NCBI GenBank assembly: GCA_002269645.1
Contig: NIVC01002059.1
Span: 219,322-283,321, forward strand
DNA length: 64,000 nt
Direction: 5' to 3'
Source of the DNA: Macrostomum lignano
Lineage: Eukaryota
Shown here: in pieces, positions 1-64,000 of the stretch
How positions within the stretch are numbered: position 1 is the stretch's first letter
Layout of the letters: each line of letters starts with the position of its first letter
Program-made: the position numbers and the translations under genes
The notes under the pieces: generated by a model
What the model saw: only the letters and a program-made list of their open reading frames with translations
The model's database searches: none
What the model was told of the DNA's origin: nothing

Positions 1-152
1 TTCTAAAATTCTGCCTTAATAAATATTTTTTATCAACTAAGACAGACAGACGAAGACAGTAGAGAACGTACTATAAGTAAAACTCTGTAGTTAGCAATGT
101 TTTTGAAAGTTTTTATCAGTAGTTCCTAGAAAAAATAAAACAAGACATAATT

Positions 153-3100
153 GGGTCGTTCTCAAAGCTAGGTCACAACTTTTTGTTATTGCAAAAAAAG
201 TTTATACATCGACCAATAATCGTACAAAAAAAATTCTTTCGACAATTTCTGTAAGAAGCTGCTACTAAAACCACAAGAAAACTTGAAATTGACAAGAAAT
301 CAAGGCTATTTGTTATTCTTTGTTGCGGAAAATAAACGACAAAAATATTAAAGAGAAAATAAAATTTTCTTCTATTTTTATTTTAAATATGCAGTTAAAT
401 TTCTTTTGCAAAAATAAAAGAACAAGAAATTGACAAAGGAAATGTTTTTGAGCACAGCATTTTGTTACTCTGCTCTAAATCCCAGACATTTAAAATTATC
501 GTGTGCGAAAAAGTGCGAAATTATTATAGCATGCACTCGAAAGGACTTCGATCAGTTTAACTAATCACTGAATTAAGAAGTCTAAATAAGTCTTGAAAGG
601 TTGAATTAAAAATCAAGTTTTCACTATGTATCTTTTCAAAGTTAAGATGATTCGACAAATAAAGAATGTTCATTTTTATGGTTAATAGAATTGTTTTCAT
701 TTTTACATTAAATATAATAAAATCTAACTAATAATAGAAAAAGTCAGGGAACTATCCTTGAACACCAAAAAGCACATTGTGGATTTAATATCGACTGCAT
801 GTTCCTTAATAAAGGAATTCGGATACTAGTATATATTTGATTATTTGTAGCATAATTTCTGAAAACTATAACTTGCTTGATTTTACTTTAAGTACTTATT
901 ACATTAATACTTATACCAAAGCTACATGTACTTAAAATAAAAAATTATAGTTACTTATTAGACATTTTACTCCAATTAACTTAAAATAATTCAAATTTAT
1001 TTTAATTAATTCATTTTTTGAAACTTTTTGGAAAATAGACAAAATTGAATTATTTAATTACCAAAAACCTACTAGCTTAACTAAAATAGCAATTAGTCTT
1101 TAAGAAAAGATTTCACTTGTTAATTGAGAAAAATGAGGATGTGCGAGGTGTAAAAATGCGAAAGAGCATGCAGGAAACAGAGACAAACAAAAATGTAGGT
1201 AAAAGACACTGCACATGCACATAATATGATAACCAGACATAATGCGCACACTGAAACACCAGTAGCAATGACGCCCAAGCTTTTGATGATCACAAGTGAA
1301 AAGGCAAAACCCAGCCATCTAATCAAAGAAGTAGACTATAGCACGCATATTGAGTGCATCACGCATTTTTTGCAGAGAAGCTCGAAAATTAACATTGTAT
1401 TCTGTGCACAACCACCAACTGCGACAGGGTCTGCCGGGGGATTTGTGGGCACGCGGTCGCGGATACAAATCGGAGGAGTCGCTGACCATTCTGAAATTAC
1501 TAGCTAGCACATGTAATTTTGTGTATTAATATTTTTTAGCCCGCTTTATTTCTATGCTCTCGTCCGCCTCTCGTTAATGCATCCCCAGACTCATGCAAAA
1601 ATTAAACTTATGATCGAACTATGCATGGCTTCCGTCCCTCGCTTTGAATCTCTCACCTCCCCATAGTTCCATCAACCTTACCGTAGTGGCTTCCTATGCA
1701 AAAATCATCCCTCCGCATCTTACACAGGCTACTTCAGGCTGTAGACTGTACTACACTATTAATTAGTTGCGCTAAAGAATCTACATGTATTTTGATCGCA
1801 GCGCAGCGCGCTGCTCAAAGAAGTTTAGATCTATCTAGATATTCTAGTAATTTCAGGTTTGTCCATAGACTAGAGCTCATGAGATGAGAATTCCATTAAC
1901 TAGTACATTTAATATGAATGAACTGCGTGTGTGTGTGCTGTGCATACATATGTATAATATACGAGTAGTTTATGGGCCAAATTATTGTGTGGCACAATTC
2001 TTGGCATCACTCAGCAGGCACAAGATGCAGTTAAGCAGCGCACGAAAATTCTACAAAAGAAATTGAGCCTGGTTGAGGTGATGCGAGGAGGCAGATCCAC
2101 ACAATCTCAGTGAATACACCAGACTGCACCAGATACGAGTCCAGTCGAATGTGCGCACTGGTCTAAGCAGCACACGCATGTCCTTCTGACAATGACGGCA
2201 CCTAGCTTCGTCCAAGCCTTTGCCAGCGTCACTGACAGCGTCAATACTACCATGCAGTGCCACCTGCAGCACCGACAACGGCAATTCCTCCAGTTAGCCC
2301 ACAACAGTGGCTAAACTGAGGGACAGGGAACCTACCCACAGAAGACACACACATACACACACAGCACCGGCAGCAGCACTCTGACAGCATAACCTAAAGC
2401 TCCATGAGCTCAGTTTTCAAGCATTGAAGAAGCAGAAGCAGTCATCTTGGATCCAGGGATCAGGAAGAGTGTTGCATGTCCGACATGTGCTGTTTCCGTG
2501 GCAAAAGGTGATGGAGCAAATTAATCAACACTTACTATCTAGCTCGTATTAAGACTAAAAAACTGAGGCAAGCTGGGATTAAACTAAAGAAAATTTTTTA
2601 CTATACTTTTTTACCATACTTTTACTATACTTCTATAGTATAGTAGAGAGGTACTCTATTTAAATGCAGTAAGAAGTGAAACAAATTTATATATTTAATT
2701 ATTAAATTAAATTAATTCAAGGTAAATAACTAATTTAACCAATTTATTAGGAGTATTTATTATTATAATAAAGTGATTTTTATACCTTACACGAAATAAG
2801 CTCTACATTCATTTCTTAGCTTGGGGCCCATCTGTATAAGGTCAGTTTCTTCAAAATGCTGATTAATTAATTAAGGCCTGTTGTCTTTACTTAAATTTAT
2901 AAGGGCATCTTAGAAGTTAATATTACTATATAATACAGGTATAATAGTATTACTATATTATAATAATATAGTTGCAATTTTAATGACTATTGAATAAGTT
3001 TAAATGCTTCCCCTATTGACTCTAAATATATGGTATCTTTCCCTTCAGAAAAAATTAGCATAGAATGACTTGATGAAAACAAAAAAAATCATTTCGAGAT

Positions 3101-3953
3101 ACACATTTGCTGATCATTCAGGTCAAATTTCAAGGTCCAGTTTTGCACATGTTTCTCTGTAGCTTGGTTACAAGGATTTTAATAAAAATATAATAAATAT
3201 GTCCAATGAACTAACTGATACATAGCCAAATTGAAGTATTTTCAAAAACAAAAAAAATCATTTGCTCAGTTTACTTTACTGGATATCTGTGTAAAATTTC
3301 AGCTCAAAAGGTGCTCCATGGAGAATGCTAGTGTGGTTACAGGATATTTATTTTGTGCTTCAAAGTAGGAGTTAATTGCGATGCATGGTTGCTTTTAATT
3401 ATTTTTATCAATAATAGTGCTCTATTTCATAACAATTTTTTACAAAAAGATAATAAGACATGTTTTTCTAATTATCTGCATCAAAATGTATCATTTTAAG
3501 CGCACATTCTAGACGTCAGCTGAAAAATACATTTTGTGAGACGCAAAGAGGCTATCCCACCGGAAATGCTAGGCGTCCAGTTAAGCGTCTATAAAATCAT
3601 TTATAGTGCAGTTTATTGAGCTTTAAAAAATTCTTAAATTAAATTTATATAAGCTTTAATTTTAAATGTAATATAGCAAGGTTTCAACACAACAACAACT
3701 TGTTTTAGCTACAGACATCTTGTAGTATCAAAAATTAACATCGGTGAAATGATTGAATTTGAATTTTTTCATCGCTAATTATCGCTTAATACCGCCAGAT
3801 GATTAAAAACACTTTTGCATGATAAAGTTCAACCCAAAAATTATCTTTATTCACAGATAAAAGTGTCCTATTATTTTGAATATGGCAGTAACAATAGTAA
3901 ATGTTCGGAAAATTGTTAAAATTTTTGCTCCTTCTAGAATTTGCGAACGACCC
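153..3953. mobile_element. Non-autonomous Sola-like DNA transposon (3.8 kb)
   Basis: Left end GGGTCGTTCTCAAA (153) and right end TTTGCGAACGACCC (ends 3953) form a 14-bp TIR with 1 mismatch. Both ends are flanked by AATT (149-152, 3954-3957), a 4-bp TSD. The terminus matches that of the adjacent autonomous element. No long ORF inside. Confidence 0.8.
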
Positions 3954-4828
3954 AATTATTAATAATGAAAACAACAGTTAATTTTTTTTTGAAAATAAAT
4001 ATTTAAATTTTAAATTTTAACATTTTTGATAAATAACTTTGTAAAAATTTTGTTTAACTTTAAAAAATTAAAACAAAAGCTGTTCTTAACAGCTCCTAAA
4101 TAGATTTGTTTACAAAGTCAACCCTCTTTGCTTTCAAAATATTTTTCAGAACTTTTGAACGGGTCGTTCTCAAAATCAGGAATTACGCGATAAAACAAGA
4201 AAAAAAAATTTTCGACCCTGAACCAGCCTTTCATGCAAAACAAGCAACAGGGTAAACGTAGCTGTTGAAAGAAAAGTACTTTATTTATCATTCGAAACAG
4301 TGAAATTGGTACGGTTGTCAAAGCAACTGACTACTGAGTCATTTTATCAATTTAATATTTCCATTTCTTCGATGTAACGCTAAGACGGTGTCATGTTTTG
4401 TGAAAAAATTCAATGGGAAAGAAACATCAGAAATAAACTATTTTGCACAGGAAGGAAGAAAAGAACATTAGAATTTGCTTCTTATTAAAGAATGACTGCT
4501 TAGTGATTTGTTCCTTGACTTAAACACAATCTTTCATCACTTAAACGCATCACTGTTCTAGTTACTAGCAGTTGAATTGTACAAATATATTGCTAGTTTT
4601 TTAGGTGAAAGCAATGCATATGGCGTCTTTTGGCGTTTTTTTGTGCCTTATAATGTGATCTTTGTATTTGTGATGTTTTTATATGGATTAGTGCACCACA
4701 GTTGTTGCAATATTTTTTTATACAATTAATTGCTACTAAGACAGGCACAAGCCAATAAACGTTGGGACCACAGTTTTGCAACACTGGAATAAGATAATGA
4801 CCAAAAAAAGGAGTAAAGTGGAGAACTG

Positions 4829-5192
4829 GGTGTCTTACAGGAGCATTTTTGTGCTTTTTTAAATACATTGCCTCTGAGCCCCACAATTAAGCAGAGCATC
4901 TGAAAAACATGCACTTTTGCATGTGTCAAAACGTTGGGACTGCCATCATGGGTCACTGAAAGAACTGATTGGGCCGAATTTTTTGGAGAGTGTTAGACTA
5001 GGTGTCTTATGGGAGCATTTTTTGCATTTTTAAATACATTGCCTCTGAGCCCCACAATTAAGTAAAACATCTGAAAAAACATGCACTTTTGCATATGTCA
5101 AACCATTGGGACTGCCATCATGGGTCACTGAAAGAACTGATTGGGCTGAATTTTTTGGAGAATGTTTTACTAGGTGTTGTGTAGGAGCATTA
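4829..5192. repeat. 172-bp tandem duplication (~2.1 copies) inside the Sola element, upstream of the transposase
   Basis: Copies start at 4829, 5001 and 5173 (GGTGTCTTA..GGAGCATTTT..AAATACATTGCCTCTGAGCCCCACAATTAAG..). Confidence 0.9.
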
Positions 5193-5715
5193 ATTTTTTA
5201 AAAGAAAATATTGCATATAAGCCACACAAAATATGTTAACAATTTAGAAACCAGGCAATACATACAAACTGTAATTTATGAGTAAGGGATTCAGTAGCAT
5301 TTTAAACTTGAAATTAAAATTGATGTTTTAAATTAGATATTAGATCTCAATGACTGAAAGAATATGAATCAAGTGGCTTTATTTGTAGAAATTGGTCCAT
5401 CAAAAAAAGTTTTGGCCATTTGGAAAATTTTACTTTGAAATGTACAGTTTCTTGCAAAAAATCCTGAATTTTGTGTCCCAATAAGCAAGTAGCTATTGGC
5501 ATTATTTAAATGAAAGATACAGTTTAGACTCTATGCAGATTTAGCACAAAATAGACTGCAAAATTTGGATATCATTTTTGAAGCTTTTCCACTAGGTCCT
5601 ACTGGCAGTTGAGGCATCTAATAGTGACATTGCTGGGTTTGTTGCCCCTAGTAACATCTAAGTGATTCCCAATCACATGATTGTCCAAATTACACTGCAG
5701 CTGTAATTGCTTGAA

Positions 5716-7869
5716 ATGACTGCAAAACACAAAAATTCCCACCATCTGTTTCAAGCAATGCCGTTCAAGCCGACTGAACGACAAAAGCGGCGTGAAAAGA
5801 GGAAAAAATATATTAAAACAAATTTTGGCTCCCACAGTAGCTACCTAGAGCACATGCGGCGGCAACAGCAGAAGTATAGGGACAAAGGCAATCGCAAGGA
5901 CAAGGCAGGGTCCAGCACTTCGGCAGAGATCCCCCAGCGATCCTTGGCAAGATCGGCAGCGGCGTTCAAGCGGGAGAATGCCAAGCTAAAGGCCAGGGTG
6001 CACCTGCTTGAGACTGCTGCCAAGCAGCGCAAGACAAGCAAAACCTGCCTGCGAGTGAAACTTCACCGCGCGAATAAGGAATTGGCGGCAAAAAGTTGCC
6101 GGCTTCAGACTTTCACCAACATAGCTAGCCATGTGAAGAGAGCGCTGCAGTCAGTCAGACGGTTCAATAACACCCGGCGAGTAATCAAGGCTGCCTGTCT
6201 AAACGCCCACGAGGCAGGACGGAAGGCCGTCATGGCCTTCTTTGGCGCCTCCGCGAAGATCTTGAAGCAGCCGAGAGCGCCGAAGATAAATCTGCTTGTG
6301 AGCGTCGTCCAGGAGTACTTTTGCCAGGACGAAAACTCGCGGGCCACCTCCTCCCGGAAGGATTGCATCTCCAAGAGATTTGGCGAGGAGAAGGAGACAA
6401 AGCAGAAGCGTTATCTCCTGAGCTCAGTCTCCCTGCTCCATGCAAAGTTCCTTTGGGAGTATCCTGGTGTGAAGATCAGCCGGGCAACATTTAACCGCTG
6501 GAAGCCATGGTATGTCAAGAGGGCTCGTCTGTGTGACCGAGACATGTGTATGTGCATAAAGTGCACTAACACGGAGTCCTTAATCAAAGGCATGCACATT
6601 GCTGGACTTCTTCACAGCCACCACATTACTAAAGTGTTGAATGAAATGGTCTGCGACATGGAATACGCTGACTGCCTGCTGCGCAAATGCGACGAGTGCC
6701 GTCGCAAGTCATTTGTAGTCACGGAGACAGCTGAGGCTGAGCCACAGGTTGTGTACCGCGTTTGGAAGCCTCGGACAGATGGACGCAGCGGCTTGGATGT
6801 GGTCAAAGAGACGGCATCATGCAAGACGGCTATCAGCATGCTGATGGTGCAACTAGTCGACTTTGCGGGCCACTTTATGCGGATGCGGAACCAGTATCGT
6901 GCAATCCGCCAGGTTAAGGATACTCTGCAGCCGGGACAGCTCCTGTTGCACATAGACTTATCCGAAAACTATACGGCGAAGTACCACAAAGAGGTACAGG
7001 CGGCGCACTTTGGCGACAAGGATCAGGTGGTGCTTCATCAAGGCGTGGCCTACATGGCTGGACATCAACCTTGCTCATTCGCAACGGTATCAGGAGAGAG
7101 GAGTAAGACGGCGGAGGCCATCGCCGCTCATCTACAACCAGTCCTTCGCCACTTTAAGGAGAAGCACGATGTCGATAAGGACGCCTTTAGCCAACTGGAC
7201 CAGATCGTCATCGTCTCTGATTCGCCATCCAGCCAGTATAGAAATCGCAAGATGGTTTTCTTATTCGACCGCCTGATGAAGATCATGAGGGTGTCAAGCT
7301 GGCGTTGGATCTACACAGAGGCCGGACACGGCAAGGGTGCTGCGGATGGAGTTGGAGCGGCTATCAAACGCCGCTGCGATGAAGTCGTGGCTAGCCGGCA
7401 GGACGTTGTAACACCTCAGGATGTTATGGAAGCCGTCAGATCGGGTAGCCCTCTGCACATACTCACATGGTTGGTTCAGCCAGAGGACATGAACTATTTC
7501 ACAAGCATCATCACCTTCGTAGGTGAGGACCTCTGCGGCATGCCAGGCTCGAAGTCGATGCACGACGTCTCAAGGACTGATGGTGGGCCGATCACTTACC
7601 GTCAGCTGTCCTGCATGTGCCCTGGTACAGCAGTAGCCTGCCCATGCCACGAGATGAAAGTGTGGGCGCCGCTGATGCTGCCGGAGGCGCCAGCTCCTGA
7701 TACTGCAACGAGTGGACTCGGATGTGGGCGTGGAGGTGGACGTGGACGCCGAGGTGGACGAGGACGCGGAGGTGGACGCCGAGGTGGACGAGGACGCGGA
7801 GGTGGACGTGGACGTGCAAGTGGTGATGAAAAGGCGCTGCTCCCTTATGACTTTTACAACGAACCTTAG
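5716..7869 (+). CDS. Sola2-type DDD transposase, apparently intact
   Basis: Uninterrupted ORF (track 5707-7869; first ATG 5716, alternative ATG 5758). Motifs HIDLSENY, IVSDSPSSQYRN and EAGHGKGAADGVG supply the three catalytic Asp. Also a Cys-rich CMCIKC/C-x4-C-x2-C region and an RGG-rich C-terminal tail. It lies between matching TIRs. Confidence 0.9.
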   Translation: MTAKHKNSHHLFQAMPFKPTERQKRREKRKKYIKTNFGSHSSYLEHMRRQQQKYRDKGNRKDKAGSSTSAEIPQRSLARSAAAFKRENAKLKARVHLLETAAKQRKTSKTCLRVKLHRANKELAAKSCRLQTFTNIASHVKRALQSVRRFNNTRRVIKAACLNAHEAGRKAVMAFFGASAKILKQPRAPKINLLVSVVQEYFCQDENSRATSSRKDCISKRFGEEKETKQKRYLLSSVSLLHAKFLWEYPGVKISRATFNRWKPWYVKRARLCDRDMCMCIKCTNTESLIKGMHIAGLLHSHHITKVLNEMVCDMEYADCLLRKCDECRRKSFVVTETAEAEPQVVYRVWKPRTDGRSGLDVVKETASCKTAISMLMVQLVDFAGHFMRMRNQYRAIRQVKDTLQPGQLLLHIDLSENYTAKYHKEVQAAHFGDKDQVVLHQGVAYMAGHQPCSFATVSGERSKTAEAIAAHLQPVLRHFKEKHDVDKDAFSQLDQIVIVSDSPSSQYRNRKMVFLFDRLMKIMRVSSWRWIYTEAGHGKGAADGVGAAIKRRCDEVVASRQDVVTPQDVMEAVRSGSPLHILTWLVQPEDMNYFTSIITFVGEDLCGMPGSKSMHDVSRTDGGPITYRQLSCMCPGTAVACPCHEMKVWAPLMLPEAPAPDTATSGLGCGRGGGRGRRGGRGRGGGRRGGRGRGGGRGRASGDEKALLPYDFYNEP

Positions 7870-7986
7870 GTAGCTCATCTCAGCTCTCTAACTATCCTAG
7901 GCTATATATCCTATATACTAAAAATGAAATCCTATCCTAATTGTACGTGCTATATACCATTAAAGTAGGGGTTGATTTGCTCACAT

Positions 7987-8517
7987 TTATATATTAAATA
8001 AAGTTAGGCGCAAGTAGTACAAGTAAGGTGAACCATTCGTATTTAAATCCGAATGCGGAACGAGGCCTCCATCGGCTGCGGCAGAGACAAGGGAGTATGG
8101 CCTCCTTGGAGTCGGCATCTCCAGCGGCGTTGAGGTGGGCGGTGCAGCAGGCTCCGCTGTTGCAGCAGGATGGACTGCGGCAGCGAGCTGTTGTATTAGC
8201 TGTTGGTTCTGCTGCATCTTCGCGGTCATCAATGCGTTGACATCGATGCCAGGAGTTGTCGGGGTGAGGGTGGCAGCAGTGACCGGCGCAGTAGGAGTAG
8301 CAGCCAGTTGTTGTGGGCCCCGGTCGGTCCCGGCGAGGTCGTAGCGGTCGTTAAAGTTGGGTGTCAAAGAGGCATCAGGACCAGTGGGGGCTCCAGAACT
8401 AGTGCCAGCGGTGGCAGCAACAGCGGTCGGAGTGGGCGGCATGGTATGCGCCAGAGCAGTAGTGGTTGCAGAAGTGGAGGTGGTGTCGCCGGCATCCATC
8501 GAACGCATAATAACCAT
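7987..8517 (-). CDS. Truncated gag-like ORF of an LTR retrotransposon
   Basis: ATG lies 23 nt downstream of the PBS. Low-complexity Thr/Ala/Pro N-terminus with an amphipathic segment (IDVNALMTAKMQQNQQLIQQLAAA). No pol follows. The assignment rests on position rather than on a recognised domain. Confidence 0.55.
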   Translation of the reverse strand: MVIMRSMDAGDTTSTSATTTALAHTMPPTPTAVAATAGTSSGAPTGPDASLTPNFNDRYDLAGTDRGPQQLAATPTAPVTAATLTPTTPGIDVNALMTAKMQQNQQLIQQLAAAVHPAATAEPAAPPTSTPLEMPTPRRPYSLVSAAADGGLVPHSDLNTNGSPYLYYLRLTLFNI

Positions 8518-8539
8518 GAATTATTTGAAGAGTTGTGAA

Positions 8540-8552
8540 CGCTCTGCTACCA
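8540..8552 (-). other. Primer-binding site complementary to initiator tRNA-Met
   Basis: Minus strand TGGTAGCAGAGCG, 4 nt after the LTR end. TGGTAGCAGAG is complementary to the metazoan tRNAiMet 3' end (...CUCUGCUACCA). Confidence 0.8.
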
Positions 8553-8556
8553 AATT

Positions 8557-8912
8557 TGTCGCTTGGACAACAAACTAATGAGCAGTTAGTAGATGGAGTG
8601 TATTTCGTGGCAGTGGAAGCAAAAGGTAAAGCAGAAAGAAAGGAACATGGACGCGCCTGAGGGGAGCAAAGCTAAGAGAAACCTATAACGGAGAGGAGGT
8701 CTTGTACATAGATATAAAAGTGGTAAACGCAAAGGATGAGCTAGGTCACTATTGCTGGAATTGCTTGGCTAAACGGTAGGGATGAGGTCATAGACAATAA
8801 ATAAGGTTAGCTGCAACTAAGTAATATGTTAAAGGGACTAAAAGTACATGAAAACGTAAGTCGAAGGTGAAGGCCCAAAAGAGGCGAAGTATTGGAGGAT
8901 TATAATCCGACA
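8557..8912 (-). mobile_element. 5' LTR (356 bp) of a truncated LTR retrotransposon nested in the Sola element
   Basis: Minus strand starts TGTCG and ends CGACA (5-bp inverted termini, TG..CA rule), followed by the PBS and the gag-like ORF. No second LTR in the window. Confidence 0.75.
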
Positions 8913-10587
8913 CCCATGATGTCAAAACTCGGTCCATCACATCCTGTTACATTTCTTTAAACTAGTGTTAAATGCACACTATGTTTAAAATACTATCATT
9001 CTTCATGCACTATTTTTATTGATTCAGGGGCAGTCAAGTCCAAGCATGACTGTTTCGATAGCTTCATTATATAGTTCCTTCATGCCTACATATACAGATA
9101 AATGTTTTTTAATCTACCCATTTCATCAAATTGTTTTCAGTTGTTTTTGTCCTGCAGTAACGTTTGTAAATCCTTTTGGATTGTAATACTTTAGCATAAA
9201 CCAGTCAGTATACATGTACTTTTTAAATTTCTTCTTGTTTAATAATATTGTATCCATTCATAGCAGACTAGAGTATATAGCTGTTTGCAAGACTACATTT
9301 CTTGCAAGAATAAAAAATATAAGACAAGAAAATGTCTTATTTATAATAAATAATTACATTTAGAGTCAAACATAGATAATTCTACAGAATATCAGGCTGC
9401 ATTCATATGTACCATATATTAAGATGTCCAAACTCCAATATTCCATGCATATTTACAATGCAACAAAGCTTTTTGCAATCATATTTCATTTCTGTGCTTG
9501 ATTTGTTTTGTCTCTTCTTTCCAGTTTTTGCATCTTCTTGAACTTTTTGAGACTATACACAATGCACACGAATTTTCTCAGCTCTTTATATGCCATGTGT
9601 GCTATATTTAAACTGCCTTTGTAATTTCATACTTACTATAAAGCTTCTCTATTATACACTCATGCTTTAATTTTTGCTGTAGATGTATAAATATATTCTT
9701 TTTCCGTCTGAAGCAGACTTCTGAGTTAAAATATGAGTACATATAGATCTTCCTATGGATGTTTGAATCATCCAAAAGGATTATGTGATACATAAACTTT
9801 GCAATCATTCTTGTAACCACAGATATGAATTAGCGCCTAGCGGGATACTAAATTTCGCGCATAAATGCACATATCAGTCGTTCACGCTAAGAAATGTAGC
9901 TAACAATTTTCAGATAATGTTTTGAATTACTATATTTGCGTTATCCAACGCAATGCGCATTGTAATTAATTTGTAAATAGCTAGAAAATGTCACGAACAA
10001 AGCAATGTAATACTTGAGATAGTACCCTCAGGTTGCGCGACGCACAAATTGTTCAAAGTTAAACGAATGCGTATCATAGGTATACAGTCATATTATAACA
10101 AAATATGTTTATTTAAGGGTTCGGCGCTCCGTAAACAGAAAACTAATTAAATGAAATTATTATCTATTTTAAAAGAATAAATTACTCTATAGAATTTGAC
10201 GATGATATGCTGGTGTATTTCTAGTTTTCGTGCAATAAAATAATTCCGATAATAATATTTAAACAAAGCGGCATTCCATGCTGTCCTGACATTTTGTTGT
10301 GGTTTACGACACAAAATACGTTTGTTGCATCTATAATTCGTTCTTAGGTAAAGATTGAGTCACGAATTTTTAAAGAAAAAAAACGGAAGCATAAGCAGTG
10401 CCTGATTTTGAGAACGACCCGAACAATTAAAATATTTCAGTTACTTTTTTACTGCTAGTCTTATAAACATTTTAAATTACATTGTGCTTTTGTCTCGCGC
10501 GATCTTTTTTACCATTATCGTATTATTGCATTTTCAATCAGCAATACATTTACTTTCGAATCTTTGTCAACGATCGGAAATAAAGCA

Positions 10588-13500
10588 ATGGCAGAGCACA
10601 TGCAATACAAGGGCCAGCTCATTGGTCACAATGGCTGGGTAACCCAGATCGCTACTAATCCACAATTTCCAAATATGATTCTTTCTGCCAGTCGGGGTAA
10701 GGATTTTTTCTTTTTGTATAAGTGGATTCTTAGTCAATGGTTTGACTTTAAGATTAACTTTTAATCAGTGATCTTGCCTATATTATTACCTGTCAAATTA
10801 CTAGTATAAAGACATGTTTACCTTTTGACTAATTTATAGAACTTTTTATCAAAAGAACAAAAGTTTAGGATCCAGGACAATTTGTTTGCTGGACTATTTA
10901 AATGACTAGGCTTAGTGGCAGTGGAATATTTATCTGCTGGTGCTAAATAATGAATAATAATTTATAAATAAAAAATGTCATTGTAATGATTAAGTCTTAA
11001 GTCTTAATTATTAGGGATTGACCAACTGTGATTTTTGTATGCATGATTGGAACTAGACCATAGTGTTGAACACTGTTAATGAAAATATTAACTTCCATTA
11101 ATGGCAAAAGTGTTGGCATTAAAACAAAAAATCTTAATTTAGTAACTCTTAATTTTGTTAAGTTAAATAAAGGTTAACTAATAATTGGTTAATAAGCATT
11201 AATCTATTAAAGACTTTAAAGTTAACTTGATTTAAAGATCTAAAGAATCTAAAGATTTCTTGCACTTTTTTTCAAAACAGACTTTCTAATGCACTGTCTG
11301 CTTTTCCACCTTTTTAGTGAAACACTGAGGTCATCTAAAAGATTTATAAGCTAAAAAAGGTGTCCTAATAAATAATAATTTTAAAAACTTTATGTATAAA
11401 TACTTTTATAAAAAATATATAATTTATTAATTTAAGTAAGTAAATGGTAAAAGAAGTAACTCTTATTTAATTCTTATTAAGTAACTTTATAGTAATGATA
11501 CGAAATGTGACTTGTGGATAGATAAACAGGTGTATTTTGTGTATGAATCACCTTGTCTTGTGTGTCTGTGGTCAGCAAAAGTTGGGACTTTGCAACCCAA
11601 ATGTGGCGCCAAAAAATGCATCAAGCATGCTCTAGTCTAGGGGGGGCATTAGCTACATAGAATATATGTGGCTCATTGATGTGCCGCTATAGAAATGAAA
11701 ACTTCTCCCACAAAAAATCTGCATAGAGAAATTTGAAATACAGTTACATGTATACTACAGGAGCAATTTGATTGGCCAAATATTTTTATTAAAAATGACA
11801 TTACTTAGCATTGGGTGTTGACAAAATGCAATGCAGGCAAATCTGTTGCAACTCACAAGGCTACATGTACGAGTAAATGCAGCACTAAAGGAAAAAGCAT
11901 TGCAGAAATCTCCACGGGCAAATTGCACTGCGGGAAAATCTCGGCAGGAAAAGCTCAGCGGGCAAATCTGCGCAGGCAAATCTGTGGGCAAATCTCGGTG
12001 GGCAATTTGTCTGCGGGCATTTCTCATGGACCCAGCTCGGCACCCTGTGTTGCTCTATGTACTCTGGCTATTGGGAGTTAGAAGAAATTTTATTGGCATT
12101 TTCAAAAGTTTAGTAGTATTGTACTATTGGGAATATTAAAAAATAATGAAATATGCCTAGACCAAATACCAACCTACCTTTCCAAGTTTATGGAAATCAT
12201 GCCCCTATCAACCTATGCTCCATTAACTCAATTCTCAATGCTCCACTTCTCTCAAAGCCTCAAATCTAAGCAAAATGTGTTTGCAACTTCTTAAGCACCC
12301 TTAAAATATGCTATATGTCCTTTATTTAATTCGTTTCATTCCTTTTTGAGTCAAGCCCATAACCCCTAATATTCTTAACTTTTCAAACTCAAACTTCTCA
12401 TTCCTCCATTCCTTTTAAAGCCTTTTCATAACTTAAGAGCATAATTATCCTTAATTCCTTCTTTCATTTATTTGCCATACTGCTTATACCAAAACCCAAC
12501 TCTTGACTTAGTGATTGGCATATGTATGCTTGAATTTTCAAGCATAAAGGCCACATGCTAGACAATGGAAGTAAATACCCTAGAAATTTTTTGTCTATAT
12601 ATATTGTATATTGCAACTATCTATTTGGTCAACAGTCTATTTTGGTAAAAAAATTGTTAGTCATTATAGCAACCACAACCAACCATTATAGCAACCAAAA
12701 CTGACATGAAGTTCCATTTTTAAAATGTTAATTTCTTTGTATATTTTGTTGACAAGTAAAAAAAATAATAGGAAAATTTCTAATGTCTAAGCAATGACAT
12801 TGGCAAGAAGTTCCTTTTCAAATTAATTACATTGATCTTTCTCTGTGTATTGTTGAAAGTATAGTCCCTGATTACATAATAGAATATTTTTTATTCAATT
12901 TCTCCATTTTATTTTTTCTATAGTAAAATGGTTCTATCTAACAATTTGTTACTATGGCAGTACATGGTACGCGCCTTAACTTTGTATGCAGCATGCTATT
13001 TGCATACACGTGCAGTCTCTTAAATTACATCAAAATAAGAGCAAAGTAAGAAATCTTATTGGGGATTCTAATTAACCATGCGATCTGGTTGACAATTTTA
13101 GACAAAAGTCTCATCATGTGGGAGCTGAACCGCGGCGAGAACTACGGCGTGCCTAAGCGCGCTTTACGCGGCCACAATCACTTCGTGTCGGATGTCGTGA
13201 TGTCATCTGATGGCCAGTTTGCCCTGTCCGGCTCCTGGGACAGCACCCTGCGTCTGTGGGATCTCACAACCGGCCTCACAACTCGTCGATTCACTGGCCA
13301 CACTAAGGACGTCCTGTCCGTGGCGTTTAGCGCCGATAATCGCCAGATCGTGTCCGGCTCGCGCGATCGCACTATCAAACTGTGGAATACGCTGGGAGTG
13401 TGCAAGTACACCATCACCGAGGACAATCACTCTGACTGGGTTAGCTGTGTGAGGTTCTCGCCGAACACGGCCAATCCAATTATTGTCAGCGCCGGTGTTG

Positions 13501-13955
13501 ACCGTCTAGTTAAGGTGTGGAACCTGACCAACTGCAAGTTGCGCACCAATCACATTGGGCACAGCGGCTACCTCAACACTGTTGCTGTCAGCCCCGACGG
13601 CAGCCTGTGCGCCTCCGGTGGCAAGGACGGCAAAGCCATGCTATGGGACCTGAACGAGGGCAAGCATCTGTACACCCTGGACGGTGGCGAGAGCATCAAC
13701 ACGCTGACCTTCTCGCCTAATCGCTACTGGTTGTGCGCGGCTACCGGTCCTCTAATTAAGATCTGGGATCTGGAGAACAAAGTGGTTGTTGACGATCTGC
13801 GCACCGAGGTTGTGGCCACTAGCACTAATCTGAAGCGCAAACCAGCTAGTCCAGAGTGCCTGTCGCTTGCCTGGAGTGCCGACGGTCAGACCCTTTTCGC
13901 TGGCTACTCGGACAATGTAATCCGCGTCTACGGTGTCACCGTGTCTGCCCAGTAG
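10588..13955 (+). CDS. RACK1: Receptor for activated C kinase 1 (WD40, 40S ribosomal protein), 320 aa
   Basis: Exon 1 10588-10696 ([23 protein letters not shown]...SASR G|gtaag) and exon 2 13102-13955 (ag|AC KSLIMW...). Typical RACK1 WD40 repeats ([35 protein letters not shown]). The phase-1 intron joins the exons in frame. Confidence 0.98.
12150..12560 (+). mobile_element. Highly decayed dispersed repeat, possibly a LINE remnant, in RACK1 intron 1
   Basis: ATGCCTAGACCAAATACCAACCTACCTTTCCAAGTTTATGGAAAT is similar to the reverse complement of ~42050-42100. The LINE identity is only weakly suggested. Confidence 0.4.
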
Positions 13956-14008
13956 CTTAGGCCTATTGATATTTCACCGATTCCCGACCAGAACCCGCGA
14001 GCTCCTTT

Positions 14009-14014
14009 AATAAA
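14009..14014 (+). terminator. RACK1 poly(A) signal
   Basis: AATAAA 54 nt after the stop codon, followed by a GT/T-rich tract. Confidence 0.8.
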
Positions 14015-14412
14015 AAGTTGTGTTTTTTGCTTCTCTGTCTCTCTTTTCATCTAGTGCGCGATCGATTGTAAGCTGATCTTCTACTAGTTAGTAGTGTAGT
14101 CAGGCAATAAAACAGAGATCGGTTCGAGATTAAACAAATACCAGCTGTGAAAACTAGCAGAAGCGAAATGTGTTCCGGCGTGACTTCAGCGCGTATGGAG
14201 GATTGTTATAAAAAAGTAAAATCCAACTTGGTTTGAAATTTTCTCGCGATGGCTAAGCCGAGTCTCTGGACTGTTTGTGACAGTTCTTGAATTTGCATTG
14301 GATATGAAAAATGCGTTCTTTTATCTGGTTTTTATCCGTCTTATTTATTTTTCCGATATCAGGCATCTAGCTCTTCAGTCTTTGCCACTCTCCGATTTAC
14401 TCAAAACCCCTC

Positions 14413-16300
14413 GGATCCAGCCTCCCAGACTCAACAGATCCAGCCTCTCTGACTCAACAGATCCAGCCTCCCAGACTCAACAGATCCAGCCTCCCAGAAT
14501 CAACAGATCCAGCCTCTCTGACTCAACAGATCCAGCCTCCCAGACTCAACAGATCCAGCCTCCCAGAATCAACAGATCCAGCCTCTCAGAATCAACAGAT
14601 CCAGCCTCCCAGACTCAACAGATCCAGCCTCCCAGACTCAACAGATTCAGCCTCCCAGACTCAACAGATCCAGCCTCCCAGAATCAACAGATCCAGCCTC
14701 CCAGACTCAACAGATCCAGCCTCCCAGAATCAACAGATTCAGCCTCCCAGACTCAACAGATCCAGCCTCTCTGACTCAACAGATCCAGCCTCCCAGACTC
14801 AACAGATCCAGCCTCCCAGACTCAACAGATCCAGCCTCTCAGACTCAACAGATCCAGCCTCCCAGACTCAACAGATCCAGCCTCCCAGAATCAACAGATC
14901 CAGCCTCTCAGAATCAACAGATCCAGCCTCTCAGAATCAACAGATCCAGCCTCCCAGACTCAACAGATCCAGCCTCCCAGAATCAACAGATTCAGCCTCC
15001 CAGACTCAACAGATCCAGCCTCTCTGACTCAACAGATCCAGCCTCCCAGAATCAACAGATCCAGCCTCTCAGACTCAACAGATCCAGCCTCCCAGAATCA
15101 ACAGATCCAGCCTCCCAGACTCAACAGATCCAGCCTCCCAGACTCAACAGATCCAGCCTCCCAGACTCAACAGATCCAGCCTCTCTGACTCAACAGATCC
15201 AGCCTCCCAGACTCAACAGATCCAGCCTCTCTGACTCAACAGATCCAGCCTCCCAGACTCAACAGATCCAGCCTCCCAGACTCAACAGATCCAGCCTCCC
15301 AGACTCAACAGATCCAGCCTCCCAGACTCAACAGATCCAGCCTCCCAGAATCAACAGATCCAGCCTCTCTGACTCAACAGATCCAGCCTCTCAGAATCAA
15401 CAGATCCAGCCTCCCAGACTCAACAGATCCAGCCTCCCAGAATCAACAGATTCAGCCTCCCAGACTCAACAGATCCAGCCTCTCTGACTCAACAGATCCA
15501 GCCTCCCAGAATCAACAGATCCAGCCTCTCAGACTCAACAGATCCAGCCTCCCAGACTCAACAGATCCAGCCTCCCAGACTCAACAGATCCAGCCTCTCA
15601 GACTCAACAGATCCAGCCTCCCAGACTCAACAGATCCAGCCTCCCAGACTCAACAGATCCAGCCTCTCAGAATCAACAGATCCAGCCTCTCAGAATCAAC
15701 AGATCCAGCCTCCCAGACTCAACAGATCCAGCCTCCCAGAATCAACAGATTCAGCCTCCCAGACTCAACAGATCCAGCCTCTCTGACTCAACAGATCCAG
15801 CCTCCCAGAATCAACAGATCCAGCCTCTCAGACTCAACAGATCCAGCCTCCCAGACTCAACAGATCCAGCCTCCCAGACTCAACAGATCCAGCCTCCCAG
15901 ACTCAACAGATCCAGCCTCCCAGACTCAACAGATCCAGCCTCCCAGAATCAACAGATCCAGCCTCTCTGACTCAACAGATCCAGCCTCCCAGACTCAACA
16001 GATCCAGCCTCCCAGACTCAACAGATCCAGCCTCCCAGAATCAACAGATCCAGCCTCTCTGACTCAACAGATCCAGCCTCCCAGACTCAACAGATCCAGC
16101 CTCTCTGACTCAACAGATCCAGCCTCCCAGACTCAACAGATCCAGCCTCCCAGACTCAACAGATCCAGCCTCCCAGACTCAACAGATCCAGCCTCCCAGA
16201 CTCAACAGATCCAGCATCTCAGACTCAACAGATCCAGCCTCCCAGACTCAACAGATCCAGCATCTCAGACTCAACAGATCCAGCCTCACAGACTCAACAG
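14413..16300. repeat. 23-bp minisatellite (~82 copies) between convergent genes
   Basis: Unit CAGATCCAGCCTCCCAGACTCAA with variants (CTCTCTGA, AGAATCAA). Confidence 0.97.
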
Positions 16301-16542
16301 GTGGTCGGCCCATCATTTTCCTCAGCTAAACGAAGTTATCAATTTTTTTCAAAAGAGAATTTCAGCTATTTCATACACGAAACGAATTAATTACGTAGTA
16401 AGCATAGGGTCTCTAGTTTTTTTTTATAGTTGCTATTATTTAGAGTAAGTTTTCAGTAACTTTGAAAAATCGGAAGAGGAACAGTTAGAAATTCAATGAA
16501 ATAACGATTTTGCGTTCAACAAGTCCAATAATCAATCAGGAT

Positions 16543-19500
16543 TCAGATTGTGGTTCTTAGTTTCGGGAATTTGTCGTAGCGCACAGTGTCGCAATAGGCC
16601 AACATGTCGTCCGGTGGGGTGGACCAAATCTGTCCATTTGCGTCTGCTAGCACTGTGTAGTCGTCTTCAACCGTGCTCCAACTTGACGGCGGTATACCGC
16701 TGCTGGCAAAAGTACTTAATGCACTTTGCATATGCTGCATCAGAGCCTGATCGCGCCGGTCCCAGCTATCAGCTGCGCGCGGCGCCGTGCCCAGCATGAG
16801 GAGCAGGTCGAGGCCGTAGAATGCTCCCGTGTGCTTGCTGGCGCCGCCGATGGCTAGAAATTTCGACGGGTATTTCAGACTGTAGCGCTGCACAAAGTGA
16901 TAGATTGGCGAGCTGCGTTTGGCCTGCTTAACTAGGGATTTTGCCAGGTAGCGATAGGGGCAGATGAAGCGCAATAGGGTGGCCGCTCTGGCTGCGGTTA
17001 GCAGGCCCTGCGGGAGATTGCACAGATATTGAGACTTTCAACGCCCGTTGAAAGCGTTACTTTGGCAAGAATCGCGGGGTCGTTTCACAAACCTAAAATT
17101 TACAATGCCGAAAACTCAGAATGCCGCTATTCTTTACAATGCTGAAATTTCATGAACCCGAATTTTCACAATTCTTTTCAGTCAGTAAAATTTGTCATCA
17201 TGAAATTTTTTTCGACATTGTAAAATTTCGGTATTATGAAATGGGCTGCATAAATTTTCGACAACATGAAATTTCTGATTCTAATTCATAAAGTGACGCA
17301 GAACGCCTCAAATTAAACCATTAACGACTTTTTGCCTGGCGACTTGTACCGTGACATCTGGTCGTGTATAGATCGGTCCTATATTAATTTTACGTGTTAT
17401 CTGCAAGACTGCAACGACTCTGGGGACAACGCAAGTGGCTCTGTGACAATTCTTGGCCTAGATTCCGGTTTTATGAGGAAAGAAAAAATCCATTTTTCAC
17501 TGCTTGCTTTATATAGAACAGAAATAAATGAACACCTGACCGCTTCCGGTTGGCTAGGAGCACAGATACTATTGTAGAATACTATTTTAGTATGTGGCCA
17601 GTAGTAACGTGCAGTATCAGTTGTGTACTGTCAAGACAGTCACAACCACAGATACTAAAATAACTAGATGATCCACTCGGGCATATTTACTTAGAAAAAC
17701 AGCTTTCTACTTTCAGTTCAGTAGCAAAGAAGAATACATAAGCTATTTTATGAAAATAAAGCCAGCTCAAACGACTTTGATAAGTTTAGAAGCCCAAGCT
17801 TGCAGGCGTAAACAGCTTGCTAATTGGTTCAGCAATAATGTACATTAGCCAGTCCACTGAAATGTACATGGCAGCTTTAGGCTGGAATTCCGAGAAGGCA
17901 ATAAAAATTGGGGCGGGGCGGGGGTAGTGTGGAAAGGCACGGTTGGAGGTTTAAGCTAGGGGGGTAAGTGCCAAAAAGAGCCTTGGCTTTAAAAGTACAT
18001 TAAATGCTTCAGTTTAACTTGCTACTGAACTGAAAGTAGCTTGCACGCAAATGTGCTGAATGGCCCATCTGGTTATTCTCGTATCTGTGGTCACAACTCG
18101 TATTTCTCTCACGTTGGCGGGGTCACCATTTTGCCAGGTGCGGTCCTGTCCTATCGCAGCTATAGGATGAACTGGAGCTCACAATGGTAGATTGCGTAGT
18201 AGGTAAGGGACTGAAGTAATGGCGCACTCGTGTTTGGCCATTATTTCAGTACCTTACCTACTACGCAACGTCATTGTCTATAAGACACATAGAGGCCATT
18301 ATTTCAGCATAGCGTAGTCTGGTGGCCATTATTTCAGCGTGCCGGAAGTGGTCATTATTTCACACTTTTTATCATGCTTTAATTGGCTGTTTTGAGAGTT
18401 ATTTTACCCATAGATGACTGAGATGTGTGTCATAGTTTTACCATAGACAACACGTGATGAGTGCTGATTTCGTTTACGTCTTGCAAGAAATCAGGAAAGC
18501 GGGTATTACAAGTGAAAGCTATTTGTCTTGCCAAACAACTATGGCTGGTGCATCTCGTCAAACAGCCCCGCTTATTAATTGGAAAAATTTTCTTGTCGAC
18601 GACTGAACGAACCGTGCGACCCATGCTTCAGTGGAGATGACACAGGAGATGCGGGTGAAGCATGGTAAGCATAATGTGTCAACATTGTAAGTAAATTAGT
18701 GGCTATACTATATGAAACTGAATTTTTTACAATGTCCATTAATCTGCAGGTCAGATGGATTCGGAACGCGCAGTTCGCTTCTTCGAGAACTGCCACTTCA
18801 AGGATTAATGAAGGTTTCAGTTTTAATGAGCAACTTCTGTTGAACAGTCTATGACTACTGTGTTGTTTTTTGTGTTTAATGTGTGCGTTTTCCATTGTTT
18901 GTTAGCTAAAATGTCTTGACTATCCTTTTTTCACTGTATTCCAGAATGCCATGTAGACTGCGATCATTCCATTATGTCAGTTAATAAATGCATAGTTAAC
19001 TAATCGTCTATGGTTCAAGCGCCTGCTAAAGCTGAAATAATTTAGATCGAAATTTCACATTATTTCACAGCTTTTGAAACGCAACCCCGTCAGCAGCAGC
19101 AGCCCATGCATCGGCTGCGTGCAGTACGACTCAGCGCGGATGATGTCGCCTGCCAGAGCTTAGACGGAGCAGGCGGACGCGGCGATAGAAGTGCGACAGC
19201 ATGCATTCAAAGGTACTCATCAATATTAGCAAACCTGCGAGTCCGAGCGCGACATATCGGGCCGTTTTAGACGAGCAATCAGCCGATCAGGACTGCCGGC
19301 TAGTTCCAGATCCTTGACCGTTTTAAGAACTTTCTGCCAGACTTTATGCCACTTGTCCGAGGCCCGGAAGCCGGGAAAACCTTCGTAGTGATCGGCTACG
19401 TTGCCAAATACTATGGGAATGTCGTCCCACGAGCCCAAGCCCAAAGGACCTGCCTCAGTGGGCGAAGAGATCAGAGTGACACTGTCCGGTGCCAGCCATT

Positions 19501-22500
19501 CTAGCGGGGCCGGCGAAGCTTTGGTGTTGCCGGACACGGACAGGCTGCCCTGTTTGGTCAGTCCGGCCAGGCTTGGCCACCAGTCCTCCAGGTAGCCGGT
19601 GCGAGTCCACGCCTTGAATACGTCTTCGTTCGATGTCAGGTAGACGAGCAGGCGGCCCTTTGATGATAACAGTCGGGCTTCAGTTAGCGTGCATTCATAC
19701 TAGTAAAAACCACCAGCGCCATCCCCAATGCTCCCTATACGGTAAATGCAAGCAGGCGCGTCCCCACGGGGGGGGGGGACATGCCCCCCCCCCCAGTAAA
19801 AGCTCTGGGGGACATGCCAATGCTTTGTTTCCCCCCCCCCACCCCACCTTGTGAGTCGTTGTGGTAATCAATAACTTTTCTTCAGGGCGCCAATAGCGCC
19901 ATAAGTGCCTGCGGCGCTAAAATGAGTGCCTGTGGCGCTAAAATGAGTGCCTGTGGCGCTAAAATGAGTGCCTGTGGCGCTAAAATGAGTGCCTGTGGCG
20001 CTAAAATGAGTGCCTGTGGCGCTAAAATGAGTGCCTGCGGCGCTAAAATGAGTGCCTGTGGCGCTAAAATGAGTGCCTGTGGCGCTAAAATGAGTGCCTG
20101 CGGCGCTAAAATGAGTGCCTGTGGCGCTAAAATGAGTGCCTGCGGCGCTAAAATGAGTGTCTGCGGCGCTAAAATGAGTGCCTGGAGCGCTAAAATGAGT
20201 GCCTGCAGCGCTAAAATGAGTGCCTACGGCGCTAAAATGAGTGCCTGCGGCGCTAAAATGAGTGCCTGTGGCGCTAAAATGAGTGCCTGTGGCTCTAAAA
20301 TGAGTGCCTGTAGCGCCAAAATGAGTGCCTGTGGCTCTAAAATGAGTGCCTGTAGCGCCAAAATGAGTGTCTACGGCGCAAAATAATCGAGTGCCAAAAT
20401 TTAGTCATTTACATGTACATGTTGAACTCTTGGCTTTGTCCCCCCACCGTAAAATCCATGGCGACGCCCCTGCATGCGTCGAGATACATACAGTTCCTAA
20501 ACTTCAGTCCGCCTTGAGTGAAATCGCCCCACAACCAGCTCTGAGGCAGTTCTGCCCATTCCGCTGACTCCTGAGTACATGCAAGCGCGCCAATACTGTA
20601 CGCAGGCACGCAACTCACACACGCGCTCACACAGGGTGCACAGCGGCCCTGACTGTCTAATCGTCAGACATGTACACTCTCTGTGCCTTGAGGTTGGCCC
20701 TCACGAGTGTGAATCTCGCACGACAACCCGCCGGCTAATTTTCGTGCTCAAGCACCAAACGAACGCGGGCCACGCACGGAATCGAACCAGGGGCCGTGGC
20801 GTGAGATTCAGACGCGTTTAACGCTGAGCTGGTCTGCCCCCCCTGCCTGCATTCCTCCACACTCTCGACTAAGATCTCACCTCGTCCATCGTCTCCAACT
20901 CGCGTCGGCACTCGGTGACATTGTCCACCTTACAGTTGAGCTGCGCCTCTGTAATGTTGGTCCACCTGTTGGCGTGGATCTTTTTCAATGCTTTCAACAT
21001 CTCGGGCGCCGAGTCCGGGATGCGGGACGGACCGCTGGACAGCCAGGCCCCGTGGACGAGTCGCCTGCCTGTCCGCTGCTGCAGTTGCAGCAGCGCCATT
21101 ACCATCGCCGCGCCGCTGCCGTGACCGAACACTGTGACTCTGGGGGGGGGAATTGACAACTACCTTTTTTCTTTTTTGTCTTTAATGGGTTTCTTTCTAC
21201 TATCGCCAATCCGTTTCTGCACCCCATCACCAATCCGTTTCTGCACCCCATCACCAATCCGTTTCTGCACCCCATCACCAATCCGTTTCTACACCCCATC
21301 ACCAATCCGTTTCTACACCCCATCACCAATCCGTTTCTGCACCCCATCACCAATCCGTTTCTACACCCCATCGCCAATCCGTTTCTACACCCCATCGCCA
21401 GTCCGTTTCTACACCCCATCGCCAATCCGTTTCTACACCCCATCGCCAGTCCGTTTCTACACCCCATCGCCAATCCGTTTCTACACCCCATCGCCAGTCC
21501 GTTTCTAAACACCATCGCCAGTCGGTTTCTACACCCTATCGCCAATCCGTTCCTACACCCCATCGCCAATCCGTTTCTACACCCCATCACCAATCCGTTT
21601 CTACACCCCATCGCCAATCCGTTCCTACACCCCATCGCCAATCCGTTCCTACACCCCATCGTTATGTCTGGAAAGTCTTACAAGATCGACAAAGTCGATA
21701 TCTCAGCAGCTCACTTGTTTTTATCCCCGCCGAAGTGCTCGACAGTCTTTCGCAGATGCTCGAGACCGCGAACCAGGTCCGACAGGCCGTAGTTGACCAC
21801 CCTGAAGCCGGTGGCGTCGCCAGGTGGCCGGAAGGTGCCATGGAAGGCCAGCCGGTAGCCGATACGGACAACAACGGCCTGAAGCTGGTCTGGCAAGCCG
21901 TCGTCCGAGTGCAGCAGCGAGTCCTGGCCGAGGCTGCGCGTAGTCTCGGACACGAAACCGGAGCCGGTGACGAACACAATCACCGGGTAGCCGCTGTTGT
22001 AGTCGCGCGGCCGGCCAATACTCAGAAACAGGCAGTCCTCGGACATGGCCGGCTCGCCAGGGACGCCGACTAGCGGGTCCGCTTCGGGCAGGCGGATCAT
22101 GGTGGTCATGTTCGGCTCTACGAGCGGCGGCTCCGGCGTGCGAACCTGGTGCAGCTGCCTGAGAGATGTTCCAAAAGCGATCGGTCAGTTTTCTAGATTG
22201 GTCAGTTTTCTAGATCGGTCAGTTTTCTAGATTGGTCAGTTTTCTAGATTGGTCAGTTTATTAGATTGGTCAGTTTTCTAGATCGGTCAGTTTTCTAGAT
22301 TAGTCAGTTTTCTAGATTGGTCAGTTTTCTAGATTGGTCAGTTTTCTAGATTGGTCAGTTTTCTAGATTGGTCAATTTATTAGATCGGTCAGTTTTCTAG
22401 ATTGGTCAGTTTTCTAGATTGGTCAGTTTATTAGATCGGTCAGTTTTCTAGATTGGTCAGTTTTCTAGATCGGTCAGTTTTCTAGATTGGTCAGTTTTCT

Positions 22501-25267
22501 AGATTGGTCAGTTTTCTAGATTGGTCAGTTTTCTAGATTGGTCAGTTTTCTAGATTGGTCAGTTTTCTAGATTGGTCAGTTTTCTAGATCGGTCAGTTTT
22601 CTAGATTGGTCAGTTTATTAGATTGGTCAGTTTTCTAGATTGGTCAGTTTTCTAGATTGGTCAGTTTTCTAGATTGGTCAGTTTTCTAGATCGGTCAGTT
22701 TTCTAGATTGGTCAGTTTATTAGATTGGTCAGTTTATTAGATTGGTCAGTTTTCTAGATTGGTCAATTTTCTAGATTGGTCAGTTTTCTAGATTGGTCAG
22801 TTTTTTAGATTGGTCAGTTTTCTAGATTGGTCAGTTTTCTAGATTGGTCAGTTTTCTAGATTGGTCAGTTTATTAGATTGGTCAGTTTATTAGATTGGTC
22901 AGTTTTCTAGATTGGTCAGTTTTCTAGATTGGTCAGTTTTCTAGATTGGTCAGTTTTCTAGATTGGTCAGCTTTCTAGATTGGTCAGCTTTCTAGATCGG
23001 TCAGTTTTCTAGATTGGTCAGTTTTCTAGATTGGTCAGTTTTCTAGATTGGTCAGTTTTCTAGATCGGTCAGTTTTCTAGATTGGTCAGTTTATTAGATT
23101 GGTCAGTTTTCTAGATTGGTCAGTTTTCTAGATTGGTCAGTTTTCTAGATTGGTCAGTTTTCTAGATTGGTCAGTTTTCTAGATCGGTCAGTTTTCTAGA
23201 TTGGTCAGTTTATTAGATTGGTCAGTTTTCTAGATTGGTCAGTTTTCTAGATTGGTCAGTTTTCTAGATTGGTCAGTTTTCTAGATCGGTCAGTTTTCTA
23301 GATTGGTCAGTTTATTAGATTGGTCAGTTTATTAGATTAGTCAGTTTTCTAGATTGGTCAGTTTTCTAGATTGGTCAGTTTTCTAGATTGGTCAGTTTTC
23401 TAGATCGGTCAGTTTTCTAGATTGGTCAGTTTTCTAGATTGGTCAGTTTTCTATATCGGTCAGTTTTCTAGATTGGTCAGTTTTCTAGATTGGTCAGTTT
23501 TTTAGATTGGTCAGTTTTCTAGATTGGTCAGTTTTTTAGATTGGTCAGTTTTCTAGATTGGTCAGTTTTTTAGATTGGTCAGTTTTCTAGATTGGTCAGT
23601 TTTCTAGATTGGTCAGTTTTCTAAATCAAGAGGCTAAAGTTACCTATGCCGGACCAGGTGATAATGAGAGCAGAACCGCGGACTGGAGTGCACATTGCAC
23701 TTGTGCACGCCGTCTATGAATCGGCAGTCGCTGGTCCGGTGCCCCAGGATGCACAATTCCAGACCGTGGATTTTCTCTGGCATGCGCCAACGGCCTGAAG
23801 AGATGTAAAACGGTAATTCAAATATTTAGGCTAGATTATCTGATCGGCCTTCCCGTTTTAATGAGGTTGCTCTACCAGCTCTGTTGAGATTGTCCTACCA
23901 GCTCTGTTGAGATTGTCCTACCAGCTCTGTTGAGATTGTCCTACCAAGTCTGTTGAGGTTGTCCTACCAGCTCTGTTGAGATTGTCCTACCAGCTCTGTT
24001 GAGATTGTCCTACCAAGTCTGTTGAGGTTGTCCTACCAGCTCTGTTGAGATTGTCCTACCAGCTCTGTTGAGATTGTCCTACCAGCTCTGTTGAGATTGT
24101 CCTACCAGCTCTGTTGAGATTGTCCTACCAGCTCTGTTGAGATTGTCCTACCAGCTCTGTTGAGATTGCCTAAGTTGAACTACCGTGATCAAATGGCATC
24201 CAAACGTGCATCCAAATAAAAACGATCCATCAGATGACAAGCGAGACTCTACCCAGCAGTTTGTCTGCGAGCTCCTTCAGCGGGCCGACCTCCTCTTGCG
24301 GCTTCAACGGGCACGGCTGCAGAGCGAATGGCACGGCTCGATAATTAGCTGAGCTGATGTTGCTGCCAAGGTACCAGGCGCATTCCAACTGGTTGACAAC
24401 GGCCAGGTACTGCGGAGGCGGTCGAATCAGCACCAACACTAGGTGCACAGCCAGGGACAGCAGACAGACGACTAGCAAGGTGCAGAAGGCGCTGTTGGAT
24501 ATGAGGTAGCTGGCGGCGCCCGTAATCGAGTCGAGTTTACTGCCGGTGCCCAGGTAGATCAGAGCTGATTTCGTTATCAGGTCCGCGTTCGGCACCTGAC
24601 TGTTGGGAAAGAAGTCGTGAACGTTGCGCTTGCGCCGCCATTGAAGAGTTGTGATTTTTATCTTCTGACTGCGCGTCAGCACCGACGGAGAAGGTGCCGG
24701 CGAGGACGGTTGATCCGCGGCTGATGATGGAGACGTGGGTGTCTCAGCCGGAGGCGGAGGCGGTGGTGTCGAAGATGTCGGAGGTGCCGTGGGAGGTGAA
24801 GGCGGTGGTGTCGAAGATGTCGGAGGTGCCGTGGGAGGTGAAGGCGGTGGTGTCGAAGATGTCGGAGGTGCCGTGGGAGGTGAAGGCGGTGGTGTCGAAG
24901 ATGTCGGAGGTGCCGCGGGAGGCAGAGGCGGTGGTGTCGAAGATGTCGGAGGTGCCGCGGGAGGCAGAGGCGGTGGTGTCGAAGGCCTCGGTGGAGCTGG
25001 ATTTAATGGAGGTGTCGAAGAAGGCCGAAGCGGAAGATCATTAGGAAGAGGAGTCGGGGTTGTCAAAGGCTCAGGTGGAGGTTTCGTAGGTGTCTTGGGA
25101 GGCGGAGGTTGGGGTGTCTTTTGGGGTGGAGACGGTGTCTTCGAGCGCGGAGCTGGCGGTGTCTTCGAGCGCGGAGCTGGCGGCGTCTTCGAGCCGGGAG
25201 GTGACTGTGTCTTAGCACGTCGAGGCTTTTTACGCGACTTGGACTTCTTTGCCGATGTATTCTCCAT
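16543..25267 (-). CDS. Type II membrane cholinesterase-like protein without catalytic Ser/His (neurotactin-like), ~932 aa, 6 exons
   Basis: Exons 25267-24253, 23794-23644, 22158-21715, 21139-20881, 19699-19235 (acceptor less certain) and 17007-16543, all with GT-AG and consistent phases. Type-B carboxylesterase motifs: YRAVPFA..GRWRMP, SEDCLFLSI, GYRLAFHGTF, NYGLSDLVRGL, FGGDKNKVTVFGHGSGAA, RFICP. Pro-rich N-terminus, then a hydrophobic helix (AFCTLLVVCLLSLAVHLVLVLI). Confidence 0.88.
17710..18036. mobile_element. MITE, Tc1/mariner-like (TA TSD)
   Basis: 18-bp TIR CTTTCAGTTCAGTAGCAA / TTGCTACTGAACTGAAAG, with TA on both sides. Confidence 0.7.
18181..18277. repeat. Long hairpin (32-bp stem, 13-nt loop) in the last intron of the esterase-like gene
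   Basis: 18192-18223 pairs with 18237-18268 (one mismatch, one G-T). Three GGCCATTATTTCA-like direct repeats follow. Confidence 0.85.
19753..20472. mobile_element. Non-autonomous TIR element (hAT-like CAGG termini) carrying a 21-bp tandem array
   Basis: Termini CAGGCGCGTCCCCACGG / CCATGGCGACGCCCCTG match at 14 of 17 positions. Internal array AAAATGAGTGCCTGTGGCGCT (~23 copies, 19901-20385). A second partial copy lies at 48625-48910. No clear TSD. Confidence 0.65.
20570..20840 (-). mobile_element. tRNA-derived SINE copy 1
   Basis: Minus strand GGGGCAGACCAGCTCAGCGTT (A box) ... GGTTCGATTCC (B box, 20778-20788). The body GAGGGCCAACC..AAGGCACAG..GTGTACATG..GGGCCGCTG is shared with 31770-32010, 47661-47785 and 62251-62330. 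Confidence 0.75.
21204..21661. repeat. 24-bp intronic minisatellite (~19 copies)
   Basis: Unit CCAATCCGTTTCTACACCCCATCG/A. Confidence 0.95.
22179..23623. repeat. 17-bp intronic minisatellite (~85 copies)
   Basis: Unit GATTGGTCAGTTTTCTA. It fills almost all of intron 2 (22159-23643). Confidence 0.97.
23863..24170. repeat. 23-bp intronic minisatellite (~13 copies)
   Basis: Unit CTACCAGCTCTGTTGAGATTGTC. Confidence 0.95.
24760..24985 (-). repeat. 36-bp coding tandem repeat (12-aa PP(S/L)PP(T/A)APPTSST unit)
   Basis: About 6 in-frame copies in exon 1 of the esterase-like gene. Confidence 0.9.
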
Positions 25268-25489
25268 GGCCTCCTGAGCAGAAGCGGCACTAATAAACCA
25301 CTGCTTGATGAATTCACGAATATTATTAATAATAAAGCTAAATTTCGATTCTATAATTGAAAACTAAGAATCAAGATTAGATCCATTAGAATTCGATGGC
25401 TTCTTAGCCTAAATGACATGCTGCACTCGCAACTCAAAGCCTTCTAGCGGGGCCATAGACTGTTAATTTTCTTTTTTTAAATCTAAGTC

Positions 25490-26042
25490 AGAGTCGCTCG
25501 CGCAGTAAAGCACTTTCGGTTCTGTAGTTCGGCCTTACTCTGTTCAAGCGACCTGTCACGCTGACTGGGGTTTGGCCATAGACAAATCCGTCCAGACAAA
25601 ACAATGCAGAGACAGGAGAAGCTGGAAACTCGCCGCAACTTTGCTTGCTTGCCGGTCTCCGGCAGCAGTTCATGAAAAAACAGCTTGATAAACTTGTGAG
25701 CGCAGCTCGGACAAAACACCTGCTGGCTGCATCTGCAATTCGGAAGTCCAGCAGGTGAGGCATTGGGGATTCAGTGCTGAAAAACTGAAAACTTCCCATC
25801 TCGCAGCGAAATTGAAGGAGTACAGCGTTCTGGGGCTTCAGCTGTCCATAAAAAAAGACTTCCTATTCAAACAGGGGAATAATATCTTGGGGGGAGAGGT
25901 GTCTTGGGGGGCGAAGTCCTTAAATGGCGGTGTCGCGGGGGTTGGAGGTGTCTTACTCGTAGGAGGCGGTGTCTTTGGGGAGGTGTCTTGGAGCGCGGAT
26001 TGCGTGATGAAGGCTTAGCCGGTTTCGCAGATTTATTTTCAT
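25490..26042 (-). pseudogene. Degenerate tandem duplicate of exon 1 of the neurotactin-like gene
   Basis: ATG(G)AAAATAAATCTGCGAAA would read MENKSAKPAKPSSRNPRSKTPP if one G is restored, versus MENTSAKKSK...PRSKTPP in the intact gene. KTPP motifs are repeated, with frameshifts and stops. An acceptor TATACTAG lies at 26083. Confidence 0.6.
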
Positions 26043-26439
26043 AGCTACTTTGTGCAGAGCAGGCGCTGGTTGAGCAGCTTAGCTAGTATAAATATTAGCA
26101 ATGAAAACCGATTGCACTTTGAGAATTGACGCTTTCAAATGGCTAGCCGAGGTAGCAAAGTCAGTTTTTCGATTCTCAGAAGAATTGAACGGTTTTAACA
26201 TTTGGAATTCTTTGAACTCATTGGCTGCTGCACCGATCCAGAGAACTTCGTCGTGATTTTTTGTAGAAAAACTGACGTCCTGTTTCTCACATTAAGGAAT
26301 ACATATCCCCAGCAACATTGAAAACCGACAGACCAGAACCCAGTGCGCACTGCATTTGCTTAAAAATAATGCCAGTCTGAGACAACTGAAACATCTCAGG
26401 CACAATTAGTGTAATCGCACATGCACCAACCAAAGTGAG

Positions 26440-26445
26440 TTTATT
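26440..26445 (-). terminator. ELP4 poly(A) signal
   Basis: AATAAA 83 nt after the stop codon, followed by TTTGGTTGGTG. Confidence 0.7.
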
Positions 26446-26527
26446 TAGCCAAAATAAAATGCCAGTAGAATTTGCATCAAATACCAGAACCACAGTTTGA
26501 TTAGTACGACAGATACGGTAAGAGTAA

Positions 26528-26700
26528 TCAAAAGTCCAATGGAGTACCCTGCGCAGAGGTGCCGCAGGTTGGCTGCGGCACTGATTTGCTCACTCGACTG
26601 GCCGTCTCCGAGATGTCGGGTGGCAGGTGCAGCCGCTGTAATTGGTTGTAGGAGAGCGGAAATACAGCTGTCTGTCTGTCTGTCTGTCCGTCTGTCTGTC

Positions 26701-26737
<37 letters not shown>

Positions 26738-26844
26738 GTGTGTTTGTCTGTCTGTCCGTCTGTCTCTGTGTGTTTGTCTGTCTGTCTGTCCGTCTGTCTG
26801 TCTGTCTGTCTGTCCGTCTGTCTGTCCGTCTGTCTGTCTCTGTG

Positions 26845-26883
<39 letters not shown>

Positions 26884-26941
26884 CTGTCTCTGTGTGTCTG
26901 TCTCTCTGTCCGTCTGTCTCTCTGTCCGTCTGTCTGTCTCC

Positions 26942-27019
<78 letters not shown>

Positions 27020-27024
27020 GTGCC

Positions 27025-27079
<55 letters not shown>

Positions 27080-27190
27080 GTGTGTTTGTCTGTCTGTCCG
27101 TCTGTCTGTCTGTCTGTCTGTCTCTGTGTGTTTGTCTGTCTGTCCGTCTGTCTATCTGTCTGTCTGTCCGTCTGTCTGTCTCTGTGTGTT

Positions 27191-27221
<31 letters not shown>

Positions 27222-29797
27222 CTGTCTCTGTGTGTCTGTCTCTCTGTCCGTCTGTCTGTCTCTGTCTGTCTGTCTGTCTGTCCGTCTGTCTGTCTCCGTC
27301 TGTCTGTCTGTCTGTGTGCCTGCCTGTCTGTCTGTCTGTCTGTCTGAGCCCAACTACCTGCACCTAAGCCTACAGGGCACATATAGCGGCCATCAGTCAC
27401 CACAAAACGCAAAACACGCCAACCTGAATAAGGAAATTCTTCCGGCGCACTCTGAAGCCAAACTCGAGCGTGTCCGGCCGGGCCACCGGGGCCGCGGAGC
27501 CGGGCAGGCAGGGCAGCTTGGCCAGGCTCAGCAGGCCGTGCAGGTCGCGGTACAAAGGATTGGCGGCACGGCGTCGACCGCCGGCCACCTGCAGAGAGTC
27601 CAGCCGCAGACAGTAGTCGACCAGGTGCCGCATTCGATCGGACAGGATCGGCCGCTGAAAATCGTTGGCAATTGTTCCAAGTCCACCACCACAGATACTA
27701 CTATAAGTAGATAGGCCACTCATTGGCTCGCTTAAACAGTTCTCTACTTGCAGTTCAGTAGTACGAATGCGTAAGCGCAGGGCCTATCCACCAGTTCTCA
27801 CTTCTCAGCCAATTCCACATGAACTCACCTGCAGTCGCAGACAGTCAGGCACGGTGAGCCAGACGGTGCACAGGTGCTTGGCGCAGAGATCCCGCAGGCT
27901 GTACAAACAGCGCAGGGCGTCGCTCTCGTTGTCTAAGCGGCCCCAGAGTGGGGATGCGAAACCTGGGATAACTGCAGGCGAGGCGGGGAGCGAAGAGGTT
28001 TTTATAGTTACAGGAAATCTAACCCAGTAGATTAGATAGACCGGAAATCTCACCCAGTAGATCAGATAGACTGGAAATCTCACCCAGTAGATCAGATAGA
28101 CTGGAAATCTCACCCAGTAGATCAGATAGACCAGAAATCTCACCCAGTAGATCAGATAGACTGGAAATCTCACCCAGTAGATCAGATAGACCAGAAATCT
28201 CACCCAGTAGATCAGATAGACGGGAAATCTCACCCAGTAGATCAGATGGACCGGAAATCTCACCCATTAGAGCAGATAAACCGGAAATCTCACCCAGTAG
28301 ATCAGATAGACCAGAAATCTCACCCAGTAGATCAGATAGACGGGAAATCTCACCCAGTAGATCAGATGGACCGGAAATCTCACCCATTAGATCAGATAGA
28401 CGGGAAATCTCACCCAGTAGATCAGATGGACCGGAAATCTCACCCATTAGAGCAGATAAACCGGAAATCTCACCCAGTAGATCAGATAGACTGGAAATCT
28501 CATCCATCGCACCCAGTAGAGCAGATAAACCGGAAATCTCACTCATCTCACCCAGTAGAGCAGATAAACCGGAAATCTCACTCATCTCACCCAGTAGAGC
28601 AGATAAACCGGAAATCTCACTCATCTCACCCAGTAGAGCAGATAAACCGGAAATCTCACTCATCTCACCCAGTAGAGCAGATAAACCGGAAATCTCACTC
28701 ATCTCACCCAGTAGAGCAGATAAACCGGAAATCTCACTCATCTCACCCAGTAGAGCAGGATTCGAAATCTCGGTCCATGGCAAGTGTCAAAAAAAGAAGT
28801 CAGTACCAAGAAAAAGATAACAAATATGAAGGAATTAAACTAGCCAGCAAGTCTTACCAACTTTGAGCAGACTCTGCGTATCCTCAGTGGGCCGGTCGGG
28901 ATACCGGAATTCCGGCCCGCCATCGACAAGGCGCTGCCGAATTTGATCCAAAGCCAGGCTGGCATTGGCAGGGAATGAGCTGCGGGTTGGAGCATCAGTA
29001 TAGAAGTATTATCTCGGTGTGTATGACCAGAAATTCAAGGCCAAGAGTAAGATTACCTACCCACCTACCTACCTACCTAACTACCTACTTATCTATCTAT
29101 CTATCTATCTATCTAATTTCAGTTTAAACTCATTATACTACTTACGATGCTCTTATCATTAAGCGGTATGGAACGGGTATTTTTGAATTGCGTGATACTG
29201 CTGCGAAAGGCCATATTGGGTAATCGCGGATCCAGGGACTCACTACATCACTCACTAAGGGCTAGGCAATTTCCTACAGAAAAACCTATTTAGTTTAGCA
29301 TTTTTCAACGAACGCCAGGATCTGTCAATTGGAACGCACCCGAATTCGTCAAGATGAAGAACGTTCAATCGAAGCGAGCCAGCCTCTTCGAGCTTTGTCA
29401 AGTCTAACTTCTTTGACAGATCGAAACTTTTAGCTCCGGTTGTGGATTTGTCAAGGCTGTGCCGCTCCTATAATGGAGAGGGGTGAGTCAGTTTGTTCGC
29501 AAAAAGCAGCAGACATGCCCGTTGCACTGAGTCAATTTACTACGAGAAAATCATTGAGGCGAAAATGATACGATTAATCAGTATAAAGTAGTAAAAAATA
29601 TTATTATTTATAGTCACTCGCCTCGAACTGCGGCGCGTTCATGTAACGCCAGGCGATGGCCAGGCCGTCGTCGTTGCCAGCGCCGCTGTCTCCAATGCCA
29701 CCTGCTGGTTGCTGTTGCTGTTGTTGTTGTGATTTTGTACCCTCCTCAAGATCTGGCAGATTCTGGAATTAAGTGCGTTGTTTAGTAGAGGTAGTAA

Positions 29798-29883
<86 letters not shown>

Positions 29884-29893
29884 ATAGTAGTAG

Positions 29894-29979
<86 letters not shown>

Positions 29980-30542
29980 CGGTAGTAGTAGTAGTCGTCG
30001 TAGTAGTAGTATCAAAGAGAACCCCGCAATTACTCCCATAGGACATCTCACACCCCGCCACCCACCGCTAGCAGGTACTCCGAGTGCGCTTGGTTGGCGG
30101 CCACTAGCATCACGTGATGCCCATCCAGCAGGCTCTGGGCCAGGAAATAGCGAGTCAACACGCCTGCATAGGCGCCTGTTGCGTCTTCGTCTGTTGTTGG
30201 GTTTTTTATGGGTGTCGTAGAAACAATTGGCATATGATATTATCAGAGTGATGTTACAATAGGGATTTCATAGTCGCTGCCAGCTAATTAAAAAGGGATG
30301 CCAGTGTTTCCATCCTCACCGACAACGCACAACCCGCCGACAGCCAGCCCGCCGCCAATCAATACGTCGAGAGCGGCCACTCCGCAGCTGGTGACCGTCG
30401 CCTGCTGATTCTGCGCCACCAACTGCTGTTGCTTCTGCTGCTGTTGCTGCTGTCCACAGACGGGCCGGCCGCCGGGCACGCGAGGCCGAGGCCGCGAGAT
30501 GCCGACGCCGGGGCCGCCTGGAGCAACGCGACGAAAGCCAGA
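26528..30542 (-). CDS. ELP4: Elongator complex protein 4, 8 exons, 406 codons, no in-frame ATG
   Basis: Exons 30542-30320, 30190-30066, 29762-29622, 29467-29340, 28979-28858, 27971-27829, 27654-27424 and 26635-26528, all in frame. ELP4 motifs: TSCGVAALDVLIGGGLAVGGLCVVDED, LAIAWRY, SFDLSKK, GFASPLWG, NPLYRDLHGLL..KLP, RLHLPPD...LDF*. Confidence 0.93.
26668..27345. repeat. (TCTG)n-derived microsatellite in the last ELP4 intron
   Basis: Imperfect TCTG/TCCG/TGTG runs. Source of the spurious TDRQ/VCLS ORFs. Confidence 0.98.
28014..28770. repeat. 30-bp minisatellite changing to a 39-bp unit
   Basis: Unit AAATCTCACCCAGTAGATCAGATAGACCGG. From ~28500 the units carry 9 extra nt (CTCATCTCA). Confidence 0.95.
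29786..30011. repeat. (TAG)n microsatellite in ELP4 intron 2
   Basis: About 70 TAG triplets. Confidence 0.98.
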
Positions 30543-30598
30543 CTGAAGAAATGGCAAGAAACACAAGACTATAGCTAGGCAATTGGACTGTCTTAATT

Positions 30599-30860
30599 TA
30601 TCTTCTTCATTTATCCTTCCCTCCGGTGAAATGTCTATGGCCGGACTGTCTCACCCTCTATCTCTCCTCATCTATCCTTCCCTCCGGTGAAATGTCTATG
30701 GCCGGACTGTCTCACCCTCTATCTCTCCTCATCTATCCTTCCCTCCGGTGAAATGTCTATGGCCGGACTGTCTCACCCTCTATCTCTCCTCATCTATCCT
30801 TCCCTCCGGTGAAATGTCTATGGCCTGACTTTCTCACCCCCTATCTCTCCTCATATATCC
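30599..30860. repeat. 61-bp tandem repeat (~4 copies) just upstream of the first ELP4 acceptor
   Basis: Unit TATCTCTCCTCATCTATCCTTCCCTCCGGTGAAATGTCTATGGCCGGACTGTCTCACCCTC. Confidence 0.92.
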
Positions 30861-30943
30861 TTTCCTCCAATAAAATAATCAACATCAATTAACAACAGAA
30901 ATTCAAAGCCAATCGGCAAGTAACCACACAAATAGTAAAAAGT

Positions 30944-30949
30944 TTTATT
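30944..30949 (-). terminator. Candidate poly(A) signal of the ankyrin gene (most distal of several)
   Basis: AATAAA followed by TTTGTGTGGTT on the minus strand. Other AATAAA motifs occur near 31160, 31430 and 31490. Confidence 0.45.
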
Positions 30950-31769
30950 GACTGGCGCATCCACGGCGCAGCGAGATAATCGCATTTGTACGAGCTATTT
31001 GCCAAGCACACAGGGGTAAAAGGAGTGCAGATAAATTAACACTAGCACACTTTCAATCGACCATTTATGGACCGGAGGAGTTGAAATAGCAAACAATACT
31101 TTGTTATAATAAAAAAGCTAACTATATAAACATTTATCCCAATAAATTCGCCTGCAAAGTTTATTAAGCTGTCATGAAATAAAGAAAAGTTGACATCAAG
31201 CTATTTAAAACAAAAACTATAAATAAAATAACAACTTGAACAAATAATAAAGCTATCCAAATCATAATAATACAGGGATAAGAATGAAAGCGGAATCAAC
31301 TAATTTAACTTAAAGAGAGGCAAGACGCTGATAAATGAAAAATATTTCTAACGGACGCAAACAAAGAGTGGCGCATTTTGTAACTTGGCCTTGGCAAAAC
31401 AATCTTTCAGAGTTAAAAATGTAGAAAATTTATTATTTAATTCGCACTAAAAAATACGACCGGAAGCAAATCTGTGCCTTCTATCCTACATTTTATTTAG
31501 CAGCAAAAGTAATAAATTCAATCTACACGAATGCGCGATACACCCTACTAAAAGTCAGTCGTGTGAAAATTAAGCTAAAAATGTAAACATTGCATTTATT
31601 TTATGTATTGTTTTAACATAATATTGAAAATAAAAAAACTATTTCTAAAAGCCTAATTATTTATACGTTAATAAATAGTAAATTTCTGTTGTCAATATTA
31701 CAGATTTTTTATTACAGGTTGTGTGCACCCATTGTCACACAACCGGTGAGAGGCATTGCTGCCCATTCC

Positions 31770-32010
31770 GCCAACTCCCCTGAGCAGGCACACAAGCGCG
31801 CGGATACGTACGCAGTCATACGCACAGGCACACACTCACACAGGAGTGTACAGCGGCCCTAACTTTATTTATCGTTAGGCATGTACACTTCACTGTGCCT
31901 TGGGGGTTGGCCCTCAGGGGCGTTAATTGCACGAGCAACGACTGCACTTGGAATCGAGCCTGGGCCGCTGGCAGATCAGAGCGCCGCGCTAGACTACTGG
32001 GCTACGGCCC
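31770..32010 (-). mobile_element. tRNA-derived SINE copy 2
   Basis: GGGCCGTAGCCCAGTAGTC (A box), GGCTCGATTCC (B box, 31950-31960), and a body homologous to copy 1. Confidence 0.75.
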
Positions 32011-32685
32011 TATATATTACAGATGCATTATACTAGCTAATATGAACTAATATAAATATGAACTCCTATGATTTGTAGTTTAACTCTTTAAAATTTTGCT
32101 AGTCAAAGGCGAGAGACAAAGCATCAATTAAAATCCGACGAATAGCATTAAAGCATTCTCATTGTAGCGGCATAAAATCGACTTTTTTATTTACTGACTG
32201 TAACTGATAGACTGCTAGGGAAAGGCCAGCAAAAATATAGATTATATACTGAAGCTCAGCAAGATTTAAAACTTTGCGACGCACAAAGCTGTTCAATACT
32301 CGTAGAATTCCAAATCGATTCGTTTTCTCTCCTGTTGACAGACAGAAGCCGGGTTTACAGGGGATTTTTTACAAGGAGAATGTTACACCGATAGCAATAG
32401 ACTATAGAGGCTTAGGAGCTGGTAGTATCTGTTGTAATAACAGTTAATTTACTAACTAAAAGCATCCAGATGGACAAGTTTCTTAAAAAAATCCAACATT
32501 CCATCTTTGCGCTTCACAGACGTTCATCTAAGCAGCTAGTTGCTATCGACGCAAAACAAGCGAAACGACACACTAAATTAACAAAGAAAGTATACCGTTA
32601 TTTTTTTAAATTTATTCTGCATATAAAGAAAGCAACCAAGACTGCAATGATTCGCGCGGACAAGCTACTTAGAGTAGATGAAATG

Positions 32686-33713
32686 TCAAATGTCCCGACC
32701 ATTATTAGCATGGGTAAAGCCGTTAGCCAGCTGCTGATGCTGATGGCCTTGGCGAGTTTCGAATCCGTCAACTGACTCGCCGTCGCCCTCGTCGTCCGTG
32801 GTAACGTAGCCGTTGGTGACGATCTCCGGATAGGCCGGGGCCAGCATCTGCCTCATCTCCGGGTCTTCACCGGCCAGGTCCAGTGGCGTCTCGCCGCGCT
32901 GACAGAAAGGGGAAGAGGATTGTCAGTTAGACAAAATAAACAGGAAATTACTTGTTTAACAAAATAAATCTCTTGGGGTAAACTTTGCAAATCACCCCAA
33001 TTAAAGGCATAACCCCATAATTACAAGCAAAACACCCCCATTAAGAGCAGAACACCTTAGGTAACAGCAGAACACCTCAAGTAAAAGCAGAACACATCAG
33101 GTAAAAGCAGAACAGACAGACAACAATACACCTCAGGTAAAAGCAGAAAATTCCTATGAAAAGCAGAATACCTCAGTTAAATCAGAACATCCCAATTAAA
33201 AAAGAGCATCCATAATATAAAATCACAAAACTCCAATACTCCAATCAGAAGCCGAACATCTCAAATGGAAAGCACGTTACAAAGATTGGGACCAGAAAAA
33301 CGAATAGAAGCGGAATATTGCAGCTAAAAGCAGATTCTCACGCACCATGGACTTCCTCTCCGGATTGGCCCCGTAGCTAATCAGCAGTTCCACAGCCGCC
33401 TTCGCTTCCCGATTCACGGCCCAGTGAAGCGCCGTCCAGCCCGACATGTCAGCGGCGCCAACATCGGCTCCGTGGTCCAGCAGGCACTTGGCTAGCGGCA
33501 GGTGGCCGTGGTAGATGGCGAACATCAGCGGAGTGAAGTCGGCCTCGCCGCGAGCGCCCGATCTCGGCGGCTGGGATCGATCATCGACGCTTAGGCCGGG
33601 ACAGCGGCTGAGCAGGCACTCGGCTATGTCCACTAGGGTGCGATCGAAGCGTGACCTGGCGGGGAGGTGGCGGTGCCGTTAGCTGGCCGACTGGGACTGG
33701 CAGACAGACACTC

Positions 33714-33767
<54 letters not shown>

Positions 33768-34652
33768 CAAGACAGGCGGACAGACAGACAGACACTAAGA
33801 CAGACAGACAGACAGACAGACAGATGAAGACAACAAGACAGACAGCTAGAGTAGTTAAACACTCAACCCCTCTCCAATTTACCTGTCCAACGGCAGGGCC
33901 GCCGGTCCATTAGAAGTCGGCGGCGCGATCGGTGCCGAAGAAACACTTCGGGTGGCAGTGTCGCCCTCTGCGTCAACAGCAGATTGCTGCTGCTGGTTGC
34001 GCGCGGCGGCGGCGGCAGCGGCAGCAGCGACGGCGGCCAACGCGTCCTCGCCGTGGCCATTGCCGGCGGAATCGCCGTTACCAGAGGCGGCGGCGGCAGC
34101 CTGCAGCTCGGCCATGACAGCGGCGTACACAGGCGAGTTGGCCTGGTCCAGACAGGCCGTGCTAACCCGCTTGCCGTTCTGACAGATTTGACTCTTTGGC
34201 GCCGCCCGGCACAGCTCGTGCAGGCAGTTGCGGCCGTCGTTATTCCGGTGCAGGAAGTCGCACCTGGCGTCCAGCAGGCAGCGCACAACGGCCGGCTGGC
34301 AGAAATAGCAGGCCATGATGAGGGCCGACCAGCCTCTCTCGTCTACAGCGCTGGGATCGGCGCCGGCTTTCAATAGCATTTGAACAATTTCATCTTGGCC
34401 AGTCATAGCGGAATGGTGCAGCGCAGTGTGCTGCTTGCTGTCGCGAGCGTCGACCTGGCAGCCGGCTGACAGCAGCAGGCGGACAATCTCTGGCTTGCCC
34501 TGGCTGGCCACGTGGATGGGGCAGGACTGGTGCACGTGGCTCACCCAGTTGACATCGATGCCGCCAGATTCTAATAATTGGCGAACTTTCCATTCGCGAC
34601 CGTAGCTGCAGCACTCCCAGAATGCCTCCTGTTTGGTGGCAGCCTGGCCCAT
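32686..34652 (-). CDS. Ankyrin-repeat protein, ~430 aa, 3 coding exons, putative N-myristoylation
   Basis: Exons 34652-33883, 33655-33346 and 32898-32686 are in frame. Ankyrin repeats: CPIHVASQG, TALHHSAMTG, SALIMACY, TPLMFAIYHG, TALHWAV, TPLDLA. N-terminus MGQAATK. Confidence 0.92.
33700..33845. repeat. (ACAG)n microsatellite in the ankyrin gene intron
   Basis: Direct observation. It reads (TCTG)n on the transcribed strand, just upstream of the acceptor. Confidence 0.95.
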
Positions 34653-34807
34653 GTTGAGCGAATTGGCTGAAATGATTATATAGTATTATTGCTTACTAAG
34701 AGTTTTTAACAAACAGTTTGATGCGAAAGCATAATTAAGAACAAACAAATAGCCAAAAAATATATTTAAGGACACTCGCGAATTTATTCAATTTTGCTTT
34801 AGGGGAT

Positions 34808-35075
34808 GGCGCCAACTCACAGACAGGCAGACAATGTCTAAGCGGCGCCAACTCACAGACAGGCAGACAATGTCTAAGCGGCGCCAACTCACAGACAGGC
34901 AGAAAATGTCTAAGCGGCGCCAACTCACAGACAGGCAGACAATGTCCAAGCGGTGCCAACTCACAGACAGGCAGACAATGTCTAAGCGGCGCCAACTCAC
35001 AGACAGGCAGACAATGTCTAAGCGGCGCCGACTCACCGAGAGGCAGACAATGTCTAAGTCGCGCCAACTCACAGA
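34808..35075. repeat. 36-bp minisatellite (~7 copies)
   Basis: Unit GACAATGTCTAAGCGGCGCCAACTCACAGACAGGCA. Confidence 0.95.
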
Positions 35076-37338
35076 CATTCCATAGCCCCTAGCCGCAACC
35101 ATGCCTGGATCCAACCGCTACAGTGGAGCAGTATAGTGCGCAAGATGCACATTCGATGCGCTAAGAGAGCTAGCGATGATTTACCAATTTAACCGGCTTA
35201 GTTGCCATGACAACAAGCAAAAACAACAGGAAGTTATAACAACTAGCCCACCCATGCGATAGGACAGATACAAACAGACAGATTCAATGCCTATAGAGTC
35301 TTGCATATTATTGCACTGGCACAGATTCGCACTGCATAAGCACTGCCTGCGGCACCTAGAGAAAAGCTGACTGCGCAGAAACTCGCAGAAACTATATAAC
35401 ATATGTATCTGGCTAGAGATAGAGCGACAAATAGGTAGAGTTAAATGGCTAGAGCTAAATGGCTAGAGCTACTAGCAACTGCCGAGGTTAAGATTTATCT
35501 TTAAACTAGTAGGCTATAGGGGGCCTTTGGCAAGACAAGATGCTCGAACGGATTGGGGCCACAACTGAACACATTTATCACGTGCCTGGCCGGGGGGGGG
35601 GTGGGTTAACTGATATATTTCCGCCGCTTTTAACAAATTGTTACCAAATTGGTACAACCGTACATCGCCACCTGAGCTCTCAATTGGGGAATTTTCGGCT
35701 CCTTTTTCGGATTCAATAACGGCATAGGTTAAAACACAAAAATGATAACCCAATGCGCAATGCAGAAACTGCACAATATTAGGCAATATTTTTACTTGAA
35801 AATTAACTGCGCCGTAACATTTAAAAGAACTTGCAATAGCTCGTAATATAAATTAACTTACGAAGATTTCTAACGTCAGCACCAAGACTAATTCCAGACT
35901 CTAATGCCAATAGAAGTGTATTCTGAATCGAAATGTAATATTAAAAAACTCAGTCTGAGGCGTAACCAAATCACTGTTTATCTTCGCCGTTGTACACAGA
36001 GAGAGCTACCCAATATTGGCAAGCAGACAGGCACTTTATATAACAGAGGCAAGTCGGTGAAGAGGGGGTTGGCTGCCTACTGCAGCTGGGTTCGCTCAGC
36101 TTTTAGCTTTAAATATTCTTTCATTTTCTGTCTGTCTATCCGAGGGGTCAGGAAGGAGACATGCTGATAGCGACAGCCAATGACGAAAAATTCGGCAGAA
36201 CTTTAAAGATTATACAAGCTACGAAGTAAAATTATAAGCCTGCTTCTCTTTCCATTTTTACGAACACTATTGTGTTGTATACAAACTATGAGGCAGCCTA
36301 TAGACCTGTCTTTCTTTAACACATTATTCTTTCATGCCACTGTACTCACACGAAGACGGCCGAAAATGAGAACAATTAAATATGAAGCTCAGTTAAAGCG
36401 GTGCATTTAAAAAAACAGTACTATTTTTCTTCGCTATCTATACCATATCAAAGCAAGCCCCCGCGCAGAAATTTCCATATTCGTCTACAAAATCAAGCAC
36501 TTCTACTTGGAAATGAAAATAAACAGAAATGGGCGTGATAGGTGGTGAAAAATAGAGTAGAGCATAATATATCCATACATTCTAGTACAGAGAAATATAC
36601 GCAATGGAACGCCATTTGCTGATGTGCGTGCATGCATGGCGGCATTTACGGGTTCAGTTTCTATAAACTGCACTGCGCACTCCCTGCATTACTGCAATCA
36701 TTTGCAAGCCAAGATATGGTATGAGAGGATAGATCACTACAGTATAGATGACTTTCCGGTTTCGACTGGAAAGCATGCCAGTTGGATGGATTTACACGAG
36801 AAGTGCAGCTTAAGCGCAAATCGAACTAATAATCATAAATAGGACTGACTATACTGCACCGAGATGTGCCAAAAACGGAAATTGGTGTTGAAAAGTTCAT
36901 TGCAAAGGGGAAAACAGCGCTCAGTTTGCACTCGTCTAAATTTTTCCCCAAAAAGCACTTGGAGGCCAAGCCGAACTAAATGGGAGATCTAGCCATGCCC
37001 ATCGACCACTCTTCAATCAAGTGAGCAAGAGCAATTTATCATCAAAAGAAGAGAAAGCAAGAACCGCAAAAGAAAAATACTGGATTAAAGCCAGTCAACT
37101 ATGCAGCAAACCGAATGCGGAGACACGCTCAGTACTCTGAGGATTTCACTAACCGAATTATTGGTAGAAAGCAACGCTAGTTATGGACCTCGGCGGACAA
37201 GTCATGTGACGCGTGGGCGGCGAGAACACTGAAGTTCAAGAAGAGGTCAAGAAGACCTATAAGAGATGCACTCACTGCGGTCACTGGTCGAAGGCCCTAG
37301 ATACTAAATCTTAGGAAAAATTGACCAAGGCGAGTTAT

Positions 37339-38283
37339 TGACAATCAACATCTGGGAGAGGAACTCATTGGTGAATCTTATGGACAATCAACATCTGGGA
37401 GAGGAACTCATTGGCGAATCTTATGGACAATCAACATCTGGGAGAGGAACTCATTGGTGAATCTTATGGACAATCAATCAACATCTGGGAGAGGAACTCA
37501 TTGGTGAATCTTATGGACAATCAACAACATCTGGGAGAGGAACTCATTGGTGAATCTTATGGACAATCAACAACATCTGGGAGAGGAACTCATTGGCGAA
37601 TCTTATGGACAATCAACATCTGGGAGAGGAACTCATTGGTGAATCTTATGGACAATCAACAACATCTGGGAGAGGAACTCATTGGTGAATCTTATGGACA
37701 ATCAACATCTGGGAGAGGAACTCATTGGTGAATCTTATGGACAATCAACATCTGGGAGAGGAACTCATTGGTGAATCTTATGGACAATCAACATCTGGGA
37801 GAGGAACTCATTGGTGAATCTTATGGACAATCAACATCTGGGAGAGGAACTCATTGGTGAATCTTATGGACAATCAACATCTGGGAGAGGAACTCATTGG
37901 TGAATCTTATGGACAATCAACATCTGGGAGAGGAACTCATTGGTGAATCTTATGGACAATCAACATCTGGGAGAGGAACTCATTGGTGAATCTTATGGAC
38001 AATCAACATCTGGGAGAGGAACTCATTGGTGAATCTTATGGACAATCAACATCTGGGAGAGGAACTCATTGGTGAATCTTATGGACAATCAACATCTGGG
38101 AGAGGAACTCATTGGTGAATCTTATGGACAATCAACATCTGGGAGAGGAACTCATTGGTGAATCTTATGGACAATCAACATCTGGGAGAGGAACTCATTG
38201 GTGAATCTTATGGACAATCAACATCTGGGAGAGGAACTCATTGGTGAATCTTATGGACAATCAACATCTGGGAGAGGAACTCA
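37339..38283. repeat. 43-bp minisatellite (~22 copies)
   Basis: Unit AACATCTGGGAGAGGAACTCATTGGTGAATCTTATGGACAATC. Length variants occur only at the left end. Confidence 0.97.
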
Positions 38284-40716
38284 ATCGAGTGGCAAACCAA
38301 GACGACAAAAACGATAGCGTCTAGTTTAGCTGAACTTGGGCTTACTAAATGTTGGAAAGTTGCTGCATTGGTTTGTAGTTTTTTTTTATTTAAAGGGGCT
38401 GCAAAGGAAAGTGTATCTCTATAGCTTACAATCATTTTAAAGCGTTTTATTTCGATAAAAATACCCCCAGGTGGAGAATGCGCAAATTCAGGAAAATAAG
38501 CACCAGGCATGTGTTGCGGTGCCTAGAAAATGTCCCAGGCTCTTTCGCAGGCATCGTTTTACAACGGGATCAATTGAAAAGAAAGTCACGTACTTCCCTG
38601 CTACAGTCAAACAGTGAATCAATGTGAATAAAATGAAAATGTTGCTTCCCCCGATCTTACCTTCAGTAGTGCCAACTTATATAGTAGCCTCCAATGGAGC
38701 TGAGAGAGCTGTATTGAGCAGGATTAGCTAAGCTATTTGGCTGGATTGTATATTCTAAATTGGAAGAAAATGAAAGGAAAGGGAAAGAATACACAGAAAA
38801 AGTGACTACACACTTTTTAAAGTGACTATGAAGAGAGCGGGAGATTCATATATAGTTATAGGGGAAGCGCGCTGAGAACAGCTGACTTGCTGCCGTCACC
38901 GTCTCCTCTCCCCTATCTCTGATTGGATCGGAGTTGAGCCCCTGCGTGAGTCAGAGTCACGCGCGCTCAATGCACACTGAACTATAGAGAGAGCCACGCT
39001 AGTACCGGTAAGTGAGCTGTTGTGAGACAGCAACAGCAGCATTATATACAATACACTCCGCGAACATGGTCCGAGATACGTTGCCAAGAACCCAGACCCA
39101 GACGGAAGTGCCCAGTGATGGACAACACCAGGAGGAAGACCGGCATCACGGATATGGGCGGCTTATGCGCCATGCCCGAGGAATGCCGGGCCCTTTGGAA
39201 CGAGTTCCGAATACGGGCTAAAATGAAGAGTGAATAGGGCTGTGGTACGGCAACGCCAACAACAACAACAACAACAGCAGCAGCATTTTTTGAGCAGCTG
39301 GGTGCATGTGGCTCAGCTGTATTACCCCCACTCCCCCTGGGGCGTGGCAGGACGCAGGATAGAGAAAGCCGCAAAAGAAAAGAATTAAAAGACACGGGAC
39401 AGCCTAATGAGGGATTAATTTTCTGTCTTTAAAGACGCTAATTATATTCTATTAGTAAGAGAAGAATCCTTCCCGCAGACATTGCCCATAAATAATAAAA
39501 AATATGCGCCCTTACACAATATTTTTAGAAAGTGAGTAATTTCAAAACCATATAGCTAGAAGCTGTTAGATTAAAGGAAACAAACACACATTCTAAATAG
39601 CCAAAAAAAGTTCAAAGAGTCCTGCTATTACGCTTCTGCGCAAAGCTAAAATATCAAATTAAAGGGAAATAAGCTGTAAAGCTACAGTCTGTGATGAGGA
39701 GCAGACACAGACAGGGAGCTGAAAAAATCTTATATATATAAGACAAAAAACACGCAATAATTTGCATTACTTCTGTCGCACTAGCCATGCGGTGGACGCC
39801 TAAAATTTATATCTAAAAAAATGAGTGCACAGCAACACTGCGGGAGAGAGAATTGAGTAGTATAGTGCACGCGCACTAAGATTAATGCCCGGCCGCCAGC
39901 AGTAAGCCAGTAGAATACACGTCTGCGAAGAAGATTAATCAGAAGACTATCGTCTAATCTCAGGCCCCGTGTCTCCCAGGGTTCGGAATTTCCTTCGCAA
40001 TCTTCCCCATTACCTACTGGAAAGTTTCCAGAGAGACTCAACCATCCAAATGGCGGCTTTCAGTCTCTTAAGCAAAAGCCGGTCCAGCAACAAAGGCGGC
40101 GGCCAGGGCCAGGTAATCTATCGCGCTCCGCTGGGCATCCTATTTGATGAATAGCGGCTTAGTTATTAGTTCGACTACAGCATCCAGCGATTCATTAAGG
40201 CATTCTGTCGGGCAAAAGCAATCAAATTCTTCTCTAGAAGACCACAATATCATATTAGAAAAGCTTCGGTATATTGCATAAAAAAGTCTATCATGCTCGA
40301 ACTGCTCTACTTACAAGAACAAGTAGACTAGAAAGAATTAACATCAGGTTACAAAAAAGGGTTATTGGATCGGCTATAACATTATGCTGAATGCTGAAGC
40401 ACAAAGAGCTTTCATTGACAGCTCTTTTGACATCGGATCTGTAAGTATCTGACTGACATGGCATGCATGCATTCAGTCAATATGATTAATCGGCTGAAAT
40501 CTAATATCTATTCTTCTAGACTAATCCGATGGACAGTTCTTACTCGCAGTGTTCAAAGGGACAGTTATCCCATTACAATGACGAGTCTCAAGAGATATGA
40601 GCAAATAGATTAGTACAGCCAATCATAGAAAAGCCGAGAGTAAATAAAATCTAGAGAAATTATCATCTGGATTCATCGAACTATCAGTTTCAGCAATACC
40701 ACCTTAAAGAGCAGCA

Positions 40717-41067
40717 ATGGTGCTATTTCTACCTCAAACAAGTCGGCAAAGCTTCAAAAAATGCGACAGAAACCTTTATTGCGCTTGTCAGACTCTCATA
40801 GTGCTAAGCTGTTTGGTTCTGGCAGCCACAGCAGCTGGTATGACAGCCATAGCGCTGACTGTCAAGTCGCCTTACATGGGACCGGAGGCGCGCCAGTTTG
40901 TGTACTATTTCCGCCTAATTGGATACACAACTATCGGAGCCTGCAGCTTGGGCTTGTTCATTGGCTTAACCTGCACTTGGCGAGCAGCAGTGAGAAATCG
41001 AGTCCGACTGCATGTGGCCATAGTAGAGGATGATGACAATGATGTCAATGGCATTAGTAATGCCTGA
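40717..41067 (+). CDS. Small two-transmembrane protein of unknown function, 116 aa
   Basis: ATG ORF with two hydrophobic helices (LIVLSCLVLAATAAGMTAIAL; LIGYTTIGACSLGLFIGLTC) and an acidic tail. Acceptor TTTCAG at 40693, and a possible non-coding first exon ending at CCG|GTAAGT (~39007). Confidence 0.65.
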   Translation: MVLFLPQTSRQSFKKCDRNLYCACQTLIVLSCLVLAATAAGMTAIALTVKSPYMGPEARQFVYYFRLIGYTTIGACSLGLFIGLTCTWRAAVRNRVRLHVAIVEDDDNDVNGISNA

Positions 41068-41539
41068 TAGTAGACAGCAATAATGTGTGATTGCAAACAA
41101 GTTCTAATTGTTGTGACTGGGTGATTTCCTAGCTCATTATGGCAGGATAGCCCCAGGCACCACATTTTATTGTCATATGCGCAATATCAAAATATACAGC
41201 TCTTGAGACTTGTACTGACAAGAATACAATTGTCAACTAGTTTAACTATATGTGCAAAATTAATTAGGGCACAATATTCCATCAATGACCCAACTAACAT
41301 TGGTGGTGTTCTTCACTTTTTTGTAACTAGTACCACTACAATAGGCTGAAATAAGTGATAAAATAGTTTGGAGTAAGAAGCCAAGAAATTATACTTTTGT
41401 GTTTAAAGAAATTTTCTGGCTGGCCCTTGCTAGCAAAGTTTATAGATCCAAATTCTAGAATAAAAGCCTTGTTTATATCAAATTATTAGCCTTCCAAAAG
41501 TTTGAATATTATAAAAAACAGAATATAAGTCCAGTCTAA

Positions 41540-42105
41540 AGTTAATTTATCATTGCTATATAGGGCATACTGGAATACTATGAGTAGTGCTTGAGATAGA
41601 GATGGAATAAATATTTAGAATATTTAAAATCGAATTGAATCAACTAAATATTTGATTCTAATCAGAATAAAAAGTTGATCATTTGATTAGTTGCTTTGAT
41701 ATGGAACAATGATTTGAGCAAGTAAAGAGTTGAGTTAGAGTATTAGCATTGTTGCTTATAAATGAAAATAAAGAATTGGAGATGAATAGGAATTAGAGAA
41801 TTAAAGACTAAGAAGTTTGCATTTGAAGAGTTGAGAGTTTTAGGGGCTGTGGGATTGTGGCTCATAAATGAGGGAGGGAATTTAGAATAGGATAACAAGT
41901 GACAATTCTTAAAGAAAAAGGCAAGGGTGCTTGAGCATTTGTGAGTAAATTGTGCTCAGATTGAGTAGTGAGGTTTTAGGTTTTGAGGATTTAGGTTAGG
42001 AGATAAAAAATATAAAAAATTGAGTTTATAGAACATGGACTTGGTGGCACTGATTCCCACAAACTTGAAAAGGTAGGGTTGGCATTTGGTCTAAGTGCAT
42101 TTCAT
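41540..42105 (-). mobile_element. Decayed dispersed repeat (possible LINE remnant), related to 12150-12560
   Basis: Shared segment in inverted orientation. No intact ORF. Confidence 0.4.
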
Positions 42106-42399
42106 TGAACAAGAATTAAAAATATAAGACTATTGGTTGAAGGCTATTAAAGGGAATAGGACTAAATATTAAATACTATAAGCTTCTAACAGTGAATATG
42201 GCTAGACATTTTATAAATTTAATCATTGAAATTCATGGCTTTACCAAAGTGCTTATTTGTGCAAGAGTTTTTCTCAAGAAAATAGCAACAACAAAGTTTT
42301 AGTAACTTGCAATGAATGTGGCAAGAAATTTGCTTATAGCTATTCAAACTTTTTGTGTAAATAACTAGCTACAAAGGAAACCCAGTGATCAAGTCCATA

Positions 42400-43540
42400 C
42401 CTAAAACCTCCTTAAAAAACTCTTCAAATTAGCAACCTTGGGAATTTTCATGTTTGAAAACAATTATTACTAGCAAATTGAAAGCTGTGCCATGGGAAGT
42501 CTGCTTGCCCCTATTCTTGCTGATGTTTGCATGACCCATTGGGAAACCAACAACTACGAGTAGTTGTCCCTTGACTGTGCCCTAAAATTCTATAGGCATT
42601 ATGTTCATGACACTTTTGCCATCCTTGATTACAAAAACAAACTAGACCATTTCTTTGATACTCTTAACTCTACCTATAAAAATATCACATTTATTTTTGA
42701 GACCACTCCTAACCAAAAACTTATATTCCTTGATATTGAAATTGATTTCAATAGTGGTACTCTCTCTACTAAAGTCTCTTGCAAAAACATTTACCAATCT
42801 TATTCTTAACTATCACGCATTGTGTGCTAGATAGTGAAAGTCTAGTTTGATCAAATATTTTCTACAGAGCTTTTACTATCTGCAATATCTAGATCAACTT
42901 TGACCAAGAAGTCAAAACCTTTACCAAAATCTTCAAAAAATGGCTATCTACTTGCTTTTATCCATTACAACATCAAAAATTCATTACCAAAAAGTCAACC
43001 TACAACAAACCACTAAAGCTGAAAACATCCATTTCAGTAAACTGATCATTGTTCTTCCTTTTTAGTATCCTATCCTTTGGTATCCTTGGCACCCTTTGGT
43101 ATCCTTCCTTAAACATGGGATCTATCTTTTATCTTTAAAAGCAAAATCAGCAACAACATGCTTAATATAAAAATCCATATTGTCCTTCAGTCATCCAAAA
43201 TTGATGATTTTATTGGCTATTTGAAGTCACATATGCCATGTACTCTGTATGCGAGTGTTGTCTACTGTTTCAACTGTTTTGATAATCAAAGAATCTCTTT
43301 TGTGGGGAAGACAAAAAGATACTTACAGACTAGAACCAGAGAATACTAGCTCAATTCATCAGCCATTCAAACTCCAATGCATTTTGTTGCTCCAATAGCA
43401 TTCCTAATAAATGCTTTATAATTATTGATCAATGTATATACATCTGACTATAAACTTAAGATTCTTGAGGCCATGCACATAAAAGTTTTGTCTCACAACC
43501 TCAAAACTCAATTCCAATATAGTGGCACAGGCCATTGTCT
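42400..43540 (+). mobile_element. Degenerate 5'-truncated Penelope-like retroelement (RT + GIY-YIG)
   Basis: Broken-frame motifs YY*QIESCAMGSLLAPILADVCMTHWE, FYRHYVHDTF (YVDDTF-like), KLIFLDIEI, VVYCFNC..SFVGKTKRYLQTRTREY (GIY-YIG) and LKILEAMHI. Confidence 0.88.
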
Positions 43541-44061
43541 TTATGTCTTTTAAGTTTTGAGAAAATGCCAACTATGGACTATATTGCTTTGCTAACATCT
43601 TTTGTCCTCAATATGCCTATTGATCTTTAGACAATTTACTATATAGAATAATTATTCATAAAGTTTTTGTTTCACACAAATATTCATTATCATTAACCTC
43701 AGTTCAGTTTTTTTATTCTAATAAAATAAACCTGAAGATGTACCATAGATGATAAATAGATTATGAAATGCTAGTATTAATATATTTACATTGAATAATA
43801 TTAAAAAATTATTTTATCCTTGAAAATTTATGTTCAATTATATATCTAGCTATAGTTATTTTGATACTATAATAAGAATTACATAAGAATATATGTACTA
43901 AAAAAGCTTAGATAAATAAGGCCTAAGTCAAGATGATTTTTATCAACAATATTATATTATTATAAATATAATTTCGATTGAAACAATACTATAGTGCACT
44001 TATTATTTATATTAGGCTAGATTATGGAATATTTTTTTATTTCTGTATCTAATTAATTTTA

Positions 44062-44502
44062 AGCAGTTGTTATTTGTCCGGTGACCAGACGAATAATAAT
44101 ATAGTTACTGTCCGGTTACTGGATCCTGACCATGCTTTCCTATTCATCCAATTAATACCGGACAAATAAACATTTTGTTATTTGTCCAGTTAAATTGATA
44201 ATGCTAAAATATCTAGTTCATAAAAACCACAAGGGTAAATATTCCTAGACTTCAAAGACTTCTTACTCGTATCTTGATTATTATATTGTTATACTAGTAT
44301 GTGTCTTATACACCAAATTATGCTGAATTGAATAGGCCTAATATATTGCTTTGCTTAACACTCTAGTATACAAGAAAATATTAATCAGTAGACGAGAATA
44401 GGTCTATTCATCACAAAACAAATAAGATACTTATGTTAGCAATTTAACCGGACAAATAGCAAAAAGGCTATTCGTCCGGTCATCGGACAAATAACAACTG
44501 CC
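44062..44502. mobile_element. MITE with ~34-bp TIR and a 9-10-bp TSD (Mutator-like)
   Basis: GCAGTTGTTATTTGTCCGGTGACCAGACGAATA / TATTCGTCCGGTCATCGGACAAATAACAACTGCC. TTAATTTTA(A) flanks both ends (44053, 44503). Confidence 0.75.
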
Positions 44503-44772
44503 TTAATTTTAACTTATACCTGTTTTAGGTTTATCAAAAAGCAAACTAGACCATGGGATATAGATACCAAAATGCAATAGGCCAACCAAAAAGCATGGGC
44601 TGATAGGCATCTAAAAGTGTTGATACCTTCTAAAAGCCCATAAAAATCAATTACAAAAATATTAAACATTTAAATTATTAAAGTTTTGTATTTTTTATAC
44701 AAATCAAATGAGATTTATTCAATAGAATAAAAAATAAAATTTAATTTATCAATCTCTTTGTTGGAGTCACTA

Positions 44773-44996
44773 CACCTTTTCACGTTCAATTTTGAACAAA
44801 GTCCAGTTCTAAAAAAACTAGCGGAAATTCAATTCAGACAAATCAGACTGGGGCAACAAACCCCAGTTCAAAACATTCTGCTACAGAAGCGAGGTTTAGC
44901 CATAGACAAAATTGTCCCCAGTCTGAATTGTCTGAATTGAATTTCCGCTAGTTTTTTTAGAACTGGACTTTGTTCAAAATTGAACGTGAAAAGGTG
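44773..44996. mobile_element. Young MITE (224 bp) with ~80-bp near-perfect TIRs and TA TSD
   Basis: TA|CACCTTTTCACGTTCAATTTTGAACAAAG... / ...CTTTGTTCAAAATTGAACGTGAAAAGGTG|TA, with one mismatch in the arms. Confidence 0.88.
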
Positions 44997-45311
44997 TATT
45001 AGGCCTAGGCCTACTAGAATCCTTAGGCCAATAGTTTGATACATATACTGTATTGGCCTAGTCTGAATTTATATATAAAAAATATTCACTATTTTATGAG
45101 GAGGCCTAGCAGGCTTTAAAATAAATAGTGCAGCTGTGCTAAGGCCTAGACCTATCTAAACTATTTTTTAATTAAATTAGTTAAGCAAGGATTGTATTGA
45201 GATAATGCCATAGTTCTATGAGCCGTATATACTAAAAATTAGTAAGTAGCTAAGAATCTTTTTGCATGCAAAGCAGGTATTAATTCGCAGTATCCGATGT
45301 ATGTCCTCTTT

Positions 45312-45693
45312 GAGCCTCTTCACGGCAATCGGTTCTAGAACCAGAATAAATTCGAGTTCTAGAACCAGAACCAGTGTGAAATGAGGAGCTTCGAACCCAT
45401 TTTATGTTTGACAGTATTTACAATTTAATTTTGTCGTTCTTTGACTTTGTTTCCTCTTGGATATGACAAAAAAGGAATAATTATAAAACAATAATAAAAA
45501 ATTGACTATTTCAAATATATTTTACTGTTAAAGTGTAAACATGACAACGGTTCGAGATAATTTTTCGAACCATATTTTAGAACCAGAACCATGTTCCGGA
45601 ACTGATTCTGTTTTTTTCGAACCATTGATATGAAGAGCGACGAACCGGTTCTGAACCGGTTCCGTTTTTCGAACCGGCGATATGAAGAGGCTC
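45312..45693. mobile_element. Candidate non-autonomous TIR element with GAACC/GGTTC subterminal repeats
   Basis: 11-bp TIR GAGCCTCTTCA / TGAAGAGGCTC. Many AGAACC/GGTTC motifs near both ends. TTT flanks both sides. Confidence 0.5.
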
Positions 45694-47660
45694 TTTGATG
45701 AAGACTGCCTAGTCCTGACTCCTAACGACTCCCATGTGTATGAGGTCATTGCAGGCGTAGGCAAACTTTTTAAAAAATAGTGTTGGGATTTGAACGACAT
45801 TCAAGAGTAACGTAAGTACTAAATAATAATGTTAAAATTTCTATAAATTTTTTTCTTGACTTACTTGTTAAACATCTTGATGCCTCAGAAAAGCTAATGT
45901 GGTATATAGTTTGATTTTTTGAACCTCATTCATTTACTATTAATTAAATCGTATACCTTTCTAGGAAACAATTGACATGACATCATCGATGACTGACTGC
46001 ACTGATTGAATGATGACTTAGCTGTATAAGAGTTCTTTACTCGGGAACTATACTATTCGTCTGCCAGCGTACTTAAAACCTGAAAGTTTAAAAATCATAA
46101 AATGTATTATAAACTCATATAATTTATTGTTGTAAAATTATACTATAGTATAAAATTTCAGCCAATTAGGCCTATATTATTTTTTAAAAGTTAAAAACAA
46201 TAAAAAACTGAATTTGTATAAAGATAAAACGATAAGTATATATATAGGCCTAACTTTCCTTTAAGCCTCTATGCCTTTGTCAAGTGGTTCTACAGCTTTA
46301 CTAGGCCTATCAGCTATCACTTACTAACACAATATGTTTTTATACAATATTTTTCTTAAGATATTGTAAATATATAGCCTATGCACTTATTCTATACGCA
46401 TGGAGGAGCATAGCCAAGGCACAAAGGCCAGGGGGGACACTGGGGACATATGTGCCCATCAGTCCATTCATATCTAGGTAAACTTGTTAACAATTATTTG
46501 TCAATTGTGATTATTTTACTATGATTGCATAGCTTATAACTAATATGCAATACCAAAATACTTGGCACAAAAAAGCACAAGCATCAAAAAGCATATATAG
46601 ATACCGAATTTATAGGTGCTTGCTATAATATCTATAGGAAGAAATGGCAATGCCATTAGGCCTAGCTAGCAATAGAAAAGGTTGATGCTATAATAACTGC
46701 TTTAATTTTTTTGGCTAAACTTTAGGACCCTTTTTTAAATATATTTATAAAGTGGAAATTGTAGCTAGATAATAATTGGTATCAGGCATGTAGCCAGGAA
46801 TCAGGATATAGGCCTATGTCAGGGGGGGTGGGCATTCTTAAAGTCTGCCACATATATTAGTTCTTTGATTGCTTATAGTTTATGGTCTTATAATTTAAAG
46901 GTAAAAAGCAATAGCACTTTAGTACCTTTATTGCTGCCAATGAATATATAAATTATAAATTCCTATTAACTAATAAAATGCTATGGTTTGCCAAAGCTAA
47001 AATTTAAATATATGCTAAAAAGCATTTGTAGTAAGGATTAGTTTGTCTAATAGAGCTAAGATTAATATCTTCAAAAAACTTTGGCTACAATAGACTTACT
47101 TTACTTTTAACATCTATATATCCATTCTAAAATATCCATTCTAACCTTAGCCTTTTTTAATTATCTTATATCATTTCATAATCATTACATTACTATATAA
47201 GGTTAATTTACATTAGCCATTTTTAGATAGGCTTTGATTTGATAGGCTATGACCAATCTTTTAATTTATATGAACTCTGAATTATTTTCCCAGATTTGAA
47301 TAGCAATACTTAACTCTAGCTTGTTTTACATATAATAAGTAAAAATTGATAAGAGTGCTTCTAACTTTCTAAGTAGAAGTTGAAAACTTGGGATGAAAAA
47401 CAATACCTCCAAACAAAATTTCTAGTTATTCCCCTGCCTATTAAGTATTTTGTGACATTCCAGCCCTAAATATATTAAGTAATTATATACTGAGTGGGCT
47501 ATAGCTTGTTTAAGTAGTACATTACTTGTACCTCTGAAACTGGTAGCCTATCTTCACTACTCAACACAAAACACTGTGTGTTAAGAAAATTGTATTGTAA
47601 AACTAAAGTTCTCACACCACAATTCCATGGTATTTTAGAGCTTGTGCATAAAATTGGCTG

Positions 47661-47785
47661 TTGTGCAAATCACACCTATGAAGGCCAACCCCCAAGGCGC
47701 AGAGAGTGTACATGCCTGACGATTTGAAAGTCAGGGCCACTGGGCATTGTCAGCGTGACTATATTCGTGTATGTGCTCAGGAGCT
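47661..47785 (+). mobile_element. SINE body fragment (copy 3)
   Basis: GTGCAAATCACACCTATGAAGGCCAACCCCCAAGGCGCAGAGAGTGTACATGCCTGAC..GTCAGGGCC matches copies 1 and 2. Confidence 0.7.
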
Positions 47786-47887
47786 AGTGGGATGGGTAGA
47801 ATTTCCTCAGCCACCTCAGTATCCTGCGATTATTGTTGTTAAAAGTGCAAATTTACCATACAAAATCCCACAGCGATCTGTAAAACA

Positions 47888-49463
47888 ATGCTTGAATGCC
47901 TGTGGCGAGGTTGCCCAGTCGGTTGTGTGCAATCCGACTTGGCCAATCACGTGATGTCGCACGCGGCCAAATTGGAATCAGGCGACAGTTTGGCCTGCCA
48001 GTGGCGCGGCTGCAAGCGCTCGGAAAAGCCGTTCCTGTATCGCTACCAGCTGCAGCAGCACGCAGCTCTGCACGCAAATGAGTTGCAACATGCCTGCGTG
48101 CACTGCGGCAAGCGTTTTAACACCGAGGCTTACCTACGCCGGCATCTGGAATCTCATCAGCTACCAGAGGAGCGGCGCCACGCCTGCTCAGTCTGCGGCA
48201 AACGATTTGCCCATTCGGCTGACAAGAGTCGCTGCGAGCGCGGCCACCGGGGCCAGCTGCACAACTGCCGGCACTGCGGCAAAGCTTTCAAAGATCCCGG
48301 AAATTTGCGCAAGCATCGGAAGCGCTGGCATGCGGACGAGCCGCTTGATGGTAAAATTTTGATTGTACACAAGTTTTAAAGCGTGGATGGACATTATAGT
48401 TGAAACTCTGAACGTGTTGAAGATTCTAAAGAATCAGTCATGTGTCTGCATTCGGACAGAGCAGAACAAATTTTAGCACTAAGATGCCTGGGCTCGATTT
48501 CGTGTGCGGCGAAGTTTCGTACTTGGCTTGGGGTTTTGGTCGTACGATTCATGCCTGTGAAGGTCAGCCCGAAGCAAGGGGAAAACGGCGATTGTCTCAA
48601 GCAATTTGACTGACTGACAATTTGCAGGGGCGTCGCCATGGATTTTACGGTGGGGGGGACAAAGCCAAGAATTTTACATGTACATGACTAAATTCCTACA
48701 TGCACATTATTTTGAGAATCGGTGTTGTCAGCGCTCATTTTGGCGTCGCAGGCACTCATTTTGGCGCTGCAGGCACTCATTTTGGCGCCGCAGGCACTCA
48801 TTTTAGCGCCACAGGCACTCATTTTGGCGCCACAGGCACTCATTTTGGCGCCACAGGCACTCATTTTAGCGCCACAGCCACTCATTTTAGCGCCACAGGC
48901 ACTCATTTTGCATGACAGGGCAGTGTGGCAACTGTGGAGATAGACAATGTATTACAAGATAAAAATTAATATTCATTCTTTTCCTCTGTCCTTTCTCAGC
49001 CACCAGCGGCGGTTCAGCCGCAACCAATGCGACATCTCCGTCTGTAACTGCGGTGGCAACAGCAGCAGCAGAAACAGCAGCTGCTGCCACACCCCTGCGC
49101 CTGGCTCCGAGCCAGTCTGCTCCAACTGCGCAGCCGCCGCCTCCACCGCCAGCGCAGCACCCGCCTCCACCCCACACAGCCGTGTATTCCTCTTGCGTCC
49201 TACCACCGATCTCCTCGTTCACTTTGAGCAAGGACGGCGCCCTAGATCTTACATTGGGCATACAGGACGGCTTTAATTTGGTCGATGGCACCTACCTTGC
49301 CGGCGAGCGAGCTCAGCCAGTGTGCGGCGCTCTCGATCTCACTCAATCTGCTCATTGCGACGCCTCGTTATGCTACGATTTTGATCAGCTCTGCCCGGAC
49401 CTGGAGACCGGGCCCGGCCGGCCTGTTGACCTTAGCTTGCCTAGGCTTGAGTACTATTCCTAA
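47888..49463 (+). CDS. C2H2 zinc-finger protein (5 fingers, tandem CWCH2-type first pair), 308 aa, 2 exons
   Basis: Exon 47888-48350 (..ADEPLD G|gtaaa) and exon 49000-49463 (tctcag|CC) are in frame. CLWRGC..H..H and CQWRGC..H..H are followed by three CGKxF fingers and an Ala/Pro-rich C-terminus. Confidence 0.9.
48625..48910. mobile_element. Partial second copy of the CAGGGGCGTCGCC element with its 21-bp array, in the zinc-finger intron
   Basis: Reverse-complement match to 20385-20472 plus ~8 units of GCACTCATTTTGGCGCCACAG. Confidence 0.8.
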
Positions 49464-49552
49464 ACTAAGGTTTTTCGTCTAAATTATTGTGCCGTTTCTT
49501 GCATCCTGGCTCCAAAACCTGGGTGCAGAGTCGAAAATCAGGTTGCCACACT

Positions 49553-50386
49553 GAGACGGTAGCGGGTCTCCTACCAATTAACCCACCGAGAGGGTAGCGG
49601 GTCTCCTACCAATTAACCCACCGAGAGGGTAGCGGGTCTCCTACCAATTAACCCACCGAGAGGGTAGCGGGTCTCCTACCAATTAACCCACCGAGAGGGT
49701 AGCGGGTCTCCTACCAATTAACCCACCGAGAGGGTAGCGGGTCTCCTACCAATTAACCCACCGAGAGGGTAGCGGGTCTCCTACCAATTAACCCACCGAG
49801 AGGGTAGCGGGTCTCCTACCAATTAACCCACCGAGAGGGTAGCGGGTCTCCTACCAATTAACCCACCGAGAGGGTAGCGGGTCTTCTACCAACCCACCGA
49901 GAGGGTAGCGGGTCTCCTACCAACCCACCGAGAGGGTAGCGGGTCTCCTACCAACCCACCGAGAGGGTAGCGGGTCTCCTACTAACCCACCGAGAGGGTA
50001 GCGGGTCTCCTACCAACCCACCGAGAGGGTAGCGGGTCTCCTACCAACCCACCGAGAGGGTAGCGGGTCTCCTACCAACCCACCGAGAGGGTAGCGGGTC
50101 TCCTACCAATTAACCCACCGAGAGGGTTGCGGGTCTCCTACCAACCCACCGAGAAGGTAGCGGGTCTCCTACCAACCCACCGAGAGGGAAGCGGGTCTCC
50201 TACCAACCCACCGAGAGGGTAGCGGGTCTCCTACTAACCCACCGAGAGGGTAGCGGGTCTCCTACCAACCCACCGAGAGGGTAGCGGGTCTCCTACCAAC
50301 CCACCGAGAGGGTAGCGGGTCTCCTACCAACCCACCGAGAGGGTAGCGGGTCTCCTACCAATTAACCCACCGAGAGGGTAGCGGGT
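49553..50386. repeat. 35/30-bp minisatellite with an internal hairpin
   Basis: Unit GAGAGGGTAGCGGGTCTCCTACC(AATTA)ACCCACC. The first ~9 units are 35 bp and most later ones 30 bp. GGTAG/CTACC can pair in each unit. Confidence 0.96.
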
Positions 50387-52493
50387 GTCCCATCAGTTAG
50401 ACGAGAGTCTCGTCTAACTAAAGACGGTTAGACGACACCGTCTCGTCTAACTAACTGAAGTCTTTCTCGTTGCATGTTCTGCTTTTTCTGTTGGTAGCTC
50501 GCATAATTGTTCCTGTTTACAAACATTACACTTAATTAATCGAGACCTCATCATTGTTACTAATTGAATTATAAATTCTTCCATTTTGCTTCGCCAATGC
50601 ACTTGTTCTGTAAGAAGGCTCGTATTTAAAATCGTTAATAAAATAGTGTTTTTTGTTTGTATGGGTTCATTTGATAATAAATACATCTAAAGCTCGCTTT
50701 CACATACTCGTAATTGAAGACAGTAAACGTTATAAGCTCGAAACCTCACATCGTAGATCGTGTCGTAGAAAACTACAATTGTATGTCCCTTTCACGAGCT
50801 CGAAATTTCATATAATCGAAGGGTCTTGCTTTTTACTGTTTTACAGACAAAAGCAAGACGACTACAATGGTGCAGTGGAGGTGTGGACAGGCGCCTATTT
50901 AACATAATCCCCTGATCATAAGATAACTAATTAGAAGGTATAGGAGTGTAACAACGAGTTGGACCCGTCACGTGACCACTCATCCGTGCATCAGGCATTT
51001 AAGTGGCTTCAAAATGACCTCGGTTCTATAGCCGGAAGCAAAGAACTGGCTTCAGTTGCGTCGGCAATATGCTTTGATGGGAGCTTCTAATCGAGCTGCT
51101 TTGTCCTTTTGAGCGAAGCTGTACCAGAAGACCATGCCCAGCTTGTCGCGTCCACTTCTGGTCGCCATCCGCTTGATTGTACGGTGGTTTCCTTCGGCTA
51201 TCCCAACTATTCCACAATTTCCACTGCCTCAAATTGCTGGGCGGTGGGCACACCGAAAGACGATTTGCACTCCCTATCCGTTGCACAAAAAAGCAGCCAA
51301 CTCAGCGTCACGGAACGTTGGAAGATTCAATTAACAATCAATGAGAAGATACAACTTCATACATATTTTTGCATTTCGGTATTTATTAAAACTTGTTGAG
51401 GCTTTTCCAGGTTGCTACGTAAATACCTTAAAGGATGACATGCAATTGCTCGTCGTCACTATTGAAAATTTTTTATAGTAAAGCAATTAAAAACACTGTT
51501 AGAACGAAAAAAATGAACATAGGTCGCGTGCGTGACCTCAAACCGGTCTAATTAACCATGCAGCTGTCACGTATTGCTCTCCTAATTGACCAATAGCTGT
51601 CTGATCGGACACTATAATCCCCTTTCCAGACAGACATAGAATTAATTTATACAAGGCGGATATACATGTAATAATAGGTGGGGAACAAAAAAGTGCCAAA
51701 GCTGTTTGCACTATAGACAAAGTTTGCAACTTAAGGTGGGGGGAGGGGCGTTTCACATGCTCGAAACTTTACATCCTTGAAGTCTTTGCTAGCCACTCCT
51801 GCTGGCTCACCACTTGAAGAATTCGATTACGCAAAATTTTTGAGGTTATGAGGTTCTGCTTTAGTAAAAGTAACTCTCGTGAATGCATGGTTTCGATCAA
51901 AGTCAATCAATATACAAAATAATTCATTTTGCTTATTGCTTATCAAGCGCGTACTTTACGTAGCTTTGTGCATATATGCATCCATGGGAAGTGGACCCGA
52001 CATCCTCGACATGACCTTCTGGCACAACAGGGCCCCCAGGGATGGTCTCAGTGTGCTGCATCCGACATCAACTTGAGCAACATCACTTTGACGTAGGAGA
52101 CCCTATAACTGGCTAGACAGCTTTTCCGAGAGCGGTTGGTCGAGAGCTGCGAGCGTTGCAAGTCGATTGATCCAGCATCCGTAAGCTGGGACCATGGCAG
52201 CCACAAGGTAGATTCGAATTGTTGGCGTCCGCGCATAGCTTGCGACGCGAAAATACATTTTAAGAACGACCGCTGTCTCTCCATCATCGAATGCGGTCCG
52301 AACAGAGTCGCATATTTGTGGCGAAAACTGCCAGACGAGCGAACAGCGTAAATTGCACTCCTGCAGATGTTTAGAGAACATACGAGCCCTTCCTTGGCAA
52401 CTGCTACTCGACAATTCCCCCATTATATACTCATTTAAAACATTTTACTACTTTATACGAGTAGATTGTTTCTTGCAGTGAAATTGTTCTTAA

Positions 52494-53074
52494 CAGTAGA
52501 AAGACCACGCTATTTTTCCCCATGGGGAAAGACCATGGGGGGTGTATTACAAATACACACAACCAATTTCACCATAGCTCGCAAACCGAATAACCGATTT
52601 TCGTAAAAGTCCACCATTTGAATCAAAATTTCCCCCTCTTTCCAACGAATTAACTTTCAAAGTCATCCGACGTCAGCATCGTCGAGATATTCAACGATTC
52701 TTGTGGAAGACACTGGTGGCAAGGACAACCAACACTACACTGTATAAACCCTTATGGTGAATCCATATTGGCTCAATAATCTGGGTCCATTTCATATGCA
52801 TAGTTTCCTGAGCCGACGTGGTTTCATGATGAGATTTTGTGAACAGAAAAAATTTGCCAATGTTGGTGGTTTTTGCCACCGGACACCCCGAGGAGAATCG
52901 TTGAATATCTCGACGATGCCGATTTTTCGTGATTCTCGGAGTTGCTTCATCAAATTGAGCGGAAAATTTTAGCCCGTGTTCTGGATTTTGATGGCAATTG
53001 GTTGAATATTTTCGGAGATCCAGACAAAAGAAAAATGTGTGTATTTGAAATACACCCCCATGGTCTTTCTACTG
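52494..53074. mobile_element. MITE with TTAA TSD and long imperfect TIRs (581 bp)
   Basis: TTAA|CAGTAGAAAGACCA..TGGGGGTGTATT / AATACACCCCCATGGTCTTTCTACTG|TTAA. An inner inverted segment CATCGTCGAGATATTCAACGATTCT / AGAATCGTTGAATATCTCGACGATG is also present. Confidence 0.82.
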
Positions 53075-54267
53075 TTAAGCAAATTACGCTGTATGGGAAA
53101 TACGTCACTTGAGAAATTCTCTGCTAGCTTCGGTTGAAGAACTGTTCCATGACTCATTTTGTGAGCTGAAGTTTTTAAGCTCGTATGCACCCTCCTTCCA
53201 GACTGAAGCAACTTTTCAAGCTGTCTTTGCCACGTAGATTTTGACGTATAGCTAGCATCGTTTTACTAGCAGCGTTGCACTTGTACCATTGATTTGATCA
53301 TGAGCTCACTGAATCTGATTTGGAGACCGGCAACGCGACTGAGTCCTAAATTATTCTAGAATGTTCATTCTTGTTCTATAAAGAAAGCCAAACAAACAAA
53401 GCTAATTAGCGAATTGCTATCATCTTGAGCTGTCCAGCATTCTTGTGTCTTCTGTTTTCAAATGCTGCGTTTAATTAGTCACTAGTAGGACAAGGAACAA
53501 ACAGATACCGTACAACCGCTGATTCAAAGTCCCGTCCCAGATTAATCCGCTTGTCAAACATAAAGTACATGCATGTACGCTCTCACAGCAGTGCATTACT
53601 TCTTGCCACACTTTGTTGCCACATTTTAATGTAGCATACAGTGCCCATATAGTGACGTTCGTTGAAGCTTAATTTGGGAATGAAGCATGAGTATTGGCTG
53701 GATTTTGCTAACCATGGCCGCTGCTTTTCAGAAAGTGCAACTCGCAGGACCGCGAGCAGTTGATGATGCTACTCGCTTCCCGCCTGGTCCGTCCTTCGAT
53801 CGCAATTCCCCCTCTCTAAGCCTCGCACTCGCATTGCTGACTGGAGCGGGCTAGCAAAGAGTTTGAATGTACGGCTATGTAGCTAGAGGGACAGTTGAGT
53901 CCGGGCGGGAAAGGAACTGAGGAGAACAGAAAGTGGATCCCTGCACTGAGTACTCGATACCTCTGCTGGGAAGAGTTGGAAGCAAGGGAGAAGAAGCTGC
54001 TGGTTAGAAAAAAGAGACGGAAGATCAGACTGGCTCGGGTAGGAGGGGATGGGACGGATGGTTGCTAGTAGCGACCGACGGATAGAACTGAGAAGGATAT
54101 TGCAAAGATGAATTTAGAGGAGCGACACCCTTCAACCCCTGCACGCCATCCCGACTCACTTTCTCTCGCTTCTCATTTCTCAGCTCGGTCACTTTTATTC
54201 AAATCTAATACTCGAGCGCAGAAACTATTCCACACAGCTTCACTACTGTTTCCCGTCTGCCTAAGGC

Positions 54268-56100
54268 ATGACACTAGTAAACTGTGCATCCGATGTCAGT
54301 GAAGACGAAGAAGGACGCCAGGTCACCGACCACCAGCAGCAGCAGCAGCAGACAGTTGGCTGCAGCTCAAGCTCGGCGCTGGACAACTGGCGTCATACAC
54401 ACGTCGTCACGAAGCTAGAGGCGATGGTACAGGCAATGCAACATCCTCAAACAGGTGTCACTTTTCGAGCCCAGAAGGCATTTCTGACCTCTGTGCCGGC
54501 GGCAGTTGCCGGTAGCGACCTCATCGCCTGGGTCCGACGATACACGGGAGCCGAGGAACCGACAGAGGCCAACCACATTGCCAGCCTCTTGGCAATCTAC
54601 GGCTACGTCTACCCTCTGAGCGATGATTATTCCTTGGCGGTGAGGGACGATCCATCGTGTCTGTACCGCTTTCAGTCGCCGTATTATTGGCTATCGATTT
54701 CCGGTCGACCTGACAATCTAGACTATGCTATTCACCTGGTCAAGCGCATGATTCGCAGCAAGCAGAAACCAGGCTTCGAGGACTTTGAAAAGTTGGCCCT
54801 GTCCAAGCTGCAAAAGTTGCTGGCCGATCGCTGGCAGTTTATCGCTCTGCAGGCCGAGGAGGAGCTGAAGCTGCTGCGGGAGCGCAAAAAGAATGACCGA
54901 ATGGTGTTAGAAATGCAGGAGCAGGCCTACTGGCGCGTGCACCGACCGCCTCCGGGCTACATTAACTCAGTTGATCACCCGGTACCGCGGCACTTCAGCC
55001 TCACCCAGACGCAGAATCGATTAGCCAAGCAGCGTCGCCGACGTCAGCACAAGGAGTCCCTAGTCAGCAGTCAGAATGCGCATCACAAGTCCGGTGAGAC
55101 CATCATTGCTTGCTACGAGATCTCCAAGGCATTTGATTGGTTCTTGCACACTCGGCCGGCGGCACCAGGGACAGCAGGGACGATGGCACAGCAACCAGCA
55201 AATGGCAGCAATTCAGCCGCAGGCACAGCTGGTGCTGGGCCTGCGGTCGACACGTCCTTTACTGAAGCCGATCACTCAGGAGGACCATCATCAGATAGCG
55301 CCGCTCTGACCAGCGGTCAGTCGCCCTGGGTTGGTGATGATGTGGCTGTGTTTCAGAACAGCCTGGGCTACGGAGAGAGTGGTCTGACACCAAAGCAGGT
55401 AAAAATGTGGTCAGCTTATTTTGACTTTCTCCTCCGTGATGCAGCTGGCCGGGAGTACTTTAAACAGTTTCTTACTAAGGAGTTCAGCTCGGAGAATCTC
55501 AGCTTTTGGCTAGCTGTGCAGGATTACAAGTTCGGTCCCAACGACCAGCTGAGATCGCGCATGACGCAAATTTTTGACGAGTTTCTTGCTCCGGGAGCGC
55601 CATCCGAGATCAACATCGATTCCAAGACCATGACAATTACTCAGAAGGGCATGCAGTCGCCCAACCGATTCTCCTTTGAAGAAGCCCAGGAGCACATCTA
55701 CCTGTTGATGAAGAAGGACAGCTACCAGCGCTTCCTGCGCTCCGACGATTACAAAACGCTGCTGCAGTCGGCAATTGAGCGCCACGCTATGAAAAAGCGC
55801 GGCGCCCTGTTTAACTTCGGCAAGAAGGCGGCACAGCCGACATCGTCATGCGCGGCGCACCCAACTGTGACAGCGTCAATCTCTCAGCGCGGCAAAGTGG
55901 AGACGCAGAGCAGTCTGGAGGCATCGAGTTCATCCGGAACTCGAGTGCTCAAGACGCGACCGGTGGATCAAGCTGGGCCGAGCGGCTGCGAACCAGTCGC
56001 GAACAAGGCGAGCGCGGGCGAGGTGGCGCCTTGGGAGACGGAGGCTGCGTCAGAGAAAAAGCCGGACAGCTCTACGGTGACGCCATGGGAGGACGGCTAG
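54268..56100 (+). CDS. RGS7: R7-family regulator of G-protein signalling (RGS6/7, EGL-10-like): DEP-DHEX-GGL-RGS, 610 aa, intronless CDS
   Basis: DEP (GSDLIAWV, YGYVYP), DHEX (YRFQSPYYW, DNLDYAIHLVKR, QEQAYWRVHRPPPG), a GGL-like segment and an RGS box (LLRDAAGREYFKQFLTKEFSSENLSFWLAV, EINID, YLLMKKDSYQRFLRSD). The symbol gives the nearest orthogroup, not a proven 1:1 orthologue. Confidence 0.93.
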   Translation: MTLVNCASDVSEDEEGRQVTDHQQQQQQTVGCSSSSALDNWRHTHVVTKLEAMVQAMQHPQTGVTFRAQKAFLTSVPAAVAGSDLIAWVRRYTGAEEPTEANHIASLLAIYGYVYPLSDDYSLAVRDDPSCLYRFQSPYYWLSISGRPDNLDYAIHLVKRMIRSKQKPGFEDFEKLALSKLQKLLADRWQFIALQAEEELKLLRERKKNDRMVLEMQEQAYWRVHRPPPGYINSVDHPVPRHFSLTQTQNRLAKQRRRRQHKESLVSSQNAHHKSGETIIACYEISKAFDWFLHTRPAAPGTAGTMAQQPANGSNSAAGTAGAGPAVDTSFTEADHSGGPSSDSAALTSGQSPWVGDDVAVFQNSLGYGESGLTPKQVKMWSAYFDFLLRDAAGREYFKQFLTKEFSSENLSFWLAVQDYKFGPNDQLRSRMTQIFDEFLAPGAPSEINIDSKTMTITQKGMQSPNRFSFEEAQEHIYLLMKKDSYQRFLRSDDYKTLLQSAIERHAMKKRGALFNFGKKAAQPTSSCAAHPTVTASISQRGKVETQSSLEASSSSGTRVLKTRPVDQAGPSGCEPVANKASAGEVAPWETEAASEKKPDSSTVTPWEDG

Positions 56101-57893
56101 ATTTAGAACTAGCTCTCACCTTCACATTTATTGAAGAAACTCTTAGAGTCGATCTGTTGTTTACTCTTAAGTTTGGAGAATGAACCGAAACTAAATTCAT
56201 GTCTCAAGCCGAATACCACATTCGCACTGTTTCGCCATCTTTATAAAATTCGTAGTTACATGCAGCAAATTCTTTGATCGCAGCACTAATCGTCATCGAA
56301 TTACGAGAAAATGCGCGAGTACTTTCGTAGGCGCAGCTCATGCTTTTAGCCTTAGCTACTTCAAATATTCTACATATTGCGCACTGTTGCACCTTGCTGA
56401 ACAAAGTATTTTATAAGCGAACACGTAACATTATACGCTCGTATGTGAATCTTTTTATTGTTACGCTCGTATTACACATGTATATGCAATGGGCACTTAA
56501 AACTGAGCACCTATTGCGCCTATAATCTGTTTATCTTTATCCTCAATTAAAAACGTGTTTGTTTTTCTGATATTTTTTGTAGTTTGTATACATGTAGGTT
56601 CTCTATGATCTTGCATGATCTCTTGTATCGAATTAATAGAAATGGGCTAAGAGCCTGACGTCCGAATGACATAGTCTTCAATTCTACTTGTTTTTGTTTC
56701 GGGGGGGGGGCTTTAAATCACGCGCCTAGAAGCGATCCGTCTTTAATGTACGTCAATCCGCCTGCTACATGTACATGAGGGTCTGGAGTTTGCGTGTCAC
56801 TCATTTAGGTACTATAGTTAAGGTGAACATAGCGAGCCGTACGCTTTTTTTGCTGGACCGCGGCGGGTGCCGAACGCCTTATCTAATTGCCGTGTGTCTC
56901 GTTGATCGAGCTGTCGCTTGTACAGTAGGGTGTTCTCCGCAAGATCTGCAACATGTGGCACCGCGTCAGTCAAGGTCACCGAGTGCAGCACGCCCGCACA
57001 GATCAAAAGGCATTCTGGCTCTTTCAATTACGTCCCTAGCGAGAATTTCGTCGCCCACATCCGGCACGAAACCATGTACATGTACCGAGATCATGTAGAC
57101 GAATAGATGGCAAGCTAAACGCGTGTGTAATTCGTTGTGCATTAAAAAATCCTCCGGATGATAAACTAGATATTCAAAGTTGATTGCATGGTTGTTGTGC
57201 TATGAGTTACATGTACTCCGAAAATACCTTACTTACGAAAAATAAACTTGGATGCAAACATCCACGAATTTGTTTTGGTATTTCTAGTATTTCTACTGTA
57301 ATTCCCGGCTCTAATAAACGTAAATGTATCTGCATGGAATTAAGCGCATCCCTATATAGATTCTATAATTAATTTTGCCAAGCTAAGTATTGTAGTTAAT
57401 TCCATTAAAATAGTTTTTCATGTGCCTGGCGATGGCATTTATTCACTTGTTGATGGAACGGAAAACGTGAGTTTTTTCTGGTTTACGGACCAACATTCTG
57501 ACCACAATTATACAAGCATGTACCTAATATCTACAGTGTAATTTCGTTATCTTCTCAAATCATGCTCTCCAACTGTATGTGCTAAGTTTATCTAGCTATG
57601 ATTATACCTTTCCACCCAAACTTTGACTCCTCTCCATGTCAGAATCGGAAATGACCTCCTTTCTTTCCGTTTAATTTAAACCAAAAGTAAAAAGTACATT
57701 ACACACCCACGAAAGTTAGCGTAGTTAAAATTCTGTTTTATTGCTGTCAATTTTTAAAAATATAAATTGTAGGCTAATTAAAGCCTCATAGTAAAAAAAT
57801 TTAATTAATGTATACACATAACAGCCTTCCTTGTTTTACGTTTATGGTCTACGATTTCAAATATATTTAATATTTAATTCTTGAACTAACTAT

Positions 57894-57901
57894 GCGGGAA
57901 A
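57894..57901 (-). promoter_or_regulatory. E2F site upstream of MCM6
   Basis: GCGGGAAA equals TTTCCCGC (TTTSSCGC consensus), ~300 bp before the MCM6 ATG. MCM genes are known E2F targets. Confidence 0.5.
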
Positions 57902-58197
57902 CGTAAAATATTCTTAGACTGCTGCTGAGAATACCCGAGAGTCGCGTCGCATACCTTGTCACGTCAGTCATTGAATTCATTAATTAATCAGCCAGCCCCC
58001 ATCGTCACCGCTCGGTCGGCACTTCCCTCTGCATTTTTAATCGATTCAAAGCAAAGGCTAGCTCATTAAATTCTACCCTGACTAGGCCTACCTAATTTGT
58101 ATTCTAAACTCATCCCGACATCCAAAAATTGAGGATAGGCCTAGTTAGCTAGCTACTAAATTAAAAAAAACACGTTTGTAAACAACAATTATTGAAA

Positions 58198-61100
58198 ATG
58201 GAAGCCGTCAATCAAAATGCCCAACACAATAGAGTCCTTGATGATGTTTCTGAAAATGCAAAAGCTCTGTTTCATCAGTTTTTAGATGAGTAAGTTCTTT
58301 ACTTTTATTGGCAGCAAACATGGCATACCTGTTTTTTGCTTTTTATGAATTCTAGTCACTTTATTATTGGTTCTGAAAAGGGCTTTATGACAAAGGGAAT
58401 CCTTTTGTTGTCTACAAATCATGTCAATTGACAATTTAACTATTCCTAGTTAAATTTGTTGAATTTGGTCATCTACCTACCAATGTCTGGATTATGTAGT
58501 AGTGGGTCACTGGTCAGATTGTCATATTCTATTTCGTCATATCAGATGACAAAGTGACCAGAAGCAAAGTAGCTTTGAAAAATAATATGAAAAAGTGACC
58601 AAATATTTAGTTATACTAGATAATTTGTCATCAAACCAATCAATCTGTGTGAGATTTGAGTTAGTGTAAACTATTTTGGTTTTTATTAATTATAAGCTGC
58701 AGCAAGCAGAACCAATTGATCATTGATCAACAGGTTTTATCAATCAAGATGACAAAATGACTAAGATCATTAGGATTCCAAGTAAATGTTTAATTGCCAT
58801 AATAATTTCACTTGAAAGTTGGAACTAATATGATTAATGAATAACAAAATGACTCTTCAGATATTGCATGCTAATTAAGATGACAAAGTGTCTCTAATTG
58901 AGCTGAGTACCCCAGACATCCCAGATGACGAAATGGTAGATGACAAAATGACTAAAAACTGTAATAGTGTACACTGGAACAAGAATCCTATCTTAGCTAA
59001 ATGTATACCAGTGTAAAAAGTGCCAGAGACAAAAAATTTCTCTAAAATTTATGCCAAAAATTCCTCTTAAAAAGGTCATTTGGTTTTTATGAGTAGAATT
59101 TTCTAAGAAAGGCTTTTATATAAAGTCTTTAAAATATTATAGGCCTAATTATTTTCATTTTAAACAAACTTACATTATACCTATAGAAAACATGATGCAA
59201 AATTTACATTTCAATGATGAGTTATACTATTTTTATTTATTTTTAATTTTGAAGAAGCATAAAGTTTATCATTGACTTTTTAGACTTTTTTAGACTTGAA
59301 ATTGTCCTTTATTTTACATAAAAATGTTAATGTACATTACAATTTTCATGCATGGCATAAATTTATTTACCAAAATTTATACACAAAAAATTTGCATGAA
59401 TTTTTATGCCAAAATTATATGCCAACTTTGAAAGGGATCATTTGTATGCTGGAATTTTCTAGCATATATGTAACTTTCCAGAGTCTAGGTCATCTAGTCC
59501 TAGACCTAGGTTTTTGTATAGGCCTAATAGGGATACTATCTATAGTCCTAAGTATGCACCATGTAAACAATAATTTTTTTACTCTGCAGGCCTAAAGACT
59601 ATAGGAAAGTTGGATCAAATCTACTATCTCAAGTGATGCCAATAGACCAAGGGGGAGGTCACAAATTGAGGTGCTGCAACAATAAAGGACCTTTTTTATG
59701 TTGCAACTATTGCTTTTTGTGTTTTGCATTTTATATGATTGCAGATAAACAATGCTTATTAAAATGTTCTCTTGTTTGCAACCTAAATTTATTTGCTTAA
59801 AAAATGACAAGTATTATATCATGTTTTAAAATGACTGAAAATTTTCTGTATGGCATAGCTATTACATAGCTCTGACTATGGTGCCATGCATTTTACTTTT
59901 TTATACATTGCCTTGCTACACAAAGCATACCAAAAAACTTTGCCAACTCATTGATGCATGCTATGCACATAGTACTAGACCTTGGGACCTTGTTGCTAGG
60001 ATATATTCAAGAAATTTAGCATATATGCCATAGTTTGGAATGGTCTATATGTATCCCAAAAAAGGATTCATGCAAATTTAGCAATAATCTAGGCAAATTT
60101 TGCAACAAGTCTTTTAGTCTAATTTATTGATTGCAACTAAGGCTTCAGATATAAGCTATCTATTAGACCAACCCCCATCCCCTTTATTAACAATACAATA
60201 CAACCTACTTAAGTATGGGGTTTGCATAATTAGCTGAATACATTGAAAAATGTATATTAGAGGTATTATCAATTGATACTATTGCTATACACTATATCTA
60301 GATTTTTATGGCAAAGAGGTGCCTTAAATTCTAGCCACTAAACTCCTGCATAACCTTTAATAGAAAAAATGGTGTTCAATCAAAATAGACATTGTGTGTC
60401 TTTAAGAATGAACAAACATTCTAGAACAAACATCTTCAAAAAATGAACAAAAATTCTAGAACAAACATCTTCAAAAAATGAGCAAACATTTATTGGAAAG
60501 TGCATTTGAAAAGTACACGATAAATAAAGATAAAAAACAAACTCAATTATAAAGGCAAACTAATATGCTGTCTAATACCATTGTACTAAAAGAATTAAAA
60601 AGATTATACAAAAGTTTTTTGTCGCCAAATTTGATTAGAATCTAGATTGTCACCAAATTTGACTAGATTGTCACTGAATTTGCTTTTGCCAAATTTGTTC
60701 ATGGTGAATCTCTATTGCCAAATTGGTTAGCACCTGAAAAAATGCAATTTTTTTGGTGTATGCCAATGTATGCCAAACATTACTTATGCAAAGCTTCAAA
60801 TTGTCAATTTTACAATGGTACTATTAGACTAGTAATTTTGATAAAAGTTTTTAAATTAGATAAGGGTAATACAAAAAATAATAATATATTTGTATAACAT
60901 TTCATATATTCAAAGAAAAAAACAAAATTTGTTTATTGTTTGTTTTTATTAAAATTAAAAATTGTTACCTTGTAAAAAGCATAGAAAATAGTTTTGCATT
61001 GAATAGTTATCAAATTTTATGATTATTATTTATAATGCATAGATAACTATTGTGACTATTATTGATAACATAATTTTAGGTGCATGTCATACAGCAAAAA

Positions 61101-62636
61101 ATTAAATGTGCCCACTAAAAGCCCAAAATCATTTTTTACACCAACATGCACATAAATGTGCGACCTCCAAAATTTGGTTGGCTGTGCAACTTAGTTTTAA
61201 CAAAAATGCAATGTAGTTTTTGGCCAAAAATGTGACTTACATGTAAAAAATGCAATTAATGCAACATTGGGTGAATGGCAGGAGTAACTATGACTGTCTT
61301 ATAAACCCAAAATGCCTTGTCAGCTATTTAGTACTACTACTTGGTGTTTTTTGGGTGGGCATTTTTGCAACTTCTATGGTTGGCTGCCAAATTGGTTGGC
61401 CGACTTGGTCAACTGTTGCACATGTATGAACATGCATACTAGATTTCTTGAGTATACCCTAGAAATTTTCAGCATATATGCCTTCTTCTAGACTATGACA
61501 GTGGTTCTCAACCTTTTTTTCAGGCAACCCTAATTTATTCACTTGCATTATATTTAATGTTTGCAACCCCTTTTATAATCAAAATAAGACATCATTAAGT
61601 ATTATGTACTTACATTTCTTAGTGCTACAAGCCCCAGAAAATGGTTACGCAATCCCACTGTGGGTTGTAACCTGCAGGTTGAGAACCACTAGACTATGGC
61701 ATATGTTGGTATACAAAAAGTGATTTTGGGCTTTTGGTGTATACATTTTGTGTGTGACATGCACTGAAAATTAAAAAACTATGTTATCAATAATAGTCAC
61801 AATAGTTTTCCATCATTCCATAATCATAAAATTTGAAAATTTAATGCAAAACTGATTTCTATGTTTTTTGCAAGATAACGATTTGATGTTTTTTTATTCT
61901 TTATATATGAAACATAATATGAATGTAATTATTATTTTTGTTATAATTCTATTTCTAGATATCTATTCAGAGGTTTTGAACTATAAGAGAAGAAGTAGAG
62001 AAATATTGTCAGAAATTTATGTACACTTGCAATAAAATTAGAGTAAGTGATATATATTAACAGTAATAATTAATTATAATTAAATAATATTTAAATAAGT
62101 AATAATATATATACATATATATAAATGACTATATGACTGTAGAGGCATACTCTAGGGTCTAGTACGGCACTCTTGTGCCAGTAGTCCAGCCTTGATTCAA
62201 TTGCAGTCACATTAGTTTGGGATAAATTGGAATCTTAGCTTAGGTTAGGCTTGTGCAATTAACACCCTTGAGGGCCAGCCCCCTCAAGGGCCAGCAAACT
62301 TGATAAATCAAGTTTGGGCCGCTGTATGTGGACCGGCTCCACTGAAAATATTTAAAGATTGTCTAAAGTCCTCTAACAAGTTTATATCGCTTGATTACCA
62401 CTGATCAGGTTCCAAGACAATGGCCGCAAAAAGTATCACGAGGCTGCCAAGCGGCTACTTGAACCGGAGAAGAACACCCTGTCTGTGCACTTTGCCGATG
62501 TCGACCGGTACAGCAGCTCGCTGGCTGGCGTTGTTCTCAACCAGTATTACCGAGTTTACCCGGCTCTGTGCACAGCGCTAACCCTGTTTGTCTCCGAGCT
62601 GGCCGCCGCAGAGTCTTCCCAACAGGCCCAGCAGTC

Positions 62637-62669
<33 letters not shown>

Positions 62670-64000
62670 ACCTAAGAAGGAGATGTACGTTGGCTTTGTC
62701 GGAGTTGACAATTCGAAAAAGATTCGCGAATTAAACTGCAGCACAATTGGCACCCTGATGCGCATCAGCGGCCAGGTAATCCGATCCCATCCCGTGCACC
62801 CGGAGCTGGTCAGCGGCACGTTTCGCTGCGCCCAGTGTAACACGGTGATTAGCGGCCTGCAACAGCAGTTTCGCTACACTGAGCCGCGAGTTTGCCGCAA
62901 TACTGAGTGCAATAATAGAAACAAATTTGAACTGGTTCAGGCTAGCAGCAAGTTCGTGGATTTTCAGAAGGTATGTTTCTTTCATATTAAGGGTGTAATA
63001 TCATCAGTGCTTTGATAAGCAGCACCAATCCTCCCTCAGTGCTTTGATAAGCAGCACCAATCCTTCCTCAGTGCTTTGATAAGCAGCACCAATCCTCAAT
63101 GCTTTGATAAGCAGCACCAATCCTCAATGCTTTGATAAGCAGCACCAATCCTCCCCTCAATGCTTTGATAAGCAGCACCAATCCTCCCCTCAATGCTTTG
63201 ATAAGCAGCACCAATCCTACCCTCAATGCTTTGATAAGCAGCACCAATCCTCCCCTCAATGCTTTGATAAGCAGCACCAATCCTCAGTGCTTTAATAAGC
63301 AGCACCAATCCTCAGTGCTTTAATAAGCAGCACCAATCCTCAGTGCTTTGATAAGCAGCACCAATCCTCAATGCTTTGATAAGCAGCACCAATCCTCAGT
63401 GCTTTAATAAGCAGCACCAATCCTCAGTGCTTTGATAAGCAGCACCAATCCTCAATGCTTTGATAAGCAGCACCAATCCTCCCCTCAATGCTTTGATAAG
63501 CAGCACCAATCCTCAATGCTTTGATAAGCAGCACCAATCCTCAGTGCTTTAATAAGCAGCACCAATCCTCAGTGCTTTGATAAGCAGCACCAATCCTCAA
63601 TGCTTTGATAAGCAGCACCAATCCTCCCCTCAATGCTTTGATAAGCAGCACCAATCCTCAATGCTTTGATAAGCAGCACCAATCCTCAGTGCTTTGATAA
63701 GCAGCACCAATCCTCCCTCAGTGCTTTGATAAGCAGCACCAATCCTCCTCAGTGCTTTACTAAGCCTCGTTAATCATTTGAGCCCCGTTAAAAATCCTAA
63801 CTCAAAATCCTCCCTAATCTCAAGTCCTAATCAAAGAACCGAATGGTTAATCCTCAATGAATAAAAATTGACATAATCAGTTTGACAAGTGTTTCTCATG
63901 TATTGTGTCTACCAATTGGTCCGCAGGTGAAAATCCAGGAGACTCAATTGGAGACGCCACGCGCAGCATCCCGCGCAGCGTAGACGTTATCTTGCGCGGC
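58198..64000 (+). CDS. MCM6: DNA replication licensing factor MCM6, 5' part (runs off the window)
   Basis: Exon 1 58198-58289 (MEAVNQ...LFHQFLD GA|gtaag), exon 2 62409-62970 (FQDNGRKKY..NTLSVHFAD..IRELNCSTIGTLMRISGQVIRSHPVHPELVSGTFRCAQC..PRVCRN..C.NR..F..SKFVDFQK|gtatg) and exon 3 from 63927 (VKIQETQ..., with a 1-nt frameshift at ~63963). Confidence 0.95.
60945..61905. mobile_element. Old foldback element in MCM6 intron 1 (~200-bp diverged inverted arms)
   Basis: 60945-61150 is the imperfect reverse complement of 61700-61905, sharing AACTATTGTGACTATTATTGATAACATA and AAAAGCCCAAAATCA. Confidence 0.7.
62251..62330 (+). mobile_element. SINE body fragment (copy 4)
   Basis: GTGCAATTAACACCCTTGAGGGCCAGCCCCCTCAAGG..GGGCCGCTGTA matches copy 2. 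Confidence 0.6.
63005..63765. repeat. 27/32-bp minisatellite in MCM6 intron 2
   Basis: Unit TGCTTTGATAAGCAGCACCAATCCTC(CCCTC)A/G. Confidence 0.96.

Follow-up and report, generated by a model that had tools for sequence, protein, structure and literature searches.

The locus analysed here raises the question of whether a flatworm encodes a neurotactin, a cholinesterase-like adhesion protein best known from arthropods. It lies in a window, the whole 64,000-nucleotide stretch of DNA that was studied, and a sequence-only reading of this window had proposed a neurotactin orthologue, or a convergent type II adhesion protein, in an apparently non-arthropod genome. Several membrane or secreted proteins carry related domains. 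Neuroligin and gliotactin are type I proteins: they start with a signal peptide, and their C-terminal transmembrane helix leads into a cytoplasmic tail that has a PDZ-binding end. Glutactin is a secreted protein. The cholinesterase-like domains of all three are dead and serve binding, not catalysis, as far as known. Drosophila neurotactin mediates heterophilic adhesion through Amalgam, a secreted ligand with immunoglobulin domains, and is expressed where cells meet in the developing nervous tissue. Neurotactin is described in reviews as an insect cell adhesion molecule, which is non-catalytic and has its cholinesterase-like ectodomain tethered to the transmembrane helix by the N-terminal face (PMC5943944). 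The window is indeed of non-arthropod origin: it belongs to the flatworm Macrostomum lignano, proteins encoded in it are listed under assembly GCA_002269645.1, and the best match of the encoded protein in an exhaustive protein search is an M. lignano protein.

The gene occupies positions 25267-16543 of the minus strand and is composed of six exons with 882 codons, in which all introns are of the GT-AG type and all junctions are in phase (Table 1). Translation starts from the ATG at 25267-25265, the sole in-frame ATG of exon 1, and terminates with the TGA at 16545-16543. The proline-rich basic tail and the transmembrane helix are encoded in exon 1, which also covers the initial strands of the esterase domain (LECAWYLG...AVPFALQP). 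The protein ends (...DKFPKLRTTI) 15 residues past the last conserved cysteine, as in every relative. The 151-nt exon at 23794-23644 was accepted because it supplies a cysteine-rich loop segment, RWRMPEKIHGLELCILGHRTSDCRFIDGVHKCNVHSSPRFCSHYHLVRH, that was otherwise missing, and because its acceptor (ttttacatctcttcag/GC) is in phase 1 and its donor (AG/GTAACT) in phase 2, in agreement with exons 1 and 3. The cysteine pattern of this segment is the same as in the related proteins P0019 and P0020. A five-exon model, in which exon 1 was joined through a weak GTCGGC donor to an exon at 22154, was dropped; it lacks the cysteine-rich segment of the relatives. The boundaries, nucleophile elbow, histidine motif, and N-terminus were all found on the minus strand where the sequence-only reading had placed them. 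Its end of exon 1 at 24253 proved to be the correct donor, and its count of six exons is upheld, at the level of sequence, by the phase-compatible model. The introns are largely made up of minisatellites.

Table 1 Features of the minus-strand gene, in window coordinates
Feature	Positions	Strand	Description
Exon 1	24253..25267	-	1015 nt; ORF unbroken from 25267; donor CTGG/GTAGAG, phase 1
Exon 2	23644..23794	-	151 nt; unique island flanked by two minisatellites
Exon 3	21715..22158	-	444 nt; SEDCLFLSI, oxyanion-hole region VTGSGF, YRLAFHGTF, FGGDKN
Exon 4	20881..21139	-	259 nt; nucleophile elbow GHGSG (21126-21112), AWLSS motif, short disulfide loop NCKVDNVTEC
Exon 5	19235..19549	-	315 nt; carries IPIVFGNVADHYEGFPGF, with His677 in the position of the triad Glu
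Exon 6	16543..17007	-	465 nt with TGA stop; LLRFICP, GAFYGLDL, last conserved Cys (AYCDTV)
Predicted cytoplasmic tail, residues 1-259	24491..25267	-	composition analysis
Coding minisatellite	24750..24984	-	Tandem Repeats Finder: 42-bp unit, 5.6 copies, 96% matches
Transmembrane helix AFCTLLVVCLLSLAVHLVLVLI, residues 260-281	24425..24490	-	hydropathy, alignment

The 882 in-frame codons contain no stop, whereas the two alternative frames have 19 and 37, respectively. In the introns, stops occur at 5.7-8 per 100 codons. The GC content of the coding sequence is 60% (66% at third codon positions), whereas that of the introns is 35-55%. An open frame of this length, together with the composition and the match to a Pfam family described below, is far beyond chance. 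No protein more than 50% identical to the product was found among 15 billion public proteins, and no called gene is recorded for the open reading frame of exon 1; thus, the gene is present in neither the public annotations nor the assembled reads that were searched. There are no annotated single-exon genes within 10 kb of the gene. The first exon of a RACK1-like gene was sought in positions 11000-13059 and was not found.

The N-terminal tail of the protein, residues 1-259, contains 32% proline, has a net charge of +20, and includes 33 PxxP and two PPLP motifs. It begins with the basic stretch KKSKSRKKPRRAK, and no Pfam domain was found in it. The coding minisatellite is in frame and specifies the 14-residue repeat PPTSSTPPP(L/S)PP(A/T)A of the tail. 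Residues 260-281 are the sole strongly hydrophobic stretch of the protein (mean of 2.9 in a 19-residue window). The 25 residues at the N-terminus are strongly hydrophilic, with a mean Kyte-Doolittle value of -2.07, and hydropathy identified neither an N-terminal signal peptide nor a hydrophobic segment past the esterase domain that could serve as a C-terminal anchor. The predicted topology is therefore type II. Hydropathy is the only basis of this prediction of a single-pass protein; the arrangement is, however, independent of any splice because exon 1 encodes both the helix and the beginning of the esterase domain. The four NxS/T sites that follow the helix are all inside the esterase domain. 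The N-terminus of about 250 basic and proline-rich residues, single helix, and lack of a signal peptide described from the sequence alone thus correspond, by hydropathy, to a tail of 259 residues and a helix at 260-281. A hydrophilic N-terminus and one helix ahead of the ectodomain give the protein a predicted orientation of the neurotactin type, whereas the signal peptide and C-terminal helix and tail of neuroligin and gliotactin are absent from it.

The ectodomain matches the Pfam family COesterase (PF00135) with an E-value of 3.7e-39 and a score of 135.5 bits, compared to a cut-off of 27. The AlphaFold2 model has a pTM of 0.80, and the 149 residues with pLDDT below 50 are mostly in loops. 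The best Foldseek matches of the model are mouse Ces2 and Torpedo and human acetylcholinesterases, with E-values of about 1e-19 and TM-scores of about 0.69 (normalised to the target). The ectodomain is a full-length cholinesterase-like alpha/beta-hydrolase fold.

The catalytic residues are replaced in this fold. The elbow FGGDKNKVTVFGHGSGAAMV, encoded in exon 21139-20881, is aligned by HMMER opposite the GESAG of fumonisin esterase and Bacillus para-nitrobenzyl (pNB) esterase, and the histidine motif GAFYGLDL (16827-16804) is aligned to AFHALEL of pNB esterase. Columns were counted in an alignment of 169 sequences, comprising 17 members of the neurotactin/pNB-like clade and 152 outgroup sequences. 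The nucleophile position is occupied by Gly544 (GGC, 21120-21118), where 140 of the 152 outgroup sequences have serine, and the histidine position by Tyr792 (TAC, 16818-16816), where histidine is found in the same number, 140/152. Both substitutions had been recognized in the sequence-only reading, as GHGSG instead of GxSxG and as a histidine motif with tyrosine. The third residue is also replaced, beyond what had been noticed before: His677 (CAC, 19390-19388) takes the position of the glutamate, which is present in 142/152 outgroup sequences. The oxyanion-hole motif HGGGF reads TGSGF. Hence the protein lacks the Ser-Glu/Asp-His triad of active PF00135 enzymes, and it has a cholinesterase-like ectodomain without a nucleophilic serine, as does neurotactin. 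A domain in which every residue of the triad has been exchanged cannot act as a serine esterase, and judged by its residues this one is dead. The triad columns and the predicted topology together support the earlier view of a type II, catalytically dead cholinesterase-like protein.

A membrane-anchored hydrolase that uses another nucleophile, for example the serine adjoining the canonical position in GHG-S-G, is extremely improbable. Serine or threonine follows the glycine in most relatives, and in Fasciola hepatica a 735-residue membrane protein of type II, 'carboxylesterase B', was credited with carboxylesterase activity and reported as functional from zymogram band sizes (PMC8623527). However, glutamate and histidine are replaced in the window protein as well, the adjoining serine lacks the flanks of a GxSxG motif and is a glycine in the spider protein, and the oxyanion hole is altered. 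The Fasciola paper also concerns GenBank entry THD28606.1, labelled 'Neurotactin', and is the only literature found on neurotactin in spiralians; the Fasciola proteins are likened to the window protein by the published description and database label alone (PMC8623527). Since a Fasciola type II esterase was credited with activity, the membrane-anchored flatworm members are not necessarily all inactive (PMC8623527).

The closest relatives of the window protein are P0019 and P0020, which are of type II and have a glycine elbow, and 620-residue cestode proteins of the same kind; with 21-29% identity to its nearest relatives, the window protein is very divergent. P0019 and P0164 come from runs DRR639838 and DRR639055. 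Word-index searches (protein, alignment A1) returned only generic esterases, and the leads came from the exhaustive search and from a query with P0020. Raw phmmer rankings were misleading, as fused two-domain gene predictions inflated the full-sequence scores, and best-domain scores and clade profiles were used to correct them. The full-sequence phmmer scores are 132, 122, and 118 bits to P0019, P0164, and P0020, compared to at most 88 bits for other single-domain esterases. In neighbour-joining (NJ) trees the window protein groups with these three proteins in 98% of bootstraps, and in 66% when the cestodes are added.

The cestode proteins (the 'para-nitrobenzyl esterase' P0190 of Echinococcus granulosus, P0192 of Hymenolepis, and P0189 of Anoplocephala) and P0019, P0164, and P0020 resemble the window protein in their type II anchor, nucleophile glycine, and signature residues, with identities of 23-29%. 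P0020 also has tyrosine in place of the triad histidine. P0019 and P0020 share with the window protein the LSxxxH motif of the transmembrane helix, G(F/Y)PG(F/E), and an insertion with four cysteines in the region of the omega loop that is common only to these proteins. In contrast to the window protein, the cestode proteins and P0019, P0164, and P0020 have short tails of 35-75 residues that are not rich in proline, and they keep the triad glutamate and, in most cases, the histidine.

The last difference might be taken as a sign that the window gene is a silent or decaying copy, left without expression as a relic in a duplicated genome rich in repeats, and that its triad loss and missing annotation reflect an absence of function. 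The gene is missing from the public protein sets, all three of its triad residues are changed while most relatives retain glutamate and histidine, its introns are largely filled with minisatellites, and the 42-bp repeat in the tail has expanded recently. Nevertheless, we consider such a relic very unlikely. All six exons, 2649 nt in total, read through in one intact frame, their splice sites are canonical and compatible in phase, and even the 42-bp repeat preserves the frame. Family-specific motifs with no catalytic role are retained, including the cysteine pattern of exon 2, and the loss of the serine is a conserved, family-wide state.

A few residue characters set the neurotactin/pNB-like clade apart from other esterases. 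The tryptophan of AW(L/I)S is present in 15 of 17 clade members and in one of the 152 other sequences, and an extra N-terminal cysteine in 15/16 and 3/152, respectively. The nucleophile position is glycine in 12 of 13 type II members, and the insect member has arginine. The clade members also have a second disulfide loop that is short, and they end just past the last cysteine. A profile built from neurotactin-clade sequences, excluding those of flatworms, scores the window protein at 158.7 bits, compared to 115.2 bits for the best of nine other clade profiles used as controls. The control profile of a neuroligin and the cholinesterase-like proteins (G6) is outside the five best of the protein and therefore below 96.4 bits. 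The cestode protein P0190 finds nine neurotactin/pNB-like proteins at 142-165 bits and all others at 122 bits or less. Thus two independent lines of evidence, shared characters and the profile test, support a grouping of the window protein with neurotactins and not with neuroligins or cholinesterases. The same sequence comparisons support a branch that unites arthropod neurotactin (spider and insect), type II dead esterases of a mollusc and a nemertean, and secreted, active pNB-esterase-like enzymes.

The neurotactin homologues compared, P0002 of the wasp Ceratosolen and P0193 of the spider Parasteatoda, resemble the window protein in being of type II, with a long N-terminal tail, a transmembrane helix directly before the cholinesterase-like ectodomain, and no catalytic serine. 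They also have the extra N-terminal cysteine (xCGxVxG) and its partner before the omega loop, the tryptophan in AW(L/I)S, the short second disulfide loop, the (I/V)RxxCP motif, and a C-terminus about 15 residues past the last cysteine. However, the identity is only 21-22%, and the elbow is GHGSG in the window protein, GHRAG in insect neurotactin, and AHGGG in the spider protein. The window protein also lacks the glutamate and histidine, both of which spider neurotactin retains. Neurotactin does not have the four-cysteine insertion, and its tail is acidic, whereas that of the window protein is basic and rich in proline. The layout of a long N-terminal tail, transmembrane helix, and esterase domain recurs in P0210 of the mollusc Plakobranchus ocellatus and in P0156 and P0318 of the nemertean Tubulanus polymorphus, which have the elbows GHGSG and GLGSG, respectively, and the signature residues of the window protein, but not its four-cysteine insertion. 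The mollusc protein is about 21% identical to the window protein and has aspartate in the glutamate position and isoleucine in the histidine position; unlike the window protein, the nemertean protein retains both glutamate and histidine. Secreted 'para-nitrobenzyl esterase-like' enzymes (P0067 of Mercenaria and P0092 of Glandiceps) have the same N-terminal cysteine pair, tryptophan, short loop, and C-terminal end, but carry a signal peptide, lack an anchor, and keep the full Ser/Glu/His triad (GQSSGG). A catalytically dead domain is also shared by the window protein with neuroligin, gliotactin, and glutactin, and the neuroligin examined is without the signature residues of the clade.

An alternative reading is convergence, in which the flatworm type II proteins arose independently from a secreted pNB-esterase-like enzyme by conversion of the signal peptide to a signal anchor and separate loss of the triad. 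The window protein would then be a relative of neurotactin, not an orthologue, and its role might differ. The type II proteins of spider, mollusc, and nemertean score 259-320 bits to secreted enzymes but 186-225 bits among themselves. A strict type II clade appears in 0% of NJ bootstraps. The type II-only profile leads the secreted-enzyme profile by just 8.6 bits for the window protein, and the order is reversed once the GC-rich P0115 joins the secreted set. The change from serine (AGC) to glycine (GGC) is one transition, and could therefore recur. On the other hand, the combination of nucleophile glycine and type II anchor is found in four phyla, no type II member has serine, and for seven of eight flatworm-type members the type II-only profile is ahead by 25-50 bits. 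Moreover, faster evolution of the dead proteins alone would explain their higher scores to slowly evolving enzymes. Convergence is doubtful, although it deserves to be taken seriously. Of the proposed neurotactin orthologue, the clade grouping is supported. A strict clade of flatworm proteins and neurotactin is recovered in only 2% of NJ bootstraps, with active enzymes of the secreted kind and some sequences from fungi falling inside it. On the sequence comparisons, the window protein is a plausible candidate for a one-to-one orthologue of Drosophila neurotactin.

The best explanation, to which we assign a probability of about 60%, is that the locus is a real flatworm gene for a type II membrane protein of the neurotactin branch, whose dead esterase ectodomain may provide a binding surface. 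The proline-rich basic tail would face the cytoplasm, and helix 260-281 would be a signal anchor that exposes the cholinesterase-like domain on the outside, probably at the cell surface. By analogy to neurotactin, the domain may bind an extracellular protein partner, and the putatively disordered, PxxP-rich tail could dock cytoplasmic partners of the SH3 or WW type. Adhesion or ligand binding by the window protein is something we only infer from this analogy. The chances are about even that neurotactin is not an arthropod invention. According to this scenario, a type II dead esterase with serine changed to glycine would predate the split of Ecdysozoa and Spiralia, having come from an old lineage of secreted pNB-esterase-like enzymes that survives in molluscs and hemichordates, and would persist in arthropods, molluscs, nemerteans, and flatworms. 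The Macrostomum line would then have lost the glutamate and histidine and built a new proline-rich tail by in-frame expansion of a minisatellite.

The sequences suggest that membrane-anchored dead esterases of the neurotactin type are widespread in protostomes, where databases list the non-arthropod relatives as, for example, 'para-nitrobenzyl esterase-like', 'carboxylic ester hydrolase', or 'hypothetical protein'. M. lignano is a model organism of regeneration with transgenic and RNAi tools. Given these tools, the presence of the gene, and the suggested spread of the type in protostomes, it would offer a tractable non-arthropod system for a search for binding partners. The gene adds one protein to the known class of pseudo-enzyme surface proteins, and the prevailing view of how the family works is unchanged by it. 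The analysis adds an apparently unannotated gene model to M. lignano and yields a short set of residue characters that split the neurotactin/pNB-like clade from other esterases.

The minus-strand gene at 25267-16543 of Macrostomum lignano, a rhabditophoran flatworm, consists of six exons separated by GT-AG introns, with a coding sequence of 2649 nt (882 codons and a stop; the protein is called MLIG here). An initial five-exon model was dropped because alignment with the nearest relatives showed that a cysteine-rich segment was absent between 'FALQP' and 'SEDC'. The segment is encoded by exon 2, whose acceptor (ttttacatctcttcag/GC) and donor (AG/GTAACT) are compatible with the neighbouring sites, a donor of phase 1 at 24253 and an acceptor of phase 2 at 22158. 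The final model agrees with the six exons and the exon 1 boundary of the sequence-only reading. Coding potential is evident: no stop interrupts the reading frame, whereas the two alternative frames contain 19 and 37 and the introns have 5.7-8 for every 100 codons, and the GC content is 60% (GC3 66%) versus 35-55% in the introns. Database records contain no gene call for the exon 1 ORF. It is improbable that the gene is a silent or decaying copy. The introns are mostly tandem repeats. Minisatellites make up much of the introns and the 3' flank (16000-24172), and each yields long spurious ORFs on both strands.

Features of the MLIG gene (six-exon model) and of the remainder of the window
Feature	Position	Strand	Remarks
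MLIG exon 1	25267-24253	-	
MLIG exon 2	23794-23644	-	151 nt, within 250-bp unique island between two minisatellites
MLIG exon 3	22158-21715	-	
MLIG exon 4	21139-20881	-	
MLIG exon 5	19549-19235	-	
MLIG exon 6	17007-16543	-	
Minisatellite	16000-16300		23-bp unit x13
Minisatellite	19904-20384		21-bp unit x23
Minisatellite	21202-21661		24-bp unit x19
Minisatellite	22179-23623		17-bp unit x85
Minisatellite	23872-24172		23-bp unit x13
720-residue ORF	5707-7869	+	Gly/Arg-rich C-terminus
RACK1-like WD40 gene	13059-13955	+	one long exon; Pfam WD40 E = 4e-51
Repeat array	26445-28866		
Repeat array	29639-30061		
Ankyrin-repeat gene	33277-34652	-	at least two exons (Pfam)
C2H2 zinc-finger ORF	47888-48379	+	Pfam
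RGS7-like ORF	54268-56100	+	single exon, 610 residues; DEP, RGS_DHEX and RGS domains
MCM helicase gene	62485-63015	+	N-terminal/OB part (Pfam), near window end

MLIG is predicted from hydropathy to be a type II membrane protein. Residues 1-25 are strongly hydrophilic, and the only strongly hydrophobic stretch is formed by residues 260-281. The preceding tail (residues 1-259) contains 32% proline, has a net charge of +20, and includes an in-frame 42-bp repeat (5.6 copies) encoding PPTSSTPPP(L/S)PP(A/T)A, as well as 33 PxxP and two PPLP motifs. A few residues past the helix, the sequence LECAWYLG...AVPFALQP aligns with xCGxVxG...GIPYAxPP, the opening stretch of the esterase domain of relatives. 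The proline-rich basic N-terminus, single helix and following esterase domain proposed by the sequence-only reading are borne out. That reading had been concerned about the joining of exon 24253-25267 to the others. However, exon 1 by itself spans everything from the only ATG through the tail and helix to the beginning of the esterase domain, and therefore the type II arrangement is independent of exon joining. The protein ends 15 residues past the last conserved cysteine, as do all its relatives, and it has no C-terminal anchor.

The esterase fold is supported by a Pfam COesterase match over residues 422-842 (E = 3.7e-39) and by structure prediction, a check suggested together with the original assignment. 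The ectodomain as modelled by AlphaFold2 (pTM 0.80, mean pLDDT 66) matched, in Foldseek, mouse Ces2 and Torpedo and human acetylcholinesterase over the whole fold (E ~1e-19, TM-score normalised to target ~0.69). In HMMER alignments with solved esterases, GHGSG of MLIG faces GESAG, and AFYGLDL faces AFHALEL. The triad columns of a 169-sequence alignment contain Gly544, His677 and Tyr792, whereas in the 152 outgroup sequences they hold Ser (140 sequences), Glu (142) and His (140). The serine-to-glycine and histidine-to-tyrosine changes described previously are thus confirmed, and the acid, on which the earlier reading was silent, has changed too. The oxyanion hole carries the motif VTGSGF. With no triad residue retained, MLIG can in practice be ruled out as a serine esterase; that it is an unusual active hydrolase is very improbable.

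In an exhaustive HMMER scan against 1.84 billion cluster representatives, no match to MLIG exceeded 37% identity, and therefore the public protein sets of the scanned collection lack the gene. The top match of the exhaustive protein search is an M. lignano UniRef protein. The M. lignano gene prediction P0011 (UniRef A0A1I8G704; 3380 residues) is only ~24-35% identical to MLIG and contains seven carboxylesterase-domain stretches; it is probably several tandem genes fused, and points to a large family of esterases in M. lignano. Three matches have the architecture of MLIG: P0019 and P0164, from transcript-like contigs (runs DRR639838 and DRR639055), and P0020, found in UniParc only. All three contain a short tail, a transmembrane helix with LSxxxH, a four-cysteine insertion, the elbow G(Q/H)G(T/S)G and the motif G(F/Y)PG, and P0020 shares the histidine-to-tyrosine change. 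The P0164 gene call (locus L004, 388-2460) begins at GTG and reads through TGA; the true protein most likely starts with MIHIELRKLK and ends with ...KMAKRN. A search with P0020 retrieved 620-residue cestode proteins of Echinococcus, Hymenolepis and Anoplocephala with the elbow (S/A)YGSG; the next best match was a protein of a spider that bears the name neurotactin (AHGGG), and lower in the ranking came a type II protein of a mollusc (GHGSG).

In neighbour-joining bootstraps, MLIG grouped with P0019, P0164 and P0020 in 98% of replicates, and with these and the cestode proteins in 66-68%. Intruders in the tree, once named, included a nemertean type II protein (GLGSG) and, from a bivalve and a hemichordate, secreted 'para-nitrobenzyl (pNB) esterase-like' enzymes with the triad intact. 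Taken together, the flatworm, type II and secreted pNB-like sequences were monophyletic in 30% of replicates. Four fungal or unnamed sequences at times intruded, as expected with very long branches. Membership of MLIG in this neurotactin/pNB-like clade is well supported by sequence characters and profile scores. The N-terminal cysteine is present in 15 of 16 clade members versus 3 of 152 others, and the tryptophan of AW(L/I)S in 15 of 17 versus one of 152, which also has the cysteine. Arginine in (I/V)RxxCP, a short second disulfide loop and an early C-terminus are further common characters. With the cestode protein P0190, nine neurotactin/pNB-like proteins had best-domain scores of 142-165 bits, versus at most 122 for all else. 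A profile of nine non-flatworm clade members exceeded the best of nine control clade profiles, one of which contains a neuroligin and cholinesterase-like sequences, for MLIG (158.7 versus 115.2 bits), P0019 (184 versus 108), P0020 (180 versus 108) and the cestode proteins (290-307 versus 167-184).

The sequence-only reading had offered a neurotactin orthologue or a convergent protein. Clade membership stands, whereas a strict flatworm and neurotactin clade appeared in only 2% of replicates. Seven of the eight members of the flatworm-type group scored 25-50 bits higher with a type II-only profile than with a secreted-enzyme profile; MLIG itself gained only 8.6 bits, a difference whose sign flips once P0115, a GC-rich, bacterial-looking sequence, joins the secreted set. 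That the anchor and the serine loss arose independently in flatworm-type proteins is the less probable alternative, though a serious one; the type II dead state likely, if not provenly, arose once.

Conservation of the fold, disulfide pattern and family motifs across large distances speaks for a role of the domain other than catalysis. Amalgam is the ligand of Drosophila Nrt. By analogy with neurotactin (PMC5943944; Drosophila Nrt), the outward-facing domain of MLIG probably binds a protein partner, and the PxxP/PPLP-rich tail would be suited to docking of SH3 or WW domains. Neurotactin is called an insect molecule in reviews (PMC5943944). GenBank already labels a Fasciola hepatica protein 'Neurotactin', and for the same fluke there is a published description of a type II membrane carboxylesterase (PMC8623527); the MLIG gene, which is new, unannotated and unusually divergent, therefore adds to a family already known. 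The type II dead-esterase family may span protostomes and may derive from an old secreted enzyme lineage.

The window DNA is eukaryotic, with long exons, GT-AG introns and many minisatellites. The repeat arrays in 26445-28866 and 29639-30061 generate long artefactual ORFs, such as TDRQ/SVCL repeats of 300-400 codons and poly-Thr/poly-Leu runs, and show no sign of real genes. The RACK1-like gene is convergent with the esterase gene; its first exon was not found in 11000-13059. The 720-residue ORF lies in a GC-rich island inside AT-rich DNA, has no Pfam match and may encode a mobile-element protein. According to the coordinates of the RGS7-like ORF, the window is the last 64 kb of NIVC01002059.1 (283,321 bp). 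An exact copy of this ORF is present on each of four contigs of GCA_002269645.1, NIVC01002059.1 included, which fits a duplicated or polyploid genome.

What the first reader, a model, noticed from the sequence alone, without database searches (positions are those of the whole stretch)
25274..34667. Candidate polycistronic unit: ankyrin gene -> ELP4 -> (remnant) -> neurotactin-like gene
Seen: three co-oriented genes 1.3-2.1 kb apart. Each first coding exon follows a 3' splice acceptor (TTTCAG 14 nt before the ankyrin ATG, TTCTTCAG at ELP4 codon 2, TTCTGCTCAG 6 nt before the esterase ATG), and AATAAA signals lie between the genes. I found no upstream donor for ELP4 or the esterase gene. Known: flatworms, nematodes and tunicates process operons by SL trans-splicing. 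Inference: an operon linking tRNA wobble modification (Elongator) to a myristoylated ankyrin protein and an adhesion molecule.
Basis: partly seen in the sequence, partly recalled or inferred. Interest (0 to 1): 0.7.

Follow-up and report, generated by a model that had tools for sequence, protein, structure and literature searches.

The report
Three neighbouring flatworm genes, operon unproven
These are three same-strand genes of the flatworm Macrostomum lignano whose 5' ends look like spliced-leader acceptor sites. Nothing I could test shows that they share one transcript, so this is most likely ordinary gene neighbourhood in a species already known to trans-splice.

Summary
The window is the last 64 kb of Macrostomum lignano scaffold NIVC01002059.1. 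This flatworm has a published 35-nt spliced leader (SL) ending in ATG; 30% of its genes are trans-spliced and 15% sit in operons.

An ankyrin gene, ELP4 and a non-catalytic esterase (neurotactin-like) gene lie head-to-tail on the minus strand. Each has an acceptor just before its coding start, and AATAAA signals lie between them. One claim fails: consensus donor motifs do exist upstream of all three acceptors.

SL trans-splicing is plausible for the ankyrin gene and especially for ELP4. ELP4's first exon has no genomic ATG, and the SL's AUG would give MSGFRRV… in frame.

The operon is not supported:
- The gaps are about 2.05 kb and 1.15 kb from the first poly(A) signal. After subtracting the repeats I could find, the first gap is about 1.5 kb. 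The species' criterion is under 1 kb, with a mode near 100 bp.
- The ankyrin and ELP4 locus tags differ in prefix in all three genomic copies, which I take to mean separate transcription units.
- The ELP4-esterase spacer carries independent 3.2-kb transposon insertions in the other two copies.
- The gene order is absent from an older paralogue locus and from two tapeworm loci.

No RNA data could be reached, so co-transcription is not excluded.

The parts
32686..34652 (-). Ankyrin-repeat gene (BOX15_Mlig000481g1). CDS exons 34652-33883, 33655-33346 and 32898-32686, 430 aa. The N-terminus MGQAATK fits the N-myristoylation pattern.
   Evidence: Spliced translation. 99% identity to M. lignano UniRef A0A1I8I5U3, and NCBI PAA61215.1 is the same protein minus 11 N-terminal residues.
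34667..34672 (-). TTTCAG acceptor in front of the ankyrin gene. The first exon base is 34666, 14 nt before the ATG. Predicted SL trans-splice site.
   Evidence: It matches the published trans-acceptor motif [T/C]TNCAG (PMC8629364). UniProt model A0A1I8JHC5 (P0127) starts PIRSTWARL, which is the translation from base 34666. The context is identical in copies L002 and L006.
30543..32685 (-). Ankyrin-ELP4 spacer, 2143 nt, 38% GC. It holds the first AATAAA at 32616-32611, a SINE-like repeat at about 31738-32010, an AT-rich stretch at 30869-31737, and a 61-nt x 4.4 minisatellite at 30599-30868 that carries four GTGAG donor motifs.
   Evidence: The spacer is 2221 nt in L002 and about 2564 nt in L006.
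26528..30542 (-). ELP4 (Elongator subunit 4, PAXNEB; BOX15_Mlig018002g1). Exons 30542-30320, 30190-30066, 29762-29622 (GC donor), 29467-29340, 28979-28858, 27971-27829, 27654-27424 and 26635-26528. Exon 1 has no genomic ATG.
   Evidence: The exon chain reproduces NCBI protein P0121 exactly. Pfam PAXNEB, E = 1.2e-58. The NCBI model is 5'-partial, and the UniProt models start at an ATG inside intron 1.
30543..30550 (-). TTCTTCAG acceptor of ELP4. The SL's terminal AUG joined at 30542 reads MSGFRRVAPGG... in frame.
   Evidence: The SL sequence CGGTCTCTTACTGCGAAGACTCAATTTATTGCATG is from PMC8629364.
25274..26527 (-). ELP4-esterase spacer, 1254 nt. It holds AATAAA at 26445 and 26037, a degenerate copy of esterase exon 1 (the 'remnant', 25999-25935), and donor-like sites at 26290, 25956 and 25538. 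It is also the site where the two other copies carry transposon insertions (about 25703 and about 25670).
25274..25284 (-). CTTCTGCTCAG acceptor 6 nt before the esterase ATG. The first exon base is 25273.
   Evidence: 7 of 8 pyrimidines followed by CAG. It does not match YTNCAG.
16546..25267 (-). Cholinesterase-like, neurotactin-like gene. Exons 25267-24253, 23794-23644, 22158-21715 and 21139-20881, then exons within about 19699-19229 and 17037-16546 (boundaries approximate). It has a proline-rich N-terminal domain and one hydrophobic span. The esterase domain reads FGHGSGA where relatives have FGESAG.
   Evidence: No M. lignano protein for it exists in the 5.8-billion-protein database, and no gene is called there in the NCBI annotation.

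Best explanation
These are three adjacent, separately transcribed protein-coding genes on the minus strand of a Macrostomum lignano scaffold.

The ankyrin gene and ELP4 are each most likely matured by addition of the species' single 35-nt spliced leader, at 34666 and 30542. For ELP4 the leader's 3'-terminal AUG serves as the start codon (MSGFRRV...). That explains why both public annotations failed to find a start.

Each upstream gene ends at the first AATAAA after its stop codon (32616 and 26445). Each downstream gene is driven from its own promoter inside the 1.2-2.1-kb spacer.

The esterase-like gene has a good acceptor at 25273. It is either SL-spliced there or joined to a short non-coding first exon ending at the donor at 25538.

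Shown: gene identities and exon structures, the acceptor sequences, the lack of an ATG in ELP4, the spacer content, and the variation between copies. Inferred: SL use at these sites, poly(A) site choice, and independent promoters.
For: - Species and locus: a 100% match to NIVC01002059.1.
- Published facts for this species (PMC8629364): the SL ends in ATG; 30% of genes are trans-spliced; the trans-acceptor motif is [T/C]TNCAG; the operon criterion is a repeat-adjusted gap under 1 kb, with a mode near 100 bp; only about 40% of trans-spliced genes are in operons.
- Acceptors: TTTCAG and CTTCAG match the motif, with a chance rate of 4.5-5% per site.
- ELP4 has no in-frame ATG in exon 1 or contiguous with it, and no upstream ATG exon ending at a consensus donor. 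Joining the SL's AUG gives an in-frame open reading.
- A UniProt model of the ankyrin gene starts exactly at base 34666.
- Gaps: about 2045 nt and about 1145 nt from the predicted cleavage sites. The first is about 1500 nt after subtracting the 270-nt minisatellite and the roughly 270-nt SINE.
- The locus-tag prefixes differ in all three copies: Mlig000481 or Mlig031276 for the ankyrin gene, against Mlig018002 for ELP4. Prefixes were assigned to clustered transcription units (PMC5730564).
- The second spacer is 1254 nt here but about 4.5 kb and 4.8 kb in copies L002 and L006. The cause is two different TIR-transposon insertions 33 nt apart. The L002 copy keeps intact esterase exons 1-4 (checked there only); L006 keeps the same 5' context and ATG.
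- An older ankyrin paralogue locus has neither ELP4 nor the esterase nearby. The E. multilocularis ankyrin relative has no ELP4 within 10 kb, and Sparganum ELP4 is followed by PAN2.
Against: - I could reach no RNA evidence: no SL-bearing reads, poly(A) peaks, 5'-end data or spanning reads.
- The true repeat-adjusted distance depends on the authors' RepeatMasker track and on measured 3' ends. If the ankyrin mRNA used the distal AATAAA at 30949, the repeat-adjusted gap to ELP4 would be only about 120 nt, which is typical of an operon.
- The authors note that RNA-seq transcription units tend to break in repeat-rich intergenic regions, so different locus-tag prefixes are weak evidence.
- ELP4 locus tags run up to g6 across three loci. 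That could mean its transcription unit holds a second, unsubmitted 'gene'.
- No promoter was identified in either spacer.
- A flatworm study reports chimeric (polycistronic) gene models with gaps of several kb (PMC12582326).
Confidence: 0.55

Rival explanations
1. The ankyrin gene and ELP4 form a two-gene SL-resolved operon with an unusually long, repeat-inflated intercistronic region. It may be a 'hybrid' operon that also has an internal promoter.
For: The genes are on the same strand and adjacent in all three copies. ELP4 almost certainly needs SL addition. About 40% of trans-spliced genes in this species are in operons, and repeats inflate operon gaps (PMC8629364). About 540 nt of the gap is identifiable repeat. 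A distal AATAAA at 30949 would leave a repeat-adjusted gap of about 120 nt.
Against: The first AATAAA lies 70 nt after the stop codon, and by my inspection GT/T-rich sequence follows it. From there the gap is about 1.5 kb after the repeats I could identify, above the 1-kb criterion. Four consensus donors sit 112-295 nt upstream of the ELP4 acceptor and would compete with trans-splicing in a read-through RNA. The locus-tag prefixes differ in all three copies. The pairing is not seen in tapeworms.
Confidence: 0.2
2. The full three-gene polycistron proposed by the first reader: one promoter upstream of the ankyrin gene, with SL trans-splicing resolving all three mRNAs.
For: All three genes are co-oriented and have non-random 5' acceptors. 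The SL's AUG is in frame with both ELP4 and the esterase ORF.
Against: All the points against the two-gene version apply. In addition:
- The esterase gene has no M. lignano protein in the 5.8-billion-protein search and no called gene at any of the three loci.
- Its acceptor does not match YTNCAG.
- A good donor (AGA|GTAAGG at 25538) lies 265 nt upstream.
- Two of the three copies carry 3.2-kb transposons in this spacer. One of these carries a separately tagged ORF.
Confidence: 0.07
3. One or more of the acceptors are ordinary cis-splice acceptors of unannotated non-coding first exons, so no SL is involved. This applies chiefly to the esterase gene (donor at 25538) and the ankyrin gene (donors in the 36-nt minisatellite at 34820-35072).
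For: Consensus donors exist upstream of every acceptor. Parasitic flatworms often use the same acceptor for both cis- and trans-splicing (PMC12582326).
Against: For ELP4, no upstream exon can supply an in-frame ATG through a consensus donor. For the ankyrin gene, a public model begins exactly at the acceptor. No upstream exons are annotated.
Confidence: 0.18

Closest known systems
SL-resolved operons of Macrostomum lignano (Ustyantsev & Berezikov 2021, PMC8629364; transcription units of Wudarski et al. 2017, PMC5730564)
   Same: Same species and same single SL. The genes are co-oriented and adjacent, the downstream genes have YTNCAG-type or pyrimidine-rich acceptors, and the gaps contain repeats.
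   Different: The gaps are about 1.5 kb (after the repeats I could identify) and about 1.15 kb, against a criterion of under 1 kb and a mode near 100 bp. The ankyrin and ELP4 locus tags do not share a prefix. SL reads were not available.
Short-spacer metazoan operons: C. elegans SL2-type, and Schistosoma mansoni and tapeworm candidates (gap of 300 bp or less; S. mansoni median 99 bp; PMC12582326)
   Same: Head-to-tail genes with a poly(A) signal followed by a trans-splice acceptor.
   Different: The gaps here are 10-20 times longer. They also contain many poly(A) signals, consensus donors and mobile elements.
Flatworm mRNAs that use the SL's 3'-terminal AUG as initiator (Cheng et al. 2006, as cited in PMC9851317)
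   Same: The SL ends in AUG. The ELP4 acceptor is in phase 0 with the conserved ORF, and there is no genomic ATG.
   Different: This was shown experimentally in S. mansoni. Here it is only inferred from sequence, for an M. lignano gene.
Drosophila neurotactin and other non-catalytic cholinesterase-like adhesion molecules
   Same: An N-terminal cytoplasmic region, a single hydrophobic span, then a COesterase domain lacking the canonical nucleophile serine (FGHGSGA). A sawfly neurotactin is among the best hits.
   Different: Only about 30% identity over 25-40% of the protein, so orthology is not established. The N-terminal domain is a proline-rich tandem repeat.

Membership tests
M. lignano SL operon (Ustyantsev & Berezikov criteria) | Adjacent genes on the same strand with no opposite-strand gene between them | tested here: met
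   Only the ankyrin gene and ELP4 are called. No convincing opposite-strand ORF lies in either spacer.
M. lignano SL operon (Ustyantsev & Berezikov criteria) | The downstream gene carries the SL, shown by SL-bearing reads at its 5' end | not testable with these tools
   No RNA-seq was reachable. The sequence is compatible: ELP4 matches YTNCAG and lacks an ATG. The esterase acceptor is pyrimidine-rich but does not match YTNCAG.
M. lignano SL operon (Ustyantsev & Berezikov criteria) | Repeat-adjusted intergenic distance under 1000 bp, ankyrin to ELP4 | tested here: not met
   About 2045 nt from the first poly(A) signal, and about 1500 nt after removing the 270-nt minisatellite and the roughly 270-nt SINE. 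Caveat: the authors' repeat track and measured 3' ends were not available.
M. lignano SL operon (Ustyantsev & Berezikov criteria) | Repeat-adjusted intergenic distance under 1000 bp, ELP4 to esterase | tested here: inconclusive
   About 1145 nt from the first poly(A) signal, with no tandem repeat. This is close to the threshold. The spacer is about 4.5-4.8 kb in the other two copies before repeat subtraction.
M. lignano SL operon (transcription-unit evidence, Wudarski 2017) | Both genes cut from one assembled transcription unit, so they share a name prefix | tested here: not met
   The ankyrin gene is Mlig000481g1, Mlig031276g1 or g2. ELP4 is Mlig018002g1 or g6. The meaning of the prefix is inferred from the Methods. 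The authors warn that transcription units split in repeats.
Short-spacer flatworm or nematode operon (gap of 300 bp or less) | Intercistronic distance of tens to a few hundred nt | tested here: not met
   The gaps are 2143 nt and 1254 nt from CDS to acceptor. The thresholds are from PMC12582326.
SL-AUG-initiated ORF (Cheng 2006 type) | The SL ends in AUG, the acceptor is in phase with the ORF, and no genomic initiator exists | tested here: met
   SL sequence. An in-frame junction. No in-frame ATG in or contiguous with exon 1, and no consensus-donor ATG exon upstream.
SL-AUG-initiated ORF (Cheng 2006 type) | An SL-mRNA junction observed in cDNA | not testable with these tools
   No transcript data for M. 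lignano were reachable.
ELP4 / PAXNEB | A PAXNEB domain across the protein | tested here: met
   PF05625, E = 1.2e-58, covering residues 50-407. Tapeworm ELP4 is the next best hit.
Neurotactin-like non-catalytic cholinesterase-like protein | A COesterase domain without the nucleophile serine, in type II membrane topology | tested here: inconclusive
   COesterase, E = 4.7e-35. FGHGSGA replaces FGESAG, and one hydrophobic span precedes the domain. Topology was not predicted with a tool, and identity to neurotactins is only about 30%.

The most novel reading that the evidence does not exclude
This could be a genuine long-spacer SL operon, or a hybrid operon with internal promoters. In it, 1-2-kb gaps loaded with repeats and transposons would be transcribed through, and the second cistron (ELP4) would depend entirely on the spliced leader for its start codon. 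That would extend the accepted geometry of flatworm operons well beyond the ~100-bp mode.
Probability: 0.1. Interest if true: 0.35.

Novelty: new member of a known kind. Interest (0 to 1): 0.2.

Why it matters
Very little changes if the best explanation is right. SL trans-splicing and operons are already described genome-wide in M. lignano, and operon partners are generally not functionally related. The proposed link between Elongator, an ankyrin protein and an adhesion-like molecule should therefore be dropped.

Two small practical points remain:
- The public ELP4 models are '5'-partial' or start inside an intron. The likely reason is that the start codon is supplied by the spliced leader, and this type of annotation error can be fixed systematically.
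- A sizeable, apparently intact cholinesterase-like gene is missing from the public protein sets of this model organism.

Tried and rejected
- An Rfam gathering scan of the whole window found nothing.
- A search for the SL sequence in the window, allowing 3 mismatches, found nothing. No SL RNA gene or cis-encoded leader lies here.
- The sigma-70 promoter and terminator scan does not apply to a eukaryote and was ignored.
The 432-aa UniRef protein has no contig on record.
- Supplements of four M. lignano papers were searched for Mlig018002, Mlig000481, Mlig031276, ELP4 and elongator. There were no hits, or no files were held.
- I first read 'gN' in the locus tags as position within one transcription unit. 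I dropped this once identical families appeared on different contigs. I also dropped the idea that the prefix number reflects transcript length.
- I first misread megablast rows as a duplication in L002. They were self-hits of L003.
- Brute-force reconstruction of the 356-aa neighbour gene in L001, meant to test the naming rule, timed out and then gave 38 ambiguous models. I abandoned it.
- The TATATAA 24-30 nt before the ankyrin ATG was considered as a promoter. It would put the transcription start on the ATG itself, so I judge it coincidental.
- The minisatellite donors upstream of ELP4 were tested as a source of a start codon. They give the wrong phase and an in-frame TAG, so they were rejected (and inspection).

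Full report
**Identity of the sequence**

The spliced ankyrin protein is 99% identical to a Macrostomum lignano protein. Looking up the NCBI ELP4 protein returned two scaffolds of assembly GCA_002269645.1. One of them, L003 (NIVC01002059.1, 235849-259821, reversed), is 100% identical over 23,973 bp to window 40500-16528. The window is therefore the last 64 kb of that 283,321-bp scaffold, and record position = window position + 219321.

Two further near-identical copies of the locus exist: L002 on NIVC01001111.1 and L006 on NIVC01003296.1. This fits the published redundancy of the assembly.

**What is known for this species**

- M. lignano has one 35-nt spliced leader, CGGTCTCTTACTGCGAAGACTCAATTTATTGCATG.
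- 30% of its genes are trans-spliced and 15% are assigned to operons.
- The top motif at trans-splice acceptors is [T/C]TNCAG.
- After subtracting repeats, gaps between trans-spliced neighbours are bimodal, with the main peak near 100 bp. The authors call an operon when the repeat-adjusted gap is under 1 kb. About 40% of trans-spliced genes meet this (PMC8629364).
- In parasitic flatworms the working threshold is 300 bp, and the S. mansoni median is 99 bp. Chimeric gene models with gaps of several kb have nevertheless been seen (PMC12582326).

**The genes (minus strand)**

- *Ankyrin gene:* three exons, 34652-32686, 430 aa, starting MGQAATK. This start fits the N-myristoylation pattern by inspection.
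- *ELP4:* eight exons, 30542-26528, one with a GC donor. The chain reproduces NCBI protein PAA61214.1 residue for residue once 14 N-terminal residues are added. PAXNEB, E = 1.2e-58.
- *Esterase-like gene:* it starts at 25267 and runs to about 16546 through introns filled with minisatellites. The first four exon junctions are clean, and exons 1-4 are intact in L002; the only indel there lies in an intronic poly-C tract. It has a COesterase domain (E = 4.7e-35), and FGHGSGA replaces the catalytic FGESAG.
- No M. lignano protein for the esterase-like gene exists in the 5.8-billion-protein database, and no gene is called there in any of the three copies. The GenBank annotation excluded transcripts that overlap repeat annotations or are weakly expressed. 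Its absence is therefore not proof of a pseudogene.

**The observation**

A YTNCAG ending within 20 nt upstream of a position occurs 4.5-5% of the time. A CAG preceded by at least 7 of 8 pyrimidines occurs 1.5% of the time. The ankyrin and ELP4 sites match the published motif. The esterase site does not, but it has a good pyrimidine tract.

AATAAA signals are present. The first lie 70 nt and 83 nt after the stop codons. By my inspection of the sequence, GT-rich or T-rich sequence follows both.

The 'remnant' is a degenerate copy of part of esterase exon 1.

The claim of 'no upstream donor' fails. The species' donor consensus occurs five times in the first spacer, and four of those lie 112-295 nt from the ELP4 acceptor. 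It occurs three times in the second spacer, including AGA|GTAAGG at 25538. It also occurs repeatedly upstream of the ankyrin gene.

**Trans-splicing**

ELP4 is the strongest case.
- Its reading frame has no ATG in exon 1 or upstream of it before the previous stop codon.
- None of the 25 possible upstream ATG-to-GT exons in phase 0 ends at a consensus donor.
- The NCBI model is 5'-partial in all three copies. The two UniProt models start at an ATG inside intron 1.
- Joining the SL's AUG at 30542 gives MSGFRRVAPGG… in frame. From memory, this resembles the MSFRKR-type N-termini of yeast and fly Elp4.
- Use of the SL's AUG as initiator is established in S. mansoni (Cheng et al. 2006, cited in PMC9851317).

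For the ankyrin gene, one UniProt model (A0A1I8JHC5) begins PIRSTWARL. That is the translation starting at base 34666, the first base after TTTCAG, followed by a 1-nt frame difference. This suggests a transcript boundary at the acceptor. There the SL's AUG would open a short out-of-frame upstream ORF.

**The operon**

This is the part that lacks support.

1. *Distances.* From the predicted cleavage sites the gaps are about 2045 nt and about 1145 nt. The only repeats I could identify in the first gap are a 270-nt minisatellite and a SINE-like element of about 270 nt, which has copies at 20530-20727, 47663-47742 and 62249-62326. That leaves about 1.5 kb. The second gap has no tandem repeat.
2. 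*Annotation.* Locus-tag prefixes derive from clustered transcription units. The ankyrin gene and ELP4 have different prefixes in all three copies. This is an inference, and transcription units are known to break in repeats.
3. *Spacer plasticity.* The first spacer is 2143, 2221 and about 2564 nt in the three copies. The second is 1254 nt here but about 4.5 kb and 4.8 kb in L002 and L006. The cause is two different 3.2-kb elements with terminal inverted repeats, inserted 33 nt apart, about 400 nt upstream of the esterase ATG. The L006 element carries a multi-copy 121-aa ORF with its own locus tag, Mlig009256g2.
4. *Competing donors.* Four strong donors just upstream of the ELP4 acceptor would be expected to compete with trans-splicing if that region were part of a read-through RNA.
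5. *Synteny.* A 67%-identical ankyrin paralogue sits between a pyruvate kinase gene and an unrelated gene, with no ELP4. The Echinococcus ankyrin relative has no ELP4 within 10 kb. Sparganum ELP4 is followed after 180 bp by PAN2.

**Limits**

- I could reach no M. lignano RNA data, so none of this is direct evidence.
- If the ankyrin mRNA used the distal AATAAA at 30949, the repeat-adjusted gap to ELP4 would be only about 120 nt.
- A species-specific repeat library might mask more of the spacers.
- ELP4 locus tags numbered up to g6 across three loci could mean that its transcription unit holds a second, unsubmitted gene.

I therefore put separate transcription at about 0.55, a two-gene ankyrin-ELP4 operon at about 0.2, and the full three-gene polycistron at about 0.07.

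**Verdict**

The features are real but ordinary for this species. The operon is an untested possibility that fails the species' own distance criterion as far as I can measure it. The suggested functional link has no basis. The most useful by-products are the SL-donated start codon of ELP4 and an unannotated cholinesterase-like gene.

Noticed in passing
window 30542 (minus strand); also L002 9959 and L006 9959: ELP4 has no genome-encoded start codon. NCBI models are '5'-partial' and UniProt models start at an ATG inside intron 1. The spliced leader's terminal AUG would supply Met1 in frame (MSGFRRV...).
   Followed up: yes
L002 14837-18066 (site = window ~25703) and L006 ~15308-18574 (site = window ~25670): Two different ~3.2-kb elements with terminal inverted repeats (CCCTATGAAAAATTGGCCCGAATTTTC... 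and CCGTCAAACGTTTCACCCGGAATTT...) are inserted 33 nt apart in the two other copies of the locus, about 400 nt upstream of the esterase ATG. The L006 element carries a 121-aa ORF belonging to a multi-copy family (11 cluster members on many contigs). This may be an insertion hot spot, perhaps a promoter region.
   Followed up: partly
window ~31738-32010, with copies at 20530-20727, 47663-47742 and 62249-62326: A SINE-like interspersed repeat. By inspection of this copy its 5' part looks tRNA-derived, with box A- and box B-like sequences. It carries its own AATAAA and a GTGAG motif.
   Followed up: partly
window 16546-25267 (minus strand): An apparently intact, very divergent, non-catalytic cholinesterase-like gene with a proline-rich repeat N-terminus. 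It is absent from the NCBI and UniProt protein sets for M. lignano.
   Followed up: partly
window 19904-20395, 21202-21661, 22179-23627, 26668-27346, 28013-28758, 29783-30011, 33701-33845, 34808-35077: The introns and spacers of all three genes are packed with mini- and microsatellites (17-, 21-, 24-, 30/39-, 36- and 61-nt units, plus CTGT and TAG runs). Several units contain perfect splice-donor motifs.
   Followed up: partly
window 29622/29621 (ELP4 intron 3 donor): The exon chain that reproduces the NCBI ELP4 protein requires a GC-AG intron (donor GCGAGT).
   Followed up: no
L005 24654-24834 (Sparganum proliferum AP044636.1): In this tapeworm, ELP4 is followed only 180 bp later by a same-strand PAN2 gene. 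That spacing fits the flatworm operon threshold.
   Followed up: no
window 5707-7869 (+), 13059-13955 (+), 38909-38990 (-), 40717-41067 (+), 47888-48379 (+), 54268-56100 (+), 62485-63015 (+): Other content of the window:
- a 720-aa single-exon ORF with no Pfam match and a glycine/arginine-rich tail, possibly from a mobile element;
- a WD40 protein that looks like RACK1;
- a tRNA-Gln;
- a 116-aa ORF with TTTCAG 23 nt before its ATG;
- a C2H2 zinc-finger exon;
- an R7-type RGS protein (DEP-DHEX-RGS);
- the start of an MCM gene.
   Followed up: partly
L001 9920-10001: The 67%-identical ankyrin paralogue also has a TTTCAG about 73 nt upstream of its ATG. Its locus tags (Mlig029212g2 and g4) hint that it shares a transcription unit with another gene.
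   Followed up: partly

What the first reader, a model, noticed from the sequence alone, without database searches (positions are those of the whole stretch)
30520..30960. ELP4 lacks a start codon: the initiator AUG may come from the spliced leader
Seen: TTTCTTGCCATTTCTTCAG|TCT GGC TTT CGT CGC starts in phase 0, there is no in-frame ATG upstream, and the 406 codons already cover an ELP4-sized protein. Upstream lie a 61-bp tandem repeat and AATAAA + GT-rich sequence, with no good ATG-exon donor. Known: flatworm spliced leaders end in AUG, which can act as the initiator Met. Inference: SL-AUG + SGFRR gives M-S-G-F-R-R, so translation of this conserved gene would depend strictly on trans-splicing.
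Basis: partly seen in the sequence, partly recalled or inferred. Interest (0 to 1): 0.8.

Follow-up and report, generated by a model that had tools for sequence, protein, structure and literature searches.

The report
Flatworm ELP4 gene without start codon
In the flatworm Macrostomum lignano the ELP4 gene has no start codon of its own, and most likely takes it from the AUG that ends the trans-spliced leader, a mechanism known in flatworms since 2006 but not confirmed here by RNA data.

Summary
The window is the last 64 kb of Macrostomum lignano contig NIVC01002059.1. On the minus strand it carries an 8-exon, 406-codon ELP4 (PAXNEB) gene. The first coding exon starts at 30542, directly after a pyrimidine-rich cttcag acceptor, with TCT GGC TTT CGT CGC (S-G-F-R-R). 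No in-frame ATG lies between the acceptor and the upstream in-frame stop (TGA, 30653-30651). The first internal Met is residue 102. All three genomic copies are identical here.

The published M. lignano spliced leader ends in ATG. Joined at this acceptor it gives MSGFRR..., the commonest N-terminal layout among ELP4 orthologues (MSSFKK, MSGFKRR). No credible cis exon that supplies an ATG exists in the 2.3 kb upstream.

Existing annotations fail in the way this predicts. GenBank calls the CDS "partial" and starts it 14 codons into exon 1. UniProt starts it at an ATG inside an intron.

I found no transcript evidence that the leader is joined at this site, so trans-splicing here is inferred (about 0.75).

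The mechanism is already known (Cheng et al. 2006, Schistosoma; also Echinococcus). This is a new member of a known kind. It is useful for annotation but of modest interest.

The parts
30543..30568 (-). Pyrimidine-rich tract and 3' splice acceptor (ttgtgtttcttgccatttcttcag; AG at 30544-30543). This is the proposed SL trans-splice acceptor.
   Evidence: Sequence read. Positions -25 to -4 are 82% pyrimidine. CTTCAG fits the M. lignano trans-splice acceptor motif [T/C]TNCAG (PMC8629364). Four of the gene's 7 cis acceptors fit that motif too (read), so the fit is consistent but does not discriminate.
30320..30542 (-). ELP4 coding exon 1 (223 nt). It begins in phase 0 with TCT GGC TTT CGT CGC (SGFRR), has no ATG, and ends at donor TCG|gtgagg.
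   Evidence: GC content is 0.69, against 0.44 in the 400 nt upstream. The sequence is identical in the three genomic copies L001, L002 and L003.
26528..30190 (-). ELP4 exons 2-8 (30190-30066, 29762-29622, 29467-29340, 28979-28858, 27971-27829, 27654-27424, 26635-26528, the last including stop TGA) and the introns between them.
   Evidence: Exact threading of protein P0001 onto the window. Pfam PF05625 is precomputed for P0001. The protein matches yeast Elp4 structures 4ejs, 8asv and 4a8j.
30651..30653 (-). First in-frame stop (TGA) upstream of exon 1. It closes the reading frame 36 codons before the acceptor, with no ATG between.
30599..30868 (-). 61-bp minisatellite (4.4 copies) in the presumed outron or intergenic DNA. 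Copy number differs between the three genomic copies.
30944..30949 (-). It is probably not meaningful.
   Evidence: It is one of 10 AATAAA/ATTAAA hexamers in the 2144 nt between the stop of the ankyrin gene and the ELP4 acceptor.
31056..31064 (-). ATG|GTCGAT, the only upstream ATG directly followed by GT outside the ankyrin gene's coding sequence. It is the candidate cis donor of the rival explanation.
   Evidence: It has C at +3 and A at +5, whereas all 7 ELP4 donors have G at -1 and G at +5.
32686..34666 (-). Upstream same-strand neighbour, an ankyrin-repeat gene. Its first exon starts after tttcag| at 34666, its own ATG is at 34652, and its stop ends at 32686.

Best explanation
**Proposed mechanism.** The M. 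lignano ELP4 pre-mRNA is SL trans-spliced at the cttcag acceptor (AG at 30544-30543). The 35-nt spliced leader ends in AUG. Joined to exon 1 it creates ...UUGCAUG|UCUGGCUUUCGU. The SL AUG is therefore the only available initiator and gives M-S-G-F-R-R-V-A-P..., a 407-residue Elongator subunit 4. The DNA upstream (the 61-bp minisatellite and AT-rich sequence with several out-of-frame ATGs) would be an outron that is discarded.

**Shown here:**
- the gene, its exon structure and the absence of a genomic ATG;
- the match of reading phase between the SL ATG and exon 1;
- the fit of the resulting N-terminus to orthologues;
- the lack of a credible cis exon upstream.

**Taken from the literature:** the SL sequence and the use of the SL AUG in other flatworms.

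**Inferred:** that the SL is actually joined at this acceptor and that ribosomes start at its AUG.
For: 1. **Organism and SL.** The window is 100% identical to M. lignano NIVC01002059.1. The published SL is CGGTCTCTTACTGCGAAGACTCAATTTATTGCATG. About 30% of genes are trans-spliced, with enrichment in conserved genes (PMC8629364).
2. **Frame.** SL plus exon 1 translates in frame as MSGFRRVAPGGPGVGISRPR.
3. **No genomic start.** There is no ATG in the 36 in-frame codons upstream. The first internal Met is residue 102, past the conserved GGGLAVG region.
4. **Orthologue N-termini.** I examined 96 M-starting ELP4 representatives with the N-terminal [ST]F[KRQ][KR] motif. The F is most often at position 4 (22 proteins, e.g. 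MSSFKK; P0154 is MSGFKRR and P0083 is MSGFVKRR). That is exactly where M+SGFRR puts it.
5. **No credible cis exon.** Of 31 'ATG...phase-0 GT' candidates in the 2.3 kb upstream, none has a GTRAG donor. The only one with both -1 G and +5 G lies inside the ankyrin coding sequence. All 7 real donors of this gene have both.
6. **Acceptor.** It fits the species' trans-splice motif and has a strong pyrimidine tract.
7. **Annotation behaviour.** The RNA-seq-based GenBank models of all three copies are 5'-partial, start 42 nt inside exon 1 and have no upstream exon. That pipeline mapped reads end-to-end, so SL-bearing reads were lost (PMC5730564). The neighbouring ankyrin gene shows the same 26-47 nt truncation although it has its own ATG.
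8. **Precedent.** More than 40 S. mansoni cDNAs need the SL AUG (Cheng 2006, as cited in PMC9851317). The same reasoning was applied to E. granulosus cDNAs (PMC3510090).
Against: - I found no read, cDNA or transcript-derived protein showing the SL joined to TCTGGC. Homology searches and exact look-ups of the M+406-aa and 406-aa products of both gene-copy variants (P0001- and P0002-type) found nothing.
- The acceptor motif does not discriminate: 4 of the gene's 7 cis acceptors fit it too.
- About 40% of ELP4 orthologues have 2-8 extra residues before the motif, and vertebrates have about 20. Homology therefore allows a small upstream coding exon.
- Flatworm acceptors are often shared between cis- and trans-splicing (PMC12582326).
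- The three genomic copies are too similar to give any evolutionary test.
- The SL AUG sits in a poor context, with T at -3 and T at +4 (read from the sequence).
Confidence: 0.75

Rival explanations
1. A short cis-spliced first exon supplies the ATG. A transcript would start in the AT-rich DNA near 31100-31300 and a first exon would end exactly in ATG at 31064-31062 (ATG|GTCGAT). A 519-nt intron containing the minisatellite would be removed to the same acceptor. The protein would be the same MSGFRR....
For: The ATG|GT exists in the right phase. The intron size is ordinary for this species: the mean is 1.1 kb (PMC5730564). One real donor of this gene (gttggc) also has a pyrimidine at +3. Flatworm acceptors can serve both cis- and trans-splicing (PMC12582326).
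Against: GTCGAT has C at +3 and A at +5. All 7 ELP4 donors have G at +5, and 65% of M. lignano donors are GT[GA]AG. No such exon appears in the RNA-seq-based gene models of any of the three copies, although cis junction reads would have mapped.
Confidence: 0.12
2. An unrecognised upstream coding exon adds a short N-terminal extension with its own ATG, as in vertebrate ELP4. It could lie further away or use a weak or non-canonical donor.
For: Fifty-five of the 96 orthologues with a recognisable motif have extra residues before it (F at position 6 or later). Fish ELP4 has about 18. The GenBank model is 5'-incomplete, so it cannot exclude more exons.
Against: None of the 31 candidates in 2.3 kb has a donor resembling those of this gene. 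The upstream DNA is 37-44% GC, against 69% in exon 1. Beyond 2.1 kb lies the ankyrin gene.
Confidence: 0.07
3. There is no AUG at the N-terminus at all. Translation would start at a non-AUG codon upstream, or at internal Met102, or the locus is a decaying copy.
For: The frame is open for 36 codons upstream and contains TTG, ATA and CTA codons.
Against: Exon 1 encodes the conserved SGFRR and GGGLAVG regions, which a start at Met102 would lose. The 36 upstream codons run into the minisatellite and the pyrimidine tract and look non-coding. All three copies keep an intact 406-codon frame.
Confidence: 0.04

Closest known systems
[quoted passage not shown]
   Same: It is a flatworm SL ending in AUG. 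The AUG is in frame with the main ORF. The recipient exon has no ATG of its own, so the conserved N-terminus is only completed by the SL.
   Different: The species (a free-living macrostomorph) and the gene (ELP4) differ. In Schistosoma the junctions were seen in cDNAs and translation from the SL AUG was tested. Here neither has been shown.
Echinococcus granulosus SL-bearing cDNAs that need the SL AUG to match orthologue N-termini (PMC3510090)
   Same: The same argument from orthologue N-termini applies, and the SL has the same property.
   Different: Those were real SL-containing cDNA clusters. Here only genomic DNA is available.
slORFs: ORFs created by SL addition in nematodes, Oikopleura and trypanosomes (slORFfinder, PMC9851317)
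   Same: The start codon is contributed by the leader rather than by the gene.
   Different: Those cases mostly use near-cognate NUG codons in the SL and often give alternative or extended ORFs. Here a canonical AUG would start the one conserved ORF.
Cis-spliced genes whose first exon ends exactly after the ATG
   Same: The first protein-coding information in the second exon starts at codon 2, in phase 0.
   Different: Such genes need a genomic ATG|GT donor. The only candidate here, ATG|GTCGAT, is poor.

Membership tests
ELP4 / PAXNEB (Elongator subunit 4) | PAXNEB domain (Pfam PF05625) over most of the protein | tested here: met
   PF05625 is precomputed for the 100%-identical P0001. A profile built with this protein retrieved 2848 homologues.
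ELP4 / PAXNEB (Elongator subunit 4) | Sequence similarity to experimentally characterised Elp4 | tested here: met
   phmmer matches to yeast Elp4 chains 4ejs_A, 8asv_G and 4a8j_A, with E-values from 6e-6 to 2e-5. Identity to fish ELP4 is 35% over 94% of the query.
Flatworm mRNAs initiated at the SL 3'-terminal AUG | The organism's spliced leader ends in AUG | tested here: met
   This rests on the literature, not on this window. The M. lignano SL ends ...TTGCATG (PMC8629364; PMC10468722). No SL RNA gene lies in the window.
Flatworm mRNAs initiated at the SL 3'-terminal AUG | The mRNA is SL trans-spliced at the acceptor in question | not testable with these tools
   No M. lignano reads or transcripts for this gene are in the searchable collections. 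The gene identifier was not found in any paper's full text, and no supplement of PMC8629364 is held.
Flatworm mRNAs initiated at the SL 3'-terminal AUG | The SL AUG is in frame with the main ORF, with no stop between | tested here: met
   SL plus exon 1 gives MSGFRRVAPGG..., continuous with the 406-codon ORF.
Flatworm mRNAs initiated at the SL 3'-terminal AUG | No alternative genomic AUG can give the conserved N-terminus | tested here: met
   No ATG lies in the 36 upstream in-frame codons. The first internal Met is residue 102. No credible ATG exon exists in the 2.3 kb upstream.
Flatworm mRNAs initiated at the SL 3'-terminal AUG | The N-terminus matches orthologues only when the SL Met is added | tested here: met
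   F of the motif at position 4 is the modal state among 96 orthologues, and MSGFKRR and MSGFVKRR exist. The caveat is that N-terminal extensions are also common.
Flatworm mRNAs initiated at the SL 3'-terminal AUG | Translation actually starts at the SL AUG | not testable with these tools
   This needs ribosome profiling, N-terminal proteomics or a reporter assay.

The most novel reading that the evidence does not exclude
ELP4 is a conserved subunit of the tRNA-modifying Elongator complex. In M. lignano it would have lost its own start codon in all three genomic copies, making its translation obligatorily coupled to SL trans-splicing. If so, it is probably one visible example of a large, uncatalogued class of M. 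lignano genes. Their GenBank CDS are flagged 'partial', or their UniProt N-termini are mispredicted, because annotation pipelines trim or ignore the SL AUG.
Probability: 0.7. Interest if true: 0.4.

Novelty: new member of a known kind. Interest (0 to 1): 0.3.

Why it matters
If confirmed, the result corrects the ELP4 gene model of a flatworm model organism. GenBank entries PAA61214, PAA72125 and PAA52120 are 5'-partial. UniProt entries A0A1I8GZJ4 and A0A1I8H5S2 start at an ATG inside an intron and lack exon 1.

It also points to a systematic gap in annotation. Pipelines that trim the SL, or that map reads end-to-end, cannot give a start codon to genes that depend on the SL AUG.

It would be a clean test case in an organism with working transgenesis for asking how strictly the expression of a housekeeping gene depends on trans-splicing. 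It does not reveal a new mechanism.

Tried and rejected
**Searches for transcript evidence.**
- Two homology searches of the 5.8-billion-protein collection found only the genomic M. lignano models and distant ELP4s. The second search had the polyQ runs removed.
- Exact look-ups of the M+406-aa and 406-aa products of both gene-copy variants (P0001- and P0002-type) found nothing.
- The Logan transcript contig of P0014 (SRR3402057) is from an unidentified, distant species. Its 5' end shows its own ATG and no SL-like sequence.

**Searches of the literature.**
- The gene identifier Mlig018002 does not occur in the full text of any held paper.
- No supplement of PMC8629364 is held.
- Cheng 2006 and the PMC id I tried for Wasik 2015 are not held. 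Cheng 2006 is therefore cited through other papers.

**Searches in the window.**
- There is no SL or SL-like sequence and no Rfam family at gathering score.
- The permissive Rfam scan of 30400-32800 gave only a chance miRNA hit.

**Comparative approaches.**
- Comparing the three genomic copies is uninformative. They are identical from the last 61-bp repeat into exon 1 and differ only in repeat number.
- No other flatworm ELP4 was among the best 150 representatives. The highest identity to M. lignano was about 33%. Conservation of the ATG-less state in flatworms could therefore not be tested.

**Readings rejected.**
- The AATAAA at 30949 as a meaningful upstream poly(A) site: 10 such hexamers lie in 2.1 kb.
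- Alternative acceptors inside exon 1: CCAG|GC at 30517 is out of frame with the SL ATG. The in-frame CAGs lie in the polyQ codons, lack pyrimidine tracts and would delete the conserved motif.
- The GC-rich, tRNA-like island at about 31700-32010: it is not a tRNA by ARAGORN, its fold is no better than shuffled sequence, and it occurs once in the window.

Full report
**What is there**

The finding lies on the minus strand. Read 5'->3' on that strand, the sequence is ...gtcttgtgtttcttgccatttcttcag|TCTGGCTTTCGTCGCGTTGCTCCAGGC..., with the first exon base at window 30542.

A protein search with the conceptually spliced product returned one near-identical hit, P0001. It is named 'hypothetical protein BOX15_Mlig018002g1, partial [Macrostomum lignano]' and carries Pfam PF05625 (PAXNEB/ELP4). 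Solved yeast Elp4 chains are matched by sequence. Fish ELP4 is 35% identical over 94% of the query. The gene is therefore ELP4 of the free-living flatworm M. lignano.

The protein is encoded at three places in assembly GCA_002269645.1, which I fetched as loci L001, L002 and L003. The window is the last 64 kb of NIVC01002059.1, record positions 219322-283321. I derived this.

Exact threading of the protein gives 8 exons and 406 codons plus a stop. Intron 3 has a GC donor.

**The missing start codon**

- Upstream of the acceptor the frame stays open for 36 codons, back to TGA at 30653-30651, and holds no ATG.
- The first Met of the 406 residues is residue 102. It lies beyond the conserved GGGLAVG segment.
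- The three genomic copies are identical from the last 61-bp repeat unit into exon 1, so this is not an assembly error.

Existing annotations show the problem. The three GenBank CDS are flagged partial and begin at ISRPRP, 14 codons into exon 1. The two UniProt models begin at MPIVSTTP, which is an ATG inside intron 1, and they omit exon 1.

**The spliced leader**

The published M. lignano SL is CGGTCTCTTACTGCGAAGACTCAATTTATTGCATG. About 30% of genes receive it, and conserved genes are strongly enriched among them. The top motif at trans-splice acceptors is [T/C]TNCAG (PMC8629364).

The acceptor here is CTTCAG, behind a tract that is 82% pyrimidine. SL plus exon 1 reads in frame as MSGFRRVAPGGPGVGISRPR.

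The SL of other Macrostomum species is highly conserved. Its terminal ATG is described as a likely translation start codon (PMC10468722).

**Does the N-terminus fit?**

A profile search of 1.84 billion representative proteins gave 2848 ELP4 homologues. Among the best 150, 96 start with M and carry a recognisable [ST]F[KRQ][KR] motif. The position of the F in these is distributed as follows:

| Position of F | Number of proteins |
|---|---|
| 4 (the mode; e.g. MSSFKK, MSSFRR, MSGFKRR in P0154, MSGFVKRR in P0083) | 22 |
| 5 or less (includes the 22 above) | 41 |
| 6 to 12 | 38 |
| More than 12 | 17 |

M+SGFRR therefore reproduces the commonest architecture. Short N-terminal extensions are about as frequent, and vertebrates have about 20 extra residues. 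Homology makes the SL-AUG model natural but cannot exclude a small upstream coding exon.

**Is there a cis exon?**

I listed every ATG in the 2.3 kb upstream, with every phase-0 GT reachable without a stop. There are 31 candidates, and none has a GT[GA]AG donor.

All 7 real donors of this gene have G at -1 and G at +5. The only candidate with both lies inside the coding sequence of the upstream ankyrin gene.

It would give the same protein but has C at +3 and A at +5.

Exon 1 is 69% GC. The 400 nt upstream are 44% GC, and the rest of the intergenic DNA is 37%.

**Indirect evidence from the annotation**

The GenBank models derive from StringTie on STAR alignments run with --alignEndsType EndToEnd (PMC5730564). 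SL-bearing reads cannot map in that mode, but cis junction reads can.

In all three copies the ELP4 model has no upstream exon and stops 42 nt short of the acceptor. The neighbouring ankyrin gene starts after tttcag| at 34666 and has its own ATG at 34652. It is truncated in the same way, by 26, 44 and 47 nt in the three copies.

This is what a 5'-terminal exon looks like in that pipeline. It is weak evidence, because low coverage alone could do the same.

**What could not be shown**

I found no read or transcript with the SL joined to TCTGGC. The protein collections hold no transcript-derived product of this gene. The gene identifier appears in no paper's full text. The relevant supplements are not held. 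Trans-splicing at this acceptor, and initiation at the SL AUG, remain inferred.

**Surroundings**

The upstream same-strand gene encodes an ankyrin-repeat protein, and its stop is at 32686. The 2144-nt spacer contains the 61-bp minisatellite, AT-rich DNA and 10 AATAAA/ATTAAA hexamers.

The minisatellite has 4.4 copies here and more in L001 and L003. That variation suits neutral outron or intergenic DNA.

I cannot tell whether ELP4 is the downstream gene of an operon with the ankyrin gene or has its own promoter. In M. lignano operons are defined by repeat-adjusted spacers under 1 kb.

**Comparison with what is known**

The SL 3'-terminal AUG as initiator Met was demonstrated for S. mansoni by Cheng et al. 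2006. By later citation, the AUG is in frame in 28% of trans-spliced transcripts, and more than 40 cDNAs need it (PMC9851317).

All reported flatworm SLs end in ATG (PMC12582326). [quoted passage not shown] That is the same argument as the one made here.

I found no gene-by-gene treatment for Macrostomum. This is therefore a new member of a known kind, not a new mechanism.

**Verdict**

| Question | Answer |
|---|---|
| Observation | Confirmed |
| Interpretation | Most likely right (about 0.75), but unproven at the decisive step |
| Cis exon ending in ATG | About 0.12 |
| Unseen upstream coding exon | About 0.07 |
| Non-AUG start, internal start or decaying copy | About 0.04 |
| Interest | 0.3 |

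The case is a tidy one, useful for annotation and as a test bed in a transgenic flatworm. It would not surprise specialists.

Noticed in passing
window 34652-34666 (minus strand); L002:5835-5882: The upstream ankyrin-repeat gene also begins right after a trans-splice-type acceptor (tttcag|CC) but has its own ATG 14 nt later. An SL AUG joined there would be out of frame and would open a 32-codon upstream ORF overlapping the real start. The GenBank CDS of all three copies start 26-47 nt after the acceptor and miss this ATG.
   Followed up: partly
window 26668-27346, 28013-28758, 29783-30011, 29054-29115: The ELP4 introns are dominated by tandem repeats: (GACA)n of about 680 bp in intron 7, 30-bp and 39-bp minisatellites of about 750 bp in intron 5, (CTA)n of about 230 bp in intron 2, and (TACC)n in intron 4. 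Several of them create long spurious ORFs.
   Followed up: partly
window 29616-29621 (minus strand): Intron 3 of ELP4 has a GC-AG boundary (GAG|gcgagt). It is required to reproduce the GenBank protein exactly.
   Followed up: yes
window 31700-32010 (minus strand): A GC-rich island in otherwise AT-rich intergenic DNA has a tRNA-like head (GGGCCGTAGCCCAGTAGTCTAGCGCGG...GGCTCGATTCC). ARAGORN does not call it, its fold is no better than shuffled sequence, and it occurs once in the window. It may be a tRNA-derived SINE or a decayed tRNA.
   Followed up: partly
window 38909-38990 (minus strand): ARAGORN predicts a tRNA-Gln (CTG) of 82 nt. Rfam reported no tRNA at gathering score in the window, so the prediction is doubtful or the gene is atypical.
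   Followed up: no
window 10459-13952 (+): A WD40 gene resembling RACK1, with its own genomic ATG ([17 protein letters not shown]...).
   Followed up: no
window 16546-22184 (minus strand): Carboxylesterase-family exons (PF00135) are spread over about 5.6 kb, with a minisatellite at about 21100-21800. No gene is called here in the GenBank annotation listed for L002.
   Followed up: no
window 54265-56097 (+): A 611-codon open frame encodes DEP, DHEX and RGS domains (an R7-type RGS protein) in one exon.
   Followed up: no
window 62395-63012 (+): An exon encodes the MCM N-terminal and OB domains. The window, and with it the contig, ends about 1 kb further on.
   Followed up: no
window 47843-48376 (+) and 5707-7866 (+): A C2H2 zinc-finger exon, and a 720-codon open frame with no Pfam match.
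   Followed up: no
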